Origin: Ophelia neglecta
Lineage: Eukaryota
Assembly (NCBI GenBank): GCA_965285935.1
Contig: OZ260667.1
Coordinates: 26,102,001-26,166,000, forward strand
DNA length: 64,000 bases
Reading direction: 5' to 3'
Shown: in pieces, positions 1-64,000 of the stretch
Layout of the letters: each line of letters opens with the position of its first letter
Position numbering within the stretch: position 1 is the first letter of the stretch
Notes under the pieces: model-generated
The model's input: the letters and a program-made list of their open reading frames with translations, nothing else
What the model was told of the DNA's origin: nothing
The model's database searches: none
Program-made: the position numbers and the translations under genes

Positions 1-2464
1 CTTTGGCTAGAGAATCGTACAGGACATTTTCCTGTTTGGCTTGTCACTTATTGAATTGAAAGAGCACCGCAAATATTTAGCTCTTCAAAACGAAAACTCA
101 TTCTAGTCCTAAATGTCTTATGCATAGTAGCAGGCGGTTCTCCCTACGGAAGTTCCCTTAATGCAGTCGAAAAAACAATGGTATCACATTGTGCTACATG
201 TCGCTTGTCCGCTGAGGATTAAGTGTTAATGACGTCACGTTTTCTTCTATAACAGCACACCTGACGCTCGTCAACATCTCAGACACGTGTCACTAAAGGA
301 ATGTTTAAAACCGGCTGCTTTAGGAACAAACGCTCCTTGCTCCCCTTAATAACGACGTTGTCACGACTGCAATGAGGCGGTTGTCGACGAACAGCAGGAG
401 AAGGCTTATGTGGTTCATTCACACTATAATGATCGCTTCGCACAATTATTAGCCCTGCTGAGTTCGGACTTAAAGTTTGCCGAATGTCGTCAAGAAAAAG
501 CAATTTGGGTCAAAGAATCACGACCAATACTATCATTGCTTCTGCCCAATTACAATAACAATACAATAGGCAAGACAATAACTATAAATATAATTGAGAA
601 CCAGGGACATTTTTATTAAAGGAGTCTGTTAAAGTTAACATGTTAACTTTAACTATTTTGAATATGGCCTACACAGACTGCTGTGCATAAGTTTTCCGTG
701 CTTCCTCTTGAAGTACCCATGTTATGGTTAAACATGCATTCAAGTCTAGCCGTGGGTCCGGCCTTTATGAAACAGGGCATGTTAACTCTTCCTTATAACT
801 GTCTTAAAGCTTAAAGCAACCTTGTAGATTAGTCTTTAGGGTGTAGGTGAAATTCTTTATTGTCTAGATTAGTGCTAAGGGCCTTCTTGGTAAATGCTTA
901 CATCACTTGTATGTACACGCATCAATAGGATTAATTTTGTTTTCTTGTTTCTTCCGTATTTTCTTGGTATATAATAGGGATTATTACAAATATACTGTCA
1001 AGCTGCAAGACATCAACTTGTAGTAGTTACCGAGAGGAAGCCGGATTAAAGTGTGCCATAAATACAATAAACTCGAAAGTTCTAGGTTTTATCACAAAAC
1101 AGGATACACTGTTTGTATAAATCCTTATCTAGTAGATAAGTGAGTGGTACAAGTGAATATGTTTACTGTAGAAACAGACCTGCCTCCATTTCTACTGAGA
1201 ATGTCTAGAAGCTAATCTGCTGCAAAAAAAGTAGAAAATAACCACTGTACAGTGATTGGATGACTAGACTGTGTCCTTGGAACTGCAGATATCCCGTCTT
1301 TATTAAGCCGAGATCAACGGGTCCTTGGATTGTGATAGAAGAACTTAACAATAAAACAAACTGCATTTGTCTTCTTATTTTTTCAGTGTAAGCTTTGCTT
1401 AAATTCGATCAATAACTTATTAACACAGAAGTATAATCATGTAAAATTCCACAAACAGACGATGCGGACTAAATCAACAAGGATCGATTGAATACATTAA
1501 TTGGGCTCTCACACTGTTGTTTGGATTTTGAATAAATTAGTATTGCCAATGTTTAGTATACAAAATCAGAATTCAACGTTTTTTTCTTTTCTTTTCCAAT
1601 GATCGAAGGGCCGATCACAACAACATTCGTATAGACGAATAGAAATATACCTGCTTAGGCTATGACTTATGCAAAGTGTACGGTATAAATAAATCTTTGC
1701 TCTGAAAGAAATGAATTCAAAATGAGGTTCTTATTATACTTTACTGGCAAAAGCATGATACACGAGGCAGTTTAAAACCAAGCCAAGTTGTTGCAGTCAT
1801 TCCTTTTATAATTAGTTTTCGAAATTAGAAAATATCCTATTACCTGGCCTCTCATGTGTAACGCGTGCAATGGTCGCTTTATCGTCCCAATACCATTACT
1901 ACTTTTCCCTTTTCTATCTGTTAAGTAAATGCATTTTATCTCCTCGTAATTCGCAATTAACCAGCGTCAGCATTGCCTGCTTCTAGCCTGTCCATCTGTC
2001 TAAGTTGGTAATACAGTGGTTTTCTTCATCAGTGCCATTTCGAAAGAGTAAGATGTATATATATATGTGGCGCAATTTTTTTCCCTGGAAAATATTAGAA
2101 AATGATTACCCAGAATAAACATAAAATAACATCATGGGTCAGGCAGGTCGATTTATTATATTTGAACAATTCAGGCAATGCTCGACTTTCTTTATATATA
2201 CAAAGTGAATTAGGAACTAACGTCACTTGGTTTAAATGTAATATTCAACTTAAAACAAGAGCAAAATTCTAAGTTTTAGTTACGACAAACAATTACTAAA
2301 CGTTAAAAGAGAAAATGTAAAATTTCATTTCACAGCAACGGTCTTAAATGCCAAGAGCAACATGCAACATAAATACAATTGTTAGGATATTTGTGACCTT
2401 TTTTGTTGGTAGCAGTTAAATCGGGATATTCACAAAGCATTCAGGAATATATAGGCCCATTGCC

Positions 2465-2708
2465 GGAATACTGGAAAAGCTGATACGAAATACCAGATAC
2501 GAGACGCAGATACGAGATACGAGGTGTTTAAAACGTAGCCATATGGACTAGGTTAGGGTTAGGGTGAAGGATAAAGTAAGTTATGGTTTAGTTAGGTTGC
2601 TAGCTTAACCCTACCCCTTACCCTGTCATAATCCAACTCAATCTTAATTTTTCGTATCTGTGTATCTCGTATTTCCTTCGTATTTCGTATCAGGTTTTCC
2701 AGTATGCC
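2465..2708. mobile_element. Non-autonomous DNA transposon (MITE), 244 bp, ~29-bp TIRs, 9-bp TSD
   Basis: Left end GGAATACTGGAAAAGCTGATACGAAATAC matches the reverse complement of the right end GGCATACTGGAAAACCTGATACGAAATAC (27/29). A perfect direct repeat CCCATTGCC flanks it at 2456-2464 and 2709-2717. Internal GATACGA-type subrepeats and TTAGGG-like/CCCTAA-like inverted tracts are present. GG termini with a 9-bp TSD fit Mutator/Merlin-type superfamilies (inference). Confidence 0.9.
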
Positions 2709-4660
2709 CCCATTGCCGCCTGCTTTGCCTGTGGTAGATATTCAGATGAGTCATTCCCACTGAAAAACGCCTGTCTCTCCACGAGAATTATGAAGTTCTC
2801 TTTATCACAGTGAACGCCGAGAAACGGTCCTCCGCGGGGAAATCACCAAACAAAGCAAAGTGGATGGTATTTCAACTTAGTGCCATCTGGAGTGACATAA
2901 GGAGTCCCAGCATTGAACTCTAGAGTGTTGGTTTCGTCTTCTAGGAGACCTAATTCATGTCATGGTCTAGCTGTTTGCTTAGTCCGTCATATGATATAGG
3001 AAGGAGAGGTTCTTTGTTAAACTTATTCCTATTAAACGTTGAATAATTATGGCGCATCAATCACATCAATCAAATGTCTGTCCAGGTACGATAGGCCCAC
3101 CGCAGATTAATACGTGCTTTAATAAGACTTAGTTAAAGCCTTTGCGGTTAACATGTTTACACCGACGCTGTATTAAGTAGGTATTTGGTTCCTAAATTGA
3201 CGCTTTAAGAGGATGTAACCAAAGACAGACTTTGTACATTATCTCAATCGATGACAGATGGTTGGGTTTACTCATAAGCTTGACGAAACTAAACGGGACA
3301 CGAACTCAACGTCTCCTTTTGATTTTTGCAGTCATATCTTCTGAAAGAAATTCAAAATGGTTGAGTATTTCACAGTTGGTGATACCATATTTTTGATGAC
3401 TCCTTAACATAATACTTACCGTCAACAAAAAAAAAGTTTCAGAAAATAAGTTAAAAGAGTACTCGCCAAATTATATAAAATGCTTGCGGAAATAAAACCT
3501 CACAAACATAAACATTAACAATAATCATAAGTCGTATACATCACAAGTGCACAAAGACATATTTTACGATTCTTATATATGGCTCCTTCATGAGAAGCTA
3601 TGTGGCATTCATATATCATTTACTTCACACTTGAAAGAGGGCAACGTTAGTGTATAACTAAAGAAAGAACAATATGCCGCCTAAATTAAAGTATATATTA
3701 TAATAATACCACCTCGCCTTTCTCCAGATCGAAAGTGGTTACTTTTATAATTTGATTCGTTGCCAATAAAAGTCTTCGCCAACATTAAACTCATACAGTG
3801 TTTCTGATGTAATGCTTACTCCCCCCCCCCCTCCCCCTCCGAACGTTTCGTTTAATTTGGACAACTGTGGCTTTTCTATTCAGGTTTAATGTTTCTTTCC
3901 AAGCTCTATGCTGTGGTAGAGTTTTAACTCTGGCTGTCATCATTTATATGGCCACCTCCAGTCTTTTTTCAATTAATACATTTCTTTGTTACTGTTTGGT
4001 TCTATCAAAGCGTTGCTCCCACGTTACTTAGGCCATTTCATGATCACCCAAGGTTAAACGAACGCTCCTCCCTAGGCAGATGAATTTCCATCAAGCTCGT
4101 CAAAAGGTTATACAATGCTGTTTAGGTTCTAAAGCCATGCAGACATGTCTAATAGGGGATAGGAAGGCCAACGAATGTCCCAATTGGACAAGTCATATAC
4201 ATGTTCTCAAAGACTCGCAGGGTCTTTATGTGATGAACGGTCGGAAGTAAGGCTAAGCTGTTTTAATCAAGGTCTGGTTTGAATAAGGAAACAACACAGT
4301 GGTCTATCTTCTACACACAAGATTATTTTATAGACAGGCTGCAATGCGATGTAATAAAGGATTAGTTACAAACCGCAGCTTCATCCTTCTCTCTCCCCTT
4401 GTTCCCCTCCCCCATGAACTAGTGTAGAGATTTGACATTTGATTACTTGTATTTGTTTTAGGTTTGATAACCGACATTGTGATATCATCTCTGCAATTTG
4501 AGATTCGTGGATGGCATTGCACCATTGATAACTTCAGGTGCATTTCATTCACGTGCATCACTACATAAACAACACAGTGGTACGTTAAATACGCCTGATT
4601 ATGAATATAAAAATGTGACAAGCATTCTAGACCTTATCAGAGTTGTATATTTGGCTTCAG

Positions 4661-7600
4661 GTTGTGACGAATACTGTGTAACCGAGTCCTTTATTGCCAG
4701 ATGTGACGAGGACCATGTCATTGTAATGCAGCGCGCGCAGTTCGGTCGGATGTCTTTGGGCAGGTCTGTTATTATTACTCTTTCATAAATTCACCAGCGA
4801 TCTGATCTGAGCCCAATCAAGATACATTCCTATTACTTTTTAATTCATCCCCCGCTCCTGCCACTCCATTTATAAGGGCAGCTTTTGAATTAGATTTTGT
4901 ACACATTTCGACAGTTTGACCTAATAAGGGACGCACCGTGGCTTCGAAAAAGTATTGCTCGTCGACGATAAAAAATATATCTTTTTATTAGTAGTCGATA
5001 AAGAAAACAGTTATCAGAAAGTAATGTGTTTAAATGTCAAGCCCCCCCCCCCCCACGCCCCTCCTACCAAATTCCGCTACAAACTTCCTTTACAAACTGT
5101 TGTTTTCTTGTTCTTTAGAAGTGGGAAAGCAATTTGTATTTCTCTCTAAATATGGCTTACATGCACCTTTTTTCATCTCAAAAATCTGCTATCGCCCCAA
5201 AAGGTTATCTCAAAGTGCGTGCCTAAGTATGGAGTCTCAAATCATTGTGCACATTCCAGGTGTGTGAAACGGAGCTTTGGTCACATAGGGTGCTCTAAGG
5301 ATGTGATTGGGCAGTTGGACAAGGTGTGTTCCGGAAGACAGCGATGTGCATTGAGCGTCTCTGACCAAGAACTGGTGAGAACGAAACCTTGTCCTTTGGA
5401 CTTCTCTTCCTACCTAGAGGCCGATTACAGCTGTGTCAAAGGTCAGATTTAAATGCGAAGAAATTTCTTTAGTAGGGAGTTTATGTAGCATGAATGCTGA
5501 TTAACCAATTGCTATCTTCCACTCCTAATTAGTCGCTATTGTATCATGGTGGTGGCTATTGGTCCAACTGTTTAGATTGTTTTGTTTATGCTCTTTATTT
5601 CACGCATAGAAATATTGTGCCATTTCGTCGCAATGTAAAGTAGTTTGTAGGAGGTTTTGTAACTGATAATAATGACAATAAGAGACACGAATCTGTATTC
5701 ATATTGTCTTGATTATTATGATACGTTTACCAAAGGATGGGAGGTGATGTTTATTTATCGAGGCTTCTAGCAATTTACGAAGTTAGTTGGGTCTCGCGTG
5801 CAATGTATTATATATAACTGAATATCAAACAATTGATAGAACAACCAGGACGATAGTTGAAATCAAACGGACAAGATGCAATTAGGAAGGGTGAAATCTA
5901 ACCGTTTTGTTCTTTCAGTTCCGACATTTGTTTGTACAAAAAGCAGGCGTTTCGCTGTTACCAAAACAGCAGGTTATATATCAAGTAGTCATCACCCACG
6001 TGACTTCCGCCATTGTGTTTACGAGTTGTCCTTTCCACCAGGTCAGAGGATAAACATCACGCTGATAGATTTCTCTGTAAGGAATGGTAAGTAGGTTGAT
6101 TATCGATTAAAACAAATGTCCTAGTTAATAAAATGGCATACGCTAATACTTTATTCCTTAGAATAACAGGAAACATCCGTACAAGAACTTAACGTTTCTT
6201 AAATGAAGAAACCATTTTTCACAATTTAGGGTCCTGCAGAAATATATTTATCAAATGGTAAATAGGAAATGTGCTAGGCAATCGCGAGTGAAGCAAAGTG
6301 TTTTTTCCAACTATTTTAACCTAAAGCCGTCTTCAAGACTGACCATGTAGGAGTAATCCCTCATTTTTCAGAAAGTTTGTTAGGTGACCAACACCTGAAG
6401 TTCTGTCAGCAATACGCCATTATCGAGGAGCCTCGTATTGGTAACAGTATCAGAGTGTGTGGTGGTGAACAGAGAGAGAAACACATTTACTACTCTCGGT
6501 CCAGTCACATCAACCTCAAACTAGTCTCCACAGAGTCCGCCAGGTTCCTTTTCAAATATCAAGGTAAGCTTTCAGGCAGGAAATTTAATTGATTTATATC
6601 TTAAATATCTGCGGTACTGCATAATGGTTTTCATTTTGAATATACACTACAAGCCTAATCACAGTTAGAGAATCGGGGATTTATGTTTGTAGGTCTGCAG
6701 GTGACGATTGTTAATGATTTCGGACCTATTCAATGGACTGTTCTCGATTAATAAATTTCCTTAAGCAGGCGGGTTTCCGATCCGGTCTATGGCATTACCA
6801 CAAACACCATGTAATGTTTATATTTTTCATCGTGCCTTTGTACAGCACTTGGCTGTCCCACCATTTCGTTGCCAGATGGCACCTACTCCCGACAGGAGGA
6901 TGATGCATTGTTTGTTACATGTAATGTCACCGGAGAGTCATTCCTGCTCAGATGTCGGAATTATCAGTGGGACGGAGAGCTAAAAAATTGTTCCATAGCG
7001 GGTTCGTTAAATATCCCTATAATGTAGTAATTGATGAAATATGCAATGATTTCAAAGAGACTTTAATTTTTGATTTTCAAATTTCGACATATATGTTTTA
7101 TACGATAATGAAAAGATATATTTATTGGCCTTAAAACGTTTCACCTAATCACCCATTTTCAGTAAAATTTCTGCCAGATATCACCACAGTTTCATTAAGT
7201 GACACTTGCTACCAGTTAATACTAGTGAGGGACACGAACGATCACCCTAAGTGCAACATGTGTGTTTATTTTAAAACAAGTTCATCTCGAAATCCAACGG
7301 TATTATTAATCCATATGGTTTTTCCAAAATATTGTCAAGCTTTCATGATCTTTCACCCATTTTGACAGTCTGCGACAAAATAATCTTTCGCACGTTCTGA
7401 CAATAAGGTTTGTGAGTATAGCTGTGCGACAGTATGAACACAAAAATTTTGAATGGCTTTTTTTAACGATTTTCTCTGTTTTCTGAATAAAGAGAAAACG
7501 GCGTTTTCTGAAATCATTATGGTTATTCAAGCGGTATCTATATAAAAAAATTCTAAAAACACTCCATGAACACACTGTTTTCCAAGAGTGTTGAATGTCC

Positions 7601-9208
7601 AATGTGAGAATGATTACTTCTTGTGTCAGTCAATTGCTTCTCTTGGTGACTCTTAATGCCAATATAAGTGTAAAGTATTACATGTGATTATCATTTAAAG
7701 CGGTGCTTTTTAAACTGACTTCGACGATCAGATTTAATGAAGCAAACGGGATTAAAGTGCACCTTTAACTCGTTCACACGATACCATTCAATGTCATATG
7801 ATACAATGGCATTCCATAGGCACAAAGAACATATTTATTTTGGCTCTTATATACCATGTACTGCTTTCAGTGGTCACAGAAGGCTTATTTTGGTGCAAAT
7901 GATCATGAATGCAACCGAATCGATCATTTTGGTCACAATATGGCTGCCCAAAAATAAAACATGATTTGTGTGATTAATTTTTGTTAGTTTTGTTCTTTTT
8001 GTTAGTAAGAATGTTTTTATTTTCTAACACCAAATTGTAAGGCTATTTCTTGCAAAATGAAAACACTCATTTCGACGATGACATGGCCATAGTTATATTT
8101 TAATAGTTTTCTCTTATCTTAGGCGAGGAAAAGGCCCATGAATTCGACCCTCCCACTTCCTTTGGGGGATTGCCCTCATTAGGTATTGGATTAAATTATA
8201 TGATGTTTTTCATTTGATTTTATCTTGAAGCATTTACAAGCAAAACGACAGAATTTGTCCCTGTTAATGGAGAAGTTCAATTGTGAAATGGAATGATCGC
8301 TCTGTAATCAGAAGCAAAGAGGTTAATTTAAGTATCAAATGCGTCGTTTGTTTAGATGGTTTTGGTTGGGCTTAAAAGCCTTATTTAATTCCATTACCAG
8401 AAACTACAAACCATTCCATAACTGTGTAAAGATTTTGCAAGGGAACTACTAAATTAAGGTGTTCAAAATTATTTCGTATTGAAATCCTACTTTTGATAAC
8501 TGGACCTGATCCCTTTTGCAGGTATTTCCATGATAATTGTATTCGGCGTGGCATTGGTCATTGTTGTTTACATTGCTATCATGATTACGTGTGTCCTGTT
8601 TATTCGAAGGTGAAATGAAATACATTACCGACGTATTATAATTTTACAAGTGATAGTTAGTAATTTAATCTGATGTTTCATTCACCTTTGACAGTTAAAC
8701 AAAATGCTACTAATATCCTACATTTATCTGCTATAGAAATCGCCAACGACGTGAGGGTCCTGCGTCCCAATCTATAACCCGTATGATACAGGATCCATGT
8801 GGTCACACACATACGATAGCGGCACCAAAAGAGGCAACCTCTCGGCGTTTTGACGAGAGGCTTCCTGTGCTCAGCAAAACTCAGCCGCCATACCGAGCAA
8901 ATTGTGGAGATTACGCAGACATTTGTGAGATGCACCAAATCGGAACTTGCATTTGCTTACACGATAACTATATCCGGGGAACATTGAGTGTTCCCACCGA
9001 CAAGGGTGACGCAGTTCGCCAGACTGGGCCTGCGCATTGTTGCAATCACCGTGGTGAAGCTCGCCTAGAGAGATTAGGATGTGTTCCAAGTGTTTTCGAC
9101 ACGACACCTTCCAACTCCATAAAACTGGAAGGTGAATTTTGTGATGATTGTGGATCTTCCAAGACGAAGACTGCAGTTTCTGTAACGGGAACGCTCAAGT
9201 ACAGATAG
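4661..9208 (+). CDS. Type I membrane protein: SUEL (Gal_lectin/rhamnose-binding) + CUB + sushi/CCP-like + TM + Cys/His-rich cytoplasmic tail; multi-exon, 5' partial
   Basis: Frame-consistent GT-AG exons: 4661-4763, 5260-5441, 5919-6086, 6372-6563, 6846-7001, 8123-8182, 8522-8609, 8737-9208 (about 473 aa to TAG). SUEL: C..ESF.ARC....VIVMQRAQFGRMSLGRC...CSGRQRC.L.V...PCP.DFSSYLEA.Y.C. CUB: GYISS...C.YEL..PPGQRINITLIDF...VCGG.QRE. Sushi-like: GCP..LPDG...VTCN.TGE...LRC..YQWDG.LKNC. TM: ISMIIVFGVALVIVVYIAIMITCVLFI followed by RRNRQRR. A further phase-1 exon at 4538-4579 is plausible. The signal-peptide exon was not found. Confidence 0.88.
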
Positions 9209-10399
9209 CAGAACCTTATTGAAACTCATACACAAGTGCCTGCTGATTTGACAAAACATATAGCACAATACAAATGCTCATCCAGCCTCAAAGGTTGGTG
9301 GTCTCTCCTAAATTGACGGCAGTATCCTTTCTATTAAAGGTGATTGAATGATTGGTGACCTATTACTAATTGTAATATTATTTTCTTACAGGCATGCAAA
9401 GGAATAACCCTGATGGTCGGGACAAGGAAACTATATTAGTGTACAATCCATCGGATCGATGACTCCGCACAATTTGATAAAGATGGAACACCATGCATTT
9501 CACATTAAAACATAGAACGATCATATCACGGAGAAATAAATCTGTCAAAGGATATTTCGAAAACATTTCGAAGAAATTCCACACAAAAATTTAAATCACC
9601 AAATGCTTGTTATAATAACTAAAGCTCAGCCTATTGGATGAAATAAGTTACATGTCGAGGAAGCAAAATAAAAACATTCATATGTACACTTATAAATGCA
9701 TTTTAACGTGTTCAACAACACAGTATAATCCCATGAAAGGTATCTTAATCACTGACATAGTGTATGTATAGAATAATAATAGATCAAGTGACGACGATTA
9801 TAGTCTAGGTACATGTTTTTATCTTATTCTGAGAACTCCAAGCAAATATGTTTAAATACTAACATCGAACAAGTCAGAAACAGAAAATGTTAGTTCTAGG
9901 TTATCAGTTGAAAAAAGAATATGTCTAATCTCCGCATTACTTTGCCCAAATTGGCTGTTGAATATAATTACACATGGTGGGTTATAAAATACTCGATACA
10001 TCATGTGAATAGTTAAAATAAAAGCAACACCCGAGAGAGTATTTGCGAGTCAGTAGTGCTAGAAAGGGCAGAACAGTGGTAAAGGGGTATACTACACTAA
10101 GAATTGCAGCCCAGTGATCTTGTATGTACATGAATTTAGTCCCAGAATGGTCATTTGTAGATACATCGGCAATTTTCGACAAATTGTTGCTGCTCTGGGA
10201 GTAGTACATCCAGTGAGTGAAGTACCGAGTACGAATGCATAAAAAAGAGATTACTTTAAAAAGCTAGGTCTCTTGAAGAAAAAATGCATCATAACCTTCC
10301 CTGAATTTTGATATTATATGAACATTGGCGGAGGAATTTGTGATAGCAAAGCAGAAAGTAGCCCGAATCGTCGGAAATGTACGGAATCTATGAGAATGT

Positions 10400-11140
10400 C
10401 ATAATGGCCACCAATGGGAAATGGATTAGTGAGTTGTAACACGGAAGGGCTCGCGATCTTAGTAACTTTGATAGTAGTATGCCAGGTGGTAAATAAGGAT
10501 ATCTTGGCATTAGCAACTTTTAACACAACAAAAATAGTGATGTCTTTTGTATTGTAGGCAAGCCCCATATATCATACTGTTACTCTTTTTTTCTAGAGCC
10601 ATACAGTCTATAGCTACTCTTTTGTTTTGTGCAGGAATGTCATTTAAACAGCAAGATTTATCCATTTAAAATAAACATGTATTTGTTCTCTGACGACTGG
10701 CACCGATATTCTATATACTAGGATCATCGTATATTCCTACGTATCTGTGAATCCTCAATCATCATCAACATTCACTTACATACACAACCGAACCGAAAAA
10801 TCATATAGTCTCATAAACAGCCGAGCAAACAAAATCACTATACCCGTATCAACTGCTCACACAGGCACATAATTAATGTAATACTGGCCTTTCCAAGTGT
10901 TCTTGATTTGATCAAATGTGCACTTTTAATCAACTATTATCCCTACAACACGGAATGCCCATACATCTACAATATATTTGCAACTGGAGAATACTCATAA
11001 GCAATCTTGGTGAATCACACATAGAATATATCTACAAGAAACCGTTTTGACCTTATGATTAAATACATTCTCTTTGACTAAAATTATTTCGTGGAAGAAA
11101 AACATCACTCAAATGGTTAATCATTGGTAGAGTTCTGATA
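10400..11140 (-). mobile_element. Highly degenerate LINE reverse-transcriptase relic (copy A of an old family)
   Basis: Alignable by eye (roughly 70% identity, estimated) to 20330-21050. Minus-strand translation gives eroded RT motifs: IRTLPMINHLSDVF (like YRPISLLNxLSKVF) and VVGIIVD*KCTFDQI (like DxxKAFD). Many stops and frameshifts. Confidence 0.55.
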
Positions 11141-12239
11141 GATTTTACTATTGACCTTACAATATGTATCTCATGTTTTATGGCAACGTTCATGTAACGC
11201 TAGGGGAAAACAATACAATATATGCCATCACCCGGCAATTTGCTGCCATTGAGTTTGAAAATTGAAAGCCACTCTCAATGTCCGATTAAGAATATATTTT
11301 AAGTGGAACTGTTACAGAGGGATGACCTTAGTTTAATCATTGTTGAGCCAGACGACAGTTTATTTGCATATGCATCGAGCTGCCCCCGGCGTTTACTCAA
11401 CATATAGCCATAGGTGATGGCCGTGACCCATCGAGACATAATCCACGCGCTAGTACAACGTGGCAGGCCCTCATGGATTAAGCACTTTTTCTTGTTGATT
11501 GTTGCACTAGACTTATGAACTACATGTAAGATCTTAATGATTGTCATACCTGGTAGGAACACTATAGTATCATAATCAAATGGTCATATTGATCAAAGTA
11601 GAATCGGAGTCAAAATTAAAGGTCTAAAACTTCCAAGGAACATAGCCTTGCATTGAAAACGAGAACGTTATAGACCATTTATTAGTAATAATAATCCTGT
11701 CCAAATGATATTTATGAGTTAAGACTACTTGACCGGTGACAAGTATACTTTTAATGTATGACGTCTGAGTATCTACACTTTTGTAGAAGAAAAAGGGGAT
11801 CCCGGGCATCTTTCCAAAAAAGGAATCCAGGAACTCCGATGTTAATATTTCTAATCAGCCAGACTGTGAGAACGCGAGAGGAAATATTAGTATAATGTAA
11901 CGCTACCCGTTTTTAAAGATCAACAAGAAAGTCTCAGTAGTAAATACAATCTTATGTTATTCAATGATCTGTTATATATATATTTATTTGTAACCTTCAC
12001 TTTCTGAAGAGTTGCAGTACATTATAATAGTAATTACAAGATAATTAATTATAAAACATTCAAACACAGGTGAGTATAACGAATAATGGAAAGAAATTTG
12101 AAATTGTTGATACAACAATAATTGATACAATTATTAATTTCCTTTTGCACACTGGGCTAGCAATGTGTACACCTACACAAGTCAGTACATTTGTATATAT
12201 TTATGCACTACTTAACCAACGTACATTTTATGATCATTA

Positions 12240-13960
12240 ATTGCCCTCGAGTAACTTCTACAATTTACCAATAATCGAACAATACACTGGTCAGTTTGGG
12301 GCATTATTTGATTGGAGGGCCACATGCAGTCATGCAGTTTATCTTTTCTTATTACATCATAACATGTCGCGGGCCCAATTCTATGCACATTTTGTCAGTA
12401 TGGTTAGTCATTTGTTACCTTTGCCCTTACTAGCTGCTACCCGTGTGTTATACATGGTCCAGATATATTCTAGGGCATTCCTTCTTTCTTCAAATGGGTA
12501 TGAACAGGGCTGGAGACTAATTTCTAGATTATTAATTTCATGCTCATACTGGTTTGTTCTTAGCAAACATAGGGCGTCTCTTTCATTCTGTAGAGCCGGA
12601 CACTGAAGCATCAGGTGTTGTAAATTATCACTTGCTATATTACACATCGGACACTCCTTTTTCGTGTCTTGGAAGTGTCTGCCCTCGTGAGTGAAGAGGC
12701 ACGAAGTACATGTCAGGAACTAAATAAGTATTTGACATCCTCGCACAGATTGCATTTTGCTTGCCGATGGCCACCACTCTAATTGGTTATACGTTGTCGA
12801 GTATGTAAGGCATGGGATTCTCCATTTGGCTTCAATGTTCTTTATAAATGTCTGACGGCAGTGCTTCTTCCAGTGGCTTTTTCGTGGGGTTATGCCACAA
12901 TTCACAATCGTTAGAGGAAATCCGAGGTGAGTAACACTCCTTTTTTCGGGAATTATTTCCCCGTTTATTTTTATTGGGGTGAAATTGTTCGCTGTACTGG
13001 TCCCCATCTATGGATATCACACTTTGAAGTATTAAAATCTATTCGCCACTTTTGACTATAGGTTTCAGCAGCTGAGGACATTTTTTGTAGGTGGGCATTG
13101 CTGGTAGCGGCTAAGGTTATGTCATCGGCGAAGGCCGGTCAAGATACGTCTATGCCATATAGGCGGCAAACAGGTTCGCGTAGCATACCCTCCCCTCCAC
13201 ATTTTAGGAATTCACATATAAGCTTATTAGGAGGATAGCAACATGGATAGCTTCCCCCGTGGTGTAATCCCGGAGGACCTTGAATGGTTTTGACATTGTG
13301 TTGCCAATTTGAACTCTAATTCTGAAATTTTTGTAGCAGTTCCGGAGTATCCAGTATAGTTTTCCCTTTATTCCATAATGGTACATCTTGTAGAATAGAC
13401 CGTCCGTCCATACAGTGTCAAATGCCTTGCGACAATCTAAAAGTGCTACATGGACATAGCCATTCTAAACTTTATTTTCTTCGATCATTTGCCGAAGCAA
13501 CAGTTTCGTGTGGATGCTGGAGCAACCTTTATGCGAGATTCCCTGGAGTTGGTGTATGACGTCATTCTTCCGAGTCCACTTGTCAAGTCTGTGTAGGATA
13601 ACACCTTCAAATATCTTACGAAGGCTGCTTAGAAGTGTGATTTTTCTATAATTATCTTTTTCCAGCGGATCTTTCTTTCCCTCTTTAAACAGTGGAATTT
13701 CTATGTCTTTCCGTAAAGCATTTAGAATTGTTTCTGTATTTATCACTGCATTAAATAAGATGGTTACCAGCTTTGTAATAAGTTGTCCTCCATACTTCAA
13801 GTGCTCGGTAGTTAAACCATCATAACCGCCTGCTTTCCCGAGTTTCATTTCTCTTATGACCTTTTCAACTTCAATTATTTCGATTTTATTTCGCAATATA
13901 GTGTCATCTGAGGTTCCAGGCTTTTCATCGACGTCTCTGTTGCTATAGCAACAAGTCTTA
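12240..13960 (-). pseudogene. 5'-truncated non-LTR retrotransposon ORF2 (RT + C-terminal Cys/His knuckle), RTE-X-like, disrupted
   Basis: Motifs KAGGYDGLTTEHLKYGG, IPLFKEGKKD...NYRKITLLS, LLDCRKAFDTVW, PAFADDITL (13121-13132 encodes FADD), WRIDFNTSKC and CPMC...HLMLQCPALQNER. In-frame stops and frameshifts split it over ORFs 13465-13971, 13204-13386, 12720-13007 and 12408-12647. The clade call is from motif recall. No TSD was found. Confidence 0.9.
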
Positions 13961-14154
13961 TAGAAAGACAATATAATTCCTTCTGCGCATGCACATGACA
14001 GTTGTAATGATTGGAAAAAAATACAATAAGATACAGTAAAGGGAAATGAACAAGCGTAATTTTCACTGTAAACGTAAGTCCAAAGAAAGCGATTAGTGTA
14101 TTATGTTGTTATCAATATTACGTTGAGGACAACTATTTGTGTTAACAACCAAGC

Positions 14155-15043
14155 CTATCCGTAATAATTTGTACGTCGTATGGTCAGGGAGCCAGTCACC
14201 TGCAGAAATATAAACAGAACTATCATTATAGATCCTATTATAAGTGCTACCAGTGAGCAGCGGAATGCTGTTTTCGAGCTGTTCTGCGCAGCATCAAATT
14301 GCCCACGGCCATTTTGGTCGTTAGTGCGCACCGCGTAGATGATCGCAGCGATACCTATCGGCCAGCAGCAGCAAATACAGGTGAAAATGGCAAACCCAAG
14401 GTAGCTGTTGGCCGGGTTGCCGGTTGTCTTGTCGGTAACAACTACAACCTGTTGCTGTGGTTGTCCAGGATAGGGCTGCTCTTGTGGTTGTCCAGGGTAG
14501 AACTGCTGTTGTGGTTGTCCAGGGTAGACCTGCTGTTGTGGTTGGCCCGGGTAAGGCTGCGGTTGTGGTTGTCCTGGATAGGGCGGCTGTTGTGGTTGTC
14601 CTGGATAGGGCGGCTGTTGTGGTTGTACCGGGTAGAACTGCTGTTGTGGTTGTCCTGGATAGGGCGGCTGTTGTGGTTGTACCGGGTAGAACTGCTGTTG
14701 TGGCTGTCCTGGATAAGGCTGCTGTTGTGGTGGATTGGTGTAAGCCTGACCAGCTGAGAATATAAGAAATGGGTATAACCGTAAATCAAGGAAGCATTTA
14801 ATTTTAAAAAAACTCTGATGATGTTTAATCTGTTTTTTTAACATCGAGAACAACTACACGACGGATTTTTCCAGAGACCTAACCACGCGCTCCGGAGAGA
14901 TTTTGTTCTTTTTATAAAATATGTGTTTACGTTCAGTTCATCCTCGTAAAGTGCAGCAACTAAGCGCTATTATTGTATTGATTATCATAAAGTGTCTAAT
15001 CAGTTTTACCGAAATATGAAGGAGGTGGTTGTTTTTCATCCAT
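14155..15043 (-). CDS. CD225/dispanin family protein (IFITM/PRRT1-like) with Pro/Gln/Tyr-rich N-terminus, about 210 aa
   Basis: Coding exon 15043-15010 (MDEKQPPPSYF, donor G|gtaaaa) splices in phase 1 to 14753-14155 (acceptor ttctcag|). CD225 domain: PANSYLGFAIFTCICCCWPIGIAAIIYAVRT...G.FDAAQNSSKTAFRCSLVALIIG plus a C-terminal TM. An acceptor just upstream of the ATG (exon starts at 15051) implies a non-coding first exon. Confidence 0.92.
14455..14730 (-). repeat. Coding 27-bp tandem repeat, ten units encoding PQQxxYP(G/V)Q
   Basis: Units: PQQQPYPGQ, PQQQFYPVQ, PQQPPYPGQ, PQQQFYPVQ, PQQPPYPGQ, PQQPPYPGQ, PQPQPYPGQ, PQQQVYPGQ, PQQQFYPGQ, PQEQPYPGQ. A 54-bp two-unit block is duplicated (about 14587-14694). 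Confidence 0.95.
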
Positions 15044-16149
15044 TTCAGCAACTGAAATTGAAGAAGAGAGGTTAAGTAACCAGTAATAATAAGTGATATG
15101 TCATTCATGATAGCTTTTTTGTTGTTTAAACTATTGGTTATGAAAATTAAACTCCTTAATTTAATATTCCCGTCATTTTCCCGGATTGAGATTATTGTCA
15201 AAGAATGCTGTGGGATTGTTCTACTCTTTTGAAAACAAATATATAAAAATCTCTGGGGGAATTGCGGTTTAAATAATTTAGCAAAAATTAAGGTTAAAAA
15301 TCTCATAAAAACTGAGAATTTCTTTTCTTAGAATTATTGTATTTAAGAGATACAATAGCAAGAATCCTCAGGTATACTTTTGAAAAAAAATCCGATCTAT
15401 TTGGAGGGAAAAGTAGAAAATTCAACTTTATAAATAAAAACATCAAAAACGTTAAAATAATATTCAATTGAGTTGAAAAAATAAGTGATGGTATCTTTGG
15501 AAGTAATTGTGTGCTATCACGTTTCTCATAACAATGACACAATATTCCGATGCATACTTAGTAGAGCGATTTATGAAGATTAGGGGTAAAGTTAACACAG
15601 TTAGAAGCTTATGTTTTTTCCATTTTATATAATCCATATACCCAATCATTTATTCTGTCTATAACAAACATAATTTAATTATTTCAATGCATTAATTTAC
15701 ATTGATTTTTACGATACACACTGCAAATGCGTGTCACATGATTTCCTGCTAGTAACCAAAAACAATTTTTTTTAAATTTCACGCCACACATTTCGTTCTG
15801 GTGCAATTGTGGTATGGCTCCCTCTTGGCATTCAGTTTAAACCTTGTGCAGACCTCTAGTAATCTATTATTGGTAAAACGGTGAGCACTTCTTTCATCCT
15901 GAAATACGACTGATATCATATTGGAAGAAATCATATTTCTATCAAATTTCAGTACCAAGATAAAGTAACAAAATTGTGTAAAGCGCTGTCTGTGATAGGG
16001 TTTTATGGCACGAGAAAGCGGATAGAACATGCATCGTTTCCATTGGAGGAATGCTAATCTTCATAAATATATTATTATAATTAAAGCCGTCACTTTCCTA
16101 TACATGCAGTTTATTACTTTAGCCTTTGCTCAATTCAATATTTAATTTC

Positions 16150-18340
16150 ACAAACAAAATATATCCTTGATGCAGTTTTATCAATCTTATTAGTCCGAAA
16201 CATTGCATTTGTATTGATTTGATACTTTCGACTTGTCTCTTGAGTGAAATGGCGGTATAATTACTATCCTTGAATACAACAGATATTATTTTGGGAGACT
16301 AGAAAAACAGTTTTTATCCTATTTTATGATCTAGATATTATAACACCTATTAACTGTAAGCCGCAGTGATATGCATTTATGGAACGAGTAAGCTGATACA
16401 ACATGCTTCGTTTTCTTATTTATTTGCATAGATTATATTATATATCTTACTTACTATGCACAAATTGATATTTGATTTCTTGGGCAATATATATTTTTGA
16501 TGCAGTTCTATCAATATGAATAGTTTGGAACATTGTCTTGGTATCGATTTTGTGTTTTTAGACTAGTCTTTAGGTTTATTCTGAGTGAAATGCCAGTCTA
16601 ACTTTAAATGCCTTTAATATGAATTTATGGCATGAAGAAGCTGATTATACATGCCCCGTTTTCTTTGGATGAATCCTTCTTTGCCTAAATTTAAAATGAA
16701 TTCACATGCAAATTCTGATTATATCATATTTCGGCACCTACACATGGTAACATATTTAAATGGCATGTGTATGACATTCAGGCCGGATAAAGCTAACGCT
16801 TTATTCACTGTTCTTGAACATTCATTATTTGCATTAATGCAATATGGCCGTCATCGCCCTTGAAATTACTTTTCGTGCATCATTGCACGCATCGGAATTT
16901 GCGTTAAATTACAAACCACTATTAAATAAAACAGGCATAGTATCCAAACAAATATTATTCAAACATAAGTATTATTCAAACATAAGTATAGTGTCAATGT
17001 AGTTTTTCTAGACTTTCATTTCGATTTATTTTCGGAAGATTACTCATAGAACAATTACAAACAAGCTTTAAAGTAAAAATAAAAAAACAAATGCCACACA
17101 TAGCAACTTTAGATAAATAACTTTATCATCTGTTTCAACGTCCATTGGGTGTTATCATACGTTAATTGAAAAATTCCCCTAAGTCAAATATTTTCAAAAA
17201 AATCCTTGCATCGCAAAGGAATAGACGAATTTCAACTTCAATAAGTGGCACTCTATTGGTTCATGCCCAAACTGTGAAAAACATAACTTTGTATAATACA
17301 CATAATGAGTATGTTTGATAATATTGGCTGCCATTGTGAAATTACACAAAACAATAAACAAAAACCCCACGTTGTAATATGTTGAGCTACATTTCGTATA
17401 CTTAAGATACTTTTTTCATGTGATTTTTAAATGATCGATACCAAATATAAAACATGCAGAAATGCCAAATATGGTAAATCAAATGCAAAATTGCGGCAAT
17501 ATTGAATTTTGCATATATATTGCTTCGAACAATAAGGCGAGGGCAGTTTTATTTCAACTTCCTCGTGTCCTAAAACCGCATTACTGCTTTTAAAGATTCA
17601 AGGGATTCAAGTTGCTTTTATAATAGTTAAGATTGATGAAAAGGATTTGTGTTTTTTAACAAAATGGTTGCCATTTGCAATTTATGCAAATCAGCCAATG
17701 AAAACTAGGCATGCTGACCAAAATTCTTTCAGCAAACACTATTTAACGTATAGCCCTTTATTGATCAATTATCCTGTATATCGGCTGAAATAGTGCAAAA
17801 CCATTTTGTTGTTTTTCCATATAAAATCAGTCGCACCCAAGGATCTTCGATTGATTATCATTTCAACCAAAATAGAGAATAGTGTAAGGTTTCAAGTTAA
17901 TGCTAAGACACTTTTCTTTATCAATCCTGTTGATATAACTGCTTCAATAATATAATTTGTGTGAAAAAATAAAAACAAATTTGATTATATAAGCAAAAAA
18001 AAAAGCAAAAAATCTCATATTAAGGAAAATTGCGGCAAAGCCATATCAAGTTTTTGTTTCCTCATCTAATTGTTTAGCCTTTTAATATGGGTGGTACTTT
18101 AAGATGATAGATTGATTACAATTTCAGCAACAAAAGACTTAGAGACTAGTATAAAGTCTCAAACTGATTCTAATGCACTGTTCCTTATTAATCTGACCGG
18201 TAGAACTGCTTCAAAAATATATTCATGGCGAAATTGAATATTAATGAGCATGGGCAAAGGAGGTATATTGCGTTTATAGAAAAATGAGACCATATTAGAT
18301 TTATGCAATATTTAACCAATGAAAACGAGGCAAGTTGTCG
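16150..18340. repeat. Block of diverged ~110-bp direct and inverted repeats, probable DNA-transposon subterminal region
   Basis: 16161-16260 and 16491-16600 are direct copies (TGATGCAGTT..ATCAAT...GAGTGAAATG). 18121-18235 and 17861-17965 are inverted copies. 17661-17720 and 18281-18340 share AAAATG...ATTTATGCAA...CCAATGAAAAC.AGGCA. Confidence 0.6.
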
Positions 18341-20049
18341 CAGCTTTTTAGTTCCAGAACCGATGTCACCACCATGTATAGTGGATTATAGCCTTATCTA
18401 GATGCTGAAATATGATCAAAATGTTTTAATAAGTCTCCTAACCTGATAATATCAATTATATTCTAGGATGGTAAATTGAGCCCAATTTCACCAATAATAT
18501 GAAAATTGTGATACCACATGCGAAGTTACCACTGATACAAAGCCATCATGCATTTTCCAACTTTAGGGGTGTATGTGCCTTAACCAAAATCATTCCTGGC
18601 GTCAGATGGTACCGGAGGCCAAAATTTTGGGTTCTGGCTTTTGAACTATGCCTATCTCCTTTGTAAAACAAATTATAACTCTGTATTTGTTCAAATTCAC
18701 AACAAATGAATACTCACGCTCTATTCCTTGGTGACTCATCCCTCCAAGCGGGCCAGTGTGAAGACTGCTGTATTGCGCTGTTGTCCTGTTCTTGAGCTAG
18801 CTTGCCAGAATGGCCTTAACTAGGTCAACCAAGTGCCTGTAGGATGGTGTGCAGACAAAGTACTAGACATTATGCGGGCAACTAGCATTTGGAAATCAAT
18901 AGTTATGCCTTTATATGGAATCAGACTTGTCGGAGACGACATCACTAAGCCTAGTTCAGAATCTCGTCTAGCAGAGGGCAACACTTCAGTGTTCACTGCG
19001 GCATTAACCAAGGTTAATATTGTGATATTGCAGCGTTTGCCTGCTCATTGCAAACCAAGTAGGTTTTTAGACCAGTGTATAGATTACATGTATTTGGAAG
19101 GCCCTTTAATACATTGATCATTCCTGAATGTTTTTCGGTCAGTACAACCGGTGAGAATAGGCCAGTTCAACAAATAACCCCTCTTAAATCGTAGAAAACA
19201 TCATGCTTGACCAAGCAGAACAGCATCCGAGCCAGGTCCCCAAGGCCCATTCTCAAACAAATCCCTAATAAGCGTTTATAATACGAACAGTTTATTTCGA
19301 ATTTCTACTTTCTATCTATAAACAACACACATATTTTCATTTATTTTGATAAATCGGCAAATTACACAGATTTTAAGGATTTAAATGCTTTGCTATGCTG
19401 GGGATCAGCGATAATCGAGACTTCGACCTTATGCAGTTCTGTATACTGAAGAACCTTTTGCTTATTAAAGTGCATTTAATCAAAAAGTAACAGAATATTC
19501 TTCGCATCTCACATCTGTTTTACAACAGGTACATCTATCGGAATACAATTTTTGCCGGCGTAGGCCTACATCTTAACGATTACCCCCGCAAGGTTATTTG
19601 CAATTATAGTTACCAAGTATCGTTCTCAAAGAATAGACACCATGTAGCAAGTACATCAACCACTCCCAATAACTACTCCAAACATCTGGCTAATAAGACT
19701 TACACATTGAACGGAATAAATACTTTATACTACTGATCGCCGACTAGTACTTACGTTAGAATGCCATTAGTAGTATTGGCCTAATAATCACCATTGTAGA
19801 TATTAGCATTCCGTACTTCCGGTTATTCGAGCACAATCCCCAATATAAATGTTACTGCGCATGCAAAAAATGTGTTTCACGCTCTGAGCAAACATTTTAT
19901 TTAAAGATAATCGGCAACAAAAAATCTTTTGATCTGTCTCACCAACACAATTTGTCAGAGTGAATCAAAAAACAAACAATTGTTTTTCAATATTTTTATC
20001 CTCCCTTCATCCAAATGTCTAATGGTGCACCCCTTTTCGCAATTTTCCA

Positions 20050-21050
20050 CAATTCTTCTTTGTCTATCTAAATTTGAGAGTCTTTAAATCAATATAGACT
20101 CTACAAGGGCATATTTCATCTCTGTCCTGGGTTGACCATTGATGCGCGTGAGTCTATGGCTGTTGAATTGAAGTGAATTATCTTTTGTCTGCCGGGTACC
20201 CACTCCCGTATCGCATGGTGAATTATCAAATAGACTATCGCTGTATCATGTAAAAGTAATAAAACCAATCAATTAAAGTATTCTGAACTAAGGTTATCTC
20301 TAAGCAACACGGGAAAGACTACTTGCCAGTCAGGGGTACTATTATGGGTTGACCAGTGGTGTGAATAAAGGGAAGAATTGGCACTGTTTGTAACTTTGTC
20401 ACTATAATGCCAGGTGATAAATACGAATATTGGGGCATTTGGCAATAATAAGCGCAATAAAAAGAATAATTCCATTTTTTGTAGGCTAGGACTAAAGATC
20501 CTATGTTCTTTGTGTTTGCGCAGGAATAAGCACGAGCCGATACACAGTAACTTTATTCCTTCAGTTAAAGTTAATATTTATTTGTTATAGGATTACTGGT
20601 GCCGACTTTGTTGATTAGGAACATTTTATATTCCCACGTATTTGTGGATCCTTGATAATCATTAACATACATGATCATACAAAACCAAGGAGAAAAGTCA
20701 CATAGTCTTATAAACATCCGAGCATACAACATACACTGTTACACTATAACCGTATCAGCTACACATACAGGCATACTATCAATATAATACTGGCCTCCCT
20801 AATACGTGTTCTAGACTTGATCAGCTGCGCTGGTCTTATTCAACTATTATCCTCACAACACAGAATTCCTACACACCGATAATCCATTTGCCACTGGAGA
20901 ATACTCCATATTTGTTCTTGGTGATTCACACATAGAATAAATCCACATGAAACATCTTTGACCTAATGATTATAAACATTCTTCTTTGACTAAAATCACT
21001 TCGTCGAAGATAAACAGTATTCAAATGGTTAACCCAGCGTAGAGTTTTGA
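20050..21050 (-). mobile_element. Highly degenerate LINE RT relic (copy B, longest copy of the old family)
   Basis: Homologous to 10400-11140. Minus-strand eroded motifs occur in RT order: NKYGVF (like QYGF), VVRIIVE*...ADQV (like DxxKAFD), EWV...NSLQFNS (like W..N.L.FN..K), INGQP..EMKYA..VYID (like KYLGV.ID). Confidence 0.55.
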
Positions 21051-21399
21051 TATATTGTTTTTTTATGTGAATAGACTCAAGTCAGGAATGAACAATGGTG
21101 TGTGCACATATTCTTGTTTTAGAGTGAAATCCGAGACATAACCGTGTGCAAAACCATTTGATATATTTTCAGACTTTAGTCTCATTTCACAGGTCTCTTT
21201 TTTTCGAACCACTGGCTTGGATTCTGCTATCCAGCGCGGAGAAAGTGGTTGAAGTATTTAAAGTGCACGAGTATTTACATGTAGTTTGACTACACGAAAA
21301 ATACAGAGATAATAGTAATATAATTGAAGTACCAAGTAGAACGAACCATTTACTCAGTAGGACCTAAATATTTTAGATAACATATATCTATATATTTCC

Positions 21400-24300
21400 T
21401 CACGTGAACACGGGCGAATAACTAGTCCACACATATGTAAACATCAAGAACAGCATTGTATATATGAGCGAGGCGGTGTGTCTAGCAGAGGTGTTAAGGG
21501 AATGCGATTCTTGAGGGTCCTTAGAGTCTTTGTTGGCCTTCTGTTGGGAGCCGTCTGCTCTAGTCACTGTCTCGTCTGGCTCGAGCGAGATCCTATAATA
21601 TGTGTCCTCATCCTTAAAATCATATTCCTCCATGTCCTCTTCCGGTGGTCGTGGCTCCTGGGTAGCGAAAAACCAATTTATGTTTCTGTTGTCTTGCATA
21701 GGGACTGGAGTAGATTTGGTTGTTGGCTTTGATGGCTCTTTATGCTTACCGCGGGCGGAAGGCGTCCATGCTGTAGGGAAAGATGGGCGCTCTGTAAAAC
21801 TACTTGGGGTGGCTCTCATAGTCCTATATCCTCTATCTCTGTCGTCAGTTGGCATGATAACGTCATAGGTGACTTGAGTGTTTGCGTCCCATGGTGAATA
21901 TCTTGTGCGTGGACGATAGGTTGTGTAAATGACAGTAGTTGTACTGGTTGATTGAGTAGTTGTGGAAGGGGTGGTGAGAGGCAATGTTGTGATTTTAGAA
22001 ATTGCGGTAGATGGTTTTGAGATGGAAGTAGAGGATGTAATTACTGTGCTCGTACTTGATACGGTAGTAGTGGTCGCAGGTGCTCTAGTTGATTTCGTTG
22101 TTGTAGTAGTTTTGGTTGTGCCTAATGGAATTGGAATATTTGTCGTTGGTCTTTGGTTGTCATTCACCCCCGGGCGACCATGGACCTGTGTCCTACGGGT
22201 GGTTGACCGTGCTTCGTATGGGGATGTGATAAATATCCTATCTGATTCGAAGTTAGGACCTCCCATGGGAAAAACGTCAGAGATATTATTACCAAAGCTT
22301 CCGAAGGCACCAACGGGACCTTCTTCCCCACACAGGTCGATGTTCCACCATTTGTGGAAAAGCCTCTGTAGCTCTCCTTGTTGTTGTAGAGTGATAAGAG
22401 CTCGGTCAAACTCTGCCACCAGTGAATTGCCTTGCTTGAAAGCAAAGGAATAGTGTGTGATAGAGAGAAATTGGTCCAAAGATATGAGGTCACATGGTGG
22501 TTGTGAGGCTATGAACGCTGAGTCGGTCGACTCCACAATAAGTGCGAAGTTCTGGTCCCGGACTCTACGAAGCCCATTCTCCATGTTCGACACGATGTTA
22601 CTTCTGTCTTGTCGTATTCTTGACCACACATCTTTGTAAAGGGGCAACTTGGATTTCTTCAGGATCTTCTCTACTCGACTATGGCGTATCACACCAATAT
22701 TTACCTGAAGACGTACATATATAAACATATACAGAAAGGCAATATCACGTACTCATTTTTTCACTCTTCTACTAATATTAAACATTGTGCATATTTAGCA
22801 GTATATCGTCGAAAAAAGGAAAATTATCAGACAGATGACTACAATTTGCTTGTAGCGGTTTTCTCTTTGACCAAAATGATTCAGATCCTTTAGATAAAAA
22901 CATAACAGAATGAGAGAACATAATCTGTTCACCGATGTTTGGTTAAGTACATCTTCTAGGAAGAAGATTTCCAGCCCATCCTCGCTTTCAGGGGATTTCA
23001 TGATCAGAGAGAAGGTGGAGTGAAGGAATGGCTTGGAGAAATCCAAGATACGCTCCTTTTTAGCATCCACTGTGAAAGGTGCAGCCCCTACATCAGCTCC
23101 CTGGCGATAATTTCTTATACATTAAAATCAATAAACACTGGAAGTATATAGAATGTTTGGCATGCAAACTTCATTTCTTCAAGATATCCAAACAAATGTT
23201 AATAAGTTTTAAAGGAGTCTAACCGACTTAAAAAATTAAAACTATTATTTTCATTTTTGATATGTTTACGGGCCATATGATGTTCTTTTGTAATCCAACG
23301 TTTATAATCATGTAGTATATTGATTTATCACGCGACAGCATACTGGGTGTATGATCTCCTATAGGGGTCTTACTGATTTGCGGTAAACGGGCCATATGAT
23401 GTTCATGTAGTCTAACTTTAATATGAACGTTGTCGTACACTCTCAGCAAATAATGTTTAATTTTCTTATTCATTACAATATAGGTATGCCGAGTATAAAG
23501 CTGGATTATTATTACAATATCATTTGAAAATCCTCTAAAGCAATGGATTTGGACACCCTACCCGAGTCAAGATGTCTCCTATCATTCCGGACCATCTAAG
23601 TGCGCCTTTTTCACGTGACCTCTTTCCAAATGTTCGCTTGAGTCGCCACTGGTAGTCAAAGGGCACTAGTTGAGACATGAGGCTTACAAGATCAACAATG
23701 TAACCCTCAAAGGCTCCTTGCGGATTTCCCTCAGTCGCCCTCATAACGTATGGCGGTTTCAGTATCGTTGTCATAACTAAATTAATTGGTGGCACGGTCG
23801 ACGAGGATGCTAAAATTAATAAGGATAAAACATTAACATGGAATGTCCGAGGAAAGCAATATCATCAAATATGTTAATGTGATAAATCGGTTTCCAAATG
23901 AGTAATACGGCGATCAAGCCCACGGCTTGAGAAAAAAAAGTCATGGCCAAAATGTCTGAGCAGAAAAGACTGAAATGTTTAGTTTTCCTATGCGTTACAA
24001 CCTCCTGGTCATAAGAATCAATGAAAACACAACCTTGAATGGCGATTTCCGGCTGCAGCTGATGTGACAATTCGGGCTGTTTGCTCATACCCTCTGCGCA
24101 AGTGCCATTCCAAAATTTGCTCCTGAGCTGTTGCCAACGTCTCCTGTTAGCCATGACCGTAGTTATCCACTGATCGAATAGTGGCAGCCAGACACTGTTA
24201 TTCTGAAACCCCATGGCGTAGTATTGTCCTACATCAAAAGTGGAAGTAGTTATTAGGTCGCAGGGTTCGTCTTTTATGTAATAGTCTGCGCTCTCTTTCT

Positions 24301-25526
24301 CCATGACTAGGGCAAAGTTTGTTCGGCGAACTCTAGCAAATGCCTCGTGCACGTTGTTTACAACGTTCCTGCCAGAGTTTGCTTGGATATTTCTGTACAG
24401 TGTTTGTAATGTGTTGTCATTTGTGTGCCTGAGTATCTGCCAAGCAGTGTCTCGATGGACGACGCCATAAGCGATATTTGTCTGGTGAATGAGATCTTGG
24501 AAATTACGAATTTGTGACGGTCTTCCCCCGAGTGGACGTCTGAGTATGGCCGTGAGGCGAAGATGGTTGATCGGGACCGACAGTGACACGGTTCGCTCGT
24601 GGCGCGAAGTTGCTAGGATCGGCGCCAGCGCCATGTCCGCTTCCTACAATAGATGAAATAGTTTAAAATTTAGCACGTAGTTCCATTTACCCTGTCAATC
24701 TCCGTCATCTGGGTGAAGATAGCTTCGCATCATTTTTCGAACCGAGGAGTCGCCATGAAATAACATGGTGCGTTTAAACATGGTAACACTTACCCCTCGC
24801 GTTAGCTGTCCAATCAGGCCAGTCCATATGCCGCCCTCTAACTCTGTCCCCATTTGACCGTCACCCACCAACGACAACTGGAAAAGTTGATTCATAACTA
24901 ATAAGTCCAAAATCCCTCCGAATATGTATTGGAATAACGCCTTCAAGTTGCTTAAAGAAAGTACCAATACCTTGCTTACTTTATTACAATTGATAATGAA
25001 TTTAGAAAGTTTCTGACTTACCTGATAAGTTATATCCAAATCTCTACAGAACTCACGAAGAAGGTCACTATAAAATCCCGAATATCGCTCATTTCCAATC
25101 AGGCCAGGCATCCAGTTCAATGTAATGTATGGTTCATTCTAAAATAAAGAAATGACAGCGGTGAAAATCAAAAGGCCCTGAACTATGTTGACGATCCGCA
25201 GACAATTAAGCAGACGTAAATACAGCATGGAATTACTAAAAATGTATTTTAAATAAATATAACATTCTAATATTATAGAAAAACAATTATTTGTCTTTAA
25301 AAACAAATGCACATCACAATTCAGTCTTGTAACCTTAATGGCCAATTTGTCGTACTAGTGTATTCCGTGATATTGCCATTGACTTGGAATCACCTTTACA
25401 TTATTTTCATCGTCATTAAAACATAGTTTACATATAATCATACCTGTATCGTAAGCACTTGTAGCTTGGATGATGGCAACGGAGGAAGCGACGAAATAAA
25501 TGTTCCACGATTTCGAGGTCCTCTGC
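21400..25526 (-). CDS. Channel-less tandem iGluR ligand-binding-domain protein: (S1-S2)x2 + mucin-like stalk + GPI-like/hydrophobic C-terminus; 5' partial, at least 852 aa
   Basis: Frame-consistent GT-AG exons: 25526-25444, 25138-25022, 24877-24794, 24643-24091, 23809-23562, 23100-22933, 22704-21400. Domain 1: LQVLTIQNEPY, YSGFYSDLL, WTGLIGQLTRGEADMALAP, YG, FALVME, EPCDL, FWNGTC. Domain 2: MTTILKPPYVM, FEGYIVDLV, WSGMIGDILTRGADVGAAPFT, DFSKPF, FALIVEST, PPCDL, GELQRLFHKWW..DLC. No premature stop and no TM between S1 and S2. Confidence 0.9.
21916..22149 (-). other. Thr/Ser/Pro-rich mucin-like stalk (coding)
   Basis: Translation PTTNIPIPLGTTKTTTTTKSTRAPATTTTVSSTSTVITSSTSISKPSTAISKITTLPLTTPSTTTQSTSTTTVIYTTY. 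Confidence 0.85.
22330..23790 (-). other. iGluR-type ligand-binding domain 2 (S1+S2 fused)
   Basis: The S1 end LIMKSP is joined by ESEDGLE to the S2 start IFFLEDVLNQTS inside exon 23100-22933. The domain ends at KWWNIDLC. Confidence 0.9.
24091..25470 (-). other. iGluR-type ligand-binding domain 1 (S1+S2 fused)
   Basis: The S1 end ILRRP is joined by LGGRPSQ to the S2 start IRNFQDLIHQTNIAYG inside exon 24643-24091. Confidence 0.88.
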
Positions 25527-28029
25527 CTAGAAAAAAATCGTTTTAATATCATTTTGGTATATGCTATGAAACTGGTGTGGGTAAGCGTAAGAAGGATTTT
25601 GAGATAATGCTCAATGAAAGTTTCATTCTAAAGATCCAATACGAATATAATGCTACGTGGCAGTGACTTAATCTTGTGTGTCCATTCACATTCACAAGAA
25701 AATCTTAGTTCAGGGGCAAAGAGCTACATCTAGATTGTCGAACGTTGATAATTGCTTCGGATTTTAGCCCACAAAGAAGTTAAAAAAGTGTAAAACAATA
25801 TTCCTAGCTGGGTGTCAGCGTCTCAGATGAGAATATTAGTGGCTCTAAGTATTATCTCAACCTTTGGTTTACATTTAATATGTGTTGACAGCCGCTTATT
25901 TAAAACGATTTCTATTTTTATAACGTTGAAAACAAAGGTACGTTGGAGAAGAATATTGCAAAAATATACTTAATTGGGGTGGATAGTTAAGAATTATGGC
26001 ATTTTAAAAATAATAGTGCCCTATGCCTACCATCAACATTAGCAACATATGAAATGAAAGAAGGAAAAAATGACACCCTGAAAAGTCATCTTAGGGTAAG
26101 AAGATAAAGGAGACGTAAGTAAGCCATAAACCATACATTTTGATAGGCTCTGACAGATGTAAAAACACTTTACCGAAAATAAATCAGCAATAAGGGTGTT
26201 AACAGTGTTTGACATTTAATTTTTTCATCCTACTAGATGCTCGAATAGCAGCCACTAACTTAATATGTCATAAGCTACTGCATGTGGGTACCTGATCCAA
26301 GATAAATACCTTATTGATATTAATGAACTTCTGACGAACAAGGAATCTCAAGAACAGGAGGATGCCGCCTAGTTGTTATTTAGGCCCTATATCATGTTTT
26401 CGTTACAACAACAAGATAATGACTCTAATAAGATAAATTAATTTGTGGTCTGTTTTTAGAAATATCTACCATATGTAAAGATAGTTTGTAAGCATGTTTG
26501 CTAATAAAGAATTAAATATACAGCTTTTGGCTAGAAAAGTATGGATCATCCTGATAAGTCAACCAGATACTACATTCCGTTTACCGCTTATCAAGCCTTG
26601 CGAGGCTGATCACAGGGTAAGCGTCCATTATGTTTCTTGCTAAAATTTAAATTCATAAGTGACGGGCATGCATTCGCGTGGAGTTTACTTTCAATGTTTG
26701 TTTATTTTTAATTGGTATGTTTTGTTACTAAGAAAAATAGAAATATATTTTCTACTATCATCCGTATTACGGTAAACAATGAATTTCTTCCGTATGTGAA
26801 TGCAGAGAAGTTAAAATAAAAACATATGAATAAAGTTTGTAAAAGTGCCATGGAGTAGTCATTAACATATTCTTTTTTTAAAAGAAAGTTTGAAAAAATG
26901 AAAATCACGAATTAAAAACTAACTTTATACTGCCAATCAGACAGATTTTCGTTCAGGCCGGAAGGGTATTCGATCCGAATTATTAAGCATACTTGCAATT
27001 TTAAACATAGGCAAGTCCAGATTGTAGAAAATGGCAGGAAAGTGGAAATAAACAATATGTTGAACGTGTGCTATGACATACAGCATGGTAAGACCTACAG
27101 AAAGTACATGCCCGTATGTATGCATTTAGATCGAAAACAGTTTTCCTAAACATAGAGAACACCTCAGTTCTAACCAGAAACACAAACACATTAACATTGT
27201 TTCTATTCATCAAATCAGCTGAACATATTACTCTGAGAATGTACTTTTCCGACATATGACTACCAGGTCAATGACAATATAAGTTTAGCTGTCGTGAAAA
27301 GCTAACCTTCATATATATCACAGCACCTTCTCTTTCATAATTCCAGAGCTGTCAAGCAGTATAGACGAATGCAATGTTTTACATTAATTTATCATATGAC
27401 GGTAATTGGTGATCATAATTCTGGTAATGACTATTTAGATACAGATTATAAGGCACTATTTATTGATGTGTGTTCTAAAGTATCAAACACCAACGTGTTT
27501 ATGGTGCCTGCGAATGTAAAAGAGCTTTGATGATTCTCCTCCAGGACAGATCATTTTTATTCAAAATTGTGGATGGAACCTGAGTTGCCCCTCGTGTCTT
27601 TCGCACATCAGCACATAGTATAATGTATTACCATCGTCATGTGTATTTATGAAAATTTGGCAATACACTTTAACCTAATGATAATCTTGCCTTTCCACGC
27701 ATAGGACTATCTGTTCAAATCAGGCTACACGCCTAAAGCCTAAAGCAAGGCAATGTCACTTAATATACAAATAACTGTATCGCTTTTCTTTTCACACTTG
27801 GCTGTTTATATACACATTAGCATGTATCATTGTGATAAAAGTTTACCTAAAATGACATTGGCATTTCACATAATCTTGGAAGAATATCTATTTTATGCCT
27901 GAATTAACACGGATGCCGCTAAAAAAAGAGAACTCCGTATGAACGTCTCAATTCACTAGCGTCTGACAGCAAAACCATTGATTTTGTGGGTTATTCTATA
28001 TTTATTTCCAAGCCCACCCACATTCTTAC

Positions 28030-28131
28030 CTTTTTAGAAGTTAGCACCGTTATTGAGACATTGTGCTTCTGATAAAAACAAAAAGCAATAAATAAGAATG
28101 TAATTGCCATTATGGGACTAAGAGAACTCAT
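28030..28131 (-). CDS. Candidate signal-peptide first exon of the tandem-LBD gene (uncertain)
   Basis: ATG-MSSLSPIMAITFLFIAFCFYQKHNVSITVLTSKK with a strong donor AAG|gtaaga. It is phase 0, so it is compatible with exon 25138 (NEPY) but not with the phase-1 exon 25526. The hydrophobic stretch could simply be a polypyrimidine tract ending in cag. Confidence 0.3.
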
Positions 28132-31100
28132 TTTAGTGCGCCAATAGAAGCTAGAAAGCGCCTAATGGAATCAAAAGTGTTATACATGTACTCGATTAAC
28201 TGGTTGATTTTAATGAGTGACCTTGTTCTGAACCATAACAAATGACAGTTATGGTCCTGCTGGTTCCAAAACTGGGGATTTGAGTATGTTGACGCATAGA
28301 ACAGAACTACAAAGAAGATCTTGGATCGGCCTTCCGGTTATAGACTGAATGCAGTCTCTCATATCTATATTCTAGGTCAATTATATTTGCCACGGGCGCT
28401 TCAATTTGACATATCAAACTAGAGATCGTGGTGTTGACCACCAGGTAAAAAAAGAATATCAAGTTAGATCATGGTACACAAAACGTCTTTTATATCCGAC
28501 AGAATTACGACCTGAAAAAAGAGCCAATAATCCAAGTACCAGCAAATAATTTCCTTTCCCTAAATGTGCTAATTGCGTCTTTTTATCAACGCGTTGCTGA
28601 TAGATATCTAGGTATGAACCTTAAACCACGGGCATTTCCATCCTAAGAGAATGCGAGTTCCATGGCAATTGCCCAGATCAATCCGCTTATATTTGTTATG
28701 GCTGTGATAAGACGTCATACGTCCATATGACTCCATTATCAGGCTGTGTCGCTGTCGACCTCGCTAACCCTTGGAGTGTAACAAGCCACATTGCCTGCAG
28801 AATATCTTTCCGCGAACGATTGGTTGTGTCAGTAAATTCTAAATTGATTTTGCTCCGCAGTCGGAATGTTATTTGGCGGTGGCCTGCTATAGCCCTCACA
28901 GTATAACTTATTAACCCCCTGGTCCCTTCTAACCAAATGGTGCTCCTGGTTCTGGTCACCCCTTCCTTCCACAACTATCAAAACTAATTGGCCCGCTGTA
29001 GTTATACGTGACCATCTGTCTTTATTAAACAATGAGCCAATACTTTCGTTTGAACTCGTGTTATGCAAACCACCAGCTGTAATGGAAAACAAAGAGCACA
29101 TGTCTGAAGAGCAAACCGCGGATATTCTTGTAGTACTGCAGCGTGAAAAGATATTCGGCAAATGGAACTAGTAATAGCAAATATGGGGCAAGGCACAAAA
29201 GTTATTCTCACAATTCCAACCCAAGTTCAATTAGTGCAAAGAAAAATAACTGAAATATAAAATATGCTTTAAATTATAAACTCTGAGTAGTAGCCTACGG
29301 TCGTCCGTCCCATTTTAAACCAATCATATAAACGTTTTCTGAGGTTGACAAAAAACGCCTCCATAGTGACCTCTGGCTATTCATCACAGCGCTTAAGAGA
29401 ATTCTTAAGTTGATGAGTATTATAAACGGTCATAGCGCTTTACGGTACTTTACGGTACTTTGTAAGGATTGTGCCATATTGTTGTTATTATAGAAGAGTA
29501 AGTTTTAAATAATATTTTAAAAGAGGATTGTGTTGTTTTGTTCGTTCTAGCTATTAAAACATTTACTGAAAGTGTATTTTCTTCTTATAATTTACCAGTT
29601 ATAATTCATATTCATAGCGATAACCTTCTATGCTTTGGAGGCATTCCTAGCATTGCCTGCCATGTCCTGGAACACATACTTAGCGTGCTATTTCTAACTG
29701 ATTTATTGTAGATACGCTTAATAGACAAAGACATCCCATACGTTTGACCAGTAGCTCCTTCGGCACGAACATGATTTATTTCTGAAAGGCTTCAGCATGT
29801 TGGTGGGCTTGTATTGACACTAAGAACTGGAAGGCGGAGTAAAGTAAAATAGACAAAACATCTTAGAAACTTAGCATTGACTAATGATCTGCCATATGAC
29901 CCGACGTCCGAAGGCTAAAAGATCTTAAAATGTTTATCATACAAGATCCGTCAGTATATATCAGCCCGGAATGTGGACGGACAAGGAGGCACTTTCTGGA
30001 CTATACATGGAATTAACGTATCAAGCTTTGGGTATCACTGGCATCCGCATAACAAAGATATTTCATTTATAAGATAATGTCGTTTGTATGTCTGAACTAT
30101 GGCAGAAAGCAAGGTAACACAAATAGCACATGAGACCTAACTGGTTTCTTCTGAGGGCAAATAAAATTGTCTGGTTACTGACTGTTTCCAATTGAATTCG
30201 ACATTCAATGTCCATGGATGCTGATTACTTTGTCGTCCTATTTGCCAAACGTTTGAAATTGATGCAATCGCCGTCTTATAACTTCTTTATCCCACGTCTC
30301 AACCCACTCGTTTGTCGAAAAGAAATGTAACTTCACCTTTCTGGGCGAAATAGGAGTGTTTCTTGAAATTTAAATAACGATGTCCTCCAGGTTGCAGATA
30401 TAGAAGGGAATGAGGCTTTTGAGAGTACTGCTAAAGCAGGCCACCACACTGTGAAAACGGCTAGCAAAGCTAGCAATTACTTATTCTTGGCCAGCATGAG
30501 CTTAAACACGCCGAGCAAATATTGGACTGTTAAAGCCTTATTGAATCTCACTACTCAATATGGACATTGTACCTGTAATCATTCGCCATTGGCAGATGCT
30601 ATTGGAATGAATGGTGCGTGGGATGCTATTAATTTACCAACATAAAACTATGGAGGGGTGGCAAGGGTCGTGTTTGGATAGCAGGCAGACAAAAACAGTT
30701 TTTGAGAGCATTGACAATAATAGATATAAAACGTAGCATGGTTCTTAATTTATTATGGACAGCAAACTGCAGCATAGCAGTCAACAAATCAAGCGCAGCT
30801 CCACGCCGATCTTACACGCCGACGATGAGTAAAAAGGATATACCATATTGACACTATATGCGGTAACAATTTTACATGAAATATGTTGTTTAAATGATAT
30901 CTTAGTATGTCTAATAAGACAAGTAATGTTAAGCCTATAATACTAAATTCACCTGCCGACTATGAAAAAAGGACATAGGAGAGAGAACACCGAATATTAG
31001 ATGAACGTTGGAGTATCCCACTTATTGGCTTATTCGATATATATTTTTATTGGATTGCACTATTTCTGTGTCGGTGCAAGCGTGGCAATGCACTCGTGTT

Positions 31101-32539
31101 GCGTAGACTAAACATCTTAAAGAAAGACCAGAACAAGAAGTTTTATTATACCTATCTTCTATATATGCCTGAAAGTAACATATACTGAATTTTAGGTTGA
31201 GTTTCGTAAATAGTAGATTAGTATGAAGAGGTACCCGTTTCTACATTTACAAATTGGTACGATCAGCGTTTGCCTTTCCGCCTTGTCTTTAGGTATACTT
31301 AAGGAAATGTAGAAAAAAACAAATTGAATGACAGTATCCGAGGCTAGCCTATACTCCCAGAAGAAGATACACATAGAACAGCATAATTCAAATCAGTAAA
31401 CTCTGAAAAAAGTCACAGTTGATATAAAAAATATGAACCGTTTTGAAATAGGCGTCTCTTTTCATAACTCTCTTCCGAATACAAAATTCATTCCTTAGGT
31501 CGATCCAGATTCGACACAATGTCATTTTTTCTCGTGTGTTACGTTTTTTAACGATTACTTTTTAACAATTAATTAATGGCTCGTAAGGGTCCGAAAGTAA
31601 TTTGTTGCATTTACATGACATAAAAATGTACATTTACAAGTACAATTCAGCGTATTTGTTACTCAGTTCTTCCTAAAGATAAGGCCGATTGAAATCTTCT
31701 CATTTCTGTTTTTTGCAAGGGGTTTTCAAGATTTAGGAACAAAGTTGCTTACATCGTTTGTCTCCGGAAATACATTGTAAATTGATGAGAAACAGCACGA
31801 GAAATATCAACATGTACCCATGCAGACAGATCTTTGAAACTTCCCAGTACGCATATTCATGTATCTTTCTGGAACATTCGGTTCTAAGGATCCATAGAAT
31901 TAAAGGATGAACAGTGTTCTAGGGGGTTTAGGTTCCCCATCAAGGAGATATAAAGTTTTATGACTGCTGAACCCAGCAGATTACCTTTTTATCACAATTG
32001 ATCTTTAGTCTCTATAGTATTGGGTATTTCGTCCCTAGATCAATTATCGACAATCAGTTGATTAAGCTTTTTATTTGAGCAGGTCCTTGGTGAGCACCGA
32101 AGGAATTCGTTATAATGGGGGCTATGGCTCGGGGGAGCAATTTGCATCTTGTGTTAGCTATAATGGTAATTACCAGCAAAGGAATGTGGTGGAGATATTC
32201 TGAATTACGGCGATTTACTTTGTAAATTGCGTTGGACACAACCGCCCTCAAGGAAGTTATCAATCAGCAGTGTGGACAGGACTAAACCCCGACGAGCAAT
32301 GAGAAAGTCGACGCAGAAGGCCACAATATTGATCAATGTGAAACTATTTCACTGCGAGATACCATGCATGCATGCATGTAAAACTTCTTGATTGAAACAA
32401 ATAAATAAAATAAGTGTGGACACATATGGGTTTTTCTAACATTTACTTGTAAGGCTGTTTCCGATGCCCTAAAAGATAGATCAAGTGTGGCATCTGAGAA
32501 TAATTTACAACGTTCATTTAGTATATGGACTATTCGTGA

Positions 32540-33090
32540 ATACGGAGTTGCTCTGTCTGCTGGGTATTCACTCCCGTTTTCTATGAAAACCAGTCATTTT
32601 GTGCTAATCTGATGTCAGCCATCAATTCATTAAATTACCCATATTAATTGAATTTTTCAGCGAATATACAAGTACAACTTATTAATATCAGAACTACTCG
32701 GATATGTTGTTATATTGCCAGATAACCAACGCAACCTTTATTAACAAGCCACATGTCCGAAGCAAAAAATTGGTCTTGTGTGTATTGAGAAAATTTCAAA
32801 TGTATATATTACAAATATGAGAGAGGTCTAACATAGATTCTTCTTTGGCATATTTCATCCCTGCCCTGAGTTGACTATTGACACGTTTGTATTGTGCTAT
32901 GAGGAAAAGCTGTTGACTGTTTAATTGCACGTTATATCAATTTAACGTTTATTTTCTATCTTAATTTGTATTTGATTTACATGTTTTTTTTACTGTTTGG
33001 GTCTTGATGGTTGACGTATTGATTTCATGTACAATTCCTGTTAAATGATTTTGCTTTATCTGCCGATTATCCACTCCCTCATATTGTCTA
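32540..33090 (-). mobile_element. Degenerate LINE relic, same family as 20050-21050
   Basis: GGCATATTTCATCCCTGCCCTGAGTTGACTATTGA (about 32847) matches GGCATATTTCATCTCTGTCCTGGGTTGACCATTGA (about 20108). TCTGC......CACTCCC motifs at about 32556 and 33059 match 20188. Confidence 0.5.
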
Positions 33091-36000
33091 TGCTTAATTA
33101 CGTGATATTAATTGGAAGTAATTACTATAATTTCCTACTTTCAAAGTCACATGCATGTATCTCATGTAAGACACTGAATTATTACCATCGTATGAATTTC
33201 TAACGATGGTCATGTGAGCCGCAATCCATCATACAGTGCAGACGTTTCAAGGCATTTGCAGTTATAAATAGTAACGAGTGAGACCCGAAAGCATCATTAT
33301 CGGAGCTGTATAATTTTTTTCACAAATCATTCGCTGAATGCAAATTGAGAGAGTGGTCTGCAATGAGAAGGCATTCGTGATCGAAGACAATAGTTACCTT
33401 CCTTAATTGGCTTATATATAGAGTTTATATGGCTGGCTCCTGTGTATTATGACCTTTTTGCTTTAGGTTTAATGCAAACTATTGACAGGTCATTTGTGTG
33501 ACATCTTGAAATACGTATACGGCTGCAATATATCCAAAACTATAACATTTTCTTATAAGAATATTGGAAAAGATATTCGGCAGATGCGACTGAATACGTT
33601 ATCAAAGATAAGTATCTTTTATTTATCAATGAAGGTAAGGATACACCCATTCAGATCCACGACGTGCTTAGGGGACGAGGTAATAGCTTTGCATATATTC
33701 CTTTATATGCAGGATCATCAAATAATACAGCTGATTATATTTGCAACCACCCGACTATCTATTAGTGCTCAAGAGCAATACTTTTCGTGCACTGTTCTTT
33801 CATTTGGAACGTTAATTGAAGAGCGGTGTATACGTAAACGCATTCTTTTCCCACGTACCATTAGCTGTCTTTTTAACCTTAGTCTAACCTGTCTAGTCAA
33901 GGAGTGCATAATTGGTTTAGTTACAGTGCGTAATCACTGAAAATTATAAATGAGTGTGTCAAAAAATCATTACCATCATAAAGTAACCATACAAAGAAAG
34001 GATCAAAAAATCCAAAATGCAACGGTGTCTTTAGGATTTAGCCATGTCGTCAAATGTATTATTTTTGTCCCTAAACTATTCGAAAAGGTGGTGCTGTCTG
34101 AAAACAGTTCATTTGCAAGTTATTTGCACGAGCCTCAACAATATGTATGCCATATTGTGAGCAGTGAGGAACCAACCCTATCTGAGCCTAATAGGTATGA
34201 TGTTTCGAGGAGCATTTCTGGCGGCAACACTGTGATTCACATGAGTCTGTGGGTCATTATATTTTTTAATCGTGTTTACACTAGATTAATATCATTGGTG
34301 TTCTTTTTTAATTGGAGGGAAACAATTGTGTTATGTGCTCATTCATTTACACGTGAAAACGCATTTATACATGAACGTTACAAGTCGTTCTATGAAGACC
34401 CAATGTCTTCTGTCAATTTCTTATTTCCATACCTGCATGTAGCTGTTTTATAGTATATCTTAAATCGCATTGATTTGTGTATCTGGCATCCTCCCTCATT
34501 TTGAAATCATTGTGTATTTTAGTTGTTTAATATTTCGTCCAATTCATTGATTTTGTAAGGTTATATCGGCACGACTTTTATTCAACGCGCCTTTACATTT
34601 TGGATAACTGTTAATCACTTCGCATTGCAAGTAATATCAGTTGACATCTGATTACAAGCGAATTTGTGTTCGAAAACCGACTAAGCGTGATGTGTCGAAT
34701 TGCCAGCCACTTGCTGTTGAACTCAAATATTATACAGCCGGAATAACTGTATATGTGACGGGTGAATAGTGAGTTTGTAAGATCGCCTACGAACAATTTA
34801 TGTTACACTTGTACGCATAGGAAATCTAAAGCAAAGCCAAGTGAAAAACGATTCTAGCTATTCTAACTTAGTGGATTACGTTTTGTTTCGAATTAGAAAA
34901 AACAAACCGCCTGCTGTCAACATATGGAGAAAGGGTTAGTGGTGTAGAAGCTATGTGTTCAGGACACTGTCAGGGTGATAAGGAAAGTGGAGAGAAAGGA
35001 ATGGGGTAAGTGTATAGCCTTGAGTATAACCAGCCGTTTCTGCTGGGGACGGGGACATGAGCGTTTTCTCTGTGAAGTTAGCGGTTGCTGAATATGTCCA
35101 ATTTAATGGAATGTTCTTGCCTAACGACTTCATTTGGTCCGACTGGTATCATCGGAGTTTTTTGCATCCGATCTGGTTGTAAACACATAAGCTGCACCTT
35201 TGATAAAAACCCCGGACAGTCCGCCCGGGGGTTGCGCCAAAACTGTTTAATGTATACTTTTAAATTTCTAACACAACAGGCTGAAAACTTACATCAGGCA
35301 AGGCATGGAAGCGAAACGAGCAGAATACTTACATTGCTCATAACCCTATGATCTGAGTTAACATGACGATTGATTTGGTATTTTTCTTTCCCTGTTGGCA
35401 CACATGCAATTTTTCCATGATCGTGGATTTCCTGTCTTGGTATGCCTAAAGAATATTTGTCTAACAGTTCTACTGAGGGAAGCGATTACACGGGTATAAT
35501 GACAACGTTCCATTTGTAGACTAGCCAATCGCAAGGAGTTAAACCAGACTATCTCAGTAACATCAACCTTTCGGTGAAACACACCGATTCTATACGCACT
35601 TCATAGGATATAATCGCATGTGAAGACTATAAAGCAAAGGCGGTTGGAATAAACTTTTTCATTTCATGCACTTACAAATACAATACCTGTGATAATAAAC
35701 TGAGGCCATTTCAGAAATGAAGTTTTTCCCATTCAATTTAGTTTGCTAAGTTTGGGGCAATAAACCCAATAATTATCCCAAATTAACCTAAATTACATTC
35801 AAACAAGCGGAATATGACGAGAGGGGAAAACTATAGAAACTATGGGTAAATGGCAGACGACACATGAGGGGAAATCTTATAAACATGGGTTATGATTGAA
35901 CACCGGCAGACAATTATATGTCACTTGGTCTATGATGGAGGGAATATAAAACTTACTTGAAAACCACTCAGTAAATGCCAAGCATCTGGCATGCGTTCAA

Positions 36001-39000
36001 ACCAAATAACTGGTAGAATAATACGAATTCCCAGTGTTGAAAACTGCAATAATGGAGTGTCATATATAAAATCAAATGATGAACATAATGCATGTGGAAT
36101 GGGCATGACTGCCCCTAAAAGTACTATGAAGGAACAAACCGACTGTAGTTGTCTGTATACCAGGAAGAATAAATGGCAGATTAATAATGTGTGAAATGAT
36201 TATTATTGCAAATTATCATATATGTCATCAGTAACTGTTGTTAATATCTTAATATAAATGGCTGGTTTTGTCTGTCCATTTCGTAATTTGACGGAGGCAT
36301 CAATTTAACCGTGACAAATTACATCCCGCCTTTATTCAACTTTGTACTTGTTGGGATTTTATTATTAATTTGGCGTAGGTGACATGATGCAGACTTGAGA
36401 AAAACCAGCTTATAATCACATTACATGTTGGTGAATGTGTCATAAATTCGTGTGTGTGCCTGCTTAGCTTCTGGCTGTCCGTTTTATTGTCCAGTATGCA
36501 AAACCGCCATGACTGGTTACAAATTGGTGCAATCGTTGCGATTGAACATTTGGCCAGCCATTGACTTTGCGATGATTGGAATTCTATGCTTCAATGCTAC
36601 AATAGCAAAGATGTGACCAGCTGAAAACAACTATCAGTAACATTTATGTTGTATGGGAAGAGATGTTCGTTGGAAGAGAATGTGCAAAAATACACCACCG
36701 CATCCCAAAGCATTGAAATGAGTATGAGGTTATGGAGCAATTAGTATCTTACTAAATTCGTAGGCTCTGTAAGAGTGCTTTTCGACCTTCAGTCTAGAAA
36801 ATATAGAGCAACTTAGATGGATAAAACAAGAGAAATGACAGACATTTACATGCTCGTCATCAACGTCCTGCCCATCTACAGCTGCGAAAGGCTTTCGAGA
36901 ATCACAGCACAAGGAGTAATAGGTGTCCTGGTACCAACCAATTACTGGCTTCAGAGACTTGTCGTTAAAAGGATAATGTGACAGTTATACCAATTCCTAC
37001 ATAGCCTAAAAATATTATCTAGGTCAAACACATATCTTTGCGAATGATTCCATATTGTTTCAATGGATGTTCTGCGGACAACAAAAGCTGCTGTAGCCTT
37101 TATAACGGCTCCTTTATGGACAGTTGTTAAGTTACACAGTATTCTCTTTGCTTGCAGTCTGGTAATTAGTCGTAGCAAGGGTATGATTATAAGACAAATG
37201 ATATTAAGGACACTTCATAGCTAAAGCATTATTTCGTTTCATTCAAAATGATTTAAACAATCACTTTTTTCCTTTCGCCATATGAACAGGTGTGGCTATA
37301 TAGACTATCAAATATAACAACAGCCACAGCATGCCCTCAGCTGAACGGTATTGCTTCCTTCACGTATAATAGGCATTATCATAATGATGGGTTGGAGATG
37401 GATAATGTACGTTCATTTATTATCCTTCCTACAAATTTACATGAATAGATTCCCTTAACGCTGTCTGGTTCGGTTTTGACATACTATAGCCTGTCGAGAT
37501 AGCGCATAGAAGTATTCAAACAGTGGATGTTTCCTTTTTTGAATTACTTTTGAAAAGGCTAGACCCTGTTATTCAAAATAATGTTTCCTTCTTTGATGTT
37601 CGTGAATGTATTTAATCGCACCTCCATGGTTTTGCGAAGTGTCAATAAACTTCTGACTCAAGTATTTTTTTGAGTGATTACATATATTTGAGAATTTTTC
37701 TCTGTTAATATTTCCCACAGGCTGTGACTAAACAATCTATTGCCCTGATCTGCCAGGCTCCTGTCATGACCTACGTCCGGGATTTGTTACGTTGATATGA
37801 CATATACCAGTCTACCGCAGGCTATCACAAATGTTTTGATTTAAGACATCCTCCCAGTCTGGTTAGTCTATTTCTCGTCAAAAACTAATGGTTTAAATTG
37901 TTTATTTTGTCTTAAAAAAAATTTGATTTTTCTTGAAAAAAGCCATGACGTCGGCGGTCCGATTTGGTGCAATACAAGAATGCTTATCAACAAAAAATAT
38001 ATAGAGTGCAACCAACGGTGACCACTTCGTGACTCCTAGGTCAAGGCAATAAACTTACCACGAAAACCGACAGACCAGACCAGATCAGGCAGATCAGAGC
38101 ACCAGAGCATAGATTATGCTGTAAGAGTAACTACGATCCGACGAAAAAATTAACATAAAGCGTAAACCACTACCCAAATATGAGATATGAGTGGAGATAA
38201 GGGCTTCTGTCAAGTATAGATATATCATACCAAGTCAAGAAAAGGCTCTGTCTGAAATCTGGGTTCTGTCAATGTGGATTGACGGAGCTGATCCCTTTGT
38301 ACCTTACTCTCTGCCCCACATCTTAGTTCCACAAACAATTTATCTGTAGTTGGTCAGCTCCCTGTTGCTTCTGAAGAAATATGTTGATGTGTTTATAATA
38401 TGTCACTCACCGGCAGCTCAATAAATTAAATCAGTGCGAGTTGGCTCCACGTCTTGTGATATCTTTGTCTAACTTGTCTTAAGTGTCAGTTAGTTTAGCA
38501 AGGGTAAACACTTTTTTTACGTTAACGCCCTAGGTGTTGTTAATTGCCTTCTGGTGCAGTGATTTCATAACCCTTTCACTGACACTACCTTTTTCTTGTT
38601 CACATATATTGGTGAGCAGGGCATTCGGCAGGAAGTACTCCCTTTTCCGCGCATATATCGCAAACCAATAACTTTGTAGCTCTGATAAAGCATACGTTAT
38701 CGCGAGATATGTAGGCGGACCAACCGATAGAAAGGTTATTACATCGAAGCTATGAGGCAGGTTTGATTTCTATAAATATTAAACACATTGCAGGGTGGGC
38801 GGGAAATCACAATTTATTTAGGTAGATCGAGGGTGTTGGGGCTTGTCAATCTGTATGAGTTACCTCAGATATGGGGTAGGTCTCATTACAGAGCTTATAC
38901 CTATATGCTAGGTTAAATTTACCATGGTCTGGCAAAAATACCTAGGTTTTCAATTCTGACAAAGCTCATAAGCCATCATATGCATGTCACTATTTCGCCA

Positions 39001-41571
39001 CTTTGAATTTAACTTATTTTCAATACCGTGATAACGCATATAATTACACGATGGCAAACAATCAACCTGTTGATTATGTGGTAATACAATATTAGGTAAA
39101 CATCTGTAAGTTAAAAATGCATCGTTACTTCATTACATATTTCCAACGTTTTTTCTTTAAACTAAAAGTATATATATATATATAAGAGTCTTGCTGCTGT
39201 GTGCTCACCTAAAGGATTACGACACATTTTTATTTGGCCATGTGACAGAAGACTTTCTTTAGTTTTCGTGGATTGTAAATATTTCATGTCAGGGTCATTT
39301 CCCTTTCAGACATTGTCCTCGTCCTAGAGCAATTAATAAATAATGCCATGATTGTGTCAGCGTGGCTTGGAATAACGTTACACCGTGGATGTTTCATGCA
39401 TCATTTTCTACACAACAAAATATGTAGCCTTGCTTTCATGGGCGTGTTTCTTTTTTTTACCATGCCTTAACCGCAACGATCGTGTTTCTTAGTTTCTGAT
39501 ACTGTTCAACTGTCCTGTAATGCAGTCCGTTCAACATAGTCATATTTATATTTTACCAAAAACAATAACTATATTTATTCTGCAAAAACTATGTTGAGAA
39601 CGCCATTAATCATGATCCAAGCGATTAATGCGCTTTGTTTGTCAAAGGTCAAGACATTTGATCTGGTCAAGTTAATCGGAATCCAATTTTCAACATTAAC
39701 TCTTTGTTTATATCCGATAAAGGAAACGACCGATCATTTAATAAAAAAAACCTGGGAAAGTGCGTTTTTCGTGTATAATACTCAACAAATAGACATCACA
39801 TGCAATGGTAGATAAAATAAAACCGCATGAATAGCGTGGCATTTTGTTTAGGCGAAATAGGGAGCGAGCAAAAACTGTCGCGTCACAATTCTTGGGAGAG
39901 AGCAACTTAAGTTAGTGCGTACTTCCAAATGCATGCAATCGCTCTGAACGTTCCGTTGAGCTTCATGACACTGTTTGGAAGATTTTAGCTGATTTATTAA
40001 TTCTTCATTCCAGAATGATGAATATATCGCCTTTGACAGCCCTACGTTTGCAACACCCTTTGATCAAATCATATATGATGCAAGGTTTATGAGCTAAGTC
40101 ATTTATCAAGACTGTATCACACAAGTGGGCTCCCCGAAGGGGGATCCATTCTCATAGGATTGCTTGCAACTTCTTGACATCTGTAGAAAGCAAGGAATAT
40201 ATATCAAATATCATGGAAAAAGTTTGAACCACAAAGGTACCCTCATTGCACTTGGTAATTTTTTTTCTCCCTTTAATTTTTGGGCCGCCGTGGCCATGTA
40301 GCAGTAGCATAGCTACAGGACAGTTCCATGGAAGGAATGCAAGTTTCATGTATCATGGCATATCCTATTACTTTAACGATTAATGTTCTATGCCTTATGT
40401 GGTATTGGTATCCTTGTATCCATTGTCAGTTGTTTTGGCATTCGAAAAACCAGCTTGACAGAAACAGATAAGAAGACAACAGGAATGAATTTAACAGAGC
40501 GAAAATCATGAGAAAACAATATTTGAGCAAAGACAGCATTAACATTCTGTGATCCTTAGTTTTAAGATTTAAGAATTGTTATTAGAATTATTATTTACAG
40601 GAACATGACTTAAACATATAAAGTAGATATTTCAAAATTGTTTTTAGTTTTAGGTTAATCTTGTGCCGGTAGTAGTCTACTTATATTGTTCCAAGGAAAA
40701 ACAAGATTGGGGTAAAGTCATTAAAACGGTCCTCAGGAACATCAAACTTGTGAGACCAAAAAAACATCCCCTCGTTTTATTGCAATTTATAATCGTGCGT
40801 TCGACAGTAGTTTATGGTAAACGCTGATTATCTTACCAAACAATAGAATAAAGACTGAACACAGGAACTTTGTTAGAATACTCGTTATGTCTTGCAATTT
40901 CTGAGGTAGAAAAAACCTCTTTGTTAACTTCGGCCAATTTAGAGGTTCTTTTAGTGACTGTAATGCCGAATATAATAATCAGCATTCAAGGGATTTCATC
41001 TCATACTTGATGTATCATTGGCTACATTTTACCTAAAAATGCCTAGGAAACATTTTGTTGTCACTGGGGGACCAAATACCTTTTAGTAACCATTTCTTCC
41101 TGAATGGTTTGCTGAAAGAAACCAGCGACAGACATTCCTTCTTGTAAATGACGTAAACCAGAGACAATCGGCACGTTTCCATCTGGACTCTTCAGAATAT
41201 TAATGAGGCTGAGACTGAAAGAAGCTCAAAGAGCTATGAAAGCAGTACAGATTAAGCGCCATGTATTTTTTTAAGTCTGCCGCGAGGACAGAGGCCAACT
41301 ATCCCGATAATGGAAAGTTATATTGCTCTCAGAAAACGTGTACTGTCTAGGGAAAAAAAAACATTTTCCAATGGGTTTTATTTCCCATGGAATTGTGTAG
41401 CTTTTACCTCACAATACTATTAATATGGAGACAGTATTGCACAAAGCACGTGTGCCTTTTTTTTTATTGGTAAATCCACTCCATGCATTTTCCATTGTCT
41501 TAACGCTAGATTACTTCCAGGTAATGTCGCGTTGTTGCCTCTGAGCGGATTTTACATGTGTCAACACCGTC

Positions 41572-41652
41572 GGAACGCTTCATTACCAGGAATCAATGGT
41601 CTTCGCGGCAAAGCACCTCAGACAACATTATTTTCTGGTAATGTAGCGTTCC
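41572..41652. repeat. 81-nt inverted repeat / hairpin
   Basis: GGAACGCTTCATTACCAGGA (41572-41591) versus the reverse complement of 41633-41652, GGAACGCTACATTACCAGAA (18/20). Confidence 0.75.
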
Positions 41653-44600
41653 TCTCGCATTAACTTATACGTAATGAATGAATGTTGTATTCATAAAGCT
41701 CTGCCTTTGTATCATTAAAACGGGTTCTACCACAAATGGGTTGTATTTTAGAGTGATGACCAGGACCATGCAAATAAACCAATTATTGACAACAGAGCGT
41801 CATAGACTAGGTAACCATAACACACATGCAACAGGTTTGCACGTTGTTTTATTCTTATCTATAAGTGATTCCCAGAAGTAGGTGGGGTCGGCTGGTACAC
41901 ATTACCAAAGTTGTGACAGTAGACAAGATTGGATCAAGACATTTAGTTAAGTGCGAATATTGCCATTTTCTCACAGGTGTATGAGCAACAAGAAATATTA
42001 ATACTACTAATATTAATAATACTGTAGTTCAAAGGATCCGCCAATAAAACCCTAAATATGTATGCCACAAGCCTTGCAAACAATATACTTACTGAACGAA
42101 TATTGGTTGCATGACAGAATTGAAGAATTATCAGAATTTACTTTTTGTCGTGTTTTTTACACAGACAGTGTTTGACCTGTAATTAAGCATTATAAGCTTT
42201 GATAACGGCGGTCTCTATCATCAACTATACTAAACTCACTTGTTTTCTTCTTATGCCTAAAAAACGGGATTGGATTAACAGCAAAAAGAAGAGTTTAGAT
42301 TTTTGGCAAAATAAAACCTAGAATATTCCACCAACTGACCAATTCGCCGTCAATCCCACCAATTTATACAGTCATAATGTCAATGTGAGCCGGCATCCAG
42401 TTGAGTATACCCATGAAAAGTTCACCTAACAGTGACTTGTATAAGGTGTTATATTTCCCAGATTTACCAGGTGCAACCGATGGCCGCCAGTGCTCCAAAA
42501 TAACTCAATAAAAGTAGCATCATCTTTTTACTTTCAAAATCACACTTCTACATCGCAGTGCCCGCATAAATCAACTCAGGAAGCAATAAGGTGACTAGCT
42601 GTGGGCAATATCCGAATAACATGTTATTTCTCAAAATCCCAGCTAGGATTGTATAAGGCCTTTCACCATGGATGTTCTGATGTTCTTGCCACAGGCACAG
42701 TGCCAGAAAATCATGTTCTGAGTTCAAATAATACCACTGATCCTCCGATACAACTGTGAAAATCATACTGCCACACTTGCATGTTTTGTAAGAGCCAGTG
42801 TTAAGATCTACCATCCTGCGAATGCGCTTTCGAGTTTCCAGACCCTTTAATAACAGTCTAACTACAGTAGTTAACTAAAATTGTTTTCGTTTTTAGTAAA
42901 GTCATAATATACAAAGACACTGATCGTATAAATGCCTTAATGAATTATGTCAAATGACTGTTATTCTTCTGTAATGGTTAGTGCCCGGTCGGCTAATTTA
43001 CACCCCTAGTTGACTTCCTTCTCATTCAGCTTTCTTACTTAGTATAAACAAACTCGCAATTTGTTGTCAACAATAAGCATTACTAATATTTCCTTTCCCT
43101 GTCCCATGGAAGGATGGGACTAATGCAGGGATCATGCTTTAACAGCTTCAACTAAACATGATTTTATATTATATACTGGATTTCAACTGGCGCTACCTTA
43201 GTGCGATAGGAATGTTTTTTTAAAGGCAGAATCTTGATCGACTTTTTATCTGCTCTTTGTAGCCTACAGTTTTTTTCGTCTATGATACGCACATCCAGTA
43301 AAACTAATTTTGTTTCTAATTTGTTCTGGCGAATAGTGTCATACATTAAGACTTTAGTTATCATATATATTCATTTTGGAGTGCTGTAAGATTATGGCAT
43401 GGTAAATAAGTAATTGATCACATGTAGAATATTTTGTTAGGGAAGAACTTGCGAAGCCGTTTTGTCTGCTAAATATAAAGTATCAAAATCAATGCAGAAT
43501 AGTACTGGTTGCATCTGGCAATGGGTTGGCAGTGCTATCGTTGCCCTCTAGTAAATTTAGAGAAAACTTTACGCCACTCTTCACTCATCTAACGACACAT
43601 AAAACAATTTACTATAAATAATCAACCTTCGTGGTGGTATGGTTATTCCCGCCATAACGAGCTAAGCAAGGTGCTGGCATATAATACACGAACTGTTGTA
43701 CATACGATTAATGAGTAAAACATAAAAGATGTTCGGTGAAAGCATTTGATTCAGCTGACTTATTTCGACCAAAAATTCCTTGAACACTACTGTACACAAC
43801 AAGGAACAGATAGAGTTAAAAAAGTAATGCTCCCAACTAAAATTAGGATGGAAACCTTATTCACACCGAATGTCGAAATAGAACTCCAATTATGGGTCGT
43901 TACTAAAGACAGGATTATGATCCAGACATTTATCGGAATAACACGCCGTAAAACACTACCTTAATTCATATGAATGTAAATACGGGCGTCGATGCAACAT
44001 CTATAGGGTTGCCTCTACTTGAATAACTTTCTAGGGGTTAATTAAGCAACATCGTAATCAATCTTTGGTTCCAGCAACTGAGGTGAGCAGCGTTGGCTCT
44101 CACACTTTAAAGAATGCAGCTGTTAGCATTCGGAAACAACAGGTCATATATGAACATAACACATGATATTGCTAAATACAAGTTACCATGCAATTTTACA
44201 GCCCGTTATTTTTAAATCCACACATTTGCAAAATTATATTCGAACATGTTTATCCGACTTATACCAAGACTCGACCACATGCAAATCTAATTTACTGTCG
44301 TTCCATCTGACCCTACATTTAGTGGATTATTGACGATAATTTAATTGATCAAATCGTCGGTACATTAAGGCCCCGAGCAGCTGTATTATCGACCCCACTT
44401 CGAAACTAAAAAAATATGTCCTATCTTTTAACACACCTATTTCTTATCTAGGCTTAATGGAGAACGTACAAGAAACACTTAGTGAAACCTTGTGATGAAA
44501 TTCGATGATTGTTTCCTTGAGCTCTTCGTGCAATGATTAGAGTATGTATAGTATATGACACAGGAGAACTGAAAGGTACGGATGTCTGAAACTATTAATT

Positions 44601-47600
44601 TCTTCATGTGGGGTCAAAAACAAATTGACACTTTTTGGGTTTTCTTCATTTACACTATTTCCACCACTTAGCACCGTGTTAGAACTGCCCATAAAAATCA
44701 GTGAACGGAATGTTCTGAAAAACACCCATTTCATATAAACCTTCGTTTGCTTGACAGAGGGAATGTGACTTATAACAGCCTGATGCGAATGTCCCTCGCT
44801 TCACAGTAGTATTTCAGACTTGGCCGTAAATATAAACGCTTGGGTCGTTATTAATAAATATCCCATCGGCCTAGTGGTAATCCATCTAACAGCTAAAAAA
44901 TTTTGAGAGCCGATGTATGATACAGATGTAATGCAAACATACAACACCTATCAATGATACATTAAGGATTATACTAAATGAAAAAGAAACAAAGCCAAGT
45001 ATACTGACCTCTCGTTCCTTCCGCCAGGGGAACATATTGAACGAACATAAGATGAAACCATACAGTTATCCATGATAAATGAAACCAGAACATGCTCAGA
45101 AAGGACAACTGTGTCGTATCAACACGTAATATGTTTTTTTATGAAATAGATTAACAAGTAAACAATTAATGGTCCTCGGTAAATGAATCTGTGGTATCCG
45201 ACAACAATTCTTTATTTTATCCGATGAATTAATAAGTTTTCGTCGCCATGTCTATGCACGAAGTTCTTTCAGATGTATGTGAATAAGTTCAGCGTTTCAC
45301 CACATGTCAGCCCTGAGCGAGTAGCGAGTGTACATGTGCTAGGTCCTCGCTAGAGCGAGTTATCTTTCCCCTCTGACAAGGTTACCATCGGCGCGCGGTC
45401 CAACAGCGGGATGCACCAGTCAGATTGTAGCCTCGATATTTTTCTGTCGTTAAAAATCATGTGCTCTGGTGACTTCAAAATGTAACTTGCATTATAACAG
45501 TGCAAAGGGGATAGAGGTTAAACCCAAAAGTGATTTATATAAAAATACCCCATACTTAGAGTAAGTTGGTAGCGTAATTCATACAATTTGTTTACACTTC
45601 ATTGCGACTTTAAGATAAGCATTGGTTTTTAATGTAATAACACATCGGGCATAACATAAAGAGTGAACGCTCATTACCAGATAGGTGTATTTGCTTATTC
45701 GGCTTCACAGACTGGTGTGTTAATAATCATTTACCTTTAAATATTTTACAGTTTGAAGTTAGTAAAGGGAATCGCCCAAGTACGTTTAAAGTGACACTTT
45801 TATAGTTGCTTTTTTTATAAGCGCTTGATATAATATATTCATTATTCGTAAACAGAAACCATACATACTCGTCGCAAAAAAACATTTCTTGAAGCATATA
45901 TATTATTAAGACATCACGTTCAGTGAAATTTTGCATCAAATAGCGAAGGAAACTAAGAAAGGTTCAAGTTTCCGAAATACAATCGAGCGCGCTTATAAGG
46001 TGACGAAATGCGCTTAAATACCCCTTACCTTAACATTAACCATCGTATGTTCGACAATTGAATCCCTCTTTTCAACTGGTTAATTGATAGACAAAGGAAA
46101 ATAGCACATTCATTACAATCAGAAAGTATCTAACCCCAGTTTAGTTACAATGGGTAGCCTGTATCTTTAAGTGGCAACACGATAAGGAGGATTACAATGA
46201 TTCTTTCCAGAGCCTAACTGAGTCACAATTAGAATCTAAGATATTTAACATAAGCTTGGAAAAAATAATAGACAGTTTAATAGGCACCAGGCACGGCACA
46301 TTTAAGATTATCCAACAAACTTGGAGCACACGTTTTCTGTAACCATGGCAAGTTTAATATAAGAAATCACTGAGAGTGGATACCCGAGAGCAATATGGGG
46401 TTTTTGTCACTCGTAACACTTGATCATACCTAACAACAAGAAATGTATAGTCGAACCCAAAGAAAAGATGCAGTCCAATAAAACCATATCTAGAACATTA
46501 GAAGTCGCCGATAAATGACTTCCTCTTCTAACTGCTTGATGAGAAATAGGCTTCTAATTGTGCTGTTATGAGAGAGATATCAACGCGTATTATTGCATCA
46601 GACTCAAAGTGGTTTTGCTGATACATAACATAACCCAGGGGGTAGCTCGCGGAGGAATGCTGAAACCTATGGCCCAATTCAGGCTATCCTTCCATGGAGC
46701 AGAACCTCTCTCAACTTAGCATACAAACGTATGACGGCCTGCATGTCTATTTTGTGTTCGTAAAGTAAGTAATGCTTTAAGTGAAAATTCGCCTAACATA
46801 ATATGTTAGCTTTTACTACTCTCCCACTAGACCACCTCCTTCAAGTTCATGAACGAGAATCGGGTACTAGCGCCTAAGTGGCTATTATGGATAAGTTCCA
46901 TATACCAAGCGCAAAATAAGAGCTGGAAACTATCCCGGAACAATAGATAAAAGAAGATAGACACAAGTGGTAGATGCCGGGATCTCCATATATTAACATT
47001 AATGCCAATCCACTATTACTAATCGTGCTAGGGTGAAAGCGTTCCGTCTGGAAAGGTAATTCATTAAGGTTGAGCACATGTCATCTACGTTCTAATTGGC
47101 TTAAGGGCATATATGGCAGGGTTATTTGTAGTTTCTACAATAAGTCAAAAATGCGATGAATATGGACCTGCATACTCCTAGTTTAGTGTCGTCACGAACC
47201 TAATTTCCACATGATGAAAGATACCCCAATCCACTTTTTTATTTCGGCATGAGTGTTTTAGACTAATGTTAAGCCGCATTCCGGTTTCTCTGTCCAAAGA
47301 GGCAAATGTAGATTTTAGGGCAGTGATATGCCTAATACTAACATAGTCCCAGGGACTGTTTTAATAACATCTTTACCATGTGTACTTTAGCCGCCCTGAA
47401 AACAGACACCCACAACCATTCGTCGTTCTGATCCTAAAGAACACACAAAATCCTTATATCAAAATAAACATAAGCGGATTCCTGTTTTTGACTGTGTTAA
47501 AAGCCATATTATACCACCATCGGGTGTCTTCACGTGATATCAGATTTGTAAAGTTCATTTCATTATTTCACCTTCTATCATTAATTTGGTTTAATTAAAA

Positions 47601-50600
47601 AGTGCGTATTGCCATTCTGAAAGCTTGACTGGGAATGAAAATGCTGTCATGTACCTCAAGGTCTCCTTACAATGGATAAAGGGTGGTTTAATTTTCAGAA
47701 AAAAGTGAAAACAAATTTTGCCAATTACTTTGCATTAATGATTTATAGAAAACAATATTTAAGGTAAAAAAGCGTTTGTGTCAAAGAGTCATGGGTGCAT
47801 AGTTTACAAAATTACACTTATTTTTCACCATTACGGGTAATTCAACTTTTCATGGCTCTCCCGAAATGTGTGAAAAGAGCCAAAGATAATTTCCATTGGT
47901 GCCATCGGCAAATATATCCTGCTCTAAATGGGCGCATAGATAAAAGTACTGGGACCCCTTCTAGCATTACACCGATTGTGAGCTGGTATTTGTCTTTTAA
48001 TCCTAATTATCCCCCGATGTTTGTGAACAACTAAATCCTGATAATCTATCTTTTTCAATGAATATAAATTTAGTCAAACTGAGCAAAGTTTACCGCGTGG
48101 CTCCAAACCATCTAGCCAATTGATAATGGCACAATTAGTCATTATAACAGGCACCACTTAAGTATAGTGCTAGATGTCCTTATTCAATAGCGCTGTGAAC
48201 ACTGCACACTTCATAAGCCTACTGCTGCAAATTAATTGTTATATAAGTGGCATGGGTTTTGCTGTAAATTGTTTCCTTATATCTTAATATCCTGAGTTTG
48301 GCGTAAGTTTTGCACCTATGTCTATTTAACGAATCATGAAATTGCCAAATTTTAATGAACAGCAATATCATAACAAATACTGACTTAAAGAGTCTCAGGA
48401 TTAGAGAAGTGGCATGTTTTTGATTTATCCTTCCTGACTCATTTCCAATCGAAGTACACTGTTAATGAAATAAGGGAACATCAGAATAGCTTGTGAATGG
48501 AATAGTTTGCTGTGCTTTAAGGCTGATTCGCTATATACAGTTTTCTTGGAGGAATAAATTATACACAACCTGTGGATTTGTTTAACCCAAAATATTGGTA
48601 ACCTATATAAATTGTATTTCTTTTCAAACTCTTTATAGGGCTTGAAAATAAACTTACAGAGTAGAATAGATATGGATAAATCAAACTTACTACATGTGTA
48701 CCAAGAGTTGTTGTTGTTATCGCCACCCTAGGTCAATGGGTCGTGATAAGCTTAGGCATTATGGATGTTTTTGGGAAAGTCTATCAACCGATATTACAAT
48801 ATCTTCCCTTGTCAAATAATAGTTCAAGACGAAAGATTAGAATAGCTTCACTCACATATAAACATCTCACTGGTTAAAAAGCAACACTAGTGTATTCCAC
48901 ACTAAGGCATTAATAAAGCATTGTAATTTAAGCTTTGTCAATGCTTGTTCTCCGGGTAAATTCGAACAAGTGTTTGGCAATCTGCTGTAGGACTTACAAG
49001 GACCCTTGTAAAACATCTAAAATACTGATCTCATCTTGATCGTCCGTTACTGTCCGCATCTCTGCATGTGTAAAGACGTTGGATCTGTTAGATCGGACGG
49101 ACAAGTTCAACAAGACTAGCATTTACTTCAGATAAATATCTTTTGGGCGTCATAGAAAACTATTTACAAAATTCATTTGTCCTGACAAATTTCAGAGAGC
49201 GCCTCTGGGTTGGTGTTGATGGTTGGCGACAGGTTTTGAGATTGCGAGAATACCCCTGGGCGCCAGTTACCAGTCAGGGACAGCTATAGAGGGCTGTCCG
49301 TGTGACATCTTTTAGATAATTCACCATTTTGTTTAAAGTACCTGCCACTTTCCATACACAAACATTACATGAAAGTCACTAGTCAGTTGCTTCATGCGTG
49401 TATTGAAGGTGCAGGGAAAGTATGGGTTTTGGGTTGTTCTTTACATACATAATTCTGCAATAAATTAATAACATAAACTTATGACAAACTTATAGAATTA
49501 CATCATAATTCCTATTCGTATTTCAGCTCATTCTACTTTTACTCATGTGTTCGTATTATAAATGTATTCTCTTAATGGACATTTGACAGGAAAAATCACA
49601 AAACTTCTATCGGCGACTTAAAAAAGACAGCCCATAAATAGTCCTGCTGGTAAAGTCGTCCTACTTTTGATATCGGGCCACAGTTTTTTTCTGAACTAAC
49701 CCACTCTAGAACAAAAAAATTATGATTGCGATAGTTTCACATCATCTGCTGCATCTTTATGCTGTATCTCACGGCTAGAGAGCATTCTTGTTGAAGATGT
49801 GTGGGGTCGAAATTGTGCTGCAGCCAGGTTAAATTATAGCCAAGACGAACAAATAAATAATTCCACATTATCTCTGACCAAGGGCTCCGATCAAATTGGG
49901 GAGTGGTTAAAAAATGCAATTTCATTGAAAATAACTGGCATTACCTAGGAACGGCCGGAATTCTTCACATTTAATTATTTGATCTAATTTAATTGTTATA
50001 TATGCTATCTAAACCAGTTACGCTGTTATTGCGACTGAAACATTTGCACCTAAGCAAACGGTAGCGTTTTAGTACAAAACGGCCTGGCAGAATAATTTCA
50101 TTCGGCGCATTTGTACTTCATTTTTTGTTACATTAACGAATGAATACGTTATAGGTAATGTCAAAGACAATGTTTAAGCTTACTATATTTAGGTGTAAAG
50201 TGGTATTTTGTCTATTGTCGGATAATTTAACTTCCGGATAGCCCAAATTCGATGCTTTGAGAAGCAATAACGAGTACATTTTCAAGGAAAGAAACATTAT
50301 TTCTACAAAGAAGTGAATATTTCGTTATATTGGGTGATATCAAATTGCTTTAAGGCTTTGCCTAGTTTATATGGAACCTTACTGTCAGAATCTATGCAAC
50401 TCGGTTTTGAACACAACGGAGATAGGGAATCACAAACTGATTTGACTGATTAACGCAAAGGTCGCGGACACTTTCAACAAATTTGATGGGGGCCTCCTCG
50501 GTACGTCTACCCACTTCATTCATTAATTTAAAACTCGTTTGATGACCTGGTTACATGGTTATTAGCCTCTCGGGGATATTAGCCCAGAGAACGATAAGCA

Positions 50601-52439
50601 TTTACGTCAGATCGGGAGTCACGAACTTTCTCTTATTCCATCATAACACCATGACTACCAAGATGCAAGGTGTAATCAAATGTTTCAGTAATTGAATCTG
50701 CATGGCTTGAACGAAGTTTTTTTTTACAGAAATATGAAATTTATTTTGGCCAATATGTTTGTGCTAGAAACCAAATTAGCTTATACATGGCCTTCACCCT
50801 ACAAGTTTCGAGCGTAGGTGTGCAAAGTAGATTCGTCGGTTAGATACATGCACTTTTACGACGTTTCTCGTTGTTTTCGCATAGTCACAAGCTTCGGGGT
50901 GTTTCATTTGATTATTTTTGAACGTTGGCACTTCTTTTAAAAACAGTAGGTCTGTTACGAAGAATTGTTTTTAACATTTTACTTTAATCCATACCTTTTG
51001 TAAATTGCAGAGACGCTACATAGTCATATTTGTTGACTCGGTAATCAATTGTTCCAATTAAAACTTCAGAAAATAAAGCAATGTCAAATTACGATCATAT
51101 GCATCAACTTAGCAATTATAGTTTATTGCCGCTTGCGGCAGAGATATAGCAGCCCTTATATCTGGCACACAGGCCCTAAATTGATGCCTAGGTATTGCTT
51201 TCCGCGTGCTGCATATGTGTTGCCTAATGTTTATTTAGACATAAGCTATCCATTCTTACAGAAAGCTTCCCTCTGTAGAAGAAATATGAACTTGGTGAGT
51301 TTATAATGGCTAGCAACATACTATCAAAACAAAAAGTGCAGTGAGTTGGGGAGTAGATAAGTGACATGTGCATTTTATCACTCCTTTCCAATTACCTACT
51401 TAATTTACCTTGTAAATAACTGAAAGAAATTGATATCGCATTTGCTTAAACCAGTTTGCATTGTTTTACTGTGGACGTTATGTGTTGAAGGACGATTCAC
51501 CACTAATTACAATATTTGCTCTATAATAAAACCGAAAAAACACCAAAGTAATTTTGTTGGTTTCTCTAAAAATTTTGCAAGTAATTTACTTAATAAAGTC
51601 TTCAGCTGATCGTTTGACTCTCTCTGCTGGCAAAAAAAGCTATTACAACGATATGCCAAATTGACTATTGTAATAATGTACATCATAAAAAGACAAATGA
51701 ATAGAACTTGTATATTATGGTATCCTCTCATTATACATGAATTATCGTTGACGTCAGGAGTGGATAAGCTTTCAAGTACTACGAAACACTCTTGCTATAG
51801 TTGTGAATTGAATCATGCTTAAGTTAAAGTTGATAGAACACTTAAAGTGGGAAACAATGAAGCATAATTAGTTTGCAACATTGCACGGATTGTCCAAGTA
51901 TCGGATAATACCGCACCCTATGTGATAAGTCTTTTGGGATTTTAGATAATGATTTTCATTTGCAAACGTGCTTCCCTTGAAGTTTCTGACATAATTCAAC
52001 GAGCAGAGTAAAACCCAGCAGTGTTTATCAAAGGCTTTGTCTTCATAATTTTATATCAATTACACCTTTTTTAGTGCTAGATTTCCAATCGCGTATATGC
52101 CGACGAATGTACTGTTGGAGTCTGATCAAATGTCAAGGTGGAAAGGCGATATCATAATCTGTTCTCTCGCTGCGAAAACAGGTCAAAAAGACCAACAACT
52201 GTTAGTGACGGTAATAGGGCATAGTATGCTATCTAAGTGAAAGAAACTTATTTTGTCCAATACCGTACGTTCGTTTTTACGAGTTTTGACAAAAGAGTGT
52301 TGCAAATATATATTTAAAATGTGTGGCTAAAACTCGGGGATACAGGTAAATCACAATCTCAGATTGTGAACCTAATAATACAAAAAGATGTCCTAATTGC
52401 CCAAGAAATTACCATAACTTGATGTTACTATTCTGCTAA

Positions 52440-52830
52440 AGAACTTTCCAATGTCGAATATGGACATACTTTTGACATAGCCTCTTTTGGGGCATATTTC
52501 ATTTCTGTTGTACTTTGATCACTGAGTCGTTTGGTTTGTGATCTGACTCGCATCATGGACAACTGTGGACTACTTCTTATATCAATATCTTTGTTTAGAA
52601 TATCTTATTTTGTTACATGTTTATTTACTGCTTGTGAGCATGAGATTGGATTACTGATGTGTAAGGCAGGTGGTTCTTGATCACTTCGGACTGATTTAAT
52701 GGATGACTCTTGACTAAGAGTTGGCCTTGTCTGCCGGGGATGCACTCCCGTTGTTATGTTAGTGGATTTAGACAATGCATTTACTGAAATATAAGCCTTA
52801 TCTTTCTTAAGAGGAGAAAAAGGGAAACTA
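52440..52830 (-). mobile_element. Degenerate LINE relic, same family
   Basis: GGCATATTTCAT motif at about 52491 (EMKYA). ORF 52605-52889 contains AYISVNALSKSTNITTGV, resembling the RT motif VxVNxxxSxxxxITxGVPQG. Confidence 0.45.
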
Positions 52831-55800
52831 AAGACATGAACTACTCTATACCAATGTCCTCTGTGCGAAGTGGTGATTTTGACTTTCACGATCCGAGGGC
52901 TACTCCTTCATGGACCGAAGGGTGACACGCATTATAGTTTTACAGCGACTTAAATCTTAGTGACAGGTAATTTAGTGTTAATGGTGAACATGTGCCCCAG
53001 TAAGAAAGTTGTGTATAGCAAAGGACAGAGCATTGCTGTTCACCGTGTTTGTTTCTTTACTCCACTTGAATAAAGTCAGACAACACACGGAATAGATTGA
53101 TATTAATTTTGCCTCTGAGATCTGAAAAATGTGTTGAAAGCCGCATTTAGGTCAGACCCTAAACATTGCATAAGTCCCCTTTTAAAGCGTACATCGTAAG
53201 GAAACGGTTGTTAATATGGAAGAACCTTGCAATTTCTAAATAATATATCGGAATATGTCATTTAGAAGACAGTGGTTGGCAAACTTGAAAACAATTTATT
53301 TATTTCAATTCAGTTTAGGAGGATAATCCATAAGAAGTCCACTGAATTGGAAGTAGCTGTATGCCACAGATGAGCCAACTGGTACGCGTGTTGCACTCTA
53401 CTTGAATATCAAAACTCAGACACAACTAACACTCCAACTCATATTTGGATTAAATTGAAACGAAAGCTTAACATTAGGCAATTGTACACTACGCTGGAAT
53501 AAGGTAACATCAGTATTTAAGGTTCCAACTTGCACCCAACCTACAGGCACTGTATAACAACGCACATGTATTCTGCGAATTATCTGTTAAAATGTTTCAG
53601 CTGTTTAAATGTTTTAATGTAGCATAAAGTGGTGACATGGTAAAATTACATGCACGCTATAGATAACAGGGTGAGAACACATCAAAAACAAATCAAGTTA
53701 CAGACTAGTTTCAGACAGACTATAATAAACGGGTCTGTTATATTGATTTAAAAAGAGTAAGACCTGGTCTATGTTTAACACCAATTTAATGCTAATTGGA
53801 TCACCGTTTTGGTGGCGCTGTTATGAATCAATCTGCGCGAGCAGACCAGTCATGGCCTATGATACACAAATAACGCAACAACTAATCGTTGTTTTAACCA
53901 TTGGCGTAATTTTTTGCATTTTATCGGTTGCAGATATAGCATATTTGAGGCATTTAGGTGGTAGTATCACGTTGAACTGGGATATGCATTTGAAGGTAAG
54001 AGAGTAATATGTCTAATCTCTCTAATTAAGCAGGTAACCAGTTATATCATCATCACTCCTGAAAATAAACGAGAGTGAGAATGTACAAGTTTCAATCGAC
54101 GGAAATGCCAATTAAGATACCGACCGTGGTATGTCCTAAATGGTTCGACAGAGGTTGACGAGTTATCTGTTTTTATCCTAGGCAGCCTTAACCCGACCTA
54201 ACTGATTTTCCAATTAGAAGAAGGTTGTTTTACGAAGACGGTCAACGTACCTGCCACTTGTTACACAAAGCTTTAACATTAACAGTGTGAACCAGCTATT
54301 AAGTATGAAAAGGGCACTGCCTCCTTTCTACAGAGAGTCTATTACAAACTGGCAATGTATAGGTCAAAAGCCAGGCCATAGGCCATGGAAATGCTGCGCT
54401 TGAAGTCCTTTGCTTATCGACGAAAGCACTTCGCCATGGCTATCAGTCTTTGATATTATACCTGGGCCTTTAGTTCTAGGAGAAGGACAATGTGCCAGAT
54501 ATTACAAAGTAATAAACGCACCAATGAAGTAGTGGCTTTAAGAGTCTATTTTACAAATCACCACCTATGTGAGGTCTAAATTACCACATTGCAAACACAA
54601 TCTGCAGCTAAAAACCCTAACTGTCAAAAGTAATAACATCAGAAACTGAGTGGAAAGAGGCTGACTGCGAAACATTCATGTGCATATTTGTATAAATGCT
54701 GCTCTCGTGCATCTACCCAATATTCGTTCTCACGGAGGCACGAATATAAAGCTGAATACTTTACACGCGATCTCAGTAAAAGACCCTATTTAGTACTGGC
54801 AACTAAGTCGGTTTTACCGAATCGAAAAAAGGATAGAGGCATCTTAGATGCACACAGAGGTTAATTTTTTATCATTCGATGAAGAAGATGACAGCAAAAA
54901 GGATGAGACTACGTCTGTTCTTAATGCCAGTTTGTAATATTCATGCACATTCCCTTTGACCCAGAGGTACTTGTTTTGTCATAGATGAAAGAGATCACCT
55001 AGTTTAATGATCCGAGGCACATAAAGGGGATTTAATGGCCGCTAGCTCTTTATGTCTCTAACTTGATTCATTAAATCTTTAGAGCCCCCGAGTTTGCTCT
55101 ATCCTGAGAAAATACAGTCTGTCACACAGACTGACCCAGAATATGGCATTCATCTAGATAAACCCACGCTACTTATCTTCGTTGGAAGAGTTCCTTTCTG
55201 CTTGATACATTTGATACATCCGAAATCAATAGTTCAATAAGCCATTTCCTCACGACTTACTGATAAATTGATATTTTTTAACTATTTTATATAAAACTAT
55301 TTTACAAATTTAAACAATATTATTATATTCATGAACAGCTCCTTTTGCCGAGATTTTTAGATATATTATGCAATCTATAATAACTCGCAAATTGGTGTCG
55401 CCCTAGTTTTCTATCAGGGACATATAAATTTCGTAGTGACATACTGCATATATCTAATTGTCGTTAGTGTGAAAAGATATTCGCATTTGATTATAAGAGT
55501 TCCGATTATATCCAACACATTCGGTAAAATTGCTGAATAATTTAAAGAACCCTATCTTCTTAAGATTTATTATTTTGTGTTGTTACTTCCTGTTACTATA
55601 ACACCGGCAGTATTGTTTCAAACAGTTGGCTTTTGAATGGTTTATAATAAGACTCATCCACAGATGCGACAAAATACGTTGATGTAGAAATACATGCTGG
55701 CAATTGTGCATTTACTTTTATAATTGACGTTTATTGTAAAAAAAATGTTCTTTAGACGAATGTGATTAGTTACCTGGCATGAATTAATTTCAATTCTAAA

Positions 55801-58800
55801 GCAGTGTGCTAATATTCATGAACATAATTACTCAACACTTTAAATTTAATGCAGAACCGGAAGCAACGTAACTTTGCATATTGAGACATCATCGTCTAAG
55901 AATTTAAACCAAAGTTCATCTGTCTGCTTAGGAAAGCAGTTTGATTTATTAACACAAACATGTTAGATGAAAGGAAAGCGACTTGAGTTTTTATTGGTGT
56001 TACCTATAGAAAAGTTTGTATTCATCATCCTCCTTCCAGTCAAAATGGATCACGCTGAAAGTTGCTACTTCCTCCTTACATTGACCTGTCTGATTGCTAA
56101 TTGCCTTTCGGCCTTTGGCTGCAAAATCGAAGCTCACAAGCTGATGCGATTATTATTTATCACTTAAAATGTAACATAGTAAATTAATTCAATACAAGAA
56201 AGGCTAAAGTCCTGATACATAGAGTTCATTATTTAATGTTATGACAATAAGTGTTGCTAGTTTGTTACTTGTGAAGCACGTTTATTCACAGCAGTGGCAA
56301 TGGACAGGTGTTAGGAATTGTCTTCAGATACCGACTTCAATCACATCACACTAGAACCCCACGTTCGTTTCACTTCATCTGTGTTATACATGATATATCA
56401 TCGGGGAGGGGGGAGTGCTTCAGATACAGAAAACATATTTTCGTCGAAGGGGTTAGTTGAATATCCACAGGGACTAAAACTTGATTTCATCGATTTGCTT
56501 GGGAGCCAGCCCTTATTACTTAGCCCTACAACTTTTTCACGGGATCAGATTTGGCAGCCCCTTTAGAAAAGCGGTAGACCTATAATTGAGTGTGTCTGTT
56601 GTCCACAGGTGTTTTCCTGTACGGCGGGTGCTGCTCACATATACAACTTTCTAATGTTAGCTGATTCCGAGTCTACTTTGTCCAAAATCTAGCGATATAA
56701 TGCCCATTCCCCCCAAAAACACGCTCTAGACCAAATAAGTATTATATTGCCTAAATGTCATGTAATGTCTTGTAAATAAGGAAAGATTACCAGGTGCATT
56801 GTGCATGGCATTATATCCTCTTTGCTTTTAACTCAAATACGGTCCGCACCTCTAAATCCACAATCGACTAAGGATAAAAGTGAAGGTGGAGCGGACAAGG
56901 TGATAAAGGCCAGACTTTATATCAGCTTAATATCTCCAGGGCGCTCTGGAAAATATTTACAAACTTCATGTGTCCCGTCAAAGACTAGGTTGGTGTTTGT
57001 TTAGAGACAAACTTGATCTCGTATAGCGAATAGTGGTTAGAGAAGTTCAAAATATGCATGGATGATAATTAGACCAAAAGCCTGTCTTGTTCACAAGTGT
57101 CGATTAATCTAACTGTTGATTCATGTTTTTCCTAATTGTCGTTGTTTAATGCTGGCAAATCAAAAGTTACGAGCTTTGGCTTTTAATAATGTTCTACCCG
57201 ACGCCTTTTTTCCATGCTGTGGCCGGCGTTAAGTTATCACAAATGATACTCGCATCATAAAATATCAAACTTATGTTTGTACGCTCAGCCGAATGCATCG
57301 ACTGTCCAGTTACCGTTTTGCGGCCTGGGCAAATGATGACCTGAAGGCATCAAACAAACTCATCTTCTTCTGTACTCTTAATACACACATATTTCATACC
57401 TATCCGGAATCGAGCATAAATGTCGTTCTCTTATTAAAAAGTTCTGTGAGAGTCGTAAACATTTTGTGACCTCAATTTGGCAGTAGACACAATTGGGGAT
57501 GCATATTACCTTTATAGAATGCCCTGACCTTTGTAACTTGTAACACGAGTATTTTAATGGACTATGCTCGCCTGGGACGCTCATGCTAGCAAACGTCTGT
57601 TGTCGACGTTAAAAGGCCACATGATGCAGCAAAGGGGTATAATTGAGGTAAATGCCAGTTTTACACTAACTACCGTGGTTCACGCAGGCATCCCCTAACC
57701 CAAAGATAATTAAAAATCGAAAGAAGCTACATGCCTAGGACTAAAATACACTTGTTTAGTCCAACAATATTTGGTAACTGTTTGTCGCTCTTACCATAAA
57801 TAAAATTGGGTAAAGGTGAAAATAGAAAACCAGAATTATATTGAGCGATCAAAGAGCTAGGATAGCACAACAAAATATTCGAGATGACCATATGACAAAA
57901 TTGGATCAAATTACACGTAATTTACCGTCTTGGAAAGAATACTTTTCATATATTTTGTCCTTGAAACATCATCGTACAAAAAACAACATGAAATAAATGA
58001 CAGAAGTTGTTATTTTCGAATGTAAACTGCCAGAATTAGGCCTACTGGTGGATCTAAGCAGAAGCTTTGAATAGACACTTGTGAGCAGTGGAATGAGAGT
58101 AGATGTATAGGGTTGCATGTCGCTCAGAACCGCAAAAAAATAATCTACCCTTCGAAATCATATTTCGCATTTGGCATGTGTTTAGTCACAGTGAGCCCTG
58201 CTGGTAGATTATTAAGATTCACCCGTCTAGAATAAATCACCCACTTTTTCACGTACCGCCCCTATCACTTGATTTATAAAAATATACATGCTTACTTGCT
58301 GAAGTTCCTGCCTAGTTAGACTGACGTATATTTTCACATACGAATTTAAGTAATCGCGTGCAAAAAAAAACGCACAGTTACATCTAGGGCGATAAATGGG
58401 ATAAACCTATATGTTAAGAGAACTATGGCTATAAGATAATTAATTGGCTTTTAACAGTATACGCGATGTCAATCATTTTTTTTGGTATTCGAGGTCCCAT
58501 GGTGCACCTATCTCTCCCAGTTTATTGCTTAATGAACCTGATTCCATGCAGTTGTGACAGATACAGGTATTAAGGGAGATGGCCCTGACATCATTATAAG
58601 TTTGTCTAGGCCAAAACCAGGTTGATTCAATTAGTTGTATCGGGTTTCAAACAGTAAGATGTTACTGCAGACCTTTTACTGACAGAAGGTTTTTTAACAG
58701 CAGTGATTGAATCTATTAAGATTACTGATACGTTTACTTATAATATGTGCATTATTGTGTGGGTACACTTTGTTCAACGAGATTATTCGGTCTTTCTTTT

Positions 58801-61800
58801 TTTTAAAAACATACTTACAAATCAACTGTTTTATACTTAATTTCTTGTTTATTAGTTATTACATATTTGGTAAAATGCTAAAGCTTGTGACAGGTGCAAC
58901 TATTTAAACATTGGCAGGATAAACAGTCTGATTCAGAGACCTGGGAACTTTGTCACCAGACACTTGCGCAGGACAAACAATTGAAAGGATTGCGTGTATT
59001 GCCACAACTGCGAGAGTCATCCCTTCTTTTGTAGCATCAAGCCTAGTATGATTATCATTATTTGTTAACGGCTGCAATGGCTTAAGGACGAAAATGTGAT
59101 GTAGAATAAGGCGCAAAGTGACTTTATGAAAACAGGAGAAATAAATTAGGACGCAGAAGACTTAGAGTGCATTCTGTAGTCACCTGATGAGTACTGGTGA
59201 AATCCTCATCCTACAAACATTATTCCCATCCAGGTCGGGCGAGTATATTAGGTTTGCCCTAAGCACTGAAAAATGTCGGTAATTTGCGCATTCAACTTAA
59301 AAGGCCACTGGCTTTTTCTGATTGACTGATTGTAGTTTTTGTTTCGTTTTTTTAAACCGATCAAAATTTATGTTTCTTTGTGTAAAAAACTGCAATTATT
59401 CCGATAGATCAAAGAGAATTGAAAGTTTTAGACCAATTTGTCAATGTGCTTAATTTTTCTTGAAAATGGTGCTGAAGACGTGGGTGGCCGACTAATAAGG
59501 TGTAAGCCTTATGTTTTAACATGTAACACGCACGGGGCAAGCAGGCCATATACTTAGACCAGTACGTGAAGTCTTAATTACATAAAACACTGCAGCAGCA
59601 TTACGCAGACCATCATTTTTGGTCAAAATAATACGTTTACTTGTATAGGAAATGATGACTTACTGCTACCATGGCAAAGCTCTGAACCCATTTGAAACCA
59701 ACGGTCAATCCTTTTAGGCGTGGGCTTGGTAGTGCCCCAGTCGTCGATAATAATCATGATTATATGTTTATATTCTAACTTGAATAAGTAAATTGCACTT
59801 ATATTTTGAACATTTGCATTTGTTCAAATTACAAAGGGAATAACTGTGTATTAGAATGGCCAAGAGACCACGACTGATGTCTTTATATCCTCAACTGAGC
59901 GCCAGAGCTCTAAGGTGCCTAAGTGTCGATACAAAAGGAGTGAGTTACTGAGACTATGGACGAAGGGTGGAGTAAGTAGGTCACCTTCGTGCAACAGAAC
60001 AACAAATTACAGAGGCCAGTATGATCATTTTCCCGCCTTGATATCGGCGTCAGTCTAGACGCCTTTACTAACCATTTACTTCAATATCAGACAGGTCATT
60101 GTCGTTTCAAAGAGAGCAAAGTCACATGTAGATTGCAAATTTCCAAATACTTCCAAATAGTTCAGCAAATGGTTTATGTGATCTCGATTTCTACAAGCTA
60201 GATAAATATGTAGTTGGCACTGTTAGACGCCATATATCATTTAGTGTTTACCATTATATAACACAGTAATGATAGCGTCAGGCTGTGCACATGTCGCTCG
60301 AGTCGAGAACCAGTTATCAAGAAACAAGATTGCCATAGGTAATAACAAAGTAGCATAACATCTAAAAGGAGCACGCTAGGTTTTTGAAAAGCAAGGAGAA
60401 CCTTTCATAATATTCGTTTGAGGGAAATAAGCGGATTTTACTTAATGGCCCAAATATCCACGAAATAATTTGATATGGAACAAGAACATTGGGAATACCA
60501 AATCGACATTGGATATATGTTTTGTCATTTTTAATGGTGTCTCGGGAATGCAATGCACATCTGCTGTTAAAACTGAATTGAAATTTATACAGATCAGACT
60601 CGTTAATATCGATTTAATAATGTCATGTTCTCTACCCCATACAGCCCAACCTGATTCTAAAAAGTAAAAGGACAATAACTTGTTAACCTTAAAAAATAAG
60701 AATATCTTGCACTACCGACTTTTGAAGCTGCACCCAGAATCCTGGGATAAAAATACTGCATTGATTGGGACATAGCAGAAGATGAGGGTTGTGGACTAGG
60801 AATGCAGTAAGTGCAAACATGTGTTCCGAACATCGACTCCTTACATGAGTCAAACGCTGAATGCTCAGCGGCGGCTGCGTTTCATTAATACTCCCTCCCC
60901 GCTAAGGTACTAAGTATGTTGGTTCGTTAAATCAGGATAAAGGATGGCCATGAAATAACACATTTCACACGCATTCAAGCTATTGAATAACACTTAGTTT
61001 GCCTTTCATTACACTTTCCGTGTAATTCAAGAGGCCTATTTATGCCACGAGTTTTTAACTTGCAATATACAACAACTACTTTTATTACAAGCAACAGTTT
61101 ATGTCTTAGTCAACACCTAATTTGGGGAAATTGTAGGATGTCTGCGAAGTTGTTGAGCGCATGGCAGGACTATTTCTTCCAGGTTTTACTGGTCGTCTGG
61201 CGTAGAAACAAGCCTGCTTTAAGCTTTGCAAAACGCATGTTATCACCTGCTCTTCATTATTTGCTCCAGTATGATTTTAAACCTAGAATAGGCAAAGCAC
61301 AATTCATAAAAGATATTGGCCAGATGTTACATGGCTAAATCTTTGTCAACCTCCACTAGGTTGCTCACCCCGGCTTATGCAACCTCTCATGCCCCGTCTA
61401 CACATAGGTCGAGGACTAGTCCCTGGATTACGGATTCATATCGATCTGGGCCTTGGGGATATTTTGCTAATCGTAATGATGGATGAATCTTTCCAGGTAA
61501 AAATAAACAATTCCATTATAAATGTATTCTTAATAAAATATACAAATCAGCCACTGAATTCTCAAGGGTCCGATCAATTATGTTAATAAAAGTATGCTGT
61601 ACATCTCACCAGTCCATCGATGTATCAAGAGTTATGCCTTGAAGTGAAAAAGAGGAAAAATGGGTTCAGGGCAACGCTTGGGGAGGCAGCTTGTATTTGT
61701 AAACATACTCCTGGACCTTTTAGAAAACTGTGCCATTTTTGCAACCAAAGTAATGATGGATAATATGGATTCAAGTGAAATTATTATTTAAAAAACTTAC

Positions 61801-64000
61801 TTTGTAAAGCTCTAATGTTGGTTTCCGTTCGCTCTCTTTTTCGCTTCAATTGTTTAATATCTCATCGCATTTAACCGACGATGACCTATCGTTAGTCCCG
61901 GCCATTAATTTTACTTAATAAGCAGTGGTATTCAGGAAATGGAGTCTTAGAACTTCACCGCTCCGTCTGTAGCCAATTACTGCTTCCAAACATGTGCGGT
62001 ACAAAGACCGAGGGCTGGGTCTGAGATAAGTGAGACCCGGGCCCATGACAAGAAACATCGGGATCAATGATACGATAGCCTCGTTTAAAGACTAACGTGA
62101 GGTATAACTTAATGATTAGTAATAACGACGGAAACTGCCAGATATTGAGACAATAATTTGAGTTGTGCAGCTGACGATTGTAATTTCAGACAGTTTAATG
62201 GACTATTCTCGATGAATGATTTTCTATTGTCTTTCGCCTTTCCACTCCCGTTTTTCCAGACTGTGGCGTTTGCACGAATGTACTATAAAGATTATCTTGA
62301 GTTACAGCCGTGCTGTACCATTAACAAAGCTTGATTTATACGAGCAACTCATTATGAGAGACTTGATTAAAAATATCTTCCAGTCATAATTCCAGGAGAA
62401 GAATTTACTACCAGTTGATGATGAAGACATAACCCACGTGCCTGCCAGAGGGATAGGAATGGACCACCTAAGACGCCTTGATATTAATATATGTACTAGT
62501 ATTTTTGTGGCTCTTATTTGGCCTAAGGCACGACAGGGTTCGATTACAAAAACGCAGAGAACATATTGCAGTTTTTTTAATATGAACAATGGAAGAATTG
62601 ACATTCAGCTATATACATTGTATTTTATATGTTGTCGGATAACCCTGTATTATTTATGGGTAACCTACATTGGTTTTGTTGAGAGAGGCACGGTCCCACT
62701 TCAACATAAATGACATATTGACATAAAACGTAACGGAAACCTTAGATGAGATCACTGTATTTGTTCGATCTGCACAATGTTTCTAACCCAAACTAAGAAG
62801 CATATTTATTCAAAGGTTGATATTCCGTGGAGCTTGTGGGGCGAAAATCTTTATCTGTGGCGCTATATAGCTACGCGTTAACCTGACCAACGACCTGCCC
62901 ACATATCATTGCAGGTTTCCTCAACGTTATAAACTATTTACAAAAACAATTAATTCAGCAATGAAATAGTTCTAAACTCGGATACTTTTTGTAGTTCCTG
63001 CAACGGAAAGTTGAGTGGCGAAATGTGCAAATTTAAGGTGATAACAGCAGTCTGTCAGGACATGTGATCACTAATATCTGTACTTCAAAAAATGAGGTGC
63101 CTACGATGCGAAGATGCTAGATCTCCTAATCTTGCACAGCAAACATGAGCAGGGCATTCACTGCACAAGATGGCATGTTTTACCTGTATATGTGAGGTCG
63201 GTAACGTTTGAGTTAAGCGATTAGGAACATAATTATAGTAATATTTCTTTAACCGTGTTGCCAGGTAAGTACAGGAACAGTTAAATCTTGAGTCAGTCAA
63301 CGTCAGTAATGGCTGGTGAATGACAAGCAATACAAGTAAAATAATGACTGTTTTAGGAAAACAGGTGGAATATGTCAAGCCTACTTTTTATTTTACATAT
63401 ATAATAAACCGATTAGTATTGGTTGTCGACTAATTTCATGGACAAACGGAGTACTGGAAACGTAGCTAATGAACATGTTCACATAAAAAAGACTTTTAAA
63501 AGAAACATAATCATGTTTATCTTATCATTCGAAGCAGATAAAAAACACATTATATTATATTGAAGTACCACGCCCCAACGACATCAATTGCATATAGGAT
63601 TACGGGGTGTTTCATGTTTAGAACTTTCATAAGGACCAACCAGTCCATGTTGTCTTTCATTTTGCAAATCGACACCGATGATGAAAAAGGCAATAGACAC
63701 TTGACAAGTATAAACACGGATCAAAATCGAGGTGTTGGCGTTCAAAACCAAAGAGTCATCAACTGAGGGTAAAACTGGGTCGTATCAATTTCGTGTTATA
63801 TAACGAGTTGAAATAACTCTAAAGTAATGTTTTTAAACTGATTGAGGCCTAACAACCTTATTTTCGATGGACATTCCTTGGTTCATGTTGATGGGCTAAT
63901 TGCGGATCAATAATGATGTACTATTCTCTAGCAAGACTTAGATGTCCGAATTAGAACTCCCTCATTGGAACAACATTTAGAAATCTTAAGATAGATTCTA

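Follow-up and report, generated by a model that had tools for sequence, protein, structure and literature searches.

A gene with two tandem, pore-less glutamate receptor-type ligand-binding domains and a mucin-like stalk in Ophelia neglecta

The structural pharmacology of glutamate receptors has relied heavily on soluble S1S2 cores, which have been treated as a laboratory invention. Here we describe a gene of Ophelia neglecta that encodes two ligand-binding domains (LBDs) of this kind in tandem. The laboratory cores of GluA2, GluK1-4, and GluD1 (PDB 5ikb, 4qf9, and 1ftj) have a short hydrophilic S1-S2 linker at the same point as the O. neglecta protein; the chains are collinear and the folds superpose, whereas the O. 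neglecta protein is natural, selected, duplicated, and presumably tethered, has a non-canonical pocket, and is ~22-25% identical to the cores. AMPA, kainate, delta, and phi ionotropic glutamate receptors (iGluRs) and the protostome IRs share with it a homologous LBD (PF10613), the S1 motifs, and the S2 disulfide, but it is without their M1-P-M3, SYTANLAAF motif, and M4 and, by family analogy, probably also without the ATD. The vertebrate kainate-binding proteins of frog, chick, and fish are small iGluR relatives that have no ATD and whose channel function is uncertain; they keep all membrane segments, whereas the present protein has none of these.

AChBP of molluscs and annelids is the binding domain of a ligand-gated channel freed from its pore, a Cys-loop beta sandwich secreted as a pentamer. 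It shares the concept with the O. neglecta protein but its fold is unrelated, the latter being a bilobed clamshell that is probably membrane-tethered. A first-pass annotation of the locus had proposed an AChBP-like counterpart for the iGluR family; the channel-less S1S2-type architecture behind this proposal holds, but the likeness to AChBP is an analogy only. The bacterial periplasmic SBP_bac_3 proteins (GlnH, HisJ, LAOBP), which dock onto a membrane partner, likewise have a class II bilobed fold and a chain that is continuous; these are prokaryotic proteins without a pore in their ancestry, whereas the annelid family to which this gene belongs falls, by similarity, among the LBDs of animal iGluRs.

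Uncharacterised, single-LBD, pore-less relatives are encoded by the following annelids, among others:

Capitella teleta: ELT90099.1, ELU10795.1
Helobdella robusta: XP_009010895.1
Owenia fusiformis: CAH1773235.1, CAH1779393.1
Paralvinella palmiformis: KAK2168051.1

The O. neglecta gene has in common with these relatives the S1-linker-S2 junction, an intron in phase 0 ahead of the EADxAA strand, and the S2 disulfide, which is invariant; the relatives have a short hydrophobic end and no ATD, TM1-3, or M4. The O. neglecta gene differs from them in its tandem LBDs, its mucin stalk of ~90 residues, its acidic region of ~135 residues, and the loss of the pocket Arg. In the relatives, one LBD is followed by a hydrophobic C-terminus within ~20-60 residues; here there are two LBDs, and ~290 residues of stalk and acidic region lie between the end of LBD2 S2 and the tail. 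Within this annelid pore-less family, the gene is a derived variant with two LBDs. As the first-pass annotation had suspected, look-alikes sit unnoticed in the databases: 75 fused single-stretch proteins are found among the best 150 public clusters at 50% identity, and the named members are annelid and recorded as 'hypothetical proteins'. Our literature search returned no description of the pore-less family. Three large iGluR surveys drop sequences without M3 or short of membrane helices (PMC6307864, PMC12226733, PMC13648236), and with such filters the family could be missed although Capitella was sampled. New here is the tandem-LBD, stalked form, which is exceptional in the family for its lost Arg.

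Within the window, i.e., the whole stretch of 64,000 nucleotides that was analysed, the gene comprises the following features:

25526 to 21400, minus strand: whole gene, seven GT-AG exons with consistent phases
25444..25526, minus strand: exon 1 (first known), 83 nt, phase-1 acceptor and phase-0 donor; pre-S1 linker and first beta strand of LBD1 (…LPPLPSSKLQVLTIQ)
25022..25138, minus strand: exon 2, LBD1 S1 (NEPYITLNW…GNERYSGF…), weak PF10613 match
24794..24877, minus strand: exon 3, LBD1 S1 (…GIWTGLIGQLTRG)
24034..24643, minus strand: exon 4, end of S1, natural linker, and complete S2 of LBD1, then the inter-LBD linker; ends in phase 1
24506..24538, minus strand: LBD1 S1-S2 junction (RP-LGGRPSQ-IR) within exon 4, where channels have M1-P-M3
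23562..23809, minus strand: exon 5, phase-1 start, first strand and S1 of LBD2; PF10613 match of 50.8 bits, E 2e-13
22933..23100, minus strand: exon 6, LBD2 S1 end, linker, and S2 start
22966..22998, minus strand: LBD2 S1-S2 junction (KSP-ESEDGLE-I) within exon 6
21400..22704, minus strand: exon 7, remainder of S2, stalk, acidic region, tail, and stop
22300..22704, minus strand: first 135 codons of exon 7, LBD2 S2 to the KWW…C motif; weak SBP_bac_3 match
21910..22179, minus strand: mucin-like stalk by composition, 90 residues, 60% Ser/Thr/Pro
21505..21909, minus strand: conserved juxta-membrane region with the NINWFFATQEPRPP motif and an acidic Tyr-rich patch
21403..21468, minus strand: C-terminal hydrophobic tail, 22 residues, with small residues (NTSA) ahead; stop at 21400-21402

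The encoded product therefore reads as two AMPA/kainate/delta-type LBDs followed by the stalk, a conserved acidic region of ~135 residues, and a hydrophobic C-terminus. No Pfam family matched the juxta-membrane region. Both S1-S2 junctions are 7-residue loops, and since each lies within one exon, no splice variant could add a pore there. The Pfam channel model PF00060 has 48 matches genome-wide but none on the chromosome that carries the gene (C12) and none in the gene pieces, where neither M1-pore-M3 nor a SYTANLAAF motif was found. No M4 follows either S2: that of LBD1 continues into LBD2, and that of LBD2 into the stalk and acidic region. The sole hydrophobic segment comprises the 22 C-terminal residues, and no cytoplasmic tail follows. 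Judged by its predicted sequence, the protein cannot be an ion channel or conduct ions. These results agree with three statements of the first-pass annotation, namely that seven frame-consistent exons encode two LBDs (the GT-AG boundaries and phases match, and the layout recurs in a second species), that the missing pore is not an annotation gap, and that a mucin stalk and a hydrophobic C-terminus stand in place of M4.

Profile and structure comparisons place both domains among the iGluR LBDs. PF10613 scored 50.8 bits on LBD2 exon 5 against a cut-off of 30, and 28.5 bits, just below it, on the LBD1 ORF piece of exons 2-3 (window 24695-25120), which is a fragment; family members score 103-109 bits. 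Of the expected pair of Lig_chan-Glu_bd matches without a channel, that of LBD2 was obtained above the cut-off and that of the LBD1 piece just below it. With phmmer, exon 4 aligned to the GluK4 S1S2 construct 5ikb in a single stretch (E 4e-14). It is collinear with the S1S2 constructs of GluK4, GluK1, GluD1, and GluA2, the natural LBD1 linker pairing with the GT linker that was built into the construct, whereas full-length receptors match via S2 only. An AF2 model of the exon 4 product, which is the structure model available for this gene, reached a pLDDT of 88.5, with ~96 in the junction loop. Its best Foldseek match is GluK1 S1S2 at an rmsd of 1.9 Å, and it superposes on crystal structures of this construct. 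For the whole LBD, the fold was modelled for P0007, a full-length family member, and is a complete clamshell with TM scores of 0.86-0.91 to GluA2/GluK S1S2; a family member is 35-37% identical to these constructs. All 29 aligned LBDs, among them LBD1 and the LBD2 orthologue, have both Cys of the S2 disulfide (GluA2 C718-C773), and the Cys pair of this gene's own LBD2 (PPCDL and WWNIDLC) was read directly from exon 7. These matches support descent of the predicted protein from animal AKDF-type iGluRs, not from bacterial binding proteins. The ESM Atlas added nothing decisive.

To locate the 5′ end, we examined the sequence upstream of the first known exon. This exon opens at a phase-1 acceptor, and the exon with the Met and signal peptide is therefore missing from the model; an in-frame stop upstream of 25444-25526 likewise requires a further 5′ exon. 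The ATG at 25552 was rejected as the start because its frame does not fit that of exon 2 without the use of another donor, and the orthologue fixes the exon at 25526-25444 in a different frame. Comparison of the upstream regions of both species by tblastx and blastn recovered the known first exon alone, and a strict scan for a signal peptide plus donor upstream gave no candidate. A looser rule-based scan gave several, of which the following scored best:

31753..31813, minus strand: candidate first exon from the rule-based scan alone, ATG, 20 signal-peptide-like codons, phase-1 GTAAGC donor

Full-length family members begin with signal-peptide-like segments and have just 45-60 residues ahead of S1. 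No candidate ORF for an ATD was found in the 10 kb upstream, the first exon of the gene still being missing from the model, and this domain is probably absent from the gene.

An orthologous locus in a second species (L016) has every exon with the same boundaries and splice phases, including the phase-1 donor of exon 4 and the phase-1 acceptor of exon 5, the latter kept at L016 10874. Identity is 61% for exon 1 (L016 9054-9136, same length and boundaries), 72% for exon 2 (L016 9473-9589), 71% for exon 3 (L016 9741-9824), and 56% for exon 4. Exon 6 is the most conserved (80%, pN 0.126), and its linker ESEDGLE reads ESDDGLE in L016. The S2 part of exon 7 (22300..22704) is 62% identical to L016 and 53% to a third species (L017/P0159). 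A Thr-rich stalk stands at the same place in L016, and the juxta-membrane region, at 31% identity, keeps the NINWFFATQEPRPP motif. In the third species, S1b, linker, S2, stalk, and tail of LBD2 form one exon, and the extra LBD2 intron of O. neglecta is absent. Over 567 LBD codons compared with L016, pN is 0.24 and pS 0.81 (saturated), giving an uncorrected pN/pS of ~0.3, and no exon contains a stop. The gene is intact and under purifying selection.

The sequencing runs that match the locus are three DNA runs of one sample, with no RNA run among them. Contigs from each of the three span at least 21393-25627 collinearly and without joints, and all indels among them are intronic, which speaks against the assembly collapse that had been named as a possible refutation. 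Within the sample, the LBD parts carry four synonymous SNPs and one non-synonymous SNP. Two contigs of ERR6338309 with uninterrupted full-length family CDSs, probably spliced mRNA, were considered as RNA support and rejected: they come from another species, the nucleotide match being 69% for one of them and absent for the other. Both LBDs are presumably carried on one transcript.

To assess the ligand pockets, we scored the canonical amino-acid-binding positions Arg485, Thr480, Ser654/Thr655, and Glu705. The carboxylate-binding Arg is kept in 26 of 29 aligned family LBDs; the three without it are LBD1 of this gene, its orthologue, and the LBD2 orthologue of the third species. LBD1 reads L/H/T-A/E, with His at the Arg position. 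In this gene's LBD2, direct reading of exons 6 and 7 shows K in place of the Arg, R-V where the Ser/Thr pair would be, and a retained Glu. Across species, the LBD2 Arg position is K, L, or H; the amine-binding Glu is kept in LBD1 and in LBD2 of two of the three species, Glu705 being Gln in the third. Because both pockets are without the carboxylate-binding Arg, the role of transmitter buffer envisaged in the first-pass annotation is unlikely for this gene, in particular that of a glutamate buffer. Replacement of the Arg and of the S2 Ser/Thr pair, with the Glu mostly kept, suggests that the ligand is probably something other than glutamate or a standard alpha-amino acid. With these residues gone from both pockets, the protein may also bind no small ligand of any kind.

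We favour, with a probability of roughly 0.62, a single selected gene for an extracellular, pore-less, tandem-LBD protein, mucin-stalked and tail-anchored, that serves ligand capture, decoy, presentation, or docking. Its secretion, type of anchoring, ligand binding, and physiological role are what we infer. The two clamshells, each with a short S1-S2 loop replacing M1-pore-M3 and no M4, would be carried on the O-glycosylated mucin-like stalk. The C-terminus probably serves either as a GPI signal or as a tail anchor. Its pattern (NTSA, RHTAS, 14 hydrophobic residues, end) is compatible with a GPI signal, and its hydrophobicity is moderate only; the hydrophobic signal would probably be swapped for a GPI anchor and keep the protein at the cell surface. 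Most likely, the clamshells, held well clear of the membrane, would close around a small ligand in solution or bind a partner by docking. The protein would then be a module for capture, decoy, or ligand presentation at the cell surface, and any signal would have to pass through a separate membrane partner.

Among the competing explanations, the one that deserves most attention, unlikely as we consider it, holds that the clamshells are degenerate and bind no small ligand, the protein being a structural, adhesive, or protein-docking mucin-like surface glycoprotein with the LBD2 S1-S2 loop as its interface. Both pockets are without the family's Arg and the S654/T655 equivalents, the LBD2 Arg position and Glu705 vary between species, the best-conserved exon bears the junction loop and not the pocket, and the long stalk is consistent with such a role. 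However, both LBD1 orthologues have the same His in place of the Arg and the same amine-binding Glu, which suggests a pocket retuned and not abandoned, and the clamshell core is under strong constraint. We regard it as improbable that the locus instead holds two neighbouring genes, an LBD1-only gene ending by read-through into intron 4 and an LBD2-stalk gene. In line with two genes, all 12 paralogues have a single LBD with a terminal fused exon, exon 4 read-through reaches a hydrophobic stretch in the window, and in L016 in-frame ATGs and a hydrophobic stretch stand right before exon 5 at the end of intron 4, so that an independent LBD2 product is possible there. Yet intron 4, at 224 nt (260 nt in L016), leaves no room for the 3′ end of one gene plus the promoter and first exon of the next, and in O. 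neglecta it offers no in-frame ATG ahead of exon 5; moreover, the donor of exon 4 and the acceptor of exon 5, both in phase 1, have been kept across saturated divergence. The read-through peptides are not conserved, and T-rich acceptor tracts give hydrophobic residues by composition alone.

Two further explanations carry far less weight. A glutamate-receptor gene that lost its channel exons and is now decaying as a relic or pseudogene, or an assembly collapse, would sit well with the lack of a matching RNA run, the start codon not found, and the lost canonical pocket residues; this explanation is largely refuted, and very improbable, given exons that are open and splice sites that are kept in two species at saturated synonymous divergence with an uncorrected pN/pS of ~0.3, a confident fold model, the collinear contigs with indels confined to introns, and the same junction in 12 paralogues and many species. 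Least probable of all is horizontal acquisition of a natively continuous bacterial SBP_bac_3 amino-acid-binding protein. The topology is the same, weak SBP_bac_3 matches occur, and bacterial multi-SBP proteins are among the distant matches, but the best sequence and structure matches are the LBDs of animal kainate, delta, and AMPA receptors, PF10613 scores are strong, spliceosomal introns lie at conserved positions, and the iGluR-specific motifs and S2 disulfide are present.

A search of the genome with the A1 profile recovered 13 full fused exons, the LBD1 exon of this gene and those of 12 paralogues (11 on C12 and one on C5), all with the same phase-0 acceptor before the EADxAA strand. In the paralogues, the single LBD ends in a terminal fused exon and a short hydrophobic tail; tails equivalent to that of the tandem gene occur in L016, L017, and all 12 paralogues. 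Several candidate tandem or multi-stretch proteins were discarded: P0036, taken as a third tandem locus, proved to be a single-LBD paralogue, the large multi-stretch matches P0030, P0064, and P0093 are bacterial multi-SBP proteins, and P0001, P0002, and P0004, considered as pore-less tandems, are mis-merged or duplicated channel models.

We tentatively extend the favoured reading of a selected tandem-LBD surface protein to an annelid class of GPI-tethered capture or presenting clamshells that shed the pore once and then diversified, although we would not bet on it. It would comprise at least 13 genes in this genome and dozens of public 50%-identity clusters, with the present gene as a specialised member that carries two heads on a mucin stalk and is retuned to a ligand other than an amino acid, and would be an iGluR counterpart of AChBP, GFR-alpha, or bacterial binding proteins. 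If such a natural, selected, and diversified pore-less LBD family exists, evolution has cut the receptor where structural biologists did. The family would be a source of soluble domains, ready for use and with new ligand specificities, and would open the question of whether a channel-less clamshell serves capture, decoy, co-receptor, or adhesion functions. The tandem stalked gene, as the most derived member, offers a test of LBD redeployment as multi-headed surface glycoproteins. In the family tree, the deep branches are unresolved (four pore-state changes are inferred and one is compatible) and sisterhood of LBD1 and LBD2 is undecided; LBD1 pairs with its orthologue with a support of 100 and LBD2 with its own with 99.

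Reading of the DNA and translation of its pieces bore out the seven frame-consistent exons proposed by the first-pass annotation: all borders are canonical GT..AG and all phases match. The exons are:

25526-25444, minus strand, first known exon (83 nt), enters in phase 1
25138-25022, minus strand, exon 2
24877-24794, minus strand, exon 3
24643-24034, minus strand, exon 4, leaves in phase 1
23809-23562, minus strand, exon 5, enters in phase 1
23100-22933, minus strand, exon 6
22704-21400, minus strand, exon 7, stop included

Exons 1-3 and the start of exon 4 encode the AMPA/kainate-like S1 of the first ligand-binding domain, LBD1 (…NEPYITLNW…GNERYSGF…GIWTGLIGQL…EADMALAP…), and exon 4 continues through the loop LGGRPSQ directly into S2 (IRNFQDL…IAYG…EPCDL…KFWNGTC). 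After a spacer of ~25 residues the second S1 begins in exon 5; its junction with S2 lies within exon 6 (KSP-ESEDGLE-IFFLED), and exon 7 encodes the remainder of the LBD2 S2. The claim that S1 runs into S2 through a seven-residue linker inside one exon holds for both domains. LBD2 is followed in exon 7 by 90 residues of which 60% are Ser/Thr/Pro, a region of ~135 residues with an acidic Tyr-rich patch, and a 22-residue hydrophobic end immediately before the stop. Exon 25526-25444 is entered from a phase-1 acceptor and directly preceded by an in-frame stop, so the gene model still lacks one or more 5' exons, which would carry the methionine and signal peptide. An ATG at 25552 was rejected as the start, being in another frame; exon 25526-25444 is genuine, with an 83-nt counterpart in the orthologue on L016, a contig of a second species.

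In a Pfam search of all gene pieces, the S1 model Lig_chan-Glu_bd (PF10613) matched exon 5 with 50.8 bits, and the channel model PF00060 (M1-P-M3) matched nothing. The predicted pattern of two ligand-binding matches without a channel was thus found in part, as the LBD1 S1 fragment scored 28.5 bits against a cut-off of 30. The pore and M4 are missing, as had been claimed, with stalk and tail taking up the sequence after the LBD2 S2. Exons were searched and folded singly, and the PDB and fold comparisons of the window gene refer to the exon 4 product. This product gave one unbroken alignment with S1S2 constructs (GluK4 5ikb, E 4e-14; also GluD1, GluK1, and GluA2), whereas alignment with full-length receptors was confined to the S2 part. 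The laboratory constructs share the collinear S1-linker-S2 order of exon 4, and the natural LGGRPSQ loop aligns over their engineered GT linker. The AlphaFold2 model of exon 4 reached a mean pLDDT of 88.5 (pTM 0.81; ~96 in the junction loop), and Foldseek ranked GluK1 S1S2 structures first (rmsd 1.9 A over 175 columns) and GluK4, GluK2, GluD1, and GluA2 next, in line with the superposition that the first-pass annotation had suggested. The complete LBD that we modelled comes from a natural relative, Capitella ELT90099.1, taken at full length; this model (pLDDT 85) showed target-normalised TM scores of 0.86-0.91 to the GluA2, GluK1, and GluK2 S1S2 cores at 35-37% identity. The product of the window gene has no pore, M4, or cytoplasmic part; its parts are two clamshells, both well folded, and a mucin-type stalk.

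Assembly collapse, which could have removed a channel between S1 and S2, is excluded: one sample sequenced in three DNA runs gave contigs that are each collinear over at least 21393-25627 without joints, and the three indels among them are all intronic. SNPs between these contigs in the LBD parts comprise four synonymous changes and one non-synonymous. A search with the profile of the fused exon (S1b-linker-S2) led to a 54%-identical protein on L016, an ENA contig, which carries the whole layout of the window gene in unchanged order. Exons 2 and 3 are equal in length in the two species; in L016, exon 4 (ending CAA G|GT) leaves in phase 1 and exon 5 enters in phase 1. Identity reaches 80% in exon 6, where the L016 linker is ESDDGLE, and exon 7 encodes a Thr-rich stalk, the motif NI(N/D)WFFAT(Q/K)EPRPP, and a hydrophobic end. 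Across 567 aligned LBD codons without stops within exons, pN was 0.24 and pS 0.81; synonymous sites are saturated, so that a corrected ratio is not computable and pN/pS of ~0.3 is uncorrected. This sequence comparison clearly points to purifying selection across a deep split and contradicts a dN/dS near 1. In a third species (contig L017, assembly GCA_022702835.1), S1b, linker, S2, stalk, and tail of LBD2 form a single uninterrupted exon, so the fused architecture recurs in full on L016 and for LBD2 on L017. The intron 5' of this terminal exon (L017 1-440) consists of a ~58-bp tandem repeat (…ccatgacagttttacattgacaaactatatatta…). The public gene call on L016 (P0158) reads a TGA at ~13030 in the last exon as Trp and gains six residues; under the standard code the protein ends …IYKLFTS, immediately after the hydrophobic tail.

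An exon 4 search followed by the profile recovered exactly 13 loci in the genome with the whole S1b-linker-S2 unit as one open frame: 12 on chromosome C12 (11 paralogues and LBD1 of this gene) and one on C5. The LBD2 S2 of the window gene appeared as an extra partial match. The fused exons on C12 are spread between 10 and 49.6 Mb, with paralogue L004 at 49.56 Mb; one paralogue locus contains N runs. In 12/12 paralogues the unit is the terminal exon, with a shared phase-0 acceptor before the EADxAA strand and a short hydrophobic tail ending 20-60 residues past the KWW…C motif. In the control, the canonical receptor L014 on C7, M3 and M4 flank the equivalent S2. C12 stands apart from C1, C2, C5, C7, C8, and C9: it holds 12 of the 13 fused exons and none of the 48 genome-wide PF00060 matches.

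Among public proteins the profile gave 11,628 matches at E up to 0.001, mostly ordinary receptors and bacterial binding proteins. Of the 150 top-ranking representative clusters, half (75) align collinearly over a single stretch of a protein 200-370 residues long and are hence pore-less. Among the matches listed, the named family members are uncharacterised and annelid (two from Capitella teleta, one each from Helobdella robusta and Paralvinella palmiformis, two from Owenia fusiformis), save one mite fragment, which agrees with the earlier guess that look-alikes sit unnoticed in databases. Full-length members have a signal-peptide-like start and match PF10613 and SBP_bac_3 without PF00060; with only 45-60 residues ahead of S1, they lack an amino-terminal domain (ATD). 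Run ERR6338309, from another species, contains two full-length uninterrupted family coding sequences on contigs of 1.6-1.9 kb, which are probably spliced mRNA because family genes have introns; this suggests that family members are transcribed. The mite fragment (Dinothrombium tinctorium RWS07675.1) carries in one ORF, head to tail, an S2, a full S1-linker-S2, and the start of a further unit, and tandem pore-less LBD proteins may also occur outside annelids. A nemertean RefSeq model (Lineus longissimus XP_064648822.1, 989 residues) contains a pair of iGluR-like subunits, both ATD-less but otherwise complete (signal peptide, S1, TMs, S2, and M4), and is probably two tandem genes fused by annotation.

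No account of pore-less iGluR LBD proteins turned up in full-text searches. Three broad iGluR surveys set entry criteria that such proteins fail: at least four conserved SYTANLAAF residues (PMC6307864), two or more predicted TM helices (PMC12226733), and the presence of M3 (PMC13648236). These filters would explain why the family is in databases yet apparently unstudied. The window gene is a new architectural variant within it: among the family loci found, no other combines two LBDs with a long stalk. Tree support is 100 for joining LBD1 to its orthologue on L016 and 99 for the group of LBD2 with its orthologues on L016 and L017; since deeper branches are unresolved, the tree shows neither that LBD1 and LBD2 are sisters nor that the pore was lost only once.

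At the pocket positions, the S2 disulfide is kept in 29/29 family LBDs and the alpha-carboxylate-binding Arg in 26/29. The three exceptions belong to the lineage of this gene: His replaces the Arg in LBD1 of the window gene and of L016 and in LBD2 of the third species, and the exon sequences show Lys (window) and Leu (L016) at this position of LBD2. The window gene lacks the S2 Ser/Thr pair as well, and the amine-binding Glu is present in LBD1 and, for LBD2, in two of three species. Without the pocket Arg, the ligand is unlikely to be glutamate or another ordinary amino acid. Paralogues such as L009 (C12:28.93 Mb), and likewise the public protein P0034, retain the complete canonical pocket P-T-R-S-T-E; these two are the most promising candidates for a pore-less protein that naturally binds glutamate or another amino acid. 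Exon 6, with the LBD2 junction loop, is the most conserved exon (pN 0.126), which hints that this loop, channel-facing in real receptors, may now be a functional surface.

We infer that the protein is secreted and held at the surface via its C-terminal signal, which is GPI-like in pattern (small residues, short spacer, terminal hydrophobic run, nothing after). The heads would be positioned tens of nanometres above the membrane and could close their clefts on a soluble ligand or use the conserved junction loop to dock a partner. The protein would capture, sequester, or present its ligand, with a separate membrane protein carrying any signal, much as bacterial binding proteins dock on transporters or chemoreceptors and as GPI-anchored co-receptors act. 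Of the proposed AChBP-like transmitter buffer, the pore-less iGluR clamshells stand, but the pocket Arg is lost, and AChBP is only a loose analogy because the annelid family, in its expansion and pocket diversity, is closer to chemosensory families than to a single transmitter buffer.

The main rival to ligand capture, a ligand-blind adhesive or structural role, is unlikely but deserves to be kept in mind. Two adjacent genes instead of one tandem gene would fit the paralogues, which terminate at the exon equivalent to exon 4, the hydrophobic stretch obtained by reading through intron 4 in the window, and the T-rich acceptor region of L016, with its in-frame ATGs and subsequent hydrophobic residues. 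However, intron 4 measures just 224 nt (260 nt in L016) and has a conserved phase-1 donor and a conserved phase-1 acceptor, and the window has no in-frame ATG ahead of exon 5; the peptides obtained by read-through show no conservation, and a T-rich tract yields hydrophobic residues by composition alone. We therefore regard two genes as improbable. A pseudogene or artefact is very improbable given the purifying selection and the three collinear runs, and bacterial origin more so still.

For the single tandem gene, an LBD2-only isoform is possible, because the block from the first exon to exon 4 is phase 1-1 and skipping it stays in frame. The in-frame read-through past exon 4 (23816-24033, minus strand) spans 72 codons with a hydrophobic stretch (…FFSQAVGLIAVLLIW…) not conserved in L016, and may be a relic of an ancestral single-LBD tail or an intron-retention isoform. 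At the 3' end of intron 4 in L016 (10783-10873), three in-frame ATGs precede a hydrophobic run extending into exon 5, possibly an independent start of an LBD2-only product in that species.

About 6.5 kb downstream of the LBD gene, on the same strand, lies an intact single-exon ORF (14158-14853, minus strand) encoding a Pro/Gln-rich repeat (PYPGQPQQQ…) and a CD225/dispanin domain (PF04505, 76.6 bits). In vertebrates, the SynDIG and PRRT proteins, which associate with AMPA receptors, belong to the CD225 proteins; the nearness of the two genes may be coincidence. The ORF adjoining the CD225 gene (13468-13971, minus strand) had no Pfam match at E 0.01, is reverse-transcriptase-like (…GLTTEHLKYGG…), and is probably a retroelement fragment.

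What the first reader, a model, noticed from the sequence alone, without database searches (positions are those of the whole stretch)
22480..24640. Both binding pockets lose the canonical carboxylate-binding residues but keep the amine-binding Glu
Manual alignment to GluA2 recalled from memory. APLTITLVR(485)EEVIDFSKP corresponds to APILATSRHERTVSLSVP (R to H, T480 to L) in domain 1 and APFTVDAKKERILDFSKP (R to K) in domain 2. G-S654-T655 becomes D-T-A and S-R-V. Y450 becomes M and F. The E705 equivalent (FALVME, FALIVE), the Y732 equivalent and the C718-C773 disulfide pair (PCDL...WNGTC; PCDL...WWNIDLC) are retained in both. Inference: the fold is preserved but the ligand is probably not glutamate. 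It may be an amine or other small molecule, and may differ between the two domains.
Basis: partly seen in the sequence, partly recalled or inferred. Interest (0 to 1): 0.75.

Follow-up and report, generated by a model that had tools for sequence, protein, structure and literature searches.

The report
Channel-less double glutamate-receptor clamshell, arginine lost
A probable annelid gene encodes two glutamate-receptor-type binding clamshells in a row, with no ion channel, on a sugar-rich stalk with a lipid-anchor-like tail, and both clamshells have lost the arginine that normally grips an amino-acid ligand, so its ligand is unknown.

Summary
Every quoted string is in a minus-strand, multi-exon gene (about 25526 to 21400). 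Exon-wise alignments to solved iGluR ligand-binding domains (LBDs) confirm these changes:
- Domain 1: R485 to H, T480 to L, Y450 to M, GST to DTA.
- Domain 2: R485 to K, GST to SRV.
- E705, Y732 and the Cys pair are kept in both domains.
- Only domain 2's "Y450 to F" is uncertain, because the ungapped alignment puts K there.

Neither domain has M1-M3. The S1-linker-S2 stretch is continuous, like an engineered S1S2 construct. It is followed by a Ser/Thr/Pro-rich stalk and a GPI-signal-like tail.

The gene belongs to a largely annelid family of channel-less LBD proteins. This scan already flagged that family on other DNA of this genome (s1-736063). In the family, 98 of 111 rows keep the arginine.

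Domain 2's loss is old: none of 7 orthologue-clade rows has R there. It comes with a conserved basic residue at the S654 position (9 of 9). Domain 1's loss is recent, shared with one close relative only, and position 484 has turned basic.

"Fold kept, not canonical glutamate binding" is supported. "Amine ligand" is untested. There is no RNA evidence. I built no joined protein model.

The parts
31753..31813 (-). Candidate first exon: Met plus a signal-peptide-like hydrophobic stretch (MLIFLVLFLINLQCISGDKR), ending at a phase-1 GTAAGC donor. Unverified.
   Evidence: My own heuristic scan of 25527-45000 returned four rows from three start codons. This was the best one (hydrophobicity 3.59). There is no RNA evidence.
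25444..25526 (-). Exon 0 (83 nt). Phase-1 acceptor and phase-0 donor (CAG|GTATGA). It ends in ...KLQVLTIQ, the first beta-strand of domain 1.
Evidence: It matches RRLLMVATIQ|IEPY of the Paralvinella orthologue P0155.
25022..25138 (-). Exon A (39 codons), the first part of domain 1 S1: NEPYITLNWMPGLIGNERYSGFY...
   Evidence: It is 55% identical to P0155 residues 29-66.
24794..24877 (-). Exon B (28 codons), domain 1 S1. It holds the Y450-equivalent Met (24851-24853).
24091..24643 (-). Exon C (553 nt), one open exon holding the end of domain 1 S1, a short linker (RRPLGGRPSQ) in place of M1-M3, and all of S2. It carries H at R485 (24599-24601), R at 484 (24602-24604), D-T-A at G653-T655 (24443-24451), E705 (24299-24301), Y732 (24218-24220) and the Cys pair (24260-24262, 24098-24100). 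Its donor is phase 1.
23562..23809 (-). Exon D (248 nt, phase-1 acceptor): the inter-domain linker ASSSTVPP plus the first part of domain 2 S1. Pfam Lig_chan-Glu_bd scores 50.8 bits against a cut-off of 30.
22933..23100 (-). Exon E (56 codons): the end of domain 2 S1, with T at T480 (23071-23073) and K at R485 (23056-23058). It then runs through a short linker (KSPESEDGLE) in place of M1-M3 to the start of S2 (EDVLNQTS).
21400..22704 (-). Exon F (434 codons plus stop). Domain 2 S2 carries S-R-V (22672-22680), E705 (22531-22533), D at M708 (22522-22524), Y732 (22450-22452) and the Cys pair (22492-22494, 22330-22332). A stalk follows with two conserved motifs, RIFITSPYEA (from 22239) and NINWFFATQEPRPP (from 21684). 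Between the two motifs it reaches a Ser/Thr/Pro fraction of up to 0.68 per 40 residues. The hydrophobic C-terminal tail starts at 21474.

Best explanation
**Shown.**
- The locus is an intact multi-exon animal gene, probably annelid.
- It encodes two tandem iGluR-type (AMPA/kainate/delta-like) clamshell binding domains. In each, S1 runs straight into S2 through a roughly 10-residue linker.
- It has no pore, no M1-M4 and no amino-terminal domain.
- It is one member of a family of natural "S1S2-only" proteins, with at least 12 such exons on this chromosome. A full-length tandem orthologue exists in Paralvinella palmiformis.

**Inferred.**
- The two clamshells sit at the cell surface on an O-glycosylated mucin-like stalk held by a GPI anchor.
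- Each still opens and closes on a small ligand, but not on L-glutamate in the canonical pose. The lobe-1 Arg that grips the alpha-carboxylate is gone from both.
- In domain 2 the ligand contacts have moved to lobe 2. Its orthologues conserve Ser at G653, a basic residue at S654, Glu at E705 in most rows, an acidic residue at M708, and Tyr at Y732. The lobe-1 positions T480 and R485 drift.
- In domain 1 the Arg was lost recently, by a CGC-type to CAC change. At the same time residue 484 changed from acidic to basic, and the clade-typical acidic residue at S654 was lost.
- The output is presumably non-ionotropic: ligand capture or buffering, or ligand-dependent contact with a membrane partner through the clamshells or the conserved stalk motifs.
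For: **Architecture.**
- ORFs, canonical GT-AG sites and compatible phases define the exons.
- Engineered S1S2 chains are among the best PDB hits and align across the S1-S2 junction: GluK4/GluK1 for exon C, and the GluA2 S1S2 chain 1ftk/1gr2 at the top for exon E.
- The C-D and E-F introns are 281 and 228 nt, too short to hide M1-M3.

**No channel.**
- tblastn of channel-bearing iGluRs against the window hits only LBD parts.
- Pfam Lig_chan (PF00060) has 41 matches in this genome, none on contig C12.
- Orthologue P0155 has two Lig_chan-Glu_bd stretches (146 bits in all) and no Lig_chan.

**Fold.**
- The model has pLDDT 94.8.
- Query TM is 0.83-0.87 to GluK1, GluA2 and GluD1 LBDs.

**Family.**
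- The whole-library search gave 334 hits.
- 116 rows have a continuous S1-linker-S2.
- Named members come from Capitella, Helobdella, Owenia and Paralvinella, plus one nematode. All are annotated hypothetical or uncharacterized.
- The nearest ESM Atlas cluster has Annelida as its commonest phylum.

**Pocket.**
- Searches give the residue equivalences.
- Domain-2 clade: the R485 column reads K/Q/H/H/Y/Q/Q, so 0 of 7 is R. S654 is basic in 9 of 9, G653 is S in 8 of 9, M708 is acidic in 8 of 9, and Y732 is kept in 9 of 9.
- Domain-1 clade: R485 is kept in 9 of 11 other rows with data. H occurs only in the window and P0001, and these two are also the only rows with R/K at 484.
- R506 (= R485) is "absolutely conserved" among the functional iGluRs aligned by Wang et al. 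2026.

**Tether.**
- The STP fraction reaches 0.68.
- The last 24 residues are hydrophobic with no cytoplasmic tail.
- All 7 orthologue rows examined also end in a hydrophobic tail.
Against: - There is no expression evidence. No run on record as RNA holds the locus.
- The 5' end and signal peptide are only a candidate.
- I ran no GPI predictor. The anchor is inferred from tail shape alone.
- No ligand was tested or docked. The tools return no coordinates, so I could not see whether R at 484 (domain 1), or K485 and R654 (domain 2), reach the carboxylate site.
- Lys at 485 could still pair with a carboxylate.
- Variability of T480, R485 and E705 among domain-2 orthologues (column entropy 1.84, 1.84 and 1.22 against a mean of 1.26) is also what a decaying, ligand-free pocket would show.
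- Exon C is only 30% identical to Paralvinella domain 1, against 55% for exon A. That fits relaxed constraint as well as diversification.
- Domain 2 was never folded, and no joined protein was modelled.
Confidence: 0.5

Rival explanations
1. One or both clamshells still bind an alpha-amino acid or a similar zwitterion such as glycine, alanine, D-serine or GABA. The carboxylate would be held by a substitute basic residue: K485 and/or R654 in domain 2, and R484 or H485 in domain 1. The amine would be held by the retained Glu705.
For: - A basic residue at S654 is conserved in 9 of 9 domain-2 clade rows, and Glu705 is kept in 6 of 9.
- In domain 1 the change from [E/D]-R to [R/K]-H at 484-485 looks like a one-residue shift of the basic side chain. 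It is seen only in the window and P0001.
- The S-x-V type helix-F motif is typical of glycine-selective receptors in Wang et al. 2026.
- P478, Y732 and the disulfide are intact.
Against: - Position 485 is not conserved in domain-2 orthologues (K/Q/H/H/Y/Q/Q), so K is not a maintained substitute.
- In the model, the helix that carries H15 spans residues 13-18, and there is no indel relative to GluK1 or GluK4. R14 therefore occupies the V484 position, not the R485 position.
- None of the functional receptors aligned by Wang et al. 2026 lacks this Arg.
Confidence: 0.25
2. The clamshells no longer bind any small molecule. The protein is a surface scaffold or adhesion molecule that acts through protein-protein contacts, made by clamshell surfaces and the conserved stalk motifs.
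For: - Canonical contacts vary between orthologues. In domain 2, T480, R485 and T655 vary. In the domain-1 clade, T480 and M708 have entropy 2.73 and 3.09 against a mean of 1.92.
- Two short stalk motifs, RIFITSPYEA and WFFATxxPRP followed by an acidic Tyr-rich stretch, are conserved across distant orthologues. The first is found in 3 and the second in 4 of the 7 orthologue rows examined.
- Paralvinella domain 1 has S at E705.
Against: - Lobe-2 pocket positions are more conserved than average in domain 2. Entropy is 0.50 at G653 and 0 at Y732, S654 is always basic, and M708 is acidic in 8 of 9, against a mean column entropy of 1.26.
- E/D at 705 is kept in 13 of 14 domain-1 clade rows.
- The model has a well-formed bilobed clamshell, and its best matches are antagonist-bound GluK1 LBD structures.
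Confidence: 0.2
3. The feature is an artefact: a decaying pseudogene, or a normal receptor gene whose pore exons lie elsewhere or were lost in assembly.
For: There is no RNA evidence, and the first exon is not established.
Against: - Seven consecutive exons are open, with canonical splice sites and matching phases.
- S1 and S2 are joined inside single exons (C and E), so no pore exon can be spliced in between.
- Orthologues with the same layout exist in other species: P0155 is collinear over exons A-F, P0001 is 59% identical and P0122 is 65% identical.
- No PF00060 match lies on contig C12.
- Three DNA-like runs hold 88-95% of the locus's sampled words.
Confidence: 0.05

Closest known systems
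Ligand-binding domains (S1S2) of AMPA/kainate/delta ionotropic glutamate receptors, e.g. GluK1, GluK4, GluA2, GluD1
   Same: - Same bilobed fold, with query TM 0.83-0.87.
- Best sequence matches have E down to 3.6e-14 and 2.4e-15.
- P478, E705, Y732 and the C718-C773 disulfide are kept.
- The natural linker sits exactly where crystallographers placed the artificial GT linker.
   Different: - No M1-M4 pore, no amino-terminal domain and no C-terminal cytoplasmic tail.
- Two LBDs in one chain.
- R485 is replaced by H and by K.
- The helix-F GST motif is replaced by DTA and by SRV.
- The LBDs are followed by a mucin-like stalk and a GPI-signal-like tail.
Channel-less single-LBD 'S1S2-only' paralogues of the same genome and other annelids (e.g. 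Capitella ELT90099.1, Helobdella XP_009010895.1, Owenia CAH1779393.1; earlier scan note s1-736063)
   Same: - Same continuous S1-linker-S2 exon, Cys pair and hydrophobic C-terminal tail.
- Same chromosome: 12 such exons on C12 including the window's own, plus the separate match to the window's domain-2 S2 exon, and one on C5.
- Both window domains nest inside the 115-row clade that holds no channel-bearing row. Its support is 83, which is not starred.
   Different: - The paralogues have one LBD and no long stalk.
- 98 of 111 family rows keep R485. The window protein has lost it twice.
- Many paralogues have instead lost E705: 38 of 116 rows have Pro there.
Protostome Ionotropic Receptors (IRs), the variant iGluRs used in chemosensation
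   Same: These are iGluR-derived LBDs in which one or more of the R/T/E glutamate contacts are replaced and ligand specificity has diversified. This description is recalled from Benton 2009 and Croset 2010. I saw Croset only as a search listing.
   Different: IRs keep the ion-channel domain and work as ligand-gated channels. Here the channel is absent.
Bacterial periplasmic solute-binding proteins, family 3 (Pfam SBP_bac_3)
   Same: Stand-alone type-II clamshell with no channel in the same chain. Pfam SBP_bac_3 matches the orthologue P0155 at 71 bits.
   Different: - The window exons match the iGluR-specific model Lig_chan-Glu_bd better than SBP_bac_3. Exon F scores only 16 bits against a cut-off of 26.4.
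- The iGluR disulfide is present.
- The gene has spliceosomal introns.
- The nearest relatives are animal iGluR LBDs.
Acetylcholine-binding protein (AChBP) of molluscs and the truncated mGluR-like glutamate-binding protein SmGBP of Schistosoma
   Same: Both are natural proteins that keep only the ligand-binding module of a neurotransmitter receptor and drop the membrane signalling part. I saw the abstracts only, in search listings: PMC3423370 and PMC3206071.
   Different: They belong to unrelated folds and receptor families: Cys-loop receptor ectodomain and class-C Venus flytrap. AChBP is soluble and pentameric. No binding or decoy function has been shown for the protein studied here.

Membership tests
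iGluR superfamily ligand-binding domain (Pfam Lig_chan-Glu_bd / S1S2 clamshell) | Sequence match to the S1 model PF10613 above its curated cut-off | tested here: met
   - Exon D scores 50.8 bits against a cut-off of 30.
- The ORF holding exons A-B scores 28.5 bits, just under the cut-off.
- Orthologue P0155 scores 146 bits over two stretches.
iGluR superfamily ligand-binding domain (Pfam Lig_chan-Glu_bd / S1S2 clamshell) | Bilobed type-II periplasmic-binding-protein fold superposable on solved iGluR LBDs | tested here: met
   Domain 1, exon C only: pLDDT 94.8. Foldseek E is 1.7e-14 and query TM 0.83-0.87 to GluK1, GluA2 and GluD1 LBDs. Domain 2 was not folded and rests on sequence only.
iGluR superfamily ligand-binding domain (Pfam Lig_chan-Glu_bd / S1S2 clamshell) | Conserved lobe-2 disulfide (GluA2 C718-C773) | tested here: met
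   Both Cys are present in both domains. In the 83-row alignment C128 is invariant and C182 is at least 90% conserved. Bond formation itself was not tested.
Ionotropic glutamate receptor (a ligand-gated channel subunit) | Pore module M1-M2-M3 between S1 and S2, plus M4 (Pfam Lig_chan PF00060, SYTANLAAF motif) | tested here: not met
   - S1 and S2 are joined inside exons C and E.
- tblastn with channel-bearing iGluRs gave no hit to the pore part of the queries.
- None of the 41 PF00060 matches in the genome lies on C12.
- Orthologue P0155 has no PF00060.
Amino-acid-binding iGluR pocket (glutamate, glycine, D-serine or GABA binders) | Arg at GluA2 R485, which binds the ligand's alpha-carboxylate | tested here: not met
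   H in domain 1 and K in domain 2. Arg is "absolutely conserved" in the receptors aligned by Wang et al. 2026.
Amino-acid-binding iGluR pocket (glutamate, glycine, D-serine or GABA binders) | Acidic residue at GluA2 E705, which binds the ligand's alpha-amine | tested here: met
   E in both domains. Across relatives, the domain-2 clade has E in 6 of 9 rows. The domain-1 clade has E/D in 13 of 14 rows.
Glutamate-selective iGluR pocket | Gly at the first position of the helix-F G-S-T motif, and Thr at the third | tested here: not met
   D-T-A in domain 1 and S-R-V in domain 2. The criterion comes from Wang et al. 2026, section 14.
Protostome Ionotropic Receptors (IRs) | A divergent LBD joined to a functional iGluR-type channel domain | tested here: not met
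   The LBD divergence is met, but the channel is absent.
GPI-anchored surface protein | An N-terminal signal peptide, a C-terminal hydrophobic tail with no cytoplasmic extension, and small residues upstream at an omega site | tested here: inconclusive
   The tail is present: the last 24 residues are hydrophobic, preceded by ...LNTSARHT. The signal peptide is only a candidate exon. No GPI predictor or experiment was available.
Bacterial SBP family 3 | Match to PF00497 above the cut-off, in a prokaryotic, intron-less context | tested here: not met
   Exon F scores 16 bits against a cut-off of 26.4. The gene has at least 6 introns. Its nearest relatives are animal iGluR LBDs.

The most novel reading that the evidence does not exclude
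The annelid channel-less LBD proteins, this tandem one included, are the glutamate-receptor counterpart of AChBP or of bacterial solute-binding proteins. On this reading they are surface-tethered capture modules that bind transmitters or environmental chemicals. They would either buffer those ligands or, once closed, dock onto channel-forming iGluR/IR or other membrane partners. With two differently rebuilt pockets on one stalk, this protein would act as a two-ligand (coincidence or broad-range) sensor with no channel of its own.
Probability: 0.12. Interest if true: 0.85.

Novelty: new variant of a known kind. Interest (0 to 1): 0.55.

Why it matters
iGluR LBDs are textbook modules, always studied as parts of channels. 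Crystallographers had to engineer S1S2 constructs to obtain them alone. Here nature has made the same construct, duplicated it in one chain and tethered it to the membrane.

In this gene the one residue that functional studies find invariant, R485, has been removed twice independently. Domain 2 gives a clear and testable pattern. The basic residue is lost from lobe 1, and another basic residue is conserved on lobe 2 at S654, in 9 of 9 rows.

If these proteins bind ligands, they are ready-made soluble domains for structural and ligand-screening work. They are also a possible non-ionotropic branch of glutamate-receptor evolution. Published phylogenies would have filtered them out: Ramos-Vicente et al. 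2018 discarded sequences with fewer than four conserved residues of the SYTANLAAF motif.

Tried and rejected
**Expression.** The look-up of sequencing runs found no run on record as RNA. It found only three runs of unknown kind from one study, holding 88-95% of the sampled words, introns included, so they look like DNA. I did not use read laying, because contigs of such runs cannot show splicing or expression. The splice model therefore rests on sequence and orthologues.

**Word-based protein search.** The search for homologous proteins with the Paralvinella orthologue returned 9 proteins from 8000 scored candidates. It added no new full-length tandem orthologue.

**First exon.** I first read the ATG at 25552 as the start of the gene. 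I rejected that because its frame cannot join exon A. The correct frame for 25526-25444 ends in ...LQVLTIQ.

**More domains.** tblastn of the six exon translations and of ten reference proteins found no further LBD copy or amino-terminal domain in the window. There were only noise-level hits at 5084-5317 (E 0.006) and 41045-41185 (E 0.023).

**Other tandem hits.** Two apparent tandem-LBD hits, P0063 and P0127, turned out to carry Lig_chan. They look like fused models of ordinary channel genes, so I did not count them as tandem relatives.

**Tree.** The tree is a quick search on 140 columns for 164 rows, and 78 of 159 inner branches are unresolved. It does not settle whether pore loss happened once. 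Parsimony gives 25 changes of the channel-less label, and starred branches force only 8. It also does not settle whether domains 1 and 2 are sisters.

**Limits of the tools.** No tool returns model coordinates, so I could not inspect side-chain geometry (R484, K485, R654) or dock ligands. No nucleotide sequences of orthologues were available, so there is no dN/dS.

**Literature.** Six full-text searches and passages of four papers turned up no description of channel-less iGluR-LBD proteins. The source-data lists of Ramos-Vicente et al. 2018 could mention discarded sequences that I cannot see.

**Joined model.** All searches were exon by exon, and whole-protein statements rest on the natural orthologue P0155.

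Full report
**What is at the coordinates.**

The window is AT-rich (GC 0.31-0.40) and has short open segments separated by stops. This is the look of an intron-bearing animal gene. On the minus strand between about 25526 and 21400 there are seven consecutive open segments. They are bounded by canonical AG/GT sites with compatible phases.

| Exon | Coordinates | Notes |
|---|---|---|
| 0 | 25526-25444 | Phase-1 acceptor |
| A | 25138-25022 | |
| B | 24877-24794 | |
| C | 24643-24091 | Phase-1 donor |
| D | 23809-23562 | Phase-1 acceptor |
| E | 23100-22933 | |
| F | 22704-21400 | Includes the stop codon |

Exons 0, A, B and C add up to 837 nt. A signal-peptide-like exon with a phase-1 donor lies at 31813-31753, but nothing verifies it. 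I built no joined protein. All searches were exon by exon.

**Checking the observation.**

Exon-wise phmmer searches against all PDB chains give ungapped alignments through the motifs.

Domain 1:
- Exon C aligns from ADMALAP... to ...FWNGT with kainate-receptor S1S2 constructs (GluK4 E 3.6e-14, GluK1 E 1.4e-10).
- This gives P478=P, T480->L, R485->H, G653-S654-T655->D-T-A, E705=E and Y732=Y, with both Cys kept.
- Exon B puts Met on the Tyr of DGxYG, which is Y450.

Domain 2:
- Exon E aligns with a GluA2 S1S2 chain: P478=P, T480=T, R485->K.
- Exon F aligns with Drosophila GluR1A and GluK1 LBDs (E 2.4e-15): GST->S-R-V, E705=E and Y732=Y, with both Cys kept.

The only open point is Y450 of domain 2. 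Codon coordinates are listed. GluA2 mature numbering is recalled. Wang et al. 2026 (PMC13648236, section 14 read) names the same residues in precursor numbering.

- In exon C the end of S1 (...LSVPINHLRLTAILRRP) runs through about ten residues (LGGRPSQ) directly into S2 (IRNFQDLIHQTNIAYG...).
- Exon E does the same for domain 2 (...SLIMKSPESEDGLEIFFLEDVLNQTS).
- Accordingly, exon C's best PDB hits are engineered S1S2 constructs and they align across the junction. Exon E's top hit is the GluA2 S1S2 construct 1ftk/1gr2, which also aligns through the linker.
- The C-D and E-F introns are 281 and 228 nt, too short to hide a pore.
- tblastn of channel-bearing iGluRs against the window hits only LBD parts.
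- A six-frame search of the whole 762-Mb assembly with Pfam Lig_chan (PF00060) gave 41 matches on contigs C1, C2, C5, C7, C8 and C9. None is on C12, where the window lies.

**Fold.**

An AlphaFold2 model of exon C, built with an 83-row alignment, has mean pLDDT 94.8 and pTM 0.87. Foldseek against the PDB returns GluK1, GluK4, GluA2 and GluD1 LBDs. E goes down to 1.7e-14, query TM is 0.83-0.87 and 183-196 columns align. The best TM values are to antagonist-bound GluK1 forms, and apo GluD1 scores 0.81.

The helix that carries H15 spans model residues 13-18, and there is no indel relative to GluK1 or GluK4. So R14 sits at the V484 position, not at R485. The tools return no coordinates, so I could not examine how far side chains reach. 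Domain 2 was not folded.

**Rest of the protein.**

After domain 2, exon F encodes about 300 further residues:
- A conserved motif, RIFITSPYEA.
- A stretch with a Ser/Thr/Pro fraction of up to 0.68 per 40 residues.
- A second conserved motif, NINWFFATQEPRPP, followed by acidic, Tyr-rich sequence.
- Last, ...LNTSARHT followed by 24 mostly hydrophobic residues to the stop.

This has the shape of a mucin-like stalk with a GPI-attachment signal. That reading is inferred. No predictor was available.

**Family context.**

- A whole-library HMMER search with exon C found 334 proteins at E<=0.001. Most are 180-370 residues and align across the S1-S2 junction in one stretch.
- The best hit, P0001, is 59% identical.
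- Named members come from the annelids Capitella teleta, Helobdella robusta, Owenia fusiformis and Paralvinella palmiformis, and from one nematode, Plectus sambesii. All are annotated hypothetical or uncharacterized, at most with a domain-based UniRef label.
- The nearest ESM Atlas cluster has 147 members and its commonest phylum is Annelida.
- P0155 (Paralvinella, KAK2155635.1, 869 aa) is collinear with window exons A-F, at 55, 54, 30, 41, 49 and 43% identity. It has two Lig_chan-Glu_bd stretches and no Lig_chan. It is a full-length tandem orthologue.
- In the window's own genome the same continuous S1-linker-S2 exon occurs at 12 places on C12, including the window's own. The window's domain-2 S2 exon matches separately. 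One more copy lies on C5.
- Most of these paralogues have an Arg at R485, and their open frames run on into a hydrophobic stretch after the last Cys.
- This scan had already flagged one of these paralogues, 23.4 Mb away, as a natural channel-less S1S2 protein (s1-736063). I read that note after I had found the family independently.

**Tree.**

The tree used the S2 region only: 164 rows, 140 columns, a quick IQ-TREE search and an NMDA2 outgroup.
- Domain 2 falls in a starred clade (99) of 9 rows. These are the domain-2 parts of tandem-type proteins.
- Domain 1 pairs with P0001 (99, starred) inside a 14-row clade (support 94) that includes Paralvinella domain 1.
- Both clades lie in a 115-row clade (support 83, not starred) that has 98 channel-less rows, 17 unknown and no channel-bearing row.
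- The two-domain arrangement therefore predates the split of these annelids, and both domains descend from already channel-less ancestors.
- The tree does not resolve whether the pore was lost once, or whether the two domains are sisters.

**How unusual the pockets are.**

Across 116 channel-less rows, the R485 column holds Arg in 98 of the 111 rows with a residue there. Of the 13 exceptions, 6 are domain-2 orthologues and 2 are the window's domain 1 and P0001. The window's domain 2 is split over two exons and is not in this count.

Domain-2 clade:

| GluA2 position | Residues seen | Count |
|---|---|---|
| R485 | K/Q/H/H/Y/Q/Q | R in 0 of 7 |
| T480 | T/I/V/V/V/R/R | variable |
| G653 | Ser | 8 of 9 |
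| S654 | basic (R/H/K) | 9 of 9 |
| E705 | Glu | 6 of 9 |
| M708 | acidic | 8 of 9 |
| Y732 | Tyr | 9 of 9 |

The mean column entropy is 1.26. The conserved cleft residues are thus all on lobe 2, while the lobe-1 contacts drift. The loss of Arg is ancestral to this orthologue group.

Domain-1 clade:
- Arg is kept in 9 of the 11 other rows with data.
- Only the window and P0001 have His at 485. These two alone have R/K at 484, where 9 of the other 11 rows have E/D.
- Both lack the acidic-type residue at S654 (D, E or N) that 11 of the other 12 rows carry.
- This loss is recent and comes with coupled changes.
- The His codon is CAC, next to a CGC Arg codon.

**Interpretation.**

Shown:
- Both domains have the iGluR-LBD fold. 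Domain 1 is supported by model and sequence, domain 2 by sequence only.
- There is no pore, and the two domains are in tandem.
- The protein belongs to a channel-less, largely annelid family.
- R485 has been lost in both domains.

Inferred:
- Surface tethering by a GPI anchor.
- Ligand binding that differs from canonical glutamate binding.

Wang et al. 2026 found Gly at the first helix-F position in all the glutamate-selective receptors they aligned and in none of the others. They also found R506 (= R485) absolutely conserved.

The "amine" proposal has no support beyond the retained Glu705. That residue is not universally kept among domain-2 orthologues. Domain 2's two basic pocket residues argue at least as well for an anionic or zwitterionic ligand held from lobe 2.

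A ligand-free scaffold role cannot be excluded, because lobe-1 positions vary and domain 1's S2 lobe evolves fast (30% identity to Paralvinella against 55% for exon A). I rate the readings as follows:
- Non-canonical small-ligand binding on a tethered, non-ionotropic protein: 0.5.
- Retained amino-acid-type binding through substitute basic residues: 0.25.
- Ligand-free scaffold: 0.2.
- Artefact or pseudogene: 0.05.

**Comparison with known systems.**

- By fold and descent these are iGluR LBDs of the AMPA/kainate/delta type, but the protein fails the defining channel feature of an iGluR or an IR.
- It works most like a stand-alone solute-binding protein. It is analogous to AChBP and to the truncated mGluR-like SmGBP. 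I saw only the abstracts of those two papers, in search listings.
- Six full-text searches found no description of channel-less iGluR-LBD proteins.
- The large iGluR phylogeny of Ramos-Vicente et al. 2018 discarded sequences with fewer than four conserved SYTANLAAF residues (passage read). That filter would remove this family.
- Supplementary files could not be read.

**Verdict.**

This is a new variant of a known kind: a tandem, stalked member of a channel-less iGluR-LBD family that the scan had already met elsewhere in this genome. It is distinguished by two independent losses of the carboxylate-binding arginine. Interest is moderate (0.55). The ligand, the expression and the anchor all remain to be shown.

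Noticed in passing
window 14155-14853 (-): A 232-aa ORF. Its N-terminal part is a Pro/Gln-rich repeat (PQQQxYPGQPQQ...). Its C-terminal part has two hydrophobic segments and a Cys cluster (FTCICCCWP). From memory it resembles CD225/dispanin (PRRT/SynDIG-like) proteins. It was not searched.
   Followed up: no
window 13465-13971 (-): A 168-aa ORF that, from memory, looks like a fragment of a retroelement reverse transcriptase (...KAGGYDGLTTEHLKYGG...). The local GC and AT skew is unusual at 12-16 kb.
   Followed up: no
window 22210-22239 and 21643-21684 (-); P0122, P0155, P0034, P0125: Two short stalk motifs are conserved across distant orthologues: RIF(I/L)TSP in 3 of the 7 rows examined, and WFF(A/V)T..PRP followed by an acidic Tyr-rich run in 4 of 7. 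They are possible interaction or Tyr-sulfation sites. Their function is unknown.
   Followed up: partly
P0053 (Capitella teleta ELU15633.1, partial) against window exons: The Capitella model matches exons A, B, E and F (50, 54, 55 and 48% identity) but skips the equivalents of exons C and D. In the window, C plus D is 801 nt, so a B-to-E splice would be in frame. It would make a single hybrid clamshell. This is either a misprediction or a real isoform or architecture.
   Followed up: partly
G000 contig C12, loci L002-L007; The largest subclade of channel-less paralogues keeps R485 but has lost other contacts. Pro sits at the E705 column in 38 of 116 rows, and hydrophobic residues (I/V/L) sit at S654 in 50 of 116. 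Pocket remodelling therefore differs between subclades, and only some rows, such as L009, look canonical (R, G-S-T, E).
   Followed up: partly
window 5084-5317 (+) and 41045-41185 (-): Weak tblastn hits to iGluR-type queries: E 0.006 with P0063 and E 0.023 with P0155. They are probably noise.
   Followed up: no
window 31753-31813 (-): A signal-peptide-like mini-exon (MLIFLVLFLINLQCISGDKR) with a phase-1 GTAAGC donor. It lies 6.2 kb upstream of exon 0, and its phase fits exon 0's phase-1 acceptor.
   Followed up: partly
It did not appear among my exon C or L003 hits, so it may belong to a different family.
   Followed up: no
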